The notes beneath the pieces are model-generated. The model saw only the letters and a list, made by a program, of their open reading frames with translations, was not told the origin of the DNA and ran no database searches. Positions 1 to 64,000 of a stretch of 64,000 nt of DNA are shown here, one piece after another. Each line of letters begins with the position of its first letter. Within the stretch, counting starts at the first letter, position 1. The DNA comes from Cyanophora paradoxa CCMP329 (Eukaryota > Plantae > Glaucophyta): the NCBI GenBank assembly GCA_004431415.1, contig QPMI01000445.1, positions 208,576-272,575 on the forward strand, read 5' to 3'. Both the position numbers and the translations under genes were made by a program.

Positions 1-3000
1 TCGATGGGTTTATCATGCGACGCTGACTCGAAAATCAAAAGTATGTCGAACCCGGAAGGCGCGACGCAGCCACCTGGGAGTAGACTTTATTCTACCGAGG
101 AGAGATTATTTTAAAACAAAGCAGCGAAAAGCGAGTGAAGATCAAAGAGCAAATTCAACCTGAGTCGCTGCGCAGAGCAAGTTTGAAGTCAAAGTGAGCT
201 CAAATTGCAGGTGTTAGAGCTTATCAATAAAGGCAATTGAAGTCTATGCAACGGAGAGGTCGCTGCTCTCAGAGCAGCTCGATGATTGAGAAGCAGCGAC
301 GGTATTGGAATACGTAGCCGCGCATGCTCGCAGAGCGAGTTATAATTATATAAAATTATGATCAAGAGCAGTAAAGGAAAAGGGCGCCAACGTTCTACCC
401 ACGCGTCCTCCTTCAAAATGCAAGCGCACCGTAGAGGTCTGCTCGGCACAAGGAGGAGAGCGCATAAGAGTTTGCTTCTGTTTAAAAACGTAAAGGTCAT
501 AATCGCACCTCCTCCGGCGGAAAGTTCTTCATTTTGCCTCGCAGGACCCCTACAATAGCGACGTTGGTGAAGTTGGCGATAGTATATATTGCGTAATATT
601 CCGAACCAGTATGTTTTGCTAAAGAATGTTGCCGTGTCGGCCGTTTCTTCAGGCTCTCCAGCCGTGGTCCCGAATTGAGAGTCCTGATCTGCTGCAGGTT
701 TAGTTTGGTCGAGCTGTTTTCACACACAACCTCAGTCACCAGGGTCGACCTCTCTGCACGTGTATTTCATCATAAGTAAAAGCTAAAAGAGCGGACGGGA
801 TGATACGAGCCAGTACTAGTAGCACCTGAGATAATAAGGAACGTAAGCGGGAGCAGTCCCCTCATTTTTGATTTCAACATCGATGTAGACTGCTCACAGG
901 TTTAAAGTTGATCACGAGTACTCGATAGCAGCAAAAAAACGCACTGATCATGTCGGTCATGTCAGTCACGAGGTGGGTGTGCGTGAATGAAACAAGGGAA
1001 TTGTGGTCGACGGCTTTATGGATCACGGTGACTCCCAAATCGTCGACTGACTTGGACACAATGCTTCCCTTGAGAGCCGTTGAGTTTGCTCCGGAGTAAG
1101 CTGAAACGGCAGAGACGGTAGACTAGTCAGCCGATGGTTTTAGCCAGATGCGGCAAGAAGCGGAAATCAGGTACTGGTGCTTTCGAAGAACTGGCACTGT
1201 CCATGCGCTTGTGATCCCGGATTCACTCTCGCATCGCAACTGACATTCCTTCGTAGCCCTGTAGAGGAAGTCCATGGCCATCCACAGATATCGCGATCGA
1301 TCAGCGTGCGTCGCAACCCCGCCTTCTCTACAAATTTAGGGACAAAGCGCGCTGCTTACCATGCTTTGATACAGAAACCATGAAACGAGCACAGTGAGTT
1401 CGCAGATCGCAAGCGCGCATCGCGCGTCCGCACAAAATGATGCACTCACATTCCCAAAGCCCTGCGTGTAAGCCCTATCAGCTCGGCACAACACCAGCGG
1501 AAGGTTCGCATCACCTTTCCGTTGACCATGGTTCCCCACTAGCGCGTTTGGACGTTAGCGAAAAAACAAGCGAGCGATCGCGGTATAACGCGACCGCGGA
1601 TGCACCCCCTCATACGGAGTTCCTGGCTGCTCTCAAGTAAATAACGCGCACGCACAAAATCGAAATAACAGTGATATCAATGAACGTTTGCACACCACAA
1701 AGTAATCCCTGCGCGCAATGGAGGAAGCAAAATTAAAACCGAGCACTGGATCTTTTCAATTCTGCTGCGGTGCACGCGCGCGTACCCGCAAACGGCAATC
1801 TGCCGGCCTTTCATCCATCCCTTCCCAGTGGCCTTGTCAAGCGTTGAGACATCGGGAATGTAATTGTCCCAGTCGGGCCACGCTGAAGGAAAGCGCATCG
1901 GCTTGAAATAACGATCACAGGTATACGATATCTACACGAAAAAGCGCAGACTAACGCACAATTCCAGCCTGCGGACCGAAATTTGTGAGCGGAAATGCGT
2001 CATAGCAGCAAAGGGAATCAAAAAGCATTCACCGTCCGCATCACTGTCAGCGAAAAGACCTGTGGTAACGATAGTGTCTTCAGCAACATGCGCAGTATTT
2101 GAATTCGAGAGTTCTTCCGCTTTTCGAACCAATTGCGGAAAGCGTTGTCAGATGTGGCGATGAGGTGAGCCAGGAACGAGGAATTCGTGCCGGGTCCAGC
2201 GCATGCGTCCCTGTTGGAATTTCGCTCATGTGCTGCAGGGCTGAGCTCTACGAAAGCTCAAGTGTTACCAAAGGTGCCCTCGACATGGTGAAAGCCTGCG
2301 CAGATGTATTTGGAGCACGCAAGCACATCTCTGGGCGATGGTCGAATCAAAACGTCTGGCATTAAAACTTGCAAGGCAAAAGAAAAGCCGCGGCACCCCG
2401 TGTAGATGTCAACGGCTTGCTGCAATGGCATACTGATTGCTAAGCGTCCTCGAATCTCAAAGAGAGGCAAAGTCAGCAACGGAACAGCGGCTGCGCGCAA
2501 ACAAAATGACGAGAGGGGAACAGTCAGTTCGTTTGCGGATTGTTTAAAGCTGACACAGCTCACATTGATCAAACGCTGCAGTGATTCCCGCGCTGCCTGT
2601 CCCCCAGACGTCGCTGTTGCGCACTCTGTTCTTCCTTCAGATATGCAGCCGCGCGGATTGAAGGAGCGGAATGAGGGGGCGAAAAATGCGAACCCGAAAT
2701 AAAACTCTTGAGTAATTCGCCAGACAGCGTCTTTCAGACATGCATGTGTGGAATATATATAGGAAAAACGGGGACGAACCAGTTCTGTTAGAGCTCGGGT
2801 AGGAAAAGAACTGTTCGCCGCTCAAAATTGCTGTAAGACGACAAGAGCTTAACTAATGCAGAGAAATATTGATATGAAAAACGATCGCTCGAACCGAGCC
2901 ATCTGCACAACCGGAGACAGTTGATAAAGCGATTGAGATCGAAGTAAAATAATAGATACATCGCCATACCTTGGGAAGCTTGCGCCTCCATCTTGGGAAC

Positions 3001-4684
3001 CGCGGATACGCAGTCCCGTTTTACCATAAGCAGTAGTATTGAGCCGTCGGACGAATCTAGTCCGAGTAATTGTCTCGTTGTTTCGTCGGCTGAGCAATGT
3101 TCGGCGTTAGACGCCTTAACTAATTAACAAGTCCTATTGAAGAGTATTTGCTTGAGTGATCGAATGTACCCGAGATAAGCTGTGCATGAGTGATCCTGAG
3201 TATACAAAGAACGATTATCACGATAGAAAGAGCCGGACCGTGTGGTTGGAAGTACTTGTAGGTGCCATCGTCCGAGTCTTGGACGGCCATACCGAATTTA
3301 TACGTGGCCCCGCCTGGCCTTTCCAGTCTTAGGCACCACTGCCGTGGCAACGTTATCGGCTCGTCACAGGTGATCTTGTAATCCTTCACGTGCATATCGG
3401 TCATGGGTCAAAATACCTGCGGAGAAAGGATATATATTAAAATATTGCAAACCTTGGTTGGAATCGTTGCGCCTTGGGTGTTGTTGAAACCGTTGACAAC
3501 ATCCACGCCAAGTTTTATCCCGCAGGTTCCAATAGTTGTCATGTCAAGCATGCTCTCTGCGTATCATCAATCTTAAGTTTTTTGACTGGGTATGCGATTG
3601 ACTAGAGGCATTAATATTGCACCAGGATGACAAGATACTGATGGAGCTTGCCGGCAGTACCCCGGGCAAAATAAGCACTCTTCAGGCTGTCCAGCTGTCG
3701 GGAAATATTGGCCCTGGATCCATTGCTGTCTGAACCGGTACTCGGTGAAAGACGCCTTGAAGTTGTACGAGTCGCTGAGTGCATCATCCTCGGAATCGGG
3801 GGTGGCCCCGGCGCCTTTCTTGTAGACTCTGGATGAGCGTGAACATTTGCATGCGAATAAACAGGCATGATCATGAACGTTGACAACGTTAGCGGAAAAC
3901 GGAAGCAGCTGCCGCACGTGAACCAGACAGCTGTCACGTTGACCGGCGCATTCGTCCTGCGGCTGCAGTACCACCTGCACTGAAGCGAGTTTGCACGATT
4001 CAAAGGATCTGAACGCAACGCGTCGCTGACCATGCGTCTGGAGAATTTTGAAGCAGAGAGCGCGCGCCATTCACGGACACGTAATGTTAGCGCGCATTGC
4101 GGAGACAGCTATGATCATGAGTTGAATCCGATGTTTCGCACCGTACAGCCCCCGCTTCGTTCCTTGAGCTCCGCTCCCATAATAGGGATAATCCTTGGCT
4201 TTCTTGATTTCCCCATCCTTCTGGTTGACCGAGCCCGTCGGACGCCGGTAGGTCGACAGGAGCACTGCGATACTGTGAACTACAATTCGACGGGCACTGC
4301 ATTTGCACAACCGGTCGCTCGCACCCTTCCCTGATTTCGAATCGAGAGGAACGGGGTTTGCGCTCAGCCAAGTGCTACCGTAGTAGTCGGGGTGTCCCGT
4401 CGCCCCCACCTCCTGAATCACGACGCATAGCTATAGTCAGCAGTGGCTCAGCATGCACCATATGCTGACATTTCGAACAGCGCTGGCATGCAATTGCACA
4501 TGCGCACGCCGAAATCCTGATAGGTGACCTCCGGCTCCTCGGCCAGCGCAAGTCCGAGAAGCACGGCGGCGCCGATCACAGCCAGCAACGCGGCGACGGA
4601 CGTCGTTGCCACGAAAGGCTGACCAGTTCTCCATCGCAGCCGATCGCGGTGCAGGCCTAGGCCGTGACAGGCCGCGGTGTGCAT
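1..4684 (-). CDS. Multi-exon gene, unknown secreted/membrane protein; 3' end uncertain, probably beyond the window edge
   Basis: ATG at 4684 leads into a hydrophobic segment (VAALLAVIGAAVLLGLALAEE). Protein-like exon fragments follow in successive minus-strand ORFs (4071-4421, 3573-4070, 3120-3404, 1677-1898, 874-1059), separated by short GT..AG segments. No family recognised. Confidence 0.5.
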
Positions 4685-5245
4685 CCGTGAGCGTACGCGC
4701 CGCAGCCGACCCGCAGCCGACCCGTGCTCGCTCCACGCTTGGACTGCGAAGATCGCAGCTGCAGTACTAGTGGACGCACGCGTGCGTGTACGATGATACC
4801 TGCTCGCGCGCGCTACATATACGTACAGAACGAACTACCTGGTGCGAATTCGAACCCTCAGCCTGAAGGAGTCGATCGACTCACTGAGTCAGTCTCACTG
4901 TGAGACTGTCACAGTGTGTGACTCACTTGAGTCACAGTGTGAGACTGCTGTGACTCCGTACGAGTCCCGAGTCCCGACTCCCGAGTCCCGAGTCCGTAGT
5001 ACTACTACTGTCCTACTAGCTATCATGTAGACGTTAAGCATGCGCATAAGTATTAAGTAGTCGCCGCAATCTCTGGGCCTCTGGCCCGCAGACTCGGACT
5101 CACAGGACTTACTGAGTGACGTCTGAGTCGACACTGACTCGACAGTGACTCGACACAGAGCAGTCACGCCGCAGCTGCAGTACTACTAGTAGTGTTAGGC
5201 GGCACACGGCCCGACAGTGTTAACTTACAAGCAACTTGGCAAGTG

Positions 5246-5528
5246 CTGTAAAACATGCAATATCCAGCGTGACCGTCGGACTTTATTTCGGCAAAACCGG
5301 AAAAATGCACCGAAATTGTACGTGGTTCTTCGGCATCATATTTTCGGCATGCGCAACACAGCCAGTCCGCCCAGCTGCAGGCGGCGGGTACATTGATCCC
5401 TCTTCTGCCATACATCTGCATACTAGTAATTCTGGCAGTTTCAAATATTCGGTGCCGCGAGGCTATGCCGAATAACGCCGAATATTAAGTGCCGCAGTGC
5501 ATGCCGCCAGAGATTTTATGTTTTACAG
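5246..5528. mobile_element. Tc1/mariner-type MITE, TIR CTGTAAAACAT..
   Basis: Left end CTGTAAAACATGCAATATC; right end GAGATTTTATGTTTTACAG followed by TA. The left TSD reads TG. Confidence 0.65.
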
Positions 5529-5549
5529 TACGTATACAGTATACTACTA

Positions 5550-5827
5550 CCGTAAAACACTTGAGTAATGCGCGCATGCGCACTCCAGTAATGCTGTAAT
5601 TAATTGATGCGTTTTCTGCAATGAAAACGCATTAATTTGGTACCGCATAAATTAGCGGCATAAAGGTCCGCATTATTATCAAAACGCTAAGAAACGGCTG
5701 TATGTACCCCCCTGCCGCAGCCAAAAAGCTTCAAAACGCATTAATTTGGTGCCGCGTTAATAGCCATAATAGGGGTCCGGGTCCATAAACGCAGTAATTT
5801 CAGGCGCATTACTCAAGTGAAATACGG
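5550..5827. mobile_element. Tc1/mariner (Tc2/pogo-like) MITE, family A
   Basis: TA|CCGTAAAACACTTGAGTAATGCGC ... GCGCATTACTCAAGTGAAATACGG|TA, with internal AAAACGCATTAATTTGG repeats. A related inverted copy lies at 28531-28778. Confidence 0.85.
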
Positions 5828-6448
5828 TAGTAGTAGTAGTAAGTAAACGTAGTCCGTAATCAACACTATATTTTGGAGATATCTCTAGCCCCATTGGGCC
5901 GGGGATTCTACAGACTGATCATGAAGAAAACAGTTCTCGCCAATGGTATATTGCCACCCCCGGGTATCGATCGAAATTGATGTACCGTTAACGTTCGAAT
6001 TCACTGTTAACGTTGCCGCCGTTCAACTTGCCGGCGGCCGCGGCCGGCCCAGCGCTAGCCTAGTACTAGTAGCCGGCGACTAGCCGCCCCGCCGGGCCGC
6101 CGCCCCGCGCGCGGCCCGGCGGCCATGGCATGGCCAGCTGCGGCCGGGCCCGCCGGGCCCGGCCCGGCGGCCGCGGGGGCCGCGGCCCGCGGGCCGCGGG
6201 TTGTGGGCCCAATTGCAAGTTGTGCCGCCCAACTTGTGGGCCCACTTGCCAAGTTGCGGGCCAACTTGCAACCGTTGAACTTCGTTGCAACTTGCAATTG
6301 CAACTTGCGGGCAAGTTGCGGCGGGCATGCGCATGCGCATCAGTAAAATCAGTACAAGCAGGGGGGCTCCGCCCCCCCCGCACCCCCCCCGCTTGCTAGC
6401 TGGGTACAGACCGTACGTATATGTATACAGCTATAAGTCCATGGATTT

Positions 6449-6713
6449 AAATTGACCAATCACCAAATCGCTCGAGTTTCCGACTGGGGCTTTTGACTCG
6501 ACTCGCGTAGTAAGCGATTTTGACGTACCCATCCTGTATTAAATCGACCAATCACCAAATTGCCCGAGTTTCAGACTGAAGCTTTTTGACTCGACTCGCT
6601 GTAGTAATATATTGGCATTTTCCGCCAGCGGAAGGGTCCCACGCTGTGGTAATCGATTGGCATTTTCTGCCAGCGAAAGGGTCCCGCGGCATTTTCTGCC
6701 AGCGAAAGGGTCC
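6449..6713. repeat. Sub-repeat cluster (two ~92-bp-spaced units, then three GGCATTTT..GCCAGCG.AAGGGTCCC units), probably a transposon remnant
   Basis: AAAT.GACCAATCACCAAAT.G..CGAGTTTC at 6449 and 6541; three ~27-bp repeats between 6614 and 6713. Confidence 0.6.
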
Positions 6714-6721
6714 CAGGGGTA

Positions 6722-6964
6722 CAGTAAACCATAGTACTACGCGGCCTGGAACCGCTTGTTTTTTTACTACTCAACAAATGAAATGCACAATTACACCATT
6801 GGTCGCTGTTTCCAGTGGCATTTTTTTGCTTCTCCAAGCTCAAACCGGCCGTAGTTTGCAGGTCACAAACGTCAAATTTGGCAGCAAAAGGTAAGTGCCG
6901 ATTTCCTAGTTTCAAATTCCCAGCCTGGCCTGGTAGTGTGGTGAAAAGGTACTATAGTTCATTG
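6722..6964. mobile_element. Tc1/mariner-type MITE, TIR CAGTAAACCATAGTAC
   Basis: TA|CAGTAAACCATAGTAC ... GTACTATAGTTCATTG|TA; 3 mismatches between the TIRs. Confidence 0.6.
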
Positions 6965-6991
6965 TACTACTGTTATACGTAAAATCGACGG

Positions 6992-7065
6992 TATACTAGT
7001 ACGTACTAGTACGGTACTACGGTACTACTAGTAGTACCGTAGTACAGTACTAGTACTACCTAGTA
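6992..7065. repeat. Chain of 22 TA dinucleotides separated by 0-3 nt (C, G, CG, CC, CCG, CGG, CAG): putative Tc1/mariner excision-footprint array
   Basis: Parsed directly from the sequence; the linkers match the terminal bases of neighbouring MITEs. Confidence 0.65.
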
Positions 7066-7160
7066 ATTTACTACGCGTACGGTATTAGTACTAGTACTGT
7101 AAGCGTCGGTAACTAGTAAGGACTCTACTAAGGAGTCTACTAAGGAGTCGTAGCTATAGT

Positions 7161-7507
7161 TAGGGCACTGGCCGGCGGGTCTAGACCCTTGCACCGGGGC
7201 TGGCCCAAAATTTCAAGTCCTTGCACCGGGGCTGGCCCTAGCGGCTAGGCGGCTCCAAAATCTCGGCTGGCTTGGCAGCGGCTTGCCAGTTACTATATAT
7301 GGTACAAGTGGCCAGCGCGGCTTGGCTGGCTTGGAGCAGCTCGCGCTAACTTCACCAAATCTTCGTTCGCTGGCTCGATTGCGAGCCCAGGGCTTGATGA
7401 CTTGGAAGGCAAGCCATAGAAAGCCGGCAAAACCCCTTGGCTGGCAAGCCAGGGTTTCGGCCCCCTGGCCGGCGAGCTAGCCAGCTTGGCCGCCGGCCAG
7501 TGCCCTA
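7161..7507. mobile_element. hAT-type MITE
   Basis: Perfect 18-bp TIR TAGGGCACTGGCCGGCGG. The 8-bp TSD GTCGTAGT is intact on the right; the left copy is interrupted by CTATAG. Confidence 0.8.
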
Positions 7508-7583
7508 GTCGTAGTAAGGACTACGCGTACGGTATTAGTACTAGTACGGTAAGCGTCGGTAACTAAGTACGGTAAGCGTCGGT

Positions 7584-7844
7584 AATACCAGATCGGAAAT
7601 TAGTGGATCGTAAAACTTCGCCCTCCCACAGGCGAAGTACTGGAGCCCGAAATTAGTGGATCGTAAAACTTTCAGGCTTGTATGGGGCGGTAATTTTGAG
7701 GGGTATACTATGAAGCCGCTTCTCATCAGGGAATTAGTGCACGTGGAGCCGGAAATTAGTGGACTGAGTCAAGATTTCAGTCCACTAATTTCCGGCTCCA
7801 CTAATTTTCAGCGTCCAGTATTTTCCTGTTACACGCCGTGACGG
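7584..7844. mobile_element. Tc1/mariner-type MITE, family B, left TIR truncated
   Basis: Reverse-complement homolog of 27587-27847, with repeated AAATTAGTGGA; right end GTATTTTCCTGTTACACG[CCGTGACG]G|TA. Confidence 0.85.
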
Positions 7845-8269
7845 TAGTGAACCCGGGAATCGGGCGGCCCCGGGCTCTGGCCCGGGTGGCCCCTGGGCCA
7901 TGGGCCGGGCCCGGGGGGCCGGGGCCCGGCCGCCCGGGGGCCGGGGGACCGGGGCCAGGGGGCCCGGCCGGGAGTCCGGGAGTCCACTCCGGCCCACTCC
8001 GGCCGGGAGTCGGCCCGGCCGGCGGCCGGCGCCGGCGCCGCCGGGAGTCTGGGACTCGCCGACTCGGCGAGTCGGGACTCGGGACTCTCCGCCGAGTCTC
8101 CGGGACTCGGGACTCGGGACTCGGGACTCGGGAGTCGGGAATCGACTCGGGATTCGGGAATTCGCCAAGTCAGATCGGAATCCTTGAATCATTGAATGTG
8201 TGATGATTCACTGATCATGACGGATCACTGATGATGTGTTGCCGGCGGCCGGCCAATAGCATCACCGAT

Positions 8270-8381
8270 AACTACCGCGAGGCACTAAATTACCGCCGGC
8301 CTACCAATTCAAATCAACCGTACCCCGGAATTACTAAATATTTTGCGGTCTTACATTGTATTACCCGTTCTAGATCTACAG
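8270..8381. mobile_element. One end of a Tc1/mariner-type MITE, family D
   Basis: Ends ..CCGTTCTA[GATCTA]CAG|TA; its reverse complement loosely aligns with 29071-29160 (TA|CTGTAGAAC..AAAATA.TTAGTA..). Confidence 0.45.
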
Positions 8382-8491
8382 TAATGCCCTCACTGCCCTA
8401 TCACGGAGGCGAATTCGAAGGGGGACGATGCGAAAGAGCGCAAGCGCTAGCAGAGCTCGAGCTAGCTCGAGCTCGAAGCGCTAGGCTGCAC

Positions 8492-8974
8492 TAGTCACTG
8501 AGTGCTGGGTTCAGTCAGGGTACCGGTCCACCTCAAGATTCAGTCAGGCTACCGTGCAAAAACTGAGGAAAATGACCCGGAAATGACCCAGATCTAGATG
8601 CGATCCATCTAAGTTCAAGGTTGCGATGGCAAGCACAGTGCGCGGGCGGTAGAGGGTGATTATGCGAGCGAAGAATACTGGAGAAACGAATTCGGCCCCG
8701 CCAGGTGCACGTGTCAAATGCCGTTAGCCTCGTTAGCGCGGGCGATTTCTTGACGATTCCGACGACAGAAGAACATTTTTCGGTCGACCCAAGTCAAGCT
8801 TCAGATGGGAAAAGCCCACATGTACAGGGGGACACGCTTCAGCAGGCTGTTGTATGGGACTGAGAGAACTTCATGATCAGTCGGCCAATTAAATTTGGTG
8901 CCTCAGTCGGGTCAGTCAGACCCTCTGACTTTGACTGACACTGTGTAGTCTGACAGTGACTGAACCCAGCCCTA
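8492..8974. mobile_element. hAT-type MITE
   Basis: 8-bp TSD GGCTGCAC at 8484-8491 and 8975-8982. TIR TAG.GCTGGGTTCAGTCA; the left copy carries an 8-nt insertion. Confidence 0.8.
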
Positions 8975-9296
8975 GGCTGCACTGCCGCTGCAGATCTAGA
9001 GCTACGTACGTAGTACGTACGCGTCGAACCGTAGCTATAGACTCAGCCTATAGTACGCAGATCTAGATCTAAAGGACCGGCCCGGCGGGGCGGAATATTA
9101 ATGCTGGACTCCGGGAGAACGGGACCGTCCAGACCATACCAGCTGCAGTATGCATGATATGTATAGAAGTGAAGGGCGACGCGGCGGCGGATCCGGATTC
9201 CGGACCCGGGAGGGACTGCACTGGGCCTTGCAGCCTGCAGGAGAGAGGGGCCGTGGAGGCGGAATTCGAATTCAATTATATATATATATATTATTC

Positions 9297-9892
9297 ATGA
9301 TTCGTTGTTTCCGTCCCGGAGTCCGAGCTCGAGGCTTGCCTGCGGCGCCTGCGCCCGCGGCCGTGCGCGCATGCACGCCGCCCCATCCGATGATCGTCTC
9401 TCTCTCTCCTGCTCTCGAATATTAATGCCTTTGCAGACCAGGTCCACGCGCGCTAGCGCTGCATCGACAGCTGGCGGGCAACCCCGCTGTGGACCATCGG
9501 ACGAGCTGCCCGGAGTGCGGCGCCTCCTTCGAGCTCGAGACCCCCCCCCCCCCCCCCCCCGCCCCCCCCCCCCCCCCGCCCCCTCCCCTCCCCCCCTTCC
9601 CCCTCCTCCTCCGTCCGGAGGGGGCGGCCGCGGAGGAGGCGTCATCGGCCAAGAAGATCTAGAGGCCGATCGCGAGCAGCTGCAGGTCGGCAATGGTGCC
9701 CGCGGGAGGGGGGCGGGGCTGGGCCCCGGCCGGGCCGGGGCCGCCCCCGGGGGCTCCGCGTTAACTAATCATAAGTCCGGCGGCAGGGGGCCCCGGGCCG
9801 GGGCGGTACCGGTTGCGGGGTCCGAGGCGGCCGCCAGGGTGGCGCCCGAGGCCTGGCGGCGCGGCGCGGGTCCGGAGGGCGGCGGTGACTAG
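9297..9892 (+). CDS. Possible small Pro/Gly-rich gene or gene fragment
   Basis: ATG at 9297, then a GTGCGC..TTTGCAG intron joining in frame to an ORF with a poly-Pro run. No recognisable domain. Confidence 0.2.
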
Positions 9893-10278
9893 GGAATACT
9901 AAGAAACCAAAAGGCGGTTACGGCGGCTGCGGGGCCGATGCATATGGCTTCGAATTCGCCTATGGAGCCGGCGTAGACATGCGGGATGGGCGCGAGGTCG
10001 GGGCCCGTGAGGCCCGTACGCGTGACGCCGGCGCCCAGGAGGGCAGAGGCGGTGGCGGCGGGACGCAGGCCTAGGCGTGTGCGGCGTGAGCTTAAGCCTT
10101 ATAAATTAGGAGTGTTTGTATTTACACGGACGGGACTATCTGCGCGATCGTAATGAAGTCGATCGGGGGGAAATTAAAGATCGGACAGCCAGCTGCAGCT
10201 GTCCTAGTCTGAGTCCGATTCGCAGCTGCTGAAGGCCGCCGGGTCGAGGGGGGCCTGTGCATGCACGCAACCTCTCAG

Positions 10279-12154
10279 TCAGAAGGCCGCGGCGCCGGCA
10301 CCCCATCGGCCCCTGAAGCTTCGCGCGCGCAAGTGCACCGCTTCGAGACTCGGGATGGACTTCCGGAGGCGCCTGAGGCGGCGGCGCTCCTCCCGGCGGA
10401 GATGTCGCACCCTGGTGGGGTCCCCCTCGCACCAGGTCCCCAGCTCGCGGAGGTCGGGCAGCGCGGCGCCCACGGCGCGCAGCTCCGCCTTCGTGAGGCG
10501 GGGGACGGCGAAGAGGGCGAGGCTGCGGAGGGCGGAGAAGGGCGCCAGGGCGGGCCCCAGCTCCGTCCACTCGCTCCGGCGCGGCCCCTCCGCCTCGGCG
10601 AACGCGAGCGCTGCTGCGCGATTTTAATTGAGAAATCTATAAATATGCATATATAGGTCTGGCTATAGGACCTAAATGTATGTATCGATTCGCGATCGCC
10701 ATTAATATTTATATACGCGCCAATATTATTATTGGGCGTATACGTATACGTAGAAAGTTTGAATGCGTGCTCTGCGTGTGCACCCTGGGGAGGGGGGCGG
10801 GGGCAGAGGCGGAGGGAGAGGGAGCGGAGGGTGGCCCCGAGGGGCGCGAGGTGCACGAGCAGCGCCGCCACGTAGAAGCGGTTCATGTGCGCCTGCGCGC
10901 CCGCGCGCGCGCCGCCGCGACGTCAGGGCGCATATCCAAGACTAGGGGCTCGCGGGGGATTGCTTGCCCGCTCCTCGTCCTCGCAGGCCTGTACGTAGTG
11001 GGCGCATCCTTCCTCACGCGCCGCCCGCGAGAGGCCGTGCGGGAGCGCGATCTGAAGCGCGAAATGCGCGTTAAGATGCTGAATTTCGAGCTCGAGGGCG
11101 CGCGTCAAGAGAAGATATTTAAAATGTACGAGTTCATGTAATTTTTTGCGCACGCCGCCGTGGGTGATGGAGATGCTCTCGAGCTCGGGGCCCAAGTGCC
11201 GCAGGAAGCGGAGGAAGGGCACCGAGCGGCCCCAGAACTCGGCGTGGGACTGGGGGTCCGGGCCAGCGCCGCCGCTGGCAGCGGTGCAGCCGATCAAGTC
11301 CAGGTCGCGCCCGTACTCCTCCTCGAGCTCCGAGCGGAGCTCCCAGTAGGCCTCGCCCTCCGAATTCGAGTCCGAGTCGACATCGAACTCTTCCCGCACG
11401 ATAGTGTCCAGCTCGAATGTCCGCGCCTGCGTAAGATCGATTTCGCGGAACGGCTTCAGACGCGGACGCGGAGCGTGCACGTGGAAGTCTAGGAGGGGCA
11501 ATTCTAAGATCGCTTCCGCGAATTACATATTATAGCTATAGATCCGAATGCGCCAGCGAGAATTTAGCGAGATTGCGCCAGCGCGACATTCAGCGCTTTA
11601 ATTTCGGCGCGACATCGAAGTCACTCGTTTTCGGAATCATGTATAGCCCTAGATCCAGATCCAGATCTAGATCTAGATCTAGATCAAGACCTCAATATTA
11701 ATTTAGATCGATATCGACGAATCCTCCCCCATGACGCGCGCGCGGCGCGCCTTCACCGCGCCGTGCTCGATCCGCGCCGCCCACGCCCGCAGAATGCGCT
11801 TGGGGTCGGCGATTGGCCACTTCTTCTCGTCCTCGTGTCGAAGGTCAGCGAGGTGCTTGCGAAAGTAGGGCCATGTCAGCGCGAGCGACTGCCAAGTCCC
11901 GTGCTTGCGGACGAGGTCCCGCAGCCGCCGGCTGACGCCCGCAACAGAGTCGAAGGCGTCGGCGGCCCCGAGGTGCTCGAGCACGAGCCAGAGAACATCG
12001 TCTGGCAACGCGTCGAGGGTGAGCTCGAGGGCGCCAACTGCGGCTGCAGGCGCTATCAAAGTCGGCGAAGAAAACGACAGACATACAACGCGCGCTCACT
12101 CTCGTGGCGCGCGCGCTTGCGGCGCTGGCCATGGGTCGGCGGCACCACGGCCAT
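10279..12154 (-). CDS. F-box protein with degenerate LRR-like C-terminus (multi-exon)
   Basis: First exon MAVVPPTHGQRRKRARHE splices into the F-box LDALPDDVLWLVLEHLGAADAFDSVAGVSRRLRDLV. LRR-like segments include LRSLSL, LRSLAL and LPDLRELG; stop at 10279. Confidence 0.75.
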
Positions 12155-12636
12155 CGCGGCGGGCGGCGATGAAGATGGGCTCTCGTGCGCCAGCCGGGCC
12201 GAGCGTCTCGGCGTCGTCGGTTCCATGCGAATATCGATATATATCGATGCGCGGGTGACGGCCGCGGGCGACGGCCGGCGCTGCTTGCGGCTCTGAATAA
12301 GTCGTACCCCTGCCGATCAAGTCACCCGATCTCAGCGGCCAGCGAGCGCCCGAACGAGTACGGCGCGCGGATGTACTCGTCGCGGAACCGGCGCACTAGC
12401 GCGCCGCGCGCCCCGCCGCCTCCCGTCTGCAGGTGCGTTTGCATTTAATTGCGTGCTGCGCCCATGGCCGCGGCCGGCAGCGGGAGAAGGCGCTAGCATG
12501 CCCTTGAATGCCGTTGATTTCATACGGCGATCTGCGGCCCTGGTCTCGTTGAGGCTTAGAGCTGCGTTGCGGGGACGTTGAGGACGTCGGCGCTCGTGGC
12601 CGATCGCCGAGTCAATTAGGCTTGTAGGATCCTCTA

Positions 12637-15200
12637 GTGCTATGCGCTCTAATTGCTGATCGACGAGCACGGGGCGCCGCCTGCAGGTTTTGGAGTGCGG
12701 GGCGCTGCCTTCGAGGGTCATCGTGCACGTTTCGTCACTCGAATGCCTTCGAGGAGCATTCGGAAGTGGCGCTCTGCAGGCTCTGGCTGTCCAGCGGATG
12801 TGCGTGCGGGTCCGCCGCGCTAGCGCTGGTCCGCCGCTTCTCACGTCCCGGCAGTCTGCAAGTTTGGGGCGGACTGCTCCTTCCGCCACACCGGAGACCG
12901 CTTCGGCTGGCGCACAGGGACGGTGCGCCTGCGCCCGTCGCGCGCTTGCCGGCGGCTGCGGTCGGGATTCGATCCGCTGCCCCGCGGGGCGCGCAGGAGA
13001 TCAGGGGCGAGTCGCCGCTGCTGGAGGCCCTGCCGGACGAGCTGCTGGCGCTGGTGGTGGCCTTCCTGCCGCTGCGGGACCGCCTCCGCCTGCGCGCCGC
13101 GTGCCGCCGTCTCGCCGCCGTCGTCCACGCCGCCGAGGCCGCCCTCGACTCCGCCGTGCGCCCCCGCGCCCCGCGCCCGCCGCTCGGCCCCGGGCTCGAC
13201 CGGCGCGCGCCGCAGGCCCTCGGGCTCCTGCCCTCGCGCCCCGCCCTCCTCCGCTCCTTCGTGGACCGCTTCCCGTCCCTGACCGCGATGGACCTCCGTG
13301 GCTGCGAGGCGAGCCCGAGCGCCCCCGCCCCCGCCCCGCCCCTTTCCTCCCCCTCACGCGTTGCCGGGCCGCCGCAGACCGCGCTCTCGACCCCGTGCCT
13401 CCTCGCCGTCGCACGCGCCTCCCCGCAGCTCGAGGCGGGCCCCCGTACCCCCCCTCCCCCCTCGGCACGCGGGGCTCACGCACCCCGGCAGGTGCTGCGG
13501 GTGGCGGGGACGCGGGAGGCGGCGGCGCGCTCGCGAATGGAGTGCGCCGCCTGCATCGCTATCAACAAGTGCGCCCCGCCCTCCGCCCGCGGTTCTGGAG
13601 TCCCAGATTGGAGCCTAGAGCTTTCGTCATGGACAGCGACGCGTCCCTTTCTCTCCCCTCGCCTTTTCCCTCATCTGCGCCGACGCGCAGCGCGCCGGCG
13701 CGGGCGCTGGAGGGCGCGGCGGAGAGCCTGGCGGCCTCCCTCGCCTCCCGCATCTCCGCCACCGTCCGCGCCACCGCCCACCGCCGCCCGCCCCGCCCCG
13801 GCACACGGTGCCCTCCTACCCCGGCCGCGTTCCGGCCCCTGCGTCCCTGCTACGTCCGCCGACGCGCCGCGCCGCGCCGCAGGGGCTCGAAGTGGTCCCC
13901 CGAGGAGACGCCCGACGCGGCCGCCGCCCGCATCGCCTCGGTCGCCCGCTCCATGCGCTTCGGTGGCGGCCCCGCGACCCCCGGCCGCCTTGCTCCGTGC
14001 CGCTCACGCCTCGGTCTTGTCCAGGCGCCCTCCGCGAGCTCGAGATCTGCTTCACGGACGGCGTGCGCCGCCCCTCGGCCACCCGCCGCCCCTCGGCCGC
14101 GCCGGACGCCGCCCCCGCAGCTCGGGGGCCCCGCTCTGGCGTCCCTGCTGGGGGCGGCGGCGGCCGGGGGCGCCCTGCAAACGGTCTCGCTGCGGGGCGA
14201 GCCCTGCCTGACCGACGAGGCGCTGTCGGCCCTCGCCCGCGCCAGCCCCCACCTCCAGGTCCGCCCCTGGCCCGGCCCCTGCGCGCGCCCCGCCCGCTCA
14301 GCGCGCCGGCAGCGGCTGGACGTCTCCTTCTGCGTGCGGCTGACGGACGCGGCGCCGCGCGCCCTCGCCGCCGCCTGCCCCGCCCTTGAGACACTTGCCC
14401 TCGCCTGGTCCGCCCCGCCCGCCGCCCGGCCCGCCGGCCCCCGCGTCTCGCCAAGGGACGGGCAGGTGCCCGTGCCTGACGGACGAGGCGGCGGCGGCCT
14501 TCCTCGCGCACCCGGCCCTGCGCCGGTTCGACGCGACGGGGGCCCGCGGCATCGGCGCCCCCGCCCTCGACCGCCTCGCCGCCTCCAAGCCGCCCCTCGA
14601 GGCCTCCCGCGCCCCCGCGGCCTCCGCGGCGGGGCCGGGGTCGGGGAAGGCACGCGGGGGCGTGGACGTGGCGCGGGACCAGGGCCGGCCCCGCCTCACC
14701 GTCGGGCAGGGGCCCCTCGGCCCCGACACGGTCCCCGCCCCGCCCCCCCGCCCCCCCGGCCCCCCGCCGCCCCGTTGGCTTCTCTCGCGGCTCATCGCGG
14801 GGCGGGCGGGGCCAGATCGCGACGCTGTTCGACGTGCTCTTCCAGTCCATCAGCGACATCGACGAGCTCTTCACCTACGAGGGCCCGCCCCGCCCCTCCC
14901 CGCCGCCCCTCCCCCGCTGAGGGGCGGGGCAGACGCGCCGGCCCTCGGCGCCCTCGGCGGCGTCGGCTTTGTCGACCTCCACGCGTACGGCGACGAGGTG
15001 CCGGCCCCCTCCGCGCTGCCTCTCATGTCGCCCCCCTCGACGCCCTCGTCCCCTCCCAGGACGAGGACGAGGCGGACGACTCGAACGACGAGTACGCCTT
15101 CGAAGGGGTCCGCCCCTCCCTCCCTCCGGCCCCGCCCTGTACCCCGCTCTCCAGGTCCCAGCGCGCGCAGGACCCGGACGTCTGGCACGAGTACGACTGA
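12637..15200 (+). CDS. Tandem CCCH zinc finger / F-box / LRR protein (multi-exon; true start uncertain, possibly ATG 12463)
   Basis: Zinc fingers CRFWSAGRCLRGSSCTFRH and spliced CRLWLSSG.CKFGADCSFRH; F-box LEALPDELLALVVAFLPLRDRLRLRAACRRL; cysteine-containing LRRs (LQRLDVSFCVRLTD, LETLALAWCPCLTD); acidic tail ending DPDVWHEYD. Confidence 0.8.
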
Positions 15201-15395
15201 GCCGGGGCCCGCGCTGCGGCCGGGGCTTGGGCGACATGTACATTACAGCGTGTAATTAACTCGCGACAGCACTGTCGGCTCCTCTCGGAGAGCTCCGAGC
15301 TCGCGGGGCCCGGCGGCCGGCGAGGGGCCAGCGCGGCGGCCATGGCCAGCTGCAGGGAGCCGAGACGGGGGATACGTAGGAGACGCGGAGACCGG

Positions 15396-15468
15396 AGGGG
15401 CAAAGGGTCGCACGCCGTCAGGACTATAGCCCAGGGGCAAAGGGTCGCACGCCGTCAGGACTATAGCC
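15396..15468. repeat. Perfect 36-bp direct duplication
   Basis: AGGGGCAAAGGGTCGCACGCCGTCAGGACTATAGCC at 15396 and 15433. Confidence 0.9.
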
Positions 15469-15479
15469 TATACGCATAA

Positions 15480-15776
15480 GGCTGCGGCCACCCGGCGGCA
15501 GCGCGGGCTACTCCATGGAGCCGCGGGTGACGCCGAGCTGGGAGAGGAGCTTGAGCTCGCGCCAGAGGTCGGCGGCGGAGAGCTCGCCGCGGGCGAGGGC
15601 GCCGTAGCACTCGAGGGTGCGCCGCACGCGCCCGGGCCCCTCGTCCACGAACTCGACCCGGAAGGCCCGCGCCCCGGCCCCCGCCAGCCGCCCGAAGTGC
15701 TCCGCCCCCGTCTGCGCCCTCCCGTTGTACACCGTGTTCCGGCACCCCGCGTCCCCCTGCGCGCGCGGCGGGTCGG
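15480..15776 (-). pseudogene. Inverted near-identical copy of the last exon (with acceptor and part of the 3' UTR) of the U32 gene
   Basis: Reverse complement of ~24742-25044; ORFs 15508-15732 and 24792-25016 differ by one residue (ELSAADL vs ELSGADL). Confidence 0.9.
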
Positions 15777-15825
15777 ATGATGGAATCGAGAGGGAGCCAG
15801 CGCTATGGTCCCTCTTGCACCTTCG

Positions 15826-16994
15826 CTACCTCCGCCGCCGCTTGCGATTGCTTGGAGCTGGTGCTCCCGCCACGGCCCCGCCCCCATCCGCCGTGCCCTC
15901 CGCCGCCTCCGCCGCCTCCCTTCCTGCGCGCGGCCTCCGCGCGGCGGTCCCCTCCTCCGCGGCGGCGGCCGGTGGGGCCTCGGGGGTGTCCGGCAGGGCG
16001 AGGGGCGCACAGGGCGCGGCGGCGGGGGCCCCTCCGAGGAGGGGGGCCCAGGCCGAGTCGGGTACGATGAACCGGTAAGGCAGGTGCTTGTCCGGTCCCG
16101 CGTAGTCGATCCCCACTGCGCCGCGCGCCGTCAATCGCGTCCCCGAGAGGCGTGGGGGGGAAGGGGAGGGGGGGTACCCACCCCGGGGCCCGACGACGAC
16201 GGCGCTGGGGGGTACGGAGATGCCGCGGTCCTCGATCCAGAGGGAGCCCTCGCCGGGGCGCGTGACGGGCCGCGCGTTGTGCTTCACGGAGAGGCCGAGC
16301 GCCGCCGCCAGCATGCCTGCGCCGCGCGGCGCGCCGGTCATGGCGGCGGCGCACGGGGAGCCGGCGGGGGCGGGGCGGGGCGGGGCGCGCCGGGCCCGGC
16401 GGCGACGCGGTCGTCCAGCGCGCCCTTCCCGCGCCGGCGGAGCATCGCCGCGACGCCCTCCAGCGGCTGCAGTGCCCGCACCAGCACCGCGTGCGGCCTC
16501 CCCTCCTCCCGCACCACCACGTTCAGCTGCGCCCCCGCCGCGGGGTCGCTCGCAGGCTGCAACGATGGCCGCGAGGCGGGAGGAGGCCGCACCAGCTCGT
16601 ACATGTGGCACCTGTAGATGTAGGAGACGCCGCAGGGCCCGAACATGACCTCCGTGCGCGCCGTCCGCCGGTTTCCGTACGCGTGGCACGCCCGGTCCTC
16701 TGCGCCCTGCGCATGCACAAGGAGTCGGCGTGAACGATCTGCAGCGGATCTGCTGAGCATTCACCCTCACCGCACCTCGTACGCCTCAGTCTCGGTAATG
16801 ATGCCCGCGGTTGTGCAGCAGCGGCCGTCGAATTCGAAGCAAGTCACCAGGACCTTCCCGAGCAGCGCACGCGCGGTTTCGACTGCCGATCCCAGGAAGA
16901 ACTCCTGTCGCAGCACCTGGCCCGGAACGCCTCCGTACGCGGCGAGCAGCGCCGCGTGGAGCCTCCGCGCCGCCTCCGCCCTCGCCTTCGCCAT
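15826..16994 (-). CDS. MPG: Alkylpurine (3-methyladenine) DNA glycosylase, AAG/MPG family, about 5 exons
   Basis: Motifs ARALLGKVLV, GIITETEAYE|GAEDRACHAYGNRRTARTEVMFG, AVLVRALQPLEG, GPGML, PRVGIDYAG..LPYRF; C-terminal basic NLS-like RKRRRR. Confidence 0.92.
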
Positions 16995-17303
16995 CGAGCG
17001 CGGGTCCCTCGAACACGCCGGAGGCGCTGGCAAAGTTCGGAGAGCGTGCAATGCGGCGCTGCTGGATCGCCCCGCTGGTTGCTGCACCCTGCGGAGTGCC
17101 CGAGAATCGATTCGCCTCGCTGGTTGCTGAGTGATGTTGCCTTGTTGCTTGATGGGGCTATGTGCGCTCGTCAGAGTGCCCGAGAGTCGGCGGTAGTGCT
17201 TTCCACCAAGGCCGCTGGCAAGGCGGTGGGGGGGTATAATAACAAGTCACATCAACAGTACCCCGCCAGCCACCACCTTTTGCGGGCGCTAGGGCGAAAC
17301 AGG

Positions 17304-19968
17304 ATGAGCCCGAGCTCGGCAAGCGCGGTCGGGAACACGGCCGAAGTGCCTCCGCGCATAGAGCCTGGCACGGTTGTCTGGGGGCGAGGCCAGGGTTTTC
17401 CGTGGTGCGTTCTGGCCTCGATATCGCCTTAGCGGAGCGCGCAGAAGCGCCGGCGCCGCGGTCCTATCGCCGCCGACTTCGCTCCGGCGAACCGTATCGC
17501 GAGCTCACACGGCGTCTTCCTAGCTCTCCGAGCCCTCCCCGTCGCTTATTCAGCCTTATCCTCCCTCCCATAGAGCTATTGCCTCGGCCGCGAGGCGTCG
17601 CTCCGCGTTAGCACGTCGCCGAGCTCGACCGTCGCCGCCGACCCCAAGTGCTGGCTCCGAGCCGAGTCTCGAAGCCTTTCGAGAGCGAAAGCGCGGCTGC
17701 GCAACACTCGCTGACGCTACTTTCGCGCCAGGTGGCCCTGCTTGATCGTGGATGAGACGAAGGTGAAGGACGCGCGCGTGCGGGCGGAGCGCAAGCCCGG
17801 GAGGACGCTCTGCATCAGCCTCGGCGACAACAAGTACGTGTGGGTGAAGAAGGAGAACATCCGGTCCGCCTCCGCGCCGCCCGCGGCCGGCTCGCGCCCC
17901 CTGCAGGCTCCTGACTCGCCACGGCTGTCGCAGCGACTTTGAGAGCTGCAGGGGCGAGATATCGAAGCAGAAGGCGCGCGGGGTGGGGCGGGGCGGAGCG
18001 GGGCGGGGCGGGCGGCTGAGGGGGCGGGGCGGGGCAGGTGCGGGAGGAGCTGCGGGGGGACTTCGAGCGGGCGCTGGTGGACGCCGAGGAGTACGCCAAC
18101 GGCGGCGACGCCGACGCCGACGCCGCCGACGACGACGAGGAGGAAGGCGGTTCCTCTGGTGCGCCCCGCGGCGTTTCCCGCCCCGGCCCCGCCGGCGGCG
18201 CTGGCGACGACGCTGAGGGAGGGGCAGGGCGGGCGGGGGAGGCGGGCGGGGCGGGCGGGTCGCCGCGGAGGAACGGGGGCCTGCCGATGTCCGTGGCCGC
18301 CTACCGCGTCCTCACGCAGCGCAAGTCCGCCCTCGCCGCCGCCGACATCGCCGAGGCGAGCCCCCGCCCCCCCGCCCCGCCCCGCCCCGCCCCGCCCGTG
18401 CCCGCGCCGGCGACTGAGGTTGGAGCGGGGCGGGCAGGCGGCGGTGCAGGCGGGGATGCTGCCGGGCCCGGCCGACAGCAAGCTGGCCGAGCGCTTCGGC
18501 AACGCCATCCGCAACCACATGAAGCACCACCACGGCGTGCGCCCCGCCGTTTCTGGCCCCTCCCCGCCCCGCCCAACGGAGCTCGGCCGCAGGCGAGCCC
18601 CTTCTGCCGGGAGGGCAAAGGCCTCTGGGGCCTGCTCCCCGACGTGCCGTACCCCACCTACGTCCGGGGGAGCGCGCGGCCGGCGGCGAGCCCCGCGGGG
18701 CGGGCGTCCGCGGAGGAGCGGCCGCGGAAGCGGAGGCGGCCGGCGCAGGAGGAGGAGGAGGACGGGGAGGACGAGGCGGGGGAGGAGGAGGAGGAAGAGG
18801 ACGACGAGGAGGAGGGCGAGGAGGAGGCGGGGCGGGCGCGGGGGCGGGCGCGGAGCAGCGCGCCGAGCAGCAGCGGCGGGGGTGGCGGGGGCGGCGGGGG
18901 CCTGGTGGCGTCGTCGCCGGAGGCGCGGGCGGCGTGCCGGGAGGTGGCGGAGACGGTGCTGAGGGACGCGGGGCGGCCGCTCTCGCCGGCGGAGATCCTG
19001 CAGCGGGCGCAGCGGGCGGTGCCGGGGCTCGCGGGGCTCGGCCTGGCGGTCATGGAGGGGACGCTGCGGGGCGAGGTGACCCGCCGGCGCGACCGCACGG
19101 CCCTCGTCGCCGTCTCGGGCGACCTCTACGGCCTCAAGGCCTGGACCGAGGTCCCCAAGGAGGCCCGCGCCGCCGCCCGCGCCGCCGCCCGCAGCTCCCT
19201 CGCCTCCAAGCGCGCCCGCGGCGGCGCCGGCTCCGGCCTCTCCGAGGCCAGCGAGGGCGAGGCCGCCGCCTCCCGCCCCGCCCCCCGGGCCCCGCCGCCG
19301 GACGCCCCGCCAGCGCGGGGCCGGCGTCGGGCCGGCCCCATCCGCGCCCGCCGCCGCGGCGGGGGCGGGGGCGAGCAAGGCGGAGCCGGCGGCGGAGAGC
19401 GCGGCGGGGTCTCTGTGGTCGCCAGCGCGCCGGCCGCGCCGGCCCCTCCGGCGGGGGCGCCCCCGACGCGGCGGCCAAGTCCCCGCAGGCGCCGGCGGGC
19501 GCGGCCGCCTCCTCGTCCTCCGCTGGGGCGGCGGCGGGGCGGGGAAGGCGGGGGCGACGGCGGGGGCGGGGCAGAAGGCGGCGGGGCGGCCGGTGTGGAC
19601 GGTGAAGGAGATCTCCATACGGCGCGTCGGGGCCAAGCGCGGCGTCGCGGTGCGCGGCCGCCCCTCGAGCCCCTCGCCCCGCCCCCGGGCCTCACCCTCC
19701 TCCCCGCGCCCGCCCCGCAGGTCGCGTGCCCGCCGACGATGGAGCAGCTGCTGCGGCTCGCCTCGAGCCAGCTCGGCGCCCGCGTCGTCGAGATATGGAA
19801 CAAGGCGCGCCCGCCCCGCCCCGCCCCGCCGCCCCCGCCCCCTCTGAGCGCCGGCCGGCGCCGCCCCCGCAGAACTCGGACCGGGTGAACGACATCCGGA
19901 CGATCCTGGCGACGGCGGGGGACGTCTACTACGGCGCCACCCAGGCCGACGTCGACGCCATCGAGTAG
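17304..19968 (+). CDS. Chromatin protein: PWWP domain, two HARE-HTH-like winged helices, C-terminal KHA/DCX-like domain (multi-exon)
   Basis: PGTVVWGRGQGFPW|WPCLI (PWWP); MSVAAYRVL..AADIAE..FCREGKGLWGL and AETVLRDAGRPLSPAEIL..VSGDLYGLKAW (HARE-HTH pattern); CPPTMEQLLRLASSQLG..DRVNDIRTI. PWWP is firm; the other domain calls are by eye. Confidence 0.75.
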
Positions 19969-20130
19969 GCAGCGGCGGCTGCCCTCGCCCGCTGCGGACG
20001 CGCGCCCCGTCGCGCGTCTACCGTGGCTTTCCAGCACCAGTGAACCCGGACAGAGAGCTAGGGGCAAGAGGAAACAGGCTGGCTAGCTAGCGCGCCCTGC
20101 AGACTCTATGTACACACACCGCAGCACGGC

Positions 20131-20848
20131 CTATCGGACCACGATAACAGTGCAGCCTGCGGGGCGGGGGTGAGCGGGGCGGGGGGGCGGGGCGGGGCGG
20201 GGGCGGGCGGGCCGGCGCTCTTGAGGACGTGCTCGGAGGTGGAGCCCATGAGGAGGCGCTCGGACTCGTTGAGGCCGCGGCGGCCCACGACGAGCACGTC
20301 CACCTTCGCGTCGTCCGCCGCCGCGATGAGCTTCTCCCGCGCGCTCCCCACCAGCTCCACGCACTTCGCCGCCACGCCCGCCTGCTGCGCCAGCGCGCTG
20401 TACTTCTGCAGGATTCCCGCGCTATGCTCCCGCGTCTTCTTGTTCAACTCCTCCTCAATGTGCATGTAGTACGCTTTAAGACCTGCAGCGGGGCTCGATC
20501 AGCGTTGCCGATGCCCGCCGCTCAACCGGCGACGGCCGCGGGCGCCCGGGCCGTGACGGCGGCGCCGCGCGTACGCGGCTAACCTGGATGGTCCACGACC
20601 TCCGCTGCGCGCGGGGACGCGGCGATCGGTAAGTGGAAGGAGAGGGATGACAGCGACAAAGCGCACAGCAGGTCGCGAGGAGGAGCTCGTCCCCCGGCTT
20701 CATCCACGCTCCTAGAGTCATCTGGTATGCAGTAAGACGCCACGACACGGCTGCCAGGCTGGAGCGCGCTGCGCTGGCCCGATCGATACCGCACCCTAAA
20801 CGCTTTGTCGGCGCCCTCGCTGCCATCTACCGCGACGAGGTAGCGCAT
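20131..20848 (-). CDS. Universal stress protein (UspA family), multi-exon
   Basis: MRYLVAVDGSEGADKAF at the N-terminus; GSAREKLIAAADDAKVDVLVVGRRGL..RLLMGSTSEHVLKSAG|CTVIVVR at the C-terminus. Confidence 0.92.
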
Positions 20849-20953
20849 TTTGTCTGTGTACACGAAGTCTTTGATGGTCGCACAGTCTTCGGTTCTTCAC
20901 AGGGGTGTTTTGTAGGGTGTACCCCAGTGGCGGCAGAATCCGAAGGCAGGCGA

Positions 20954-23900
20954 ATGGAGGACCCGACCGCAGCAGCTGCACCTGCAGCTGTGTTCGTTGC
21001 GGGTGCAGGAGTTCCGGCGCGCCCCGCGGCCTCCTCGGTCACGCCCTTTGGCCACCCGCTCGCCGTTCCCGTACGCACGTGCAACGCCCCGCGAGAAAGA
21101 TCTAGGAGCACCGCTACAACAAGGTGCATGCGATCGCCCGCCCGGCGCTTCGTGGCCGCCTCACCGGCCCTCATTCCACGCCGCAGAAGGAATCCGGGGC
21201 TGCAGCTTCGTTCTAGCTTTGTAGGGGGCTCCGCTCGGCAGCTCTTCCGTGCCGCGGCAGCGCCGCCGAGCTCGGCCCCGCGAACGGCGCGAACTCGAGA
21301 TGTCGTCCAGGCCGTCAGCGTGCCTGCGAAGAAAAGCCGATCATCTAGCTCCAGCCCAGAGCGCGCGAGAGCCCCCAGCAGGCCCGAGCTCCTCGCGGTG
21401 CGGTCCCCGCCGGCGCCTCCGGATCCCCTCTGAAGCGGCCTCATGCTCGCCTGCAGCCCGCGGGCAACTGGGACTGTGCGCGGGCGGCGGTGGAGAACGG
21501 CGCGGATGCCATCTATTTCGTGCGCCTGCGCCTCCCGCCTCGCACGGCCTGCTCCCACGCCGGGCCTCCTCCCACGCCGGGCCTTCTCCCCCGCCCCGCC
21601 TCGCCACATCGCCTCCTGCCCCGCCCGGCTATCGGCGGCCCCTCCCGCGGCCCGCCGACCGCCTATCCTTGGGGCGCAGGGCCTGGACCAGTTCAACGCG
21701 CGGCTGCGGGCGGACAACTTCACGGAGGCCGACCTGCCGGGCCTCATGCAGTTCCTCCACTCCCGCGGCGTCAAGGGGTACGTCACCCTCAACACGCTGG
21801 CCTTCACCACCGAGCTCCCCGACGTCGAGAAGTACCTCCGCTCCGTCATCGCCGCCGGTACCCCCTTCCGAGCCGCCCCGTACCCCTCCGGCCTCCCCTC
21901 AGCTCGCCCCGCAGGCGTGGACGCGCTGATCGTGCAGGACGTCGGCGTCTGCAAGCTCATACGGCACCTGAGCCCCGACTTCCCCATACACGCCTCCACG
22001 CAGATGGCCCGCCCCCCTGCAGCCCGCCCCGCCCGCCCCCTCCCCCCTGACCCCCGCGCAGACGGTCACGAGCGACGCCGGGGTGCAGTTCGCGGAGGCG
22101 CTGGGCTGCAGCGTCGTCGTGCTGGCGCGCGAGTGCACCATCGGCGAGATCGCCGAGATCCAGAGGCAGAGCCCCGTGCAGGCCCGCTCTCCCGCCCCCG
22201 CCCCCGCCCCCGCCCCGCCCTTTGCTTCTCTCCTCACCGCCACGCCCCCCTCAGGTCCCCCTGGAAGTGTTCGTTCGTCTCCCCGCGAGGCAGGCCGCCC
22301 GCCCGGCGCCGACGGGGCCGGCCGGCGCGCAGATTCGTGCACGGGGCGCTCTGCGTGGCGTACAGCGGGCAGTGCCTGACGAGCGAGGCGCTGGGCGGGC
22401 GCTCGGCGAACCGGGGCGAGTGTGCGCAGGCGTGCCGCATGCAGTACCGTCTGCTGGCGGACGGGAAGGAGGTGGACCTGGGCGGGCGCGAGTACCTGCT
22501 CTCCCCGCAGGACCTGTGCGGGGCGGAGCTGCTGCCGCAGCTCGTGGCGGCCGGCGTCTCCTCCCTCAAGATCGAGGGCCGCCTGAAGACGCCCGAGTAC
22601 GTGGCGAGCGTCGTCCGCGTCTACCGTGAGGCCCTCGACCGCGCCGCCGCCGCCGCCGCCCCCGTCGTCCGCCCCCGCCTCTGCCCCCCGCCCGCCGGCG
22701 GCCCCGCCGGCTGACGGGGCGGGCGGGGGCCGGCAGGAGGACCCGCGGGAGGCGGCGCCGCAGCCGCTGACGGCGGCGCAGCGGTACGAGCTCGAGATGG
22801 CCTTCTCCAGGGGGCTCTCCCCGGGCTGGCTCGCCGGCATCGACAACCAGGTCTGTGGGAGGGGCCGCCGGGGCTCGTCCCGGGGCTCCGTCCGAACCCT
22901 TGTCGCCGGCAGCGGCTGGTGCACGCGCGGTTCGGGAAGAAGCGCGGGGCGCGCGTGGGGGTCGTGCGCTCGGTGGACGCCCGGGCGCGGCGCGTGGTGA
23001 TCGGGGGGGTGGAGGCCTCGGCGGCCCTCAAGCCCGGCGACGGCGTCGTCTTCGACGCCGGGCGCCCCGCCGAGGGCGAGCCCGGCGGCTTCGTCTACGA
23101 GGTCGAGCCGGGGCGCGCCCGCGGCTCCCTCGTCGCCGCCTTCGGCCCCCGCACGGACGTCCGCCGCGTGCGCCCCGGCGACATCGTGTGGAAGACCAGC
23201 GACCCCGCCCTCTCCAGGGCCCTCCGCAAGAGCTGGGCCCCGGCCCGCTCCGAGGCCGAGGCCGCCGGCGCCGCCGCCGCCGGCGAGGCCTCCGCCGGCT
23301 CCGGTACCCCCGTCCGCTTCCGCCGCCCCATCGAGATCGAGGTGCGCGGGGCGGGGGCGGGGCCTGGGCGGCCCCTGACAGGCGCGGCGACCGGGGGCGG
23401 GCAGGTCCGGGGGCGGCTCGGGGAGCCGCTCTCGGCGGTGGCGCGGGACCCCGAGACGGGCGTGACGGCCGCGGCGCGCTCGGAGGGGCCCCTCGAGGCC
23501 GCCCGCAGCCGGCCCCTCACCCGCGACTCCCTCCTCGAGCAGCTGGCCCGCGCCCCCCGCCCCGCCCGCCCCGCCGCGCGCTGAGGGTTTGAGGGCAGGG
23601 GCGGCTGGGGAACACGCCGTTCGCGCTGGAGGAGGGGGGCCTGGAGAGCGCGGGGCTGGACCTCGCGGCCGGCCTCGCGCTGCCGGTCTCGGAGCTGAAC
23701 CGCCTGCGGCGCGCCCTCGTGGAGTCCCTCGAGGCCGCCCGCGCCGCCCCGCGCCGCTGGAGCCTCGCCCCGCCCGCCGCCGCCTCCTACCGCACCGCCC
23801 TCCGCTTCCCCGAGCAGCGCGCCCCGGGCGCCGCGGCGGCGGCGGAGGCTGCGGCGGCGGAGATCGTGCCGCTGGTGCGGAGCGGGGGCGCGCAGCTGCG

Positions 23901-25016
23901 GGCGGCGCTGGAGGGGCGGCCGGGGCGGGTGTACCTGGACGTGGAGGACCCGCGGGCGTACGCGGCGCTGGTGCCCGAGGCGCGCGAGATCTCCCCCGGC
24001 ACCGAGGTCTTCGTCGCCCCGCCCCGCATCTTCAAGCCCAACGAGCGCTGGATCCTCGAGCAGGCCCGCCCCCCGCCCCCGCCTCCCCCTCCTTTCCCCG
24101 CCTGACCCCGCTTCCTTCAGGTGGCGCGCGGGGGGGCGGACGGGTACCTCGTCCGCAACTACGAGCACCTGCGCTTCTTCGGCGCCGAGCGCGGGGCCCG
24201 CATGGCGCGTCCCTGCCCGTACCCCCGTCTCTCTTCGAAAGCCCTCATCCCTCTACCCCGCGCAGGTGGCGGACTTCTCGTTCAACGTGGCGAACCCGCT
24301 CTCGGCGGCGCACTTCCTGGGCCTGCCGCGGGCCGACCCGCTTGGGGGCGGGGAGGGAGGGGAGGGCGCGCGGGCGCTGGAGCGGCTGACGGCGAGCTAC
24401 GACCTAAGCGCGGCGGAGCTGGTGCCGCTGCTGGAGGCGTGCCCCCCGGGGGTCCTCGAGGTCACCCTCCACCAGCGCATCCCCATGTTCCACATGGAGC
24501 ACTGGCGCCCTCCCCTCCCCGCCCCTCTTCCCTCCCACCCCCACCCCCGCCCCCGCTCACGTGCCTTCGCGTCTCGCAGCGTCTTCTGCGCGTTCCTGAG
24601 CGAGGGGAAGGACTTCCGGGACTGCGGGCGGCCCTGCGAGGCGCACGCCGTCGAGCTCGAGGACCGCGTCGGCACCCGCCACACCCTCAAGGCCCGCCCG
24701 CCCCGCCCCCGCGCCCCTCCGCCTCTGCCGCGAAACTCGACCCGACTCGCCGTCCGCGCGCGCGCAGGGGGACGCGGGGTGCCGGAACACGGTGTACAAC
24801 GGGAGGGCGCAGACGGGGGCGGAGCACTTCGGGCGGCTGGCGGGGGCCGGGGCGCGGGCCTTCCGGGTCGAGTTCGTGGACGAGGGGCCCGGGCGCGTGC
24901 GGCGCACCCTCGAGTGCTACGGCGCCCTCGCCCGCGGCGAGCTCTCCGGCGCCGACCTCTGGCGCGAGCTCAAGCTCCTCTCCCAGCTCGGCGTCACCCG
25001 CGGCTCCATGGAGTAG
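20954..25016 (+). CDS. rlhA: Peptidase U32 family, long RlhA/YdcP-like form with DUF3656-like region and predicted organellar transit peptide; 15 exons
   Basis: PELLA|PAG..ENGADAIYF|G, IHASTQM, LEVFVHGALCVAYSGQC..SANRGECAQACR (Fe-S cysteines), LLSPQDL, SLKIEGR; Ser/Ala/Arg-rich N-terminal extension of ~130 aa. Confidence 0.9.
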
Positions 25017-25460
25017 CCCGCGCTGCTGCCGGGTGGCCGCAGCCCGCGCCCCGCGTGCGGTCGAGACGCCGAAACTCGCGAGACGCCGTGAGTGCGATCG
25101 AGTGTGAGAATTGCGAGGCATGCATATGTACATGTTACCGTAGTACGTTCAAGTCCCGACTCTGGCACTGAGTCAACGTTATGACAAATGCAAAAAGACG
25201 CTGACAGACAGTGACAGTAGTATACGTACGACTCCCAGCCTTTGACCCTCCCTGAGTCCCAGGGTCGGGGTACATTCATGAATTTTACCAGCATGCGCGC
25301 GCGGACCATGAATTTTACCATGAACTTGGAATTTCTAGACTCTGAGTCTAGCTAGTCTGAGAGCAGGCCCTGGCAGCCAGTGCCAGGCCCAGTGGGCCAG
25401 TGCCGTGCCGCAGTGCCACGGTGGCAGGCGCCCGGCTCGGATCCGGATTCCGATCCGGAG

Positions 25461-25518
25461 TATACGTATACGTATACCGTATACGTACTACTACGCGTAC
25501 GGTACTACTAGGCTAGTA
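25461..25518. repeat. Second TA-linker chain (putative excision-footprint array)
   Basis: TA TA CG TA TA CG TA TA CCG TA TA CG TA C TA C TA CGCG TA CGG TA C TA C TA.. Confidence 0.6.
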
Positions 25519-26042
25519 CGAAACGAACTGAAAGGAACAGATAGGACTTCGAGCGGTTTTCAGCATTTTTTCGTCAGGTTTTGACGGTCACCGGGTTATG
25601 TACGTATATGGTCCGGGTACTCCCAGCTGAGCGACGAGCGAGCGACGTCGACGGTCGACGGGCGTCCGACGGTCGCTCGCGGCGCCAAACTTTTTGAAAG
25701 TGGTCGCTAGGCCGGCCACCCCGAGAGGCCCTGAGGAGGGGAGGCTGGGGGCCTGGGGCCGGGGGCCCTCGCTTGGCCTCGGCTCCCGGGAGTCCCGGCC
25801 CCGAGTCCCGGCCCTCGGGAGTCGGCCCCAGTCGGACCTCGGCCGGGTCGGCCCTCAGGCCCGGCGGCCCCGGCCGCGGCCCGCGAGTCGGGAGTCGGGA
25901 CTCGGGAGTCGGGAGTCGGGAGTCGGGACTGTCGACGTCGGGCGGAGTCACTGCCGCGTGCAGCTGTGAGTCGTCCGACGGTCAGTGCCACTGGGCCAGT
26001 GAGTCGGGCCTCGGCCGGGAGTCCGGGACGTCGACTCATGAT

Positions 26043-26564
26043 TAGGGCTGTGGTCGCTGGTGGTCGCTTCGCGAGGTTCCAGCGGCCGCTACGCTTGGCG
26101 TTTTCCGCCAGCGACACCTCCTCGCTCAGCGTTTTTTAAGGCTGACAGGCGCCAAAAAAAGCTCCATCCCGCTTTTTTCTCATCTGAAGGTCGACGTAGG
26201 TCGGCGTAGCCGATCAATCTTGCTAAATTTCGACTGTTTTCGAGCATCCAGGCGCTCCGCTTCGCCCAAAATTTAAAGCAGCCTGCAGCTGGCCTCTATC
26301 TCAGAGTCTCGCAGAAATATTTTTAATTGACAGATGGCTCGCGGAACTAAGCATTAAATCTGCATTTGCGTACGCGCGCCGCGGCGCATCTTAAAAGCTT
26401 GTACGAAATAAACTACACGGAACACATAGATTTTCGGTTGGTCTTCAGCAGTTTTTCGACAGGTTTTGGCGGTACCCCCACCTCAGCGACGGGCCAGCGA
26501 CGGGCGCCGCTCGCCGGGCTTCAGCGGCCGCTGGGCCCGCCCCCCCCCAGCGAGCACAGCTCTA
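26043..26564. mobile_element. hAT-type MITE
   Basis: TIR TAGGGCTGTGGTCGCTGG / CCAGCGAGCACAGCTCTA (16/18) with a perfect 8-bp TSD CTCATGAT. Confidence 0.88.
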
Positions 26565-27225
26565 CTCATGATCGATATCAGGCCCGGGAGAGTCGGCCCT
26601 CGGCCGCGGGCCAATGGCTGGCAAACAGTGGCAATGCCTGGCATCATCACTGATTTCATCGGTGGCATGCCATGATTCGGCCCATGAACCGGCCCCTGAA
26701 TCTGCTGCGCTAGCGTTAATTATAAGTTGCCGTGAACGACGGAACGTCAATTGCAACCTTCATGAATGACTCAGTGATATCGATGCTGAAATTAGCAGCT
26801 GAATTCGAAGAAAACTTTGAAAAGCTGCGAGCTGATCATGCCATCGATGATGAACCAATTAGTTGTGCACGTGGCAATTGCAATTACACTCTGAATTTAC
26901 ACACTCGCAGCTAGGGCGAACACACTAGTACTGTTCGACATTATAATTAATATTCTGGCTGTTTCAAGTTTAAGTCCGTGGAGAGTCACTGGAGACTCTG
27001 ATATTTCGCGACGAATTCGAAATTCGCACACATAGAGATCGCGAACCGTTGAACTCGGAAGATCGGGTATTGCAGGGCAATTTGCAGCTACTACTACTAT
27101 TGCTGTTCACCATTATTTGAAAAAAAGCATATATGGATACCATATGACTGCGATTCATGGTTATGCGAAGTTGCGAACTGCGATCCTCAGACTCCGAGTC
27201 TCCGGATCCGACGGTCAGAGCGCTA

Positions 27226-27541
27226 CCGTAGAACACAATATTAAGGTCTGTAATTTATTATGTCGTCCCGAAATTATTTCGCCTTGGACGGGACAAAACG
27301 ACATAATTTGTGGACGTCATAATACGGGCTCGCTAAGTCGCCCTACAGTACCCCCCAAAATTACCGCCCCATACAATTGTTTTTTTGGTGAATTACCGGC
27401 CACAGCCTCTAGTCTAATTACCGCCCCATACAAGCCTGAAAATTTCATGCCGACATAATTTGGGGACGACATATTTCGCATGGAAAAGGCTCGGGTTTTA
27501 AAACGACATAAATTTGCATGACATAATATTGTGTTCTACGG
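27226..27541. mobile_element. Tc1/mariner-type MITE, family C
   Basis: TA|CCGTAGAACACAATATTA ... TAATATTGTGTTCTACGG|TA, a perfect 18-bp TIR; internal GACATAA repeats. Confidence 0.9.
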
Positions 27542-27586
27542 TAGCGTTCCTGGATCGACTCTCCGAGCTCGAGCTCGAGTGATCTA

Positions 27587-27847
27587 CCGTGTAACAGGAA
27601 AATACTGGACGCTGAAAATTAGTGGAGCCGGAAATTAGTGGACCGAAATCTTGACTCAGTCCACTAATTTCCCGCTCCAGTATTTCTCTGCTGCTAAGCT
27701 GCCCCGTACAGTACCCCCCAAAATTACCGCCCCATACAAGCCTGAACAGGTTTTGGTCCACTAATTTCGGGCTCCAGTATTTCGCCTATGAGAGGGCCAA
27801 GTTTTATGATCCACTAATTTCCGATCTGGTATTTTCCTGTTACACGG
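27587..27847. mobile_element. Tc1/mariner-type MITE, family B (complete)
   Basis: TA|CCGTGTAACAGGAAAATAC ... GTATTTTCCTGTTACACGG|TA, a perfect 19-bp TIR. Confidence 0.9.
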
Positions 27848-27972
27848 TATACGTAGATCTGGAGTCTGGATCGCCCACTGGCCCTGGCAGTGGCTGCCAC
27901 TGGCTGGCACTGGCCACGGCCATGGCATGGGCTAGTGGGACTGTGGGAGGCTGCAGCTGGGACTCTCGGAGC

Positions 27973-28018
27973 CCGGACTCCGGAGTCCGGACTCCGGAGT
28001 CCGGAGTCCGGACTCCGG
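27973..28018. repeat. 7-bp tandem CCGGA(C/G)T array; similar CGGGA(C/G)T arrays at 8101-8140 and 25889-25930
   Basis: Six units that differ only by a C/G transversion at one position. Confidence 0.85.
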
Positions 28019-28530
28019 CCGCGGATACCCGGACCGTCGGACTCCCGGATCCGGAGCCGCCGGGGCCTGCCGCCCTATAGGCGGCTAGGCCTAGTACTAG
28101 GCCGCGAGGCTACTTACTACTTAGTAGTAGCGGGCTACTAGCGGCCCTGCGTAATGGAGGCCGCTGCTGGACCAGTGCTGGTCAGTGGTCACGCTCAGGC
28201 TCGCGCGGCTCAGCGGCTGCTGCACTGGTGAATTCGAATTGACGAATCAGTGTGGTGATGGCACATGTACAGTGAATCCGATCCGTGTCATGATTCCGTG
28301 ATGCCTGGCTATAGGCAGCCTGGCATAATAAATAAATCAGTGGCATTGCCTGCATCATGGCTGCAATGCCGCTGCATGCACGTTTTGCAAATATATGCAT
28401 GACTCAGTGACTCAAGAAGATCGCCGAGTCGGACCAGCCTGAGTGAAGATTCACTAAAGAAACTACAGCGGACTGGCTGGCTCAGCCCGTACGGCGGTAC
28501 CTGGACTCCGGTCCAGCCCACTAGGTACTA

Positions 28531-28778
28531 CCGTAAAACACTTAATTAATGCGCTCGATATTAATGCGTTTTTGGACCCGGACCCCTCGTATGGCTAATA
28601 ATGCGCCCCCAAATTAATGCGTTTTGGAGCTTTCTGCCTGCGTTAGGGGGGTACGTACCGCAGTTTTCTTAGCGTTTCAATATTAATGCGCCCCCGAATT
28701 AATGCGTTCTGCCTGCGGAGAACGCATTAATACGGGGGCGCATTAATTAAGTGCGCGCATTACTTAAGTGTTCTACGG
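28531..28778. mobile_element. Tc1/mariner-type MITE, family A (inverted relative to 5550-5827)
   Basis: TA|CCGTAAAACACTTAATTAATGCGC ... GCGCATTACTTAAGTGTTCTACGG|TA; internal GGACCCGGACCCC matches the reverse complement in the left copy. Confidence 0.85.
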
Positions 28779-30243
28779 TAGTAGTACAGTACTAGTACTG
28801 GGCCAGTCTCCCGGGTCGTCCGGGACTCCCGGGACTTCTGAATCAAAGTTATGACTCCGAGTCCAGTGAGTCGCTCCGCGGCCGAGCCTCCGACTCGGCG
28901 AGTCGGAGGATCCCGGGCCGGGCCCGGCCGGGACTCCGGGAGGACCGGGATCGGGGCCCGGGGGTCCCGGACTCCCGGTCCGCCGCCGGGTCCCCGGGGC
29001 CCGGGACCGGCCGATTCCGGGCCGAAGCGCTAGCCGAGTCGGAACTTCGGAAATGACTCGGAAATGCATACTGTAGAACTGGTTAATTTAGTACAGGAAA
29101 ATAATTAGTACTTTGCCACATTAGCAGCTGGTAATACTTTAGTAGGTCGGTCTTCGCGGGGCTTTTCAAGTTTGTATGGCGGAGACGGAGGCTCACGGAG
29201 CTACCCCTCAGAATTCTCGGCCTCATTGACGACATCTCAGAGTCTACCGGCTAACTTCGTAAGTTTTGCAAAAACATATTTTGGCTGGCGCGGCAGACGC
29301 CGGCAGTACGTAATTATATAAGTGGCGCGGCACTGGCGCCGGGCGGGCAGTGGCGGCGGCGGCGCCGGCGCCCGGCCGCCGGCGGCCGCCGGCCTGGCTC
29401 CGGCGGCCGCCGGGCCGGCGCCGGGCCGCCGGGCCACCGGCGGCCCACCGCGCGCCGGCCAGCCCGGCGGCCTGCCGGCGCCAGGCCCCCTGGCAGGCTG
29501 GGCCAGGCTCCCGGCCAGCCCCCGGGCCCCGACTCTCAGACTCTGAGACTCAGACTGAGAGTCTACCGTGACTCCGTGAGTAATGACATGATTGACATCA
29601 TATTGACTCAGTGAGCAGCGTGCCAGTATGATACCCTGGTAGTAAAATAACTCTAATAAAGCAGCACCGCCGCAGGCAGCACTGGACTCGTGACTGGAGC
29701 AGCAGCAGGCTGAGCCAGCAGCAGCAGCAGCAGCGCGCGGCAGCAGCATGCGCAAACCGGCACCGGACTCTGGGAGGTTGATCGGCTGCTTGCGCTTGCT
29801 GCAGGTTTCGTGTTTGCACCGGCAGGCCTGGGCCTAGGCGAGCTTCGGAATTGCGAATCCTGCAGCAACGTTAACCAGCGCCGCGCACGCAGTCGCTGAG
29901 CGTGCACGTATACGTATATACGTATAGATGGATAGGGCGGTGAAGGCCTAGAATCGAAACATAAGGCTAGGGCTATCAGCTTCCGCGCAAGTCGAATCAA
30001 CGGCACGCGCAGCACTCGCCGCGCACGCGCGAGTGCGCCGTTTCCTTCAGCTGGCGAGCCCGCAGCCGGTCGGATTGAATTAGCTATAGGTCGCAGCCTC
30101 ACTTGAAAGCAATGAGCATCCTTACGCGCCAACCTTCAAATCCGCAAGGGGGGGGCACTAGTACTAGTACTGTGCCCCGCACAGCGGCGGGATCAGGATC
30201 AGGTGGATCAGGCGGGCGACCGCGAGGGCCTGTGCTGCATCGG

Positions 30244-33200
30244 ATGCACAGGCGATTTGTTGCTGTGCTCTTGCTAGTCTGTGTTCTTCAAGGCATCCCT
30301 GCTGGGCGCTGCCAAGGTAAGCTGTCGCGATTGCAACTGCTTCGTAATATCGGGCTGGGGTGGCGGGCCTATAGCTACAGCTAGGACTGGTTATGGTTAT
30401 TGTTTGGACCGACTGTTCCTGCGCATGCGCAATCGCCATCGCCCGTAGTTGACTCGTCTGATCGCCCCAGTTTTCACACCATTGACCGTGTCGCCACCTC
30501 CCGCCGATAGCTTCCTGCTTGGCGGCGTTATCACTCCAGACCCGCGTGGTGTAACGTGCGGTGCGTGTATATATGGAGGACCGGCTGATATGCACATGGT
30601 TTTGCTCCCCATTTTACCGTGCCAGTTTGGTCGAGGCTTCAGTTTTACGTATTCGGCGGCGCCTCTTAATTTTTCGAGATCGCATGCGCGCGCAGATCAG
30701 GGCCAGTCGTCGGCAGACCCCATCTTCCGAGGTGCCGCAAAGTGTCATTTTATCTGCATGCTGTGACTGCATGCTTGGGTGTGCTGTGACGTTCTAGCTC
30801 TCAACGAAGGCCACCGCGCAGACACTGATCCGAGCGGGACGGCGGAATGTGAGCTGTATTGGATGTGCGGAGATCCAGCGTTCTGCGGCAGCATACAGCT
30901 CGCTCTGATCGGCGGGCCAAGTCTCTACACGAGGGACGCCCGGTTGACGCCTGGTGAGTCTCACTACGCGCATTTCGAATTCGTTCCGAGTAATTGAGTG
31001 TTCATGTCCGGTATTCATCAATTGATTACGAATGCCGCTTCCGTGCAGGTCAGTACGACGTGGCCCCAACGCTCACCCGGATTGTCGACGCGGACCCCGC
31101 TTTTCCGGTGCTTTTGAACTCTCGTTCAAATGGCACTCCAATCCTCAATCGTTCGACCTAACCTGTGCCATTTTCACTTTTTTCAAAACCTAACAGGGCG
31201 TTTTCTACCACGTTTACCGGTGATTTAAATTGCGATCAATTTCGGCTTCGGCGTCAGTATATATACTGACTCTGTTGTTGGGCTGACTCCGAATCTCCGC
31301 TTCATTTGTATCTGCAGGTTTACAGTCAATCACACGGCCGCCCTCAACTTCTCAAGGGGATCCACACGTGACTTTGCGGTTCTGTGCGTCCTTTCAGATA
31401 GATTCTAGATCAAGACCATTCCGACGTCATGAAACTTCCAATACATCAGCGCTAATCACGCGACTTTAACGTATACGTACGCAGGCACTTGCCAACTGCT
31501 ACATCGCTGGTCCCGTCCCCAAACCTCACGCTCGCGACCATGAACGGCGCGGCTTTTAACTTCACGCTGCACTTTTACCCCGGCGGCAAGAATGCGAGCG
31601 TGGACAACATTCGCCTGCACGGGACCTATGTGGTCGCGGGTCCGCGCTTCCCTCCGGAAGTCGGTCTGTGTGAATACGATTTGATTACGGCGCACAGACG
31701 TGATCGATCCGAATCGGCTCGACTTGCATCCCTCGGTTGGTTTTCATTCGCTGTACATGTACATGTTGGTTCCCCTAGGCCTGGCCCGACTCGTCACCGC
31801 TGCAGGTGCAGGCTTTCCGAGCCGACCACCCGGGACCGTACCGCCTTTACATCGGCCTCAGTGCGCGCATGCGATTGCGCATGCGATTGCGGCTCCAGAT
31901 CCGCGCCGGCGCCGTTGCCGACTGCGCTTGCGCTTGCAGACCGGACCGCGAATGGGAACCTCACGTACTCTTCCGCAATGCTCTCCGTCGACCGGGAGGG
32001 CTCTCTCGCCGAGTACCGTGTGAAGCACCGGCCGCTCCGCCTCCAAGCGGATGGCCAGCCATACGCGTTCGCGTATGCGAGAGGGACGGACTACAGCCGA
32101 ATGTACGCCTGGACCACGCAACTGGGTCTTGGATCCCGGAACGCTCGTCGAGATCTCTGAGATACGTCTGTGCAGATCGGGTCCCTGGTATAACGTCACA
32201 GCAGTCTTCCTCGCGAACGTGGGGTTCGCCTCTGACGGGTACGCGCTCAGAAATCTCGAAACCCGTGATTTGGTGACCACATGAGTAATTATAACTGGAT
32301 ACCCTCGCACGCGTACGTGCACGGACGCAGATTCGAGTTCGTAATTGAGACGCAGAGTGGCAACACAAAGAATACGAGCGTCTACATCGTGCATGTCTTC
32401 ACTATGCTGGTGGCGGGCGCGGACATGAGCGCGATTCGATCTGTTTCGATCGCCGAGCACATTTCGTACCCCTTCAAAATCGATTCTACAGGCGACTATT
32501 TCCGCTTGTGGATGCGCGTCGCGGCGCCCCAGAGCAGCTGGACAGCGTTGAAGTCTCCCGAGGGAAACTTCCTCTGGACGCACGACAAGCTTAAGGGCAG
32601 CAAGATATACAATTTCGTGTTCAAGACCGATGACGGCGTACGCACTCATTTCTCTGCCAAATCCCTTGATTTCTGCCAGATCCATCTCTGCCGCAGTTCG
32701 GAAATAGAACCATCATTGCTGACCTTTTACTCCCATCGGTGCGTCTTTTACTTATGCAGCGATGTATTTATAATTATCAGAGGAGCCACAACTTTCGCTA
32801 TCTATATTTATACATTCCGAGCAGGCAATCTACTCCAGGCAAGCCCCCGCGCACGTCCGGATGAACATGCATTTCATTTTCTTGCTGAATGTAATTTCCG
32901 CGTGCTTGTCCTCAGCGTCCAGACGGTCGTGAAAGGCTACAATTTCACCGTTTGGCTGTCTGAGCAGCGCCCCATGCGCGTTGTGATGAACAAGCTTGCT
33001 GGATTCTATCTGTATCTGGCACCAGGCAGCCCTACATTTGTTAAGCAAGACTTTAAAGGTCGGCATTAAAGACTAATTGGCGAAACTAATTGGCGCTGAT
33101 TTGAGCCGGGTTCACTCGCCCAGCAACGGTTGTGGCGCCCGAGGGATCCCGCGCCAATGTCGCGGCGATGGAGGCTAGTATCAAAGTGGAAACGGTCAGG

Positions 33201-36200
33201 GATGCCAATAACGCTCTCTTGCCAATTCTTTTCGTTGGAGTCTCTTCGGCAGAGCCCTTCTCTCAGCCAGTTAGTGTCCGGCTCGGGTTTTCGCAAATGG
33301 TTTACAGTGTTTATCCACTGCACTCTTTCGGGATTTTTGATTTGATCGTCTACGGCACTTCGGCATATTGCTGGGGTGGCGAAACGCTTTGGAACAACAT
33401 CGGAGTGAGCTACAAGAGTTCATATGCTCTAGATCTCCTCAATTTGAATTGATGGATCGTACTGCAGTTTTCCGCCTGTGAAGCAAGTTGGCCTTGGCAG
33501 CCAGCCTCCGCTATTCCGTACGACAATCCCCCTCTCATGCCGTCCGACTTTATGTGAGCTCCAGTTACACTGAGCTCCAGAGCGCCGTCAACGACATATT
33601 CACGGTTTCATCGCAGCGTTAACACGACAACGCCGGGGCTAGGATACGTTGCTCCTCCAGTCGTGAACGCAGCCGGGAGCCACATTTTGTGGTACTTCAT
33701 TGGCACGACTGGGGGCATCAGCGGCGAGATAAACATGCGCTGGGCTCCCGGCAATCTCCCGCTCCTCAGGCCTACCGACGCGGAAATCGATTCGTATGAC
33801 CGCATTAGCGTTTTGAAGGCCAATCTTCGCTGCCCTGATCGCTTGGCTCGAAATGCCTATGGCGAGTGCTTCTTTCAAGGGGATTACGACAGCAATGCGC
33901 TCGGGTACACATGGACTGCAAGCGACCTTGCAACTGAGAAGCTGTGGACAGGCGCCAATTTCCGGGAGGTCGGCATCCCTGGCAACGGCTCCTTCGCTTT
34001 CTTCGCTAACGAGACAGAGGTAAGCTCGATCACAGGCGCTTTTGAATTTATTCGCTTCAGATCTAGATTCAATTGAATCGGGATTTTCTGCAGTTGCAAT
34101 CGGGAACGGTGCAGAACGTCAGAGTACTCTGGGCTGATTTCTGGGCTGAAGACTACGGAATCGAGAGCGAACTGAATCCCGCAGCGCTGACCTCTGTGAA
34201 GGCGTGCTCTTTCGGACGCTGCTTCGCGGTTGCTTGTCTGAGGAACCAACTGATTGAGACCGCAGATCGTGGATATAGACACCTCTGCGAGCTTCTGCGC
34301 GCTCGCTGTGGACCCGGCTGGGGTCTCTCTGAACATGGTCCGAAAGCATCTTATGCCCGTCTGCACGTTGCTATCGCTGACACAGTGAGCAGCGAGGCGT
34401 GTGCTCTCTGGTGTCCGCGGTTGACAGCACCGGGCTTAGAGGTCCTCTCTCTAAGGACGATTTCAACTACAATGGGACGTTCCCCTTCCAGTACCGAACA
34501 TTTTTTGAGCCTACTACATCGGCCGAAAACACCTCGGTTCGTTCACTTGCTGGCTTGGTTGAGCGCCGCGTCTGACGGAACGCGTACGGCTGCTCCTTAG
34601 TACGATATCGTGATCGAGTCTCGGAGCGATTACACACCCGGCTGGTCGGTCAGCTTCTTCTGGACGAACGTGATGGGTACGCATCCCACGCCGCCGAGGC
34701 CTGTGTTCACGGCTGTCTTTCCCGAGGTGCGGAGTCAAATTAGAAAAAACAATTGTCTGCCTGCGTGCACGTGCGCCCCTTTATTTGGCGTGGAATCGCG
34801 CAGTTTGTGCAAGCTAATATGGGATGCAACTACGAGGCACTATCGAAAACCGGCGTATGGCCGTGCGCGTATTCATTAATGCGATCCTGACATTCCGAGC
34901 TCACGCAGACCGGAAACCCCACGTACAAGTGCTCCGTCTGGCAGAAGCCGTCGATTCCGGTCGACTTCTCTAGCCTGCCAGCTTTAACAGTGGAACCGGC
35001 TGGGGCCGGGACGGCGTCCACCACTTTGATAAAGACCTGCGCAACGCACTGTCCGACTGCAACCGACGACTCCACGCTCTTTTGCTCGGGCCCGTGCACA
35101 ACTGCGGGCGTCACGCAGTTCGTGTCCTTCACCTTCACGCCCACTCGCGCGGCGGACGTCTCGAGCACCGGGGGGGCACTGATACGCTTCCCGTACGACT
35201 TCAACGTTATCCGCTATTGGGATAACACCATCGCGTCAGTCGCGAGCGTCCTCATCTCGTTCCTCCGTGCGCAGTCGCGATTGCTGCGCATGCGGTTTAT
35301 AATCGATCTCGATGACCGACTGCACTGCTCGCGCTGCGCACGCGCATGATAATGTGCAGGCGTTCAGATCAGTTGCAACACAATGAGGCAAGCAAACAAT
35401 CAATGATCATGTCAGCATCTTGCCGGCACCTAATTCCTGCCGCAGAATCCACGCGACTGGTAGCGCGACCTGCACACTCACGCCAACAGCGGATTCGTGC
35501 GCATTTAACGTCCTGGTTCAGTAGAAGCAGCTGCAGTCCTGACTAAGTGCTTCTGGGCAGTGGGCCGATCCCGCAAGACGCTTCAGATCTTTTCATTATT
35601 AATTCGGCTGACACGTCTGCACTCACCATTGGCTCGTTCTCCGTCAATGCAGACGGCTCTAAGGTAAGAACAAAACGCAGGCTCTTACCTCATGTAGCGG
35701 CTTTGGAACAAACAATTTGATGTCGGCCTGCGGTGCACGCGCAGGCGGAGTTCAAAGTCACAGCCGCGAACCTCGCTACGTACACCACCGGCAAGCAAGT
35801 CACGCTCTCGTACGCCACGGCCATCGGAGGGGGCGCCGTCCAGGGCTCGCCCCTGTCCTTCGACATTATCGTCTCCACTATCACCTGCACACCAACGTCC
35901 CTCGTGCTTCTGGTGGATGCGCCAGTGTACGCGGAGTGCACCAGCAGCCCCTCCGGCGGCACTCCGTCGATTCAAGTGAGTGATATGGACGCCGCCATCG
36001 GCGGGCCGCCGGAATCCACGTACTCGAACGTCGCGGCCTCCGGAAGCGGCGTGAGCTTCTACGCCTATCCGACGCGGGCCGGCATCCGCCCTATCTTCGC
36101 CCCCTTCATATCTGGAGGTGGGCCCTCGGTCTCGGCGTCGGTCACAGGTGAGCGCCCTCAGTATATATATATATGCATCATACCAGCGCCTGTGCCGCGC

Positions 36201-39200
36201 TCGATCGACCTTGCTAGGTGTGAACAACCTGCGGTGCACCCCTCCTCGAGCCCCGCCCGGACAAGTCCTGCAATGCTCGGCTGACAAGGGCAACGGTCCG
36301 AATCTGAATCGCGTGCACGTGCACGTGACCGAATTCTGAAACCGAACTTGTCGCTTTTGTCTCAGGGTTGCCGGATCTCGATCCATCCGTCTTCTCCGCT
36401 TACGCTTCGACCGGAACTATTTCGTCGCCCGTTGCGGCTGCTGCAAGCGGTGGAGGGATCACCTTCTCGTACACGACGGCGTTTGGAGGGGCGTCCGGCC
36501 CCGAGGTCGGAATCAGGTACTTGCAGCCAGGCACACCCCAGGACAACGCAAAGGCTGCAAAACTATTCGTCGGCGTGGTGCGTACGAAACCGTTGTCTAC
36601 GCATGCTTTACATTTCGACTCACGGCCGAGCGGCATCGCGCGCCTCTTGTCATGGTCAGGTCTCGGCTACCATGTCATGCACATGCAATCAAGCAGGACT
36701 AAGCCCATCGGAGTGCCGCATCCGCATGAAGAACTCCTTCAATTGCACCGGTGCTGCTTGTAATGTCCCGCATCTCGTGACCACTCTGCGCTTACACTCT
36801 CGTCGCAGTTACAAAGGGCGCGAGCTCTGCCGACCTCATCCCGTCCGACATAACCCTCGGCTCCCTGATTATGGAAGATGGAACGGCGTACAACGTCCGC
36901 ATCCCGGTGCCCTCTCCTTTGCTTTTCCTATTTCAGCGACACAGGGATTGATTTCTGATTGCGCGCGTCGCGCTCGTAGCGCATCGCGAAACGCTCACCT
37001 GTATCGAGCGTGAACAATGGAAACCTGCAGTTCTCCGCGCTGGCAGAGGATTTTGCCATCTACAATGGCAAGGCGGTCAACTTCACCGTCTCCCTGCTCG
37101 GCGCTCCGCTCGCCAACTCTCCCCTTCGCGTCACCGTCCTTGGCGGTGCGTGTCATGATCACGACTTTGTTCGCTTCCAAAGCCCTCTTTCTGATGTTAT
37201 GATCCGCTGTTTTCTCCAGATGTTCTGCTGGATTGCCCGCCGAAGATCCCGACCGGGAGCCCGGGCATCTTCTGCCAGGTTTTGACGGACGGGTCGAGAC
37301 TGCTGCCCACGGACGTCGTGTTGACCGGCCCAAGCTCTTCCCGCCGCTCCCTGCTGCAGCTGGGCCTGACGATTGGCTCTCTCGCCAACGACGGGCCTAC
37401 CAACTTGCGCTTCTCGGTCGTGTCGCAAGCAACGCCGGCGGCCCGTTGGGTGCTATTCCGCATGCGTTTCGCGTCCAGCGCACTCTCCCCAGGTGCTGGA
37501 GAGTTCCCCGTCCTTTCCTCTCCCACGAATACGTCAATCATCGGTCCGCTCGCGCGTCGAATTTCGGTTCTAGTTGTCAGTATTTGCAAGCTAAAAACCC
37601 GCCCGGCCCCGCAGCGGCTTCGGTAACGTGCGACAGAAGTTCCCTGCTGGTGCCATTTCCTGCTCGTCCAGCTGCAAGCGCAGCCTTGCGCGCATAGCTT
37701 AGTTTTCTTTTCTTCGCCAGGCTCGGACGCGCTTGGTGTGCAATGTCACCGGCTCGACGGCGGGAGGATCCCTGGACAGGGCGGACTTCTGGTATTATCT
37801 TTTCTCCACAAAGGCTGAGTTTATTCCTGTCTCCAACTTACGGCAACATACCCAGGTTCTCTGATGCGCAAGGCACTCGCTACGAGGAGTACCTTGTCGA
37901 GCGTGTGTCCGATCATCTGGTGAACATGAGCAGTTGGAGTCTCAGAATTCTGTCGTTTTAGTATCTTGACGCGATTAATTATAACATTCAAAATATTCCC
38001 TTCGCTTTTTCCCGCCCAGATTACCTACACTATATTCGGTCCAAGGAACGGGTCAACGAACGCGCAACTGAATGTGCACTACACCATCACGCGGGGAAAA
38101 TATGCGGCAAATTCAAACCCGATGCATGTTACCAACTCACCGCGGACCCTCATTGTTGTTTCGGCCCGCCTCGTGTGCGACAAGACTCGCGTCTACGTCG
38201 GTGCGTGCACGTTAAGTTTTCTCTCGAGCTCAAGCTCGCGTCTGCCACTTACGATTCCGGATTCCACCTTCCGTGTGCAGCTGATAACGTGACATGCTGG
38301 ATTGAGCCAGGTGCCCGCCTCGAATACTTTGCAGGTTTGCGGAAGAATGACATCTTTGGCGCAGACGCCGGCGCTCCTACGCTGCAGCTTTCGTGGTTCA
38401 CCGGGACGTACTACTCTAGCATCCTGGTAAAATTAGAACTATACTCGTTATGTTGTTGACGATAATACTTCGCTGACGGCGGAGCACGTCGCAGCGATCT
38501 TTTGGGGACACGAACTGCCGTGGTCCGAACACTTTGGGCGACGGTGTCTTCTATCTGGGGCGCGGTTGCGCAGGCGGAGCGACGACGAACGAAGGTTCGA
38601 CTTCTTATATTACGATTGCGTGCCTTGCAAGGTGCATAGGAAACGTCTAATCGAGAGTCTATGAGTGCAGGCGCAAGCCCTCGACGCAATTTTACGTCCA
38701 TCGTATCGGGAAAAACAAACAGCGTGACCGTCACGCTGGGAGTTCCGAAGAAAATCGCCGTCACTGTTATTGCCGTCGGGTGGACTGCCGCCGTCGCCGG
38801 CCCTGATGTGGACACGGTATGCAAGTGAATGAAATCACACACAATACGTTACTAACGGAGGCTCAACGTCGCTTCAGATCTGGGCGCAGCCTCTGACATT
38901 CAATATCTCATTGCTTTACGGTGAGCGAGACAGGCATCGCAATGTCCTGCAACGCCGCTGAACTCACGAGCGCGCCTGCCCTTCGTGAACAGCCCACGGG
39001 GTGAACTTTGAGTGCACGCCGGAGGTGAGGACGCCACCATCCTGAGATTTGTAGTTTGCAGCTGCATGGTGGCTGAAGGTCCCCGTTTGACAGCCGAGAC
39101 CGAAATTCAATCGACCGGAGACGGATGTGCACCGTAGGCGCAATTGGTTGAACTCTATTTATAACCACACGTGCGTCCTGCGGCAAGATACCACCGGAGC

Positions 39201-42200
39201 CGGGCTCCAGAAGGGGAGCGGCGGCCTGCTTTCAGAGAGCGTCTCGAGTTTTGTTATGAACGACTTCAACTGGACAGCTCCTCAGCGCTGCGTGCCGGAT
39301 GGCGCGACAGGATCTACATGGTGGAACCCCCCACCAGCTGGTATGCTGGTGCTGCCGAACGCAACCGATGCAGCAAGCTCACGGTCGCCCCCCACGGTCT
39401 GGGCTTTTTCGCAATTGCGCTGCATTAATATTGAAGTTTGCCGGCAGTGCTCTGATGTTTGGTTGCCTGCGCAGTTCCTTATACGGCCTCTTGTCATGGG
39501 GGTTTACGCGTTCTGTATTCGACCTAAAACGTCCTTGTACCCAGCCTCTGCGGGTCACAGTTTGTGGTTCTCCAACACGTACACCATCTACGACGCTTTC
39601 CCTTCTAGATCACCCCCCTCACCATCCACCACCCCCTGCTACAATGGAACCTGGGATCTTGTGACGGGCTACGGAAGAGGAGTGCGCAGGCGCTCCGCAT
39701 CCTCAATCGGGCTCTGCGCATGTCTAACCGTACACGGCCCCCAGGAGTGCCGCATGAACCGGGTGGCTTGGACCCCGCCAGAAAACACACCGAACTTCCA
39801 GCTCGCTGAGAGAGACTTCGATTGGATCGGAGGGGACAGGGGGACCACCGAATTCGAAATACCGACCGGCGACAGCTGGCGTGATAACCCCAGTTTCCAG
39901 ATGGTGCGTTTACCCTTGCTTCATCCTGGCATTGATCCTTCAATTCCAACGTATACCATACGCTTTCTGAGACGGACTCGTGCAGATCGCTGCGCGAGGA
40001 ACGTGGAGATACGACAAAATCACGGTATGCTCCTCGCTCGCGACGCTTCTCCAAGTTGTGGATATTTATATTATGTTATTCGTCTGGCGACCGCAGGTTG
40101 GGTTTCCTGGACCCTTTGGAACGTCTCTCGGAAAGGTTCTCTGGTAATTACAAGCCCATCACTTCAAGAAGTGCTGGTAGCTCTCGCAAAAATAATATGA
40201 TCCATTTGTAGGGACGGGTGGGCGGTTAACAGCGTGCTGGAGTACCGAACGTTTTGCTTTTTATTAGACTTGACCACGGGGACGCTGAAACCCGTAGTCT
40301 ACAACTCGGTGGCCAAGCCTTTCCGCATTGGCGGTGCGGCACGAATTAAATTATTAATCAGAGTGTCTTTCGATGAACGCTTCTTTGATGTGCGACTGCC
40401 GCGCAGCTGGAGCGAAGCTTTCGTGCTACCTGGAGGCGCAAAACGAGTCGCCGATTCTGCCCCGCGGCCAGATCATCGGCCCCATCAAAGCAAACGCAAC
40501 GATATTTGAGGGAACGTTCACAAATCTGGCGGTGAACTCGACGGACGTGATGCGCTCCCCCCGGACGCGCCGTGCCGCAGCATGGCGGGGCAGACGCTCC
40601 CCATCAATGTCACCAGATGCGAGGAATTCGACCTCTTGTACGTCGATCCTATAGGTACAAGGTACAAGAGGGTCGATTGTGCGAACTCGGTCATCACCGC
40701 GACAGCGGCGTACAGCTGCTTCAATTCCACTACCTACTACAAAAATTCAACACTAGCCGCTTTGAAACTACCCGAGCCTGTTGAAACAAGCCCCCTGACT
40801 TGCGAGAATAACACGAGAGCGTTCTGCTGTTCGTCCTACCAGACACCATCTGGATGCTTCCCGCGATTCAGTTTTGAGTGCGTTGTATACAGTGTACTGT
40901 ACATGTTGCTCGATTTCCAAACTCATTTTTTTCATCGCGCGTTGCAACGGAGCAGATACCAGAGTCTTGCGAATCCGACAAGGGGAGAGAACGTTATTCG
41001 CATCGTGTTCAACAGCACATACGCACCATATAGCGATGGGTTCCAGGTGCGTTCTTCAACACATACAATGCACCCTCCATTTGATTGATGCATCCCGCTG
41101 CAGACTGATGCTGGAAAAGACGTGAGCCCCCGTTGCGATTCATTTCTCTGTCCCAACTTAAACCCGCCCGTTACATCATTAGGTGACGTTCAACATTGTG
41201 GCGGCTCAGTCGTGGGGGTGCTATCCGCAAGTTCTGGCTGCGTGAGCGCCTTTGAATTCGCAAAATCCTCGAGCTCTAGATCTTTGTACAGGATCGTCGA
41301 TCACGAAGTTACACATAATCAACTTGCGCAGGCGCAGCAACTTTTATGCAGCGTGCTGGGTGCGCACTTTTGAATCAGAGTGTGATCAAGCGCTTGCGCA
41401 TGGTCATGAAAATTACTCATACACACTGAACCGTCATTTGCAGGTGCGGAAGACTGCAGTCAGCTCTCCTTTAGGTGGAACTGACGTCTACCTCAATTCG
41501 TGCGGCTTGCATTTTTTGGCTATTCTAAATTTTCGATTTAACACTTGTGCTGACACTCTACGTATACGGATACCTTCCAGAAACGATACCTCTGTCATCG
41601 CCAACTGGCCAATGAATTTCTTGCAAGGGACAACTTTCCAGGACACGGTAGTCCTTAGCTGCAATAAACACGTTTGGCTGAATACAAGAGTTCGGTTTGA
41701 TTTTCGGTTCAGATGGTCTGGTCCGTTCGAGCTATACCAGGGAAGACCGGAAACGTTAGGATCGACTTCAAATACGGGTTTGCATATCAACGTGCTGCAG
41801 CGGGTTTTCTTCGATCGCGACCTTTGATCCCGGAACTCCAGATCGGATATGTCGACCTTCGCTTCGTTCACCTTCCGGGTTGTCCTTGGTGGGCTCAGCA
41901 CACCCAAGGCGGGCATTCGAATCCCCGTGGGAGAGACCGCCCTGTTCTACATGGTGCCGTTCGAGAACTCGGACCCCAACAGCCTGGACCTGACCTCGTA
42001 CACCACCCCCCTCATGGGCGTTCTGAGCGCGGAGGGTCTGGTGGAGCCCGCGGAAGAGTACGCGACACTTTCATCTCTGGGAAGCCTCACAATACGTACC
42101 CCGCCCGCCTACTATACGCTATACCCCGGCAAGCCGGTCAGGAGCACGACCTTCGAGATGCGAGGCACAGTTGTCATGGGTACGCACGGAGCGTCTAGAT

Positions 42201-45200
42201 TTGCCCGTTAGGTCAACTGACCGCTGAACAGGACTGGATATTGTGCAGCATGTCCAACTTTTATACACGCATAAGGTGCGCTTATGACCATGATCACGTG
42301 AATGCTCATGCAACCTCTTCGCTCTATAATTACACGTGCATGCACGTATTTTGCGCGCGACCACATTCATCTGCCTTGTCCTTCTCTGTTTTGATTAACA
42401 CGGGTGTGCAGATGTACGATTCGATAGAGCTGAACGGGCAGCGCGCGAACAATGACACGAACGCATACCTCGCGGTATGGGGAGACATGTGCCGCTCTTG
42501 CAAGGACAAAGCTTGGTTCCTGAAGCCGCCCTCCGAGCCCGAGAGGACGGCATTCTCCAGGCAGCTGGTAGTGTTTCAAGTTGAGACGTTCGAATGCTCC
42601 AGAGTGCTCATCTGGTTCGTGTTGGAATCGAGGTGGTTCTGCTGCGGATGCTCTCGTCGTTGCTAACGCCACTTTCCCGTCAGCGCCACCTGCTATGTCC
42701 GCTGCATCATTTCTCCTGTGCGTCTTGTGGCTCACGCTTGCGCTTCGCTTTAATTTTGTTGCGGAACAAAAAATCGATTTGATGCGTTTTTGGGCAGCCC
42801 TTTATGAAGGTTGGGCTCCTCCCGGACGATTTCAACATAACAATCTCCGGAGGTGTTGACGTTTTCCGCTAGCAGATAGTTTCTCTTCTTTTGCTGATCT
42901 TGCGTGTCCGCGTTCTCAGGAAAAATATTCAAAGCGACAAGCGACGGGTCGAACGTCATCCTGGACATTCAGGCGGGCTTTGAGCTCCGTGTGTTGCAAT
43001 CTAGGGACTGACGGATGGATTGCAGGGCGATCTCGCCAGCGCCGTCCCGGCTCGAACGCTCTCGTCATCGACGTGCGGTACTACGTTGGCGGCAAGCACA
43101 TCCCGTCGAGCCCCAAGAGGATTACACTGCAGCCGTTTGAGGTGGAGTGCAACGTGAAGCGCGGCGACCGCTGTCGCGTTGCGAAAGGCAGCTTCTCGCG
43201 CTTCGATGTGTCGGTCTGTGGAAGTCTTCTGTTAGAGCACCGGTACCTTGCTGACTGCCGTCACAGCGTGAGCCGTTCCTCCTTCCCATCGAGTTCACAA
43301 CGAATATCCAGATCCAGAGCGTCGTGAATGTCACGCGACCGGACCTGGTCGAGCTCATCTTTGTTGCGCGCGAAAGCGCGACCGGAAAGTTCACGATCAT
43401 CTTTGGCGGCCTCGACACGAACGACACGGACCCTTCCCGCCTCTTCATCACCGCCTCGTCCGACCTGTCCGATCCAGACGTGAAGCCTCTGGACGGCGTC
43501 TACCTCGCCAACCAAGTCATCGAGGTCGTGCTGCTGGACGAGCCCCGCGGGCTCGTCTGCGCACCAACCCGGCTCGCCCATGCCCGGGTCGCCAACTGCA
43601 CGGCTCTGACCCTCCCGAACTCCCCTCCGGTATACCCCCCGGACTTTATCTGGACCAACACGTTCCCTCCTCAGCTGGAACCGCTTCCGAATATTACCAC
43701 TGACGCGTTGGGCGACGTCGTTACGATTCCCATTCGTGCTCACGATATTCCACTGACGCCGAACATCACCATCTGGATGAATTGGATTGAACCTCTGCAG
43801 TTCCAGTCGGCGCTCGCTGCCGGGCCCGCGGATCTCACGTTCATCTGTGCGCGCTCTTTTGTATCAAAATATTATTAATCTATAAGCAAATTCGAACTTT
43901 CTTTGCGCAGCGGCGCGGCTGTGGTGCTTCTACGACAAGACCATCCCTCGGAATCTGGTTGACTGCACCATCATCCGCATCGGCCAGAGCAAGCCGCTTT
44001 TGCCTTCGGACTTCCTAGCCCCCGTTATCGTGACGCCGAAGGGCACTTACTCGTCTTCGCCAACACCTTACGTTATCATGGCTGGTGGAAACGTGCGAGT
44101 TCTAGATCTGCAGAGTCTGTTCTGCACGCTTTTACTAAGAACTAGCAGGTCACTTTCTCCCTGCCAAACACGGGCAGCGTGCCAGGAGTCATCATCGTCA
44201 CTGTGCCGTACAGCCCAGCAGTCGGCGGTGGCAACGTAGGCACAGAGTACATACCCCCAAACATCATGATCGAGCTCGCCTGCGATCACACGACGAGGGC
44301 GCTACGCCAAACGACAACCTGCCACGTGAGTCTGGCGTTATTAATATTGCAAGCACGTGCACGTTTGCCGCCTCAATCGACCTGACATGGTTATTATTAG
44401 GTCACCAAGAATGCTAATTCGATCGACGATTTCACTTCTGGCGATATCGACATTTCGTGGGTGGGGCCGAACGGCACCGTGTCGCTGGGCGCGCCGGTCG
44501 ACACCGCTTTGAGCATCGTCGACTTTGACGTCACGGCCCTCGTGCTGGAGGGCGTCGGCAAAGTGCGGGCGGTCGTTTCTGGCGACGACCGCTTCAAAGA
44601 CTGGGACTTGACCGTCACAACAAACTTGGCTCTGAACTGCCCGAAGAGCCGAATGGCCGCCGGGCAGAGCATGACATGCACAATTTCCGCCAACACGGCT
44701 CTTATCGCCTCCGACATCAAGGGCGGGTACTCGTCGAAGGGCGCCCTGACGTTTGGAACCGTCACCGCCAGTGCCGGCCAGCTCAGCCTGCCTGTCACTG
44801 GGACAAAGGGCGCGTCTCCGCACCAGATTGCGGTCCTCTTGCCGAACAACGATCATGTTCTTCCGCTGGATCTGCCAATTGTCGAGATCGTGAACATCCA
44901 CTGCAGGCCCTCGGTCAAGAACACGCGCCTGCTTTATAACACGCGCGCGAGCTGCTCGTACCTGAAATCTGCCACCTCGGCGGACCTTCTTCCCACGGAC
45001 ATTTCATACGCGCCCAGCCCGAATACGATGACCCTAAGCACCGCTATTCCCGGTGCCAACGGAACTCTGAACTTCACATACACGGCGGATGCCTTTTGCG
45101 GCACGGCCGGCTGCACGCTCGATGTCCAGTACTCCACCGACCTCGGCGGTGCGACGGTGGCGGCGGCGTCGAACAAGTTCTTTGTCATCGACATAAGCTC

Positions 45201-48200
45201 GGAGACGCACCCGTCGGGCAGAAAGGCGCGCGGGTTTGTGGAAGATGCGGTGTTCGAGAAGACGGCAAACCAACCGAATCTTATTCCAACGGATGTAGCC
45301 CCCGTCTGGTCGTCGAGCAACTTCATGGTTTCGGGCACGCCCGTAGTCAAGTCAGGGGTGGCCTGACGGTCTCTCTCAGAACCTCAGCTGGGGTAGTCAA
45401 TGGAATATACACGGTGCGTGCCTGCACGACCATAAAGATGCACCAAAACTCTGATAATCGCGCGTCCCCGGCGCTCTGACAGATTTTCTGGTCAAGCATT
45501 GTTGTGGATGAGGTCATCGAGGGACGCAAGTCAATGATCCCAGAAACGACGATTAGCATCGTGCGCGACTTAAATTCGATCATGAAGCAGGAAGCCTCTC
45601 CAGGGTTCAACTCAGATTGGTCGCGCCTCCCGCAGATTGATGTTACGCTCTCTTGCGCCGGCAAGACGGATCCCACGCTGAGAATCCTGTTCGGGACGGT
45701 TGTGAGCTGCGTCGTCCCGAAGACAGCAACGTCCGCAGACCTGGAGGCAAACGACATCGCCACCCCAGTGGTCAGCGCTTCGCACGCAACCGTGACGGAC
45801 TTTACTTCAACTCTGCCGAACCAGTTCTCGTTCACGTACGCATGCACTCATCGTCCACATTGCTGTCGGTGCAGGCTTGATTTGACCTCTTCGCCCAGGT
45901 ACACGGTCCTGGATCCCCCTGCCAGTGGCGCCGATTCGCTCTTGCTCTACTGGGGCAGCGGCGTGACTGCAGGCCAGCTGCTTGCCGAGCTCCGGAACGT
46001 CAGCTTCATCAGCGCAGAGCTTGTCACCGATCGCCAGCGCGTGCGACAGGGCGTGAGCGTCGTAGGGAACATCCGCCGCATCCCGCCGTCGGCGCCGCTT
46101 CTGCTGAGCGACTTCACCAACCTCGCGTTTTCCGGCGCCTACGCAGTAATCAACTACACTACCTACATTGCGAGCAACGCAACAGGCAATGTGAACTTCA
46201 CCGCCCGAGCTACAATTACCGGCGAGGGCGAAAACTTTTCGGTGGATTACTCCTCTAACGTAATCGGCGGCGGAGGCGCCGTTCCGGCACGCCACCCCTC
46301 GATGTCGTCGGTCCGCATGCGCACTTCAACTTCGAAGCAAAATGAAGCGCGCTGAACTCGTTGATGATGCCTTCCCCGCAGATGTGCGTGCAACTACGCC
46401 TATCACGTGCGACAAGACGCGCGTGGGGCTCAACAGCATCATCACTTGCGAGGTCTTCAAGTCGGACAGCTCTCCTCCGTTGCAGCGCACCGACTTTTTG
46501 GTGCGTTGAAAAAACCCTAGGCCTGATCTATAATGATCTGTAATTTTAAAAAATAAATCTAATCTCGAATACGACAGGACCCCTACTTCAATCGGCTCTC
46601 GGAGTCGACAAATGTGACAGATTACGGGCTCGTTTTCCCGTACCAGCCAACTGTGGTCAACGGGTGCGCACCGTGCTTGAGCTCTGCGATCGAGTTGAGA
46701 ATGAGCCGGCGCATTCGATTTTGGCAGACCTGCATTCGAGTTCCGCCTTCGCTGGGCCCCCGAACTCGTGGCGGGGACTGCAGGAGCCACACCTCTGTTC
46801 GTGATTTCTGCCAGTGTGCAGTGCAGCAACTCGAGGCGCAACCCGGCAGCGCTGGGTGAGCGGTCAATGATATAGTGACTTTAAAGTAATTTCGCCCCTA
46901 TGCGTGCACTTTTCAAACCGTCCGCTGCGGTCCGCAGCCACGTGCCAAGTTTCGCCTGTTGCAAACAGCGCCCCCTGCAAGTGACGGACCTCCGCCTGAC
47001 AGCAAGCAACCCCAGCCTGCTCCGGTCCGAGACTCCGATTTCGATCCAGGGCACCGACGGCGCCATCCTTTTATCCGCAACTGCTCTGATGGCAACGCCG
47101 ACGACGGGCATGCTGGCGCAGTGGTCTGAAGAAGCAAGCACTTTAATACGTATAATCCTTTGCTGTCATATGTACAGTAATATTGAACCTCGTGCGTAGC
47201 TCGGGAACGGAACCCTCACGAGCTTGCCAGTGACGATCGTCGATGCTGTGCTGAACTGCGTACCGCGAACGATCCCCGGCCGCCTCGTGCCCTGCAATGT
47301 CACGCGAGCCGGTAACTCCCCGGCCCTGCAGCTGAGCGACTTCTTCCGCGCGGTCTATGTCATCGGACGCGGCAGTCCTTCGTGAACGCCCTGCAGACGA
47401 CCTCTGGTGTGGACGGATTCACATTCCGAGTTCCCGTCCCGTCCGCCTCGCAGCTCGCCTCACTGAATGCCCTGGGCAACGCCACCTTTGCCAACGTCTC
47501 TGTCGTATTTAACGGCGATGTCCTGGGCAAGTATGCCTCCCGGGCGAGCCTCATACACTTCATCTCCGCAACGTTCAGCTGCAACCGGACCCGCGCGCGG
47601 CGATTCTCGATCGTGCCCTGCCGTGTCACCCCACGCCTTGGGCCGATGGACCCCTCGGACGTCGCCCTGCCCACGTCAAACAACACTCAGGTCCTGAAAG
47701 GCCTGTCGGTCGGTCCTCCATCGGAGCCTGGCATCGTGCGCCGTCTTTAATTTTGCAACAGCAATTTCTTTATTTTTTGCCATACTTACACTCGCTATCG
47801 CTCGAAGATTATTGCCGAGGTCAACGCAACCACACTTGTCACGAACGGTCCTATCAACGCCCTGTACCAAGAGATCGTCGGGGGTGGTCTTATCGGCCGC
47901 GCGAACTTGACGGTCATCGACGCTGCCGCCCGCTGCAACTTGACGCGCATCGCCGTTGGCGCCGCTGTCGAGTGCTTGGCGGAGGGCGTCGCGGGCTCCC
48001 CACCGATTCTGATTTCAGACCTCGATTTTTCGGGGGCGTCCGTTCCCGGCGGAGCCATCCAGACCGGAGTACCTTTCGTGAAAAGTGGCAACCCGACGCT
48101 CATTGCTGTCGGCGTGCGGGCGGAGAGCGCCGTCCCAGTCGCATTCAAATGGTCGCAGTCGATCGGAGGCGGGGACCTGGTCCAGCATCTTGTGGACGTG

Positions 48201-51200
48201 GTGCGGGCCGTCCTGCACTGCCCAGAGCGTGTGCGCGAGAACATCGATGTACTGTGCACCTTGGGGCGTATGGCCGGCGCCCCCCCGCTTCTGACGACGG
48301 ACTTTCTGCCCGACGCTGCACTGCCGGAGGACTCGGCCACCGTGCTGCAGCCGCAACCGCATGTCCAGCAGCTTGGAAACGTCTCTCTCAGCATTCAGCC
48401 TGCGGGCCTCCGGCTGGGTGGAATCGCCATCTCGGTCCACTACAACTCGAGTCTGCATCCCGCATCGCCCCACGTCGACCAGTCACCCTCGACGGTCTTC
48501 CTAATTGCCGCCGTCCTTTCCACAAACGTGACCCGCGTGACCGTCGGTGCCCCTGTCGGCGTCACTCTTGCCCGGAAGAATGGTTCAGAGCCTCTCCTTC
48601 CCACCGATTTCGAGGGGATCTGGTTCCAGAACCCAGGCTCTGGGGGCAGCGTCTCCCCGACCTCGGCCCTCGTCCCAGTCGAAACGACCAGCGAATTCCT
48701 GAAGTTCCTTGTGAGACCGACCATGCCCGGCGAGCCGGTGCGCCTGTGGGCAAACTATAGCAGCATCGTTGGTGGCGGCCTTGTGAACGACGTAAACGTC
48801 ATCGTGCTGGAGGCAACGGTTTCCTGCTCGCCCATCCGCGTCGTCATCGGCGCAGTCATTACATGCCTCGTCTCGCGCACGGAGTCATCACCGGCCCTCC
48901 TGGCGTCCGACCTGACTGTTTCCGTGTCACCACCGAGTGCGGGCAATGCCAGCGGGCTTATCGCAGTCACGGGGAAGCCGCATCAGTGGGAGTTCACCTT
49001 TGTACCCAGCCAGCCTGTACTGGGCAGCATCAACGTGCGCTACGCGCCGCTTGTGGATCCTTCTACGCAGCACATCAACGGAAGCCCCGTACGGTTCACT
49101 TCCCTAAACGCGACTCTGCGGTGCAGCCCGCTGCGCCGCCACGTGGGCGCCGAATCCTGGTGCAACGTCACGAAGGCCCCGACCGGTGGCGACCTGTTCC
49201 CTTCCGACTTCGTCATTCGTTCCTCTCCAGCGGGTACCGGCGGCGCGATTGGGCCCCTTCCAACCATCAACGGATCCCTGCAATTTAACTTCACAGCGAC
49301 AACGCCCACAGGGCCTAACGGAGAGCGCGTTGAGGTAATCGCAACTCGCGCCTGCTTTTTGTCATGGCGGCACTCATGATCGCGCCCTCGCAATTGCAGA
49401 TTCAGTGGCACTCATCGTTGACGGGCGGACTGCCGAACCCGAGTGTGAACGCTGTGCTAGCCAACGTCGTCGTTGTTATTAACGCGACCCTGCGCTGCCC
49501 ACCCCGTGTTGCCTCGCGTCCAATTTCTCATGTGTGCTTGTTTCGCCAACGGGCTCAGCTCCGCTCCTTCCAAGTGACTTTGCGGACCTTGGACGCCTCT
49601 CGCCTGCGGATCCGGACACTGAGGGCTCCGGAACACCAGTTGCCACAAGCATGAATGAAGTGTTTATCTCGCACCAGCTGCTAGTGGGCTCGGCGACCGT
49701 TCCGGCCATCGGCGTGCTTTCGCTGCAGCTTTTCGAAGTGGGCGAGGTGTGGCTTCGTCCGCAGTGGAGTCTGCTGGTTGGGAATGGCTTCGTGCGCCCA
49801 GCTCCGGTCGACGTGATCGGCGCCCGTCTTTCGTGCCCATCGCGCAGCATTTTCGTGCTCACCTCCGTGCGGTGCGTTGTGACCCGGCTCACGGGCTCGT
49901 CGGAAGCGGTGCTGTCGGACCTCGACCCTGCAGCGTTCATCCTCCCCACCATTCCGGCCGGCCAAATTCCCTACGCGGAGCCCTCCGCTGTGCAAGCCCT
50001 TAACGCGAACGGCACGGGCATCTACGTTGACGTCAAGGGCTTCGGATCACTGATGACCTCGCTGACCAGGGAGACAACTTGAAGATCTTTGTGCGCTACG
50101 CGCTTCGGAATAGCGTCCTCGATGCACCGACACCCTTCGTGACGGACGCGCCCCAGCCGCTCCAGGCAAGCACTCACGCCCTTTTCTGCATTTGGCCTTC
50201 AATTTCTCATTTATCCATGCGCATACGTAGGTTCAAGGCTCAATGACCATCATTTCGTCCTATGTTCTGGACAACGGTGCCCGCAGCCCTCGCAATTCGA
50301 ATTCACCCACTTGCGCTTTGCAGAGTGCTAAATGTGTTATCAGGCATTCAAGTAGCCGTGACGTTTAATTATCCAGCACGCCGCGAGCCCGAGAGACTGC
50401 CAGCGACCTTCTATCTGACCGATGAGTCGGCCGCCAAGCTCGGAACCGGCGAGTCATTTCTTCTCTTGCAATTGCAGCTTCATATTCCATCATACGCGTA
50501 TTTCTGAACGCGCTCGCTCAGGGGCGACCGCTTTCTGGTCCGGCCAGGACACTATTGTGTTTTCCATCATGCCGGACTCGACCGTTGTCATTGGCGACCT
50601 TCTCTTCTTCCGCATTCCGATCTACCGGGGCGACACTGCCACTGACGAGCGCTTCAGAGGCTTCTTCATCGTGCGCATTTCGAGCTCTGGAATTGCTTGC
50701 GCTCATTGCTTCCCAGGTCTCTGTTGGCGACAATTTTGCTCCCGTCATCTCAGCCACGTTCCCCGAAATCGTAGCGGTCTGCCGTAGGGCCCGCATTGTC
50801 GCCTTCCCGATCTCTGGAACGGGTCGCCGGCCTCTGACCTACTACTGGTCGTGCGTCGACGAGGCCACATGCAGCTCGCTGGCAGAGCGTTCCGTGACCG
50901 TCAACACTACGCACAACGACACTTTGATTGTACCGGACGACGTTCCGCACACGCGTGACTACAGGCTCTCGGTGTACGCCCGGAACTACCTCGGCGCGAA
51001 GTCCAACACCGTCCAGGTCAAATTATACAAGTCCGGACTATTCGTGCGCCACTGAGCTGGTGTACCAGTACTAAATTCAAAGCGTTAGCTTCTTGCTCAA
51101 TAAGTCACGCAACATTGCAGCCGCCGTTCCTGGAGGTCGACGGAGGCACGACCGTTTACTCGAAGGCATCGACCCTAACCACCATTAAGGTCGTAGTACA

Positions 51201-54200
51201 GGTTCGCCTAACAATTCATTCCAATTCCGGATCCTGTGCACCGTTCCGTGAATTCAAATCTCGCAGCGGACAACTTGCAACAAGGAACTCGACGACCCTG
51301 AAGCATGTAAGGCCCTCGCGCTCTTTCGTTAACGTGTTCTTTCTTTGCGGAGAAATATTTACGGTGTGCTGCGGCGCAGTTGTCATCCTCCGTGGCTTCC
51401 AGTGGCTCCGCGCATCGGACATGGAGGCGCAATGGCACCTGCCTGACTCCGCACTGGAGTTCTTGCCCAGCACTGTCGAGCTGGACAATCCGACGCTGCT
51501 TATCGTGCGAACCGTTTGTATCGGCGTACTGATATTTACAAATGCTTTTTGAAATTAACTCATCATCATCGCACTGCAGCCGAAAAATACGCTGCAGCCC
51601 AACAGCCAGTTCACGATGACAATGACAGCCCGCGATCTGCAGCAGCCCGACACGCCATCGGTGAACTCGCTTGACGTCGTGAATTTAGCCGAGTTCTGAT
51701 GCGCGTGCTACGAATGACTCAGGCATTTATCAATGTGACGCTTGTGATATTGAGCGAAGACCTGGATGCTCGGATTGCTGGCGGGAATCGCGTCGTCTCG
51801 CCCACCCGCACCTTCATTTTGGACGCAAGCCTGAGCCGAGATCCGGACTACACGGCGTCCGCAGACGAGGGAGGCATCGCGCTCGTCAGCAGCGTTTTCA
51901 AGTATCGGTGGGAGTTCCAAAAGGTCGCCACGGATGCAGCAGCCGCGGCGGCCGCCTCGGTCGAGGGCAGCCCCGATGAGCTCATGGCGACAATTGAGGC
52001 GGCACAGCCAACTCTCACAGTCGATCCGAAAGAGCTGGGCCTCGAGGCAGGCACCGCGTACTCCGTTACATTGAGCCTCTTCTCCGCGCGCTTCCGCGTG
52101 GGCGTGCCCGAGGGCAACGCGACGGACAGCACCTCCGTGATCATTACGCTTGCTCAGGAAAGCGTTCCTGTCGTCTTCATCACGGTGCGCTCGAGACCGC
52201 GGATCGCGTTTAAATTTATCGTTTTGCCAGCTGAACATCGATATCTGCAGTCAACGTTCCCCGCTGACCCGACCTACGCAATCGAGGAGCTCGGCATTTG
52301 GGTGCGCTTTAAATTCTGAGCTCGGAACTTACATTAAGAGCGCGCGCATTGCTCGAAGCCCTCAACTGCGGACGCAGATCCGATGCGAGGCCTCCAGCCG
52401 GATAGGCCCGAGAGCTCTGCGGACGACCTCGTCTTCGTTTGGTCGAGCGCCGACGGAGACGAAACGATCGCCAATATCTCCAGGTACGTCCGGAGAAGTC
52501 GTACGCGTAAAGAAAACAACCCAGAATATTAAATTGAAGTATTTCTGCGCAGCCTTGCCGTCCGAACTTCGGCGAACTCTTCCACTCTCATTATAAACAA
52601 GAAACTTTCTTCAGCGTCTTTCATCTCGCTTGATCGGCTATACCGGTGCACATCTTCTAATTCTGGTAGCTTACTCCGAGCTTATGTCTTACACTTCACT
52701 ATCGATATCAGAATTCGGTGCAGCGCGTACGCCAAGGACCAGGGTCCTACGCGGAGCGGTGCACGGCTTGCATTGAATTTATGATTAGCAACTTCGACGT
52801 CGCTGTCTCTAAACTGCCAACGCTTCTGCGCAGCCTCACAAGATACGTCGATTCGCGTCATCTCGGGACCAATCCCGGGCGAATGCACAGTCAACCCCCC
52901 GGTAGGCATCGCTCTCCAGACGCAGGTGCGAGATCGGACGCTCGTTTAAATTTTGCAAACGCATCGAGATCCGTTGACGTCAATCGCACCTTTTGGCAGT
53001 TCGTTGTCACGTGCACGAATTGGATATCCCAGTATACATCGGACCCGTTGCTGTACAAATTGCAGGTCTGCGACTGAATTTCTGCACTCTGTCTGGCCTT
53101 GGGTAGAAAACAAAGCGCCTTGATGACTGATCATGAGCTTTCAGATTATTCCCCCCGCGAGCCGCCCCGGCGTTTTCGTGACACAAAGCCAGCCAAACTC
53201 CGCCCCGGTCGTGCGCGCCGTGCTGCCTCGCGGAGAGGGCGAAGACCGCACAGTTCGCATGGTGATTATCGTGAAAGACATCTACAACGCTTCTACGGGT
53301 AGAATACACCAATCCCGCTCCGATTTCGATCACATTCTCACACCCTTGCTGCAGAGTATTACTTGAACGCGACGTCCGATCTGGAGCAGAGCGTGAGGGG
53401 CTGGACCCGGTCCAGCTGAAATCCTCCGTGCTCGACATCCTGGGCATCGGCTCGAGGTCCATCGCCGTCACCGACAGCGACGGCGACCTGGAGGCATCTC
53501 TCGCCGCCATCGGAAACACCGCGGTCACGATTTCCGGTGCGCACTTGAAAGCATGAGAATCGAAGCTGCGGCTGCTGGCCAGGGGTCTCGAATGGAGTTT
53601 GATTTCGCGCAGACATTTTGGACAGTTACATCGGGCCGGCACAGACACCGCTTATCGAACGGTGTCGCACCTGGATCGGGACCCCGACTCTACGAAGTCG
53701 CACGTTTTGCGGACAGCGATTTCTTTGATAATACTTTCAGCCACTAATAATCGATTGCAGAAAATAGAAGAGACTCTGGCACCGATGCTCAAGGTTATTA
53801 GCTGTGCGCCAGTTCATTGCTCTGTGCGTGGGTTGCCGAACCTGCAGCTGATCATGGGCTGCACCGTGGCACCTGCAGCTGTCGGGCGAACAACCGCTCC
53901 TCCAAGTTTCAGCTCGTCCAGGCCGTCTCGGTCAGCACCGCGCTGACGCGCGTCGTCACACACGGTTCGTCTTCACTGAACGTGACGTCGACACGGCCGC
54001 TTTGGGCACCGTCTCATTTTTCCAACTTCCAGCACTGGTTCGTCGGAGCTCCAGACCGGCTGGCTGATGCGATGCACTCTTTGTACAGCGCTTTAAATCC
54101 TTGTGACGATTCCGCTGATGTCAACGAGCTCCTCATTGCTGGAGCCGGTGCGTGAAGTGAAGGCGAGAATCGCTATCAATACCCGCTAGCGCTTTGTGTG

Positions 54201-57200
54201 CTCATGCGAGAGCTGTGCAGACACCTTCGTTGGCTCTTCGTGGTGGCTTGCTGAGAATGCAAACGGAACTGACACATCCCAGTTCGCCGACTCCGTCATG
54301 CGCATGTTCAAGACCTTCGCGTCGAAGGCGGTCCGCTGCGGCGTGTGCGGCGCGAGCCCGTCCGTCAGCTCGGGCCTCCGCGTCGCCATCTTCACCGGCC
54401 AAGTTTGTCACAACCAAGAGGGCCAGGGCGACTTCAATGTCGGCGGATCCCGCAATGAGACCGCCGGTTTGGTCGTGCCTCCTGAGCTCCAAAAGCTCTC
54501 GAGATCTCTGAACGGCACCGATGGTACGCAACTGACCGTGTACGTCTACCCACGCGGACCATACCCGGAGGCCACGGAGGGCACTCTCAACGGCACAAAC
54601 TCCGTCGTAAAGTAGTGCGCCGGCGCCGCATGCAAAGTCAAGTGGAAGGCACGCTCTAAGCGCTACGCGTTTACCGCGCAGCAATGTCTCAAGCTATGTG
54701 ATGGAGGTGGATGTTGTAGGGCTCGAAGTGTCCAACCTTTCCGAGCCTATCACGGTGTGATGATTTTATATCATTAAAAAGCGAACTAGATCTAGATTAC
54801 GGTCCTTTGATTTGCGAACCATTTGTGATCTTGAGCGCAGTTCCAAATCCCTCTGCGGATGCCAAATGGAGAGCTCATCAACCCCAACCAAAAGCTAGAT
54901 CTAATATATTACGACAAGATCAACAAAATCTGGATCAGCTGGTAACTGTCGCCTGCTTTGCTTTCGCAATATGCAGCAAGCACAGTTCTAATGCCTTCTG
55001 TCCGCACAGCGGAAATGTCACCATGATCCTCGACATGGCGGTCATCACCGCCGTTGCCTCATGCAATCATCTCACGCCTTTCGCAAGTGCGACATTCCCT
55101 CATAAGCATGGGTTTATATTATAATTACCGACGAGCTGACAATCGACACCGCAGTTGGCATTGGGGAGGTGATCACGCAGGCAGTGCAAGAGTCTCCTCC
55201 AGGCGCAGCTCTGCCGCCGACGGGTGCAGCCGCGCAAGGTTCCTACTTCAACTGGCAGACAACGGAGCCAGAAGGCTCGGGCGTGCATCCAGCAGCTGTG
55301 GCAGTCCCGGTGGTGGTGGGAAGCATTACGATTGCACTCCTTGCCGCGGCAATCATCTACACAAGAAACATGGGACGGGCAACTACTTTGTCCCAGAAGC
55401 CCCTCGGTCCTGCGGGGCGGGTTGAAGTTGTTACGATCGGCCCGTCGCAGCCATCGACTGATCGGCCTGTGTCTATGTCGGCCGGGGCCGCCCGCAAGTC
55501 GACGGCGCCCACGAACCTGCAGCTGGTGGATGTCGCGTCCGGCATGTTCGGCGGCACGACGGGCACGCTCTCGTGGTCGCTGCCGACGACGGGCCCGCCG
55601 CTTGCGCACCGTGTGCTGCGCGACGGCGTTGAGATTGCGAGGGTGCCGGGGACGCAAACGTCGGTGGAGGTGCCGGACCTTGCGAGGGGCTTGGTGTCGA
55701 CATTTGTCGTGGTGGCAGTGGACGGCGCCAGCGGAGCCGAGTCGAAGCCGCTCATCGCTGGCATCGCCCGGGACCCGAACAGTGGCATCACCCTCAAAGC
55801 GGTGCCTACCGCGTCGAACGGCTCGTCAGCGCAGCTCTCGTGGAACACGCCTGCTGCGTCTGATACAGTGACTCTCTACAAGCTGCTGGTGAACGGCCAG
55901 GTCGTCGCGACGCTGCCGCCGTCGGGAATCGCGATGAACGGTTTCGAGGCAAAGAGCCTGCCGTCGGGTGCGGTGGCGGAGGTGGTGGCGGTGTTCGCGT
56001 CAGGCGCCACGCTGTCGAGCACGCCTGTGCCGATCTCGGCGGGAGGCGGCGGCAGCGGGTTTGGCGTTGCAATTGGGGCCGCCCGCAAGTCGACGGCGCC
56101 CACGAACCTGCAGCTGGTGGATGTCGCGTCCGGCATGTTCGGCGGCACGACGGGCACGCTCTCGTGGTCGCTGCCGACGACGGGCCCGCCGCTTGCGCAC
56201 CGTGTGCTGCGCGACGGCGTTGAGATTGCGAGGGTGCCGGGGACGCAAACGTCGGTGGAGGTGCCGGACCTTGCGAGGGGCTTGGTGTCGACATTTGTCG
56301 TGGTGGCAGTGGACGGCGCCAGCGGAGCCGAGTCGAAGCCGCTCATCGCTGGCATCGCCCGGGACCCGAACAGTGGCATCACCCTCAAGGCGGTGCCTAC
56401 CGCGTCGAACGGCTCGTCAGCGCAGCTCTCGTGGAACACGCCTGCTGCGTCTGATACAGTGACTCTCTACAAGCTGCTGGTGAACGGCCAGGTCGTCGCG
56501 ACGCTGCCGCCGTCGGGAATCGCAATGAACGGTTTCGAGGCAAAGAGCCTGCCGTCGGGTGCGGTGGCGGAGGTGGTGGCGGTGTTCGCGTCAGGCGCCA
56601 CGCTGTCGAGCACGCCTGTGCCGATCTCGGCGGGAGGCGGCGGCAGCGGGTTTGGCGTTCGGGCCGCCCGCAAGTCGACGGCGCCCACGAACCTGCAGCT
56701 GGTGGATGTCGCGTCCGGCATGTTCGGCGGCACGACGGGCACGCTCTCGTGGTCGCTGCCGACGACGGGCCCGCCGCTTGCGCACCGTGTGCTGCGCGAC
56801 GGCGTTGAGATTGCGAGGGTGCCGGGGACGCAAACGTCGGTGGAGGTGCCGGACCTTGCGAGGGGCTTGGTGTCGTTGTCGTCGGTGGCAGTGGACGGCG
56901 CCAGCGGAGCCGAGTCGAAGCCGCTCATCGCTGGCATCGCCCGGGACCCGAACAGTGGCATCACCCTCAAAGCGGTGCCTACCGCGTCGAACGGCTCGTC
57001 AGCGCAGCTCTCGTGGAACACGCCTGCTGCGTCTGATACAGTGACTCTCTACAAGCTGCTGGTGAACGGCCAGGTCGTCGCGACGCTGCCGCCGTCGGGA
57101 ATCGCGATGAACGGTTTCGAGGCAAAGAGCCTGCCGTCGGGTGCGGTGGCGGAGGTGGTGGCGGTGTTCGCGTCAGGCGCCACGCTGTCGAGCACGCCTG

Positions 57201-60200
57201 TGCCGATCTCGGCGGGAGGAGGCGGCGGCAGCGGGTTTGGCGTTGGGGCCGCCGCAAGTCGACGGCGCCCACGAACCTGCAGCTGGTGGATGTCGCGTCC
57301 GGCATGTTCGGCGGCACGACGGGCACGCTCTCGTGGTCGCTGCCGACGACGGGCCCGCCGCTTGCGCACCGTGTGCTGCGCGACGGCGTTGAGATTGCGA
57401 GGGTGCCGGGGACGCAAACGTCGGTGGAGGTGCCGGACCTTGCGAGGGGCTTGGTGTCGACATTTGTCGTGGTGGCAGTGGACGGCGCCAGCGGAGCCGA
57501 GTCGAAGCCGCTCATCGCTGGCATCGCCCGGGACCCGAACAGTGGCATCACCCTTAAGGCGGTGCCTACCGCGTCGAACGGCTCGTCAGCGCAGCTCTCG
57601 TGGAACACGCCTGCTGCGTCTGATACAGTGACTCTCTACAAGCTGCTGGTGAACGGCCAGGTCGTCGCGACGCTGCCGCCGTCGGGAATCGCGATGAACG
57701 GTTTCGAGGCAAAGAGCCTGCCGTCGGGTGCGGTGGCGGAGGTGGTGGCGGTGTTCGCGTCAGGCGCCACGCTGTCGAGCACGCCTGTGCCGATCTCGGC
57801 GGGAGGCGGCGGCAGCGGGTTTGGCGTTGCAATTGGGGCCGCCCGCAAGTCGACGGCGCCCACGAACCTGCAGCTGGTGGATGTCGCGTCCGGCATGTTC
57901 GGCGGCACGACGGGCACGCTCTCGTGGTCGCTGCCGACGACGGGCCCGCCGCTTGCGCACCGTGTGCTGCGCGACGGCGTTGAGATTGCGAGGGTGCCGG
58001 GGACGCAAACGTCGGTGGAGGTGCCGGACCTTGCGAGGGGCTTGGTGTCGACATTTGTCGTGGTGGCAGTGGACGGCGCCAGTGGAGCCGAGTCGAAGCC
58101 GCTCATTGCTGGCATCGCCCGGGACCCGAACAGTGGCATCACCCTCAAAGCGGTGCCTACCGCGTCGAACGGCTCGTCAGCGCAGCTCTCGTGGAACACG
58201 CCTGCTGCGTCTGATACAGTGACTCTCTACAAGCTGCTGGTGAACGGCCAGGTCGTCGCGACGCTGCCGCCGTCGGGAATCGCGATGAACGGTTTCGAGG
58301 CAAAGAGCCTGCCGTCGGGTGCGGTGGCGGAGGTGGTGGCGGTGTTCGCGTCAGGCGCCACGCTGTCGAGCACGCCTGTGCCGATCTCGGCGGGAGGCGG
58401 CGGCAGCGGGTTTGGCGTTGGGGCCGCCCGCAAGTCGACGGCGCCCACGAAACCTGCAGCTGGTGGATGTCGCGTCCGGCATGTTCGGCGGCACGACGGG
58501 CACGCTCTCGTGGTCGCTGCCGACGACGGGCCCGCCGCTTGCGCACCGTGTGCTGCGCGACGGCGTTGAGATTGCGAGGGTGCCGGGGACGCAAACGTCG
58601 GTGGAGGTGCCGGACCTTGCGAGGGGCTTGGTGTCGACATTTGTCGTGGTGGCAGTGGACGGCGCCAGCGGAGCCGAGTCGAAGCCGCTCATCGCTGGCA
58701 TCGCCCGGGACCCGAACAGTGGCATCACCCTTAAGGCGGTGCCTACCGCGTCGAACGGCTCGTCAGCGCAGCTCTCGTGGAACACGCCTGCTGCGTCTGA
58801 TACAGTGACTCTCTACAAGCTGCTGGTGAACGGCCAGGTCGTCGCGACGCTGCCGCCGTCGGGAATCGCGATGAACGGTTTCGAGGCAAAGAGCCTGCCG
58901 TCGGGTGCGGTGGCGGAGGTGGTGGCGGTGTTCGCGTCAGGCGCCACGCTGTCGAGCACGCCTGTGCCGATCTCGGCGGGAGGTGGCGGCAGCGGGTTTG
59001 GCGTTGGGGCCGCCCGCAAGTCGACGGCGCCCACGAACCTGCAGCTGGTGGATGTCGCGTCCGGCATGTTCGGCGGCACGACGGCACGCTCTCGTGGTCG
59101 CTGCCGACGACGGGCCCGCCGCTTGCGCACCGTGTGCTGCGCGACGGCGTTGAGATTGCGAGGGTGCCGGGGACGCAAACGTCGGTGGAGGTGCCGGACC
59201 TTGCGAGGGGCTTGGTGTCGACATTTGTCGTGGTGGCAGTGGACGGCGCCAGCGGAGCCGAGTCGAAGCCGCTCATCGCTGGCATCGCCCGGGACCCGAA
59301 CAGTGGCATCACCCTTAAGGCGGTGCCTACCGCGTCGAACGGCTCGTCAGCGCAGCTCTCGTGGAACACGCCTGCTGCGTCTGATACAGTGACTCTCTAC
59401 AAGCTGCTGGTGAACGGCCAGGTCGTCGCGACGCTGCCGCCGTCGGGAATCGCGATGAACGGTTTCGAGGCAAAGAGCCTGCCGTCGGGTGCGGTGGCGG
59501 AGGTGGTGGCGGTGTTCGCGTCAGGCGCCACGCTGTCGAGCACGCCTGTGCCGATCTCGGCGGGAGGCGGCGGCAGCGGGTTTGGCGTTGCAATTGGGGC
59601 CGCCCGCAAGTCGACGGCGCCCACGAACCTGCAGCTGGTGGATGTCGCGTCCGGCATGTTCGGCGGCACGACGGGCACGCTCTCGTGGTCGCTGCCGACG
59701 ACGGGCCCGCCGCTTGCGCACCGTGTGCTGCGCGACGGCGTTGAGATTGCGAGGGTGCCGGGGACGCAAACGTCGGTGGAGGTGCCGGACCTTGCGAGGG
59801 GCTTGGTGTCGACATTTGTCGTGGTGGCAGTGGACGGCGCCAGCGGAGCCGAGTCGAAGCCGCTCATTGCTGGCATCGCCCGGGACCCGAACAGTGGCAT
59901 CACCCTCAAAGCGGTGCCTACCGCGTCGAACGGCTCGTCAGCGCAGCTCTCGTGGAACACGCCTGCTGCGTCTGATACAGTGACTCTCTACAAGCTGCTG
60001 GTGAACGGCCAGGTCGTCGCGACGCTGCCGCCGTCGGGAATCGCGATGAACGGTTTCGAGGCAAAGAGCCTGCCGTCGGGTGCGGTGGCGGAGGTGGTGG
60101 CGGTGTTCGCGTCAGGCGCCACGCTGTCGAGCACGCCTGTGCCGATCTCGGCGGGAGGCGGCGGCAGCGGGTTTGGCGTTGGGGCCGCCCGCAAGTCGAC

Positions 60201-63200
60201 GGCGCCCACGAACCTGCAGCTGGTGGATGTCGCGTCCGGCATGTTCGGCGGCACGACGGGCACGCTCTCGTGGTCGCTGCCGACGACGGGCCCGCCGCTT
60301 GCGCACCGTGTGCTGCGCGACGGCGTTGAGATTGCGAGGGTGCCGGGGACGCAAACGTCGGTGGAGGTGCCGGACCTTGCGAGGGGCTTGGTGTCGACAT
60401 TTGTCGTGGTGGCAGTGGACGGCGCCAGCGGAGCCGAGTCGAAGCCGCTCATCGCTGGCATCGCCCGGGACCCGAACAGTGGCATCACCCTTAAGGCGGT
60501 GCCTACCGCGTCGAACGGCTCGTCAGCGCAGCTCTCGTGGAACACGCCTGCTGCGTCTGATACAGTGACTCTCTACAAGCTGCTGGTGAACGGCCAGGTC
60601 GTCGCGACGCTGCCGCCGTCGGGAATCGCGATGAACGGTTTCGAGGCAAAGAGCCTGCCGTCGGGTGCGGTGGCGGAGGTGGTGGCGGTGTTCGCGTCAG
60701 GCGCCACGCTGTCGAGCACGCCTGTGCCGATCTCGGCGGGAGGTGGCGGCAGCGGGTTTGGCGTTGGGGCCGCCCGCAAGTCGACGGCGCCCACGAACCT
60801 GCAGCTGGTGGATGTCGCGTCCGGCATGTTCGGCGGCACGACGGGCACGCTCTCGTGGTCGCTGCGACGACGGGCCCGCCGCTTGCGCACCGTGTGCTGC
60901 GCGACGGCGTTGAGATTGCGAGGGTGCCGGGGACGCAAACGTCGGTGGAGGTGCCGGACCTTGCGAGGGGCTTGGTGTCGACATTTGTCGTGGTGGCAGT
61001 GGACGGCGCCAGCGGAGCCGAGTCGAAGCCGCTCATCGCTGGCATCGCCCGGGACCCGAACAGTGGCATCACCCTTAAGGCGGTGCCTACCGCGTCGAAC
61101 GGCTCGTCAGCGCAGCTCTCGTGGAACACGCCTGCTGCGTCTGATACAGTGACTCTCTACAAGCTGCTGGTGAACGGCCAGGTCGTCGCGACGCTGCCGC
61201 CGTCGGGAATCGCAATGAACGGTTTCGAGGCAAGAGCCTGCCGTCGGGTGCGGTGGCGGAGGTGGTGGCGGTGTTCGCGTCAGGCGCCATGCTGTCGAGC
61301 ACGCCTGTGCGATCTCGGCGGGAGGCGGCGGCAGCGGGTTTGGCGTTGCAATTGTGGCCGCCCGCGTTTGCAGCTGGTGGATGTCGCGTCCGGCATGTTC
61401 GGCGGCACGACGGGCACGCTCTCGTGGTCGCTGCCGACGACGGGGCCGCCGCTTGCGCACCGTGTGCTGCGCGACGGCGTTGAGATTGCGAGGGTGCCGG
61501 GGACGCAAACGTCGGTGGAGGTGCCGGACCTTGCGAGGGGCTTGGTGTCGACATTTGTCGGTGGCAGTGGACGGCGCCAGCGGAGCCGAGTCGAAGCCGC
61601 TCATCGCTGGCATCGCCCGGGACCCGAACAGTGGCATCACCCTTAAGGCGGTGCCTACCGCTTCGAACGGCTCGTCAGCGCAGCTCTCGTGGAACACGCC
61701 TGCTGCGTCTGATACAGTGACTCTCTACAAGCTGCTGGTGAACGGCCAGGTCGTCGCGACGCTGCCGCCGTCGGGAATCGCAATGAACGGTTTCGAGGCA
61801 AAGAGCCTGCCGTCGGGTGCGCGGTGGCGGAGGTGGTGGCGGTGTTCGCGTCAGGCGCCACGCTGTCGAGCACGCCTGTGCCGATCTCGGCGGGAGGCGG
61901 CGGCAGCGGGTTTGGCGTTCGGGCCGCCCGCAAGTCGACGGCGCCCACGAACCTGCAGCTGGTGGATGTCGCGTCCGGCATGTTCGGCGGCACGACGGGC
62001 ACGCTCTCGTGGTCGCTGCCGACGACGGGCCCGCCGCTTGCGCACCGTGTGCTGCGCGACGGCGTTGAGATTGCGAGGGTGCCGGGGACGCAAACGTCGG
62101 TGGAGGTGCCGGACCTTGCGAGGGGCTTGGTGTCGACATTTGTCGTGGTGGCAGTGGACGGCGCCAGCGGCAGGAGCAGTCGAAGCCGCTCATCGCTGGC
62201 ATCGCCCGGGACCCGAACAGTGGCATCACCCTTAAGGCGGTGCCTACCGCGTCGAACGGCTCGTCAGCGCAGCTCTCGTGGAACACGCCTGCTGCGTCTG
62301 ATACAGTGACTCTCTACAAGCTGCTGGGTGAACGGCCAGGTCGTCGCGACGCTGCCGCCGTCGGGAATCGCGATGAACGGTTTCGAGGCAAAGAGCCTGC
62401 CGTCGGGTGCGGTGGCGGAGGTGGTGGCGGTGTTCGCGTCAGGCGCCACGCTGTCGAGCACGCCTGTGCCGATCTCGGGCTCGCGGATCTTGGGCGCCCG
62501 TAGTGGCTCGCTCTCCGGTCCCGGTTGGACAATGAGTACTTCAGCCGGCCATAGCGTCCATGACGGGGCGTTCAATGGATCCAGACACCGTCGCTCCTCG
62601 ACATCCTTCAACGGTGCAGGACTTCTATTGGGAGAATCCGCCACTGCTGCGACGGTTGTGGCTGCAGCGGCAATTCCGACTCCGGCACCTGCAGCGCCGG
62701 CGCTGTCGCTTTTCCCGCTTCTTCCTGCCTACTACGTAATCCGTCGGAACGGCGAGAATATTGGGACGGTTCCGCGGACGCAGCATTCTTTCGAGATCAC
62801 CGATGTGGAGTTCGATGCGAACGCCATCCTTGATGTTTATGCAGTGAATGCTGGCGGCGCCTCTGGCCCCCCGTCGTACAGCCTCTCTATGGGTGTGGCT
62901 TCGAATACTGCCACAGGGATTCACCTGACTGCGCGGCCGACGCGAGTCAACGGATCCCGCGCAAAGCTGCTCTGGAACACTCCGAAGGTGACGTCCAAGG
63001 ACCGCTTGACGAGGTGCATTGATTGATTGCTGCTCGCGTTCGTTAGCGGGGCTGATTATGATGCCCATTCTGCAGCTTCGAAATCTTTCCTGAACGGGAA
63101 CCGCATTGCTGCGGCTCCGGCTCCGGTCGGCAAACAAGGAGCCGCGCTCAACACGTTCTCAGTCGACAGTGTCCCACCCACTGCCGCCTTCCAAGTGATG

Positions 63201-63422
63201 GCATTCTCGTCTCGCTCCGGGCCAGTGCCGGTCGCCGCGAGCCGCGTTGTGGAGTTGCAGCCCTACGACAGCAAGGCCCGAAGTGACAAAGGCGAGGAGG
63301 AGGCCCCGAGCGTGGCGGCCCCGGGTGACCTCGAGCTGGAGCTGAACAAGGTCGCGCAGGATCGGCATGACCCGAAGCGGGCCTCCTGCGTCCTGACCTG
63401 GAAGGCCCCGGGGTCATCATAG
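30244..63422 (+). CDS. Giant multi-exon polycystin-1/REJ-like cell-surface receptor: signal peptide, Ig/filamin-like repeats, REJ-like region, GPS motif, single TM, FN3-like tandem tail
   Basis: Signal MHRRFVAVLLLVCVLQGIPAGRCQ (alternative ATG at 30112), then continuous plus-strand exons rich in N-glycosylation sites. REJ-like motifs LDARIAGGNRVV..FILDASLSRDPD (~51760) and GECTVNPPVGIALQTQ|FVVTCTNW..DPLLY (~52880); GPS ASCNHLTPFA (55056-55085); TM AVAVPVVVGSITIALLAAAIIY (~55295-55360). Single-gene status and the 3' end need transcript data; several apparent 1-bp indels are present. Confidence 0.7.
55490..62479 (+). repeat. Coding tandem array, 12 near-identical units of mostly 585-591 bp, each encoding two FN3-like beta-sandwich domains
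   Basis: Unit starts at 55490, 56081, 56666, 57251, 57841, 58426, 59012, 59602, 60187, 60772, 61360 and 61926. Motifs APTNLQLV..TLSWSLP..HRVLRDG..FVVVAVD and AQLSWNTP..YKLLVNG. Confidence 0.95.
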
Positions 63423-64000
63423 GCGCAGCCTTTCAAATTCGAGACCGTTTACAGATAAGATATATTATATTATAACTAGATATAGATATATTGATGTAGG
63501 CAGAGGCTCACACGTAGCGGTAGCCTTGCAGTGTGCGCATTGCAGGCCCTAGGTCAGGAAAGTGTGCGCACAGCCCCAGTGTCTGTGTTAGCCATTTCAA
63601 TGATGTATTTAGCCTTCATCTGTTCTATTATTTGTATTTTCGCGCATGCGCGATGAGGCATGTCTAGACTCAGACTGAGATCTGCATCAATATCTGTCCA
63701 ATATTTCAGTCAGCTTCGATTCGCTTCTGATGAGCTCGACTACTCTGTGTGACTTGTATATTCAATCATATTCTTAACCGACTGTATTCTATTCTGAGAT
63801 TATTCATCGTGTCCATTAATATTTCTGGCGAGCATTTCAAGGGCAAGCAGCTGAAGGTTGCAGCATGCGCAGGGATGCTGCGGGAGAAATTCTAGATGCT
63901 GCGGCTGTGCCCCATTATTAACCAACATTATTAATTAGCCTAATGCAGGATGATATCGATGAGCCACCCCTCCACCTTCCTCCCCCTCCACCTCCTCCCC

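Follow-up and report, generated by a model that had tools for sequence, protein, structure and literature searches.

A TA-periodic tract in the Cyanophora paradoxa genome as a possible compound palindrome of fold-back insertions

A spacer of 74 bp (positions 6992–7065) in a 64-kb window of the Cyanophora paradoxa genome – the window being the whole stretch of 64,000 nucleotides that was analysed – is composed of nothing but TA dinucleotides and linkers of up to three letters. A sequence-only reading had taken the spacer for a serial record of transposon excision. Our analysis shows that the tract is a palindrome, that it contains motifs matching two simple rules of inverted-copy insertion, that both rules are strongly over-represented throughout the window, and that insertions of the kind the rules prescribe distinguish paralogous copies at other sites in it. 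We give about even credence to the view that fold-back insertion, a habit of this genome, built the tract as a compound palindrome, rather than that it is a log of transposon visits.

The tract is a TA chain and a single palindrome

Direct parsing of 6992–7065 yields TA units and 21 linkers with zero remainder: one empty linker, seven C, seven G, two CGG, and one each of CG, CCG, CAG and CC. This confirms, to the letter, the earlier parse of all 74 bp into TA plus short linkers. Extended to 7073 by the same rule (TA plus 0–3 letters, repeated), the chain counts 24 TA units, and no other in the window is as long. Altogether the window contains 28 chains of at least five units and 10 of at least seven. 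The longest chain in simulated 64-kb sequences was 8 units (order 3, whole window), 11 units (Markov order 3, non-coding part) or 14 units (Markov order 5, non-coding part): set against these maxima, a chain of 24 units is real and not a product of chance. Similar chains that had been pointed out elsewhere were seen again at 5524–5554, 9003–9019, 25461–25518 and 28774–28797, and an additional one was found at 5823–5845. The window as a whole is GC-rich eukaryotic DNA (about 50–82% GC in 2-kb steps). The non-coding stretch that holds the longest chain also holds a tract of ~70 bp that is nearly all C (9541–9612).

The most conspicuous property of the tract is its symmetry. Positions 6994–7065 form a near-palindrome of 72 bp centred within the TA at 7029/7030, and 32 of the 36 arm positions pair; a repeat finder calls the same interval as overlapping inverted arms. 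Within it lie a perfect palindrome of 32 bp (7014–7045) and, inside the left arm, a perfect palindrome of 18 bp (6994–7011). The 32-bp palindrome is equalled in length by a single other (27973–28004), which has no TA, and none in the window is longer. When the linkers were shuffled, 0.02% of 20,000 trials equalled the symmetry of the tract (P about 2e-4) and 1% gave a perfect arm of 16 nt. As single-stranded DNA the tract is predicted to fold into one hairpin (–25.9 kcal/mol; z = –4.1 against dinucleotide shuffles). No strand is assigned to the chain, to these palindromes or to the motifs described below. Palindromic mazes of this kind are numerous in the window, where perfect palindromes of at least 14 bp number 38 against about 8 expected.

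The departures from symmetry are themselves simple. Three of the four arm mismatches belong to a single triplet, TAC, that is direct where the symmetry calls for an inverted copy; the remaining mismatch sets TACGGTA (7010–7016) opposite TACAGTA (7043–7049), the site of the only CAG linker, which is one substitution away from perfect symmetry. The lone CAG is therefore a variant of its mirror partner and not the independent scar of a CAG-tipped element. More generally, in a mirror-symmetric tract no more than about half of the units (about 10) can be independent events, and such symmetry is unlike the product of separate visits to random TA steps. The proposal that one site has logged about 20 cycles of insertion and excision fails on this count: the symmetry, at P about 2e-4, caps the independent units at about half that number.

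Two fold-back insertion rules operate across the window

Two rules were defined, in which X is any triplet and rc(X) its reverse complement: a 6-bp rule, X to X-rc(X)-X, and an 8-bp rule, X to X-C-rc(X)-G-X. Products of both are far more frequent in the window than expected: 296 occurrences of X-rc(X)-X against about 40, and 60 of X-C-rc(X)-G-X against about 3.5. The rules are also specific. Words of length 3 stand out, with 15 occurrences at length 4 and 7 at length 5; for the 8-bp rule, the letter pair C...G gives 60 occurrences, compared with 0–17 for the remaining 15 pairs. Second to C...G is X-G-rc(X)-C-X, with 17 occurrences in the window, three of which fall within the tract (at 7010, 7018 and 7031).

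The rules are not confined to static motif counts: in four cases a rule-type insertion separates paralogous copies within the window. In a tandem array of 585-bp units, 3 of the 12 copies have TTGCAATTG in place of TTG, a 6-bp insertion, and GTG has become GTGCACGTG in a comparison of two copies of a MITE (family C, described below). A second difference between these two copies obeys the 8-bp rule: in the right inverted repeat of copy 2, ACG has become ACGCCGTGACG (ACG-C-CGT-G-ACG, 7833–7843), an insertion that copy 1 is without; this case shows that the 8-bp rule operates at a site that holds no TA. The fourth case concerns a MITE at 7161–7507 with tips TAGGGCAC and TAGGGCACTGGCC and an 8-bp target duplication, GTCGTAGT (7147–7515 overall), features that mark it as hAT-like and unlike the TA-flanked families. 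In its left target duplication TAG has become TAGCTATAG (TAG-CTA-TAG, 7151–7159), while the right copy (7508–7515) is without the insertion. Here the 6-bp rule has generated new TA steps.

A fifth stereotyped difference, an insertion of GCGCAT in copy 1 of MITE family A relative to copy 2, makes a palindrome and matches neither rule exactly. All five stereotyped indels between copies are thus palindrome-making, four of the five obey the rules, and none of the five is a TA-plus-tip unit placed at a TA. Besides these five, the copies are distinguished by indels of 1–4 bp and by one gap of 25 bp.

Some of the repeats that provided these comparisons have features of their own. The 585-bp array (55484–62499) comprises about 12 copies of 97–98% identity and sits in a long open reading frame that matches fibronectin type III and PA-IIL (fucose-binding lectin); the TTGCAATTG insertion is found in copies 1, 4 and 7, a spacing suggestive of higher-order repetition in blocks of three. 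In MITE C copy 2 a tandem 20-mer, AGTACGGTAAGCGTCGGTAA, has taken the place of the outermost 17 nt of the left inverted repeat (region 7560–7590). This 20-mer occurs at 7543–7562 and 7566–7585, and a near-copy lies at 7093–7112.

TA chains are prominent among the places where rule products are concentrated, and they share that position with quite different sequence. When the 25 rule-densest windows of 80 bp were ranked, the TA chains at 25441 and 7021 came first and third; 12 of the 25 hold 0–2 TA and consist of words such as GAATTC and TTGCAA or of GGCC/GCC repeats. Double 6-bp-rule motifs at one site account for 13 of the 296 occurrences, about as rare as independence predicts, and a comparison of repeated same-site hits by the 6-bp rule with chance, made within the window, gave no clear excess. 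Positive feedback is thus not shown as a general property of the process.

The rules account for part of the tract

The 14 single-letter linkers make TAC and TAG units of much of the tract. The triplets TAC, ACT and CTA, together with their complements GTA, AGT and TAG, are a single trinucleotide class in two orientations, and it is this class that reads as 'TA plus C or G'. The tract can accordingly be read as one class of unit whose orientation switches every one or two units, and switching of this kind is the effect of the 6-bp rule on ACT or AGT. Two overlapping 6-bp-rule motifs, AGT-ACT-AGT and ACT-AGT-ACT, are present in the right arm (7046–7057). Motifs of the 8-bp rule are present on both sides of the axis: GTA-C-TAC-G-GTA at 7014–7024, which bears one C linker and one CGG linker, and its exact mirror image, TAC-C-GTA-G-TAC at 7035–7045, which bears the CCG linker and one G linker. 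The 8-bp rule, which acts on every triplet, explains the CGG and CCG linkers. Its general rate suffices for TAC and GTA: 3 occurrences are found among 1162 such triplets, compared with 60 in the 64-kb window as a whole.

Exhaustive removal of rule-type insertions removes 22 bp of the tract and then stops, at 52 of 74 bp, and tracts with shuffled linkers are no less reducible (P = 0.11). The rules therefore cover part of the tract and not the whole. Given that coverage is partial and that double hits are rare, the tract would need either an extra local factor or larger duplications, including at least one fold-back of ~36 bp. The factor and the larger duplications alike are postulates for the tract, the ~36-bp fold-back among them.

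TA-flanked MITEs and the linker spectrum

The window holds several families of MITE with TA flanks. Families A, B and C start CCGT and finish ACGG. With its TA flanks, copy 1 of family A (A1) occupies 5548–5829 on the plus strand (element 5550–5827; TA-CCGTAAAACACTT ... ACGG-TA) and copy 2 (A2) occupies 28529–28780 on the minus strand (element 28531–28778). Family B lies at 27224–27543 on the plus strand (element 27226–27541; TA-CCGTAGAACAC ... ACGG-TA), and family C is represented by copy 1 at 27585–27849, also on the plus strand (element 27587–27847; TA-CCGTGTAACAGG ...), and by copy 2, the right end of which is at 7844. A further family, E, is recognised from an end at 5520–5530 (...TTTTACAG-TA, that is, ...ACAG-TA). 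A common form, C(C/T)GTA(A/G)AACA, is found at the tips of families A, B and E. The statement that the linkers CCG, CGG and CAG are terminal triplets of MITEs is therefore correct, for families A, B and C as regards CCG and CGG and for family E as regards CAG. A Pfam scan of the ten longest open reading frames of the window found no transposase. Elsewhere in the window, an inverted duplicate of 288 bp (15480–15767 and 24757–25044; 99.3% identity) brackets a very GC-rich block (70–82% GC) with a match to Peptidase_U32 at 21443–22714.

The association of chains with these elements, described earlier as frequent, holds for some chains and not for others. The chain at 5524–5554 lies between E and A1, that at 5823–5845 follows A1, and that at 28774–28797 adjoins A2; the chains at 9003–9019 and 25461–25518 abut no MITE. 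Beyond its TA flanks A1 is bordered by TACTAC and GTAGTA, the same palindrome as that at the centre of the tract, so that the tract centre, TACTAC-TA-GTAGTA, equals the rebuilt empty site of A1. These elements may well find suitable targets in TA chains. Family B has nearly palindromic flanks, GAGCGC-TA-GCGTTC, that do not form a TA chain. Immediately beyond their TA flanks, A and B are thus each bordered by inverted-symmetric DNA (5542–5835 and 27218–27549), and the flanks of A and B are unrelated to each other. Symmetry of this sort points to a preference for palindromic targets or to outward growth of an inverted repeat.

These associations bear on a reduced form of the original proposal. 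Here MITEs that target TA (Tc1/mariner or Stowaway-like) and have C...G tips would land preferentially in the tract; a number of the units (TA-CCG-TA, TA-CGG-TA, TA-CAG-TA and perhaps TA-C-TA or TA-G-TA) would be excision footprints, each adding a new TA, and a later fold-back would have doubled the record. TA-flanked MITEs with CCGT...ACGG and ...ACAG tips do exist in the window, the two copies of family A are both set in DNA resembling such chains, and the tract centre matches an empty site. The canonical footprints of Sleeping Beauty are 'cag' or 'ctg' between copies of TA (PMC5224488); by analogy, MITEs with the tips found here would leave TA-CCG-TA or TA-CGG-TA and TA-CAG-TA or TA-CTG-TA.

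The spectrum of linkers in the non-coding part of the window allows the influence of MITE tips to be separated from that of palindromy. Among 2-nt linkers the four that are palindromic (CG, GC, TA and AT) are found 62 times against 12.8 expected, and the other twelve 38 times against 32.6. Prefixes and suffixes of MITE tips are without enrichment (CC 1, GG 1, CA 2 and TG 6, where 2–3 of each are expected). Linkers of 3 nt that create an odd palindrome of 7 bp number 41 against 13.6, and the others 25 against 32.5. With palindromic linkers in excess and tip prefixes at their expected level, the enrichment follows palindromy. One element of the spectrum does favour footprints: TA-CNG-TA heptamers, which comprise the CCG/CGG and CAG/CTG linkers and are the most enriched of the 3-nt class, occur 27 times against 4.9 (about 5.5-fold), compared with 4 against 2.6 (about 1.6-fold) for TA-GNC-TA. 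This difference is predicted by a mariner-type footprint and not by palindromy alone. A comparison of linkers with the tips of terminal inverted repeats, carried out within the window, thus comes out divided, with palindromy rather than tip prefixes governing the spectrum as a whole and the TA-CNG-TA heptamers enriched.

Inspection of individual heptamers narrows the excess. Six of the 17 TACCGTA or TACGGTA sites are MITE ends, because a CCGTA tip beside a TA flank already spells the heptamer, and two are copies made by local duplication. Of the nine that are left, three are exact 8-bp-rule motifs, accounted for by the general rate of the rule, two fit its G...C variant and another comes close to a motif. 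True scars could be present among the TA-CNG-TA units in small number, in which case mariner-type footprints would have made a minor contribution.

Against the reduced model stand the mirror symmetry, which leaves it at most about 10 independent units; the linkers themselves, 14 of 21 being a single C or G; and the two-letter tip prefixes, which show no enrichment. Likewise, the broader identification of the linkers as Tc1/mariner footprints cannot be sustained: 4 to 6 of the 21 have the form that qualifies (TA, two or three tip letters, TA). No transposase was found among the ten longest open reading frames of the window, and TA footprints contribute 0 of 5 to its stereotyped between-copy indels. 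Excision in rice offers a further yardstick: clean footprints were left by 8 of 94 DNA-transposon excisions, and the rest deleted flanking DNA (18 bp on average) or added filler (PMC4423477). By this standard twenty clean, stacked scars would be unusual. We consider the reduced model unlikely. The idea of footprints as such is not refuted – the MITE tips, the enrichment of TA-CNG-TA and the chains that adjoin MITEs all speak for it – but its central claim, a serial log, is not borne out.

Variation and searches for relatives

Contigs from four public sequencing runs (2012, 2019 and two of 2024), all of one organism and possibly of one strain, were compared over 5000–9500. Among the contigs listed, those of two short-read runs are identical to the window over 7016–7210, and none of those listed shows the left arm of the tract; the part of the tract that is covered shows no indel or length variation across the four runs, in contigs that are short and break at the palindrome. 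Two short-read contigs begin at 7016, two bases inside the palindrome core. A scan of metagenomes with a unique 21-mer from the left flank gave no match; when a 15-mer from the tip of MITE A served as the probe, the result was 120 chance matches and no true relative. Six metagenome contigs (L020, L070, L083, L103, L111 and L112) carry an unrelated repeat family that has 17 nt, TACCGTAAAACACTTGA, in common with the tip of MITE A; there the shared 17 nt are preceded by repeats resembling GGGTCACGGGTCAG, and the overlap is probably due to chance. In the literature on the Cyanophora genome we found no description of such tracts or scars.

A quite improbable alternative is that the 72-bp palindrome is a mobile or dispersed piece of DNA – a fold-back element, or terminal inverted repeats that have lost their interior – inherited as a unit and not grown in place. 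That the tract forms a perfect hairpin is in keeping with this, as is an exact match of 19 nt between the right arm and the flank of A2. The match is marginal in comparison with linker shuffles (P = 0.014 to 0.03 before correction, with 8 comparisons). Homology of the tract to other chains, or to the rebuilt empty sites of A1 and A2, was also considered, and we place no reliance on it given how marginal the 19-nt match is. The summed contig depth over 6963–7113 is several times that of the lowest-depth bins, as expected of a dispersed piece, but a neighbouring duplicated 46-mer (7070–7115) can produce the same signal. No second copy of the arm was found within the window, and the ends of the tract (TA on the left, AT on the right) carry no target duplication.

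That the tract is an ordinary degenerate microsatellite or minisatellite shaped by replication slippage alone is very unlikely. In its favour, Tandem Repeats Finder reports arrays of period 11 (6.8 copies) and period 8 (5.2 copies), the neighbourhood includes a (GTA)5 run (5827–5841), and removal of tandem duplicates takes the 74 bp to 28 bp. Against it, the period-11 array has 74% matches with 25% indels, shuffled linkers reduce equally well (P = 0.46, so that this measure does not discriminate), and slippage, which copies head to tail, yields neither mirror symmetry nor orientation flips every one or two units.

Discussion

How might the fold-back insertion process have produced the tract? 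A short run of units of the TAC/GTA class would have been struck repeatedly by fold-back insertions of inverted copies, adding 6 bp or 8 bp at a time. At least one larger fold-back would then have doubled an arm of ~36 bp into a hairpin-forming palindrome of 72 bp, which substitutions and small tandem duplications would later have blurred. On this account the TA periodicity would be a by-product of the class of unit, and the CGG and CCG linkers would owe their C and G to the letters of the 8-bp rule. That the process seen elsewhere in the window also built the tract, that events took this order, and that one of the enzymes considered below was responsible, is what we infer.

Two kinds of enzymology are candidates. 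In the first, a transposon with C...G tips and a target duplication of 3 bp would be excised and the break mended by hairpin-type repair. Excision by hAT, CACTA and Transib-like elements involves hairpins on the flanking DNA, the opening of which (P-nucleotides) leaves the flank followed by its own reverse complement. Where the target duplication is 3 bp long, such a footprint has the form X-rc(X)-X, and if one tip letter is kept on each side it has the form X-C-rc(X)-G-X: these are the two rules. The tract differs in needing a fold-back of ~36 bp, far longer than a footprint.

The second candidate is snap-back synthesis during alternative end joining, which would give inverted copies; in studies of polymerase theta and SD-MMEJ, the copies made by snap-back are reportedly inverted. 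Papers on this pathway (PMC4912351, PMC5728401, PMC5068794) describe repair that copies nearby sequence and is favoured by DNA with secondary structure. Such a preference would explain the continued growth of a tract already rich in palindromes, and the copying of nearby sequence would fit palindrome-rich DNA that breeds more palindrome. The inserts described here differ in being stereotyped (a word length of exactly 3, with fixed C and G), fixed in the germ line and present at high density.

Comparison with other known systems helps to place the tract. To Tc1/mariner footprints it is alike in that TA-flanked, C-N-G-tipped elements are present and that four linkers (CGG twice, CCG and CAG) have the predicted form; it differs in that most linkers are 1 nt long, the units are mirror-symmetric, and those with CGG and CCG conform to the 8-bp rule, which operates regardless of TA. 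We know of no stacked arrays of Tc1/mariner excision footprints. With compound or imperfect microsatellites and with short palindromes capable of forming cruciforms, the tract has in common its low-complexity units, its hairpin potential and the likelihood of being a fragile or mutable site; it is set apart from compound microsatellites by orientation flips every one or two units and by the fact that the whole array is a single palindrome.

The process may also be coupled to its own product. TA chains could be self-reinforcing hot spots of breakage and repair, in which a TA-rich palindrome draws in TA-targeting MITEs or forms cruciforms, and repair by inverted copying, or by scars derived from element tips, adds TA and lengthens the palindrome. 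We regard this coupling as doubtful. If it did operate, the tract would preserve in its sequence, in partly mirrored form, a history of recurrent events at a single site, and the coupling would offer a route by which perfect palindromes of at least 30 bp arise from nothing.

The observations carry a caution for the reading of similar DNA: TA periodicity beside Stowaway-like MITEs is not safely attributed to footprints, since the tips of such elements in their flanks (TA-C-N-G-TA) already resemble one. As to kind, the tract belongs with templated inverted insertions and palindromic low-complexity DNA, which are known; here the rules act at triplets that contain TA. Palindromes of this sort can form hairpins or cruciforms and break assemblies, and they may be fragile sites. 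If the tract did arise by fold-back insertion, it would be a local example of how a stereotyped insertion process builds long perfect palindromes and TA-periodic, low-complexity DNA within a GC-rich genome.
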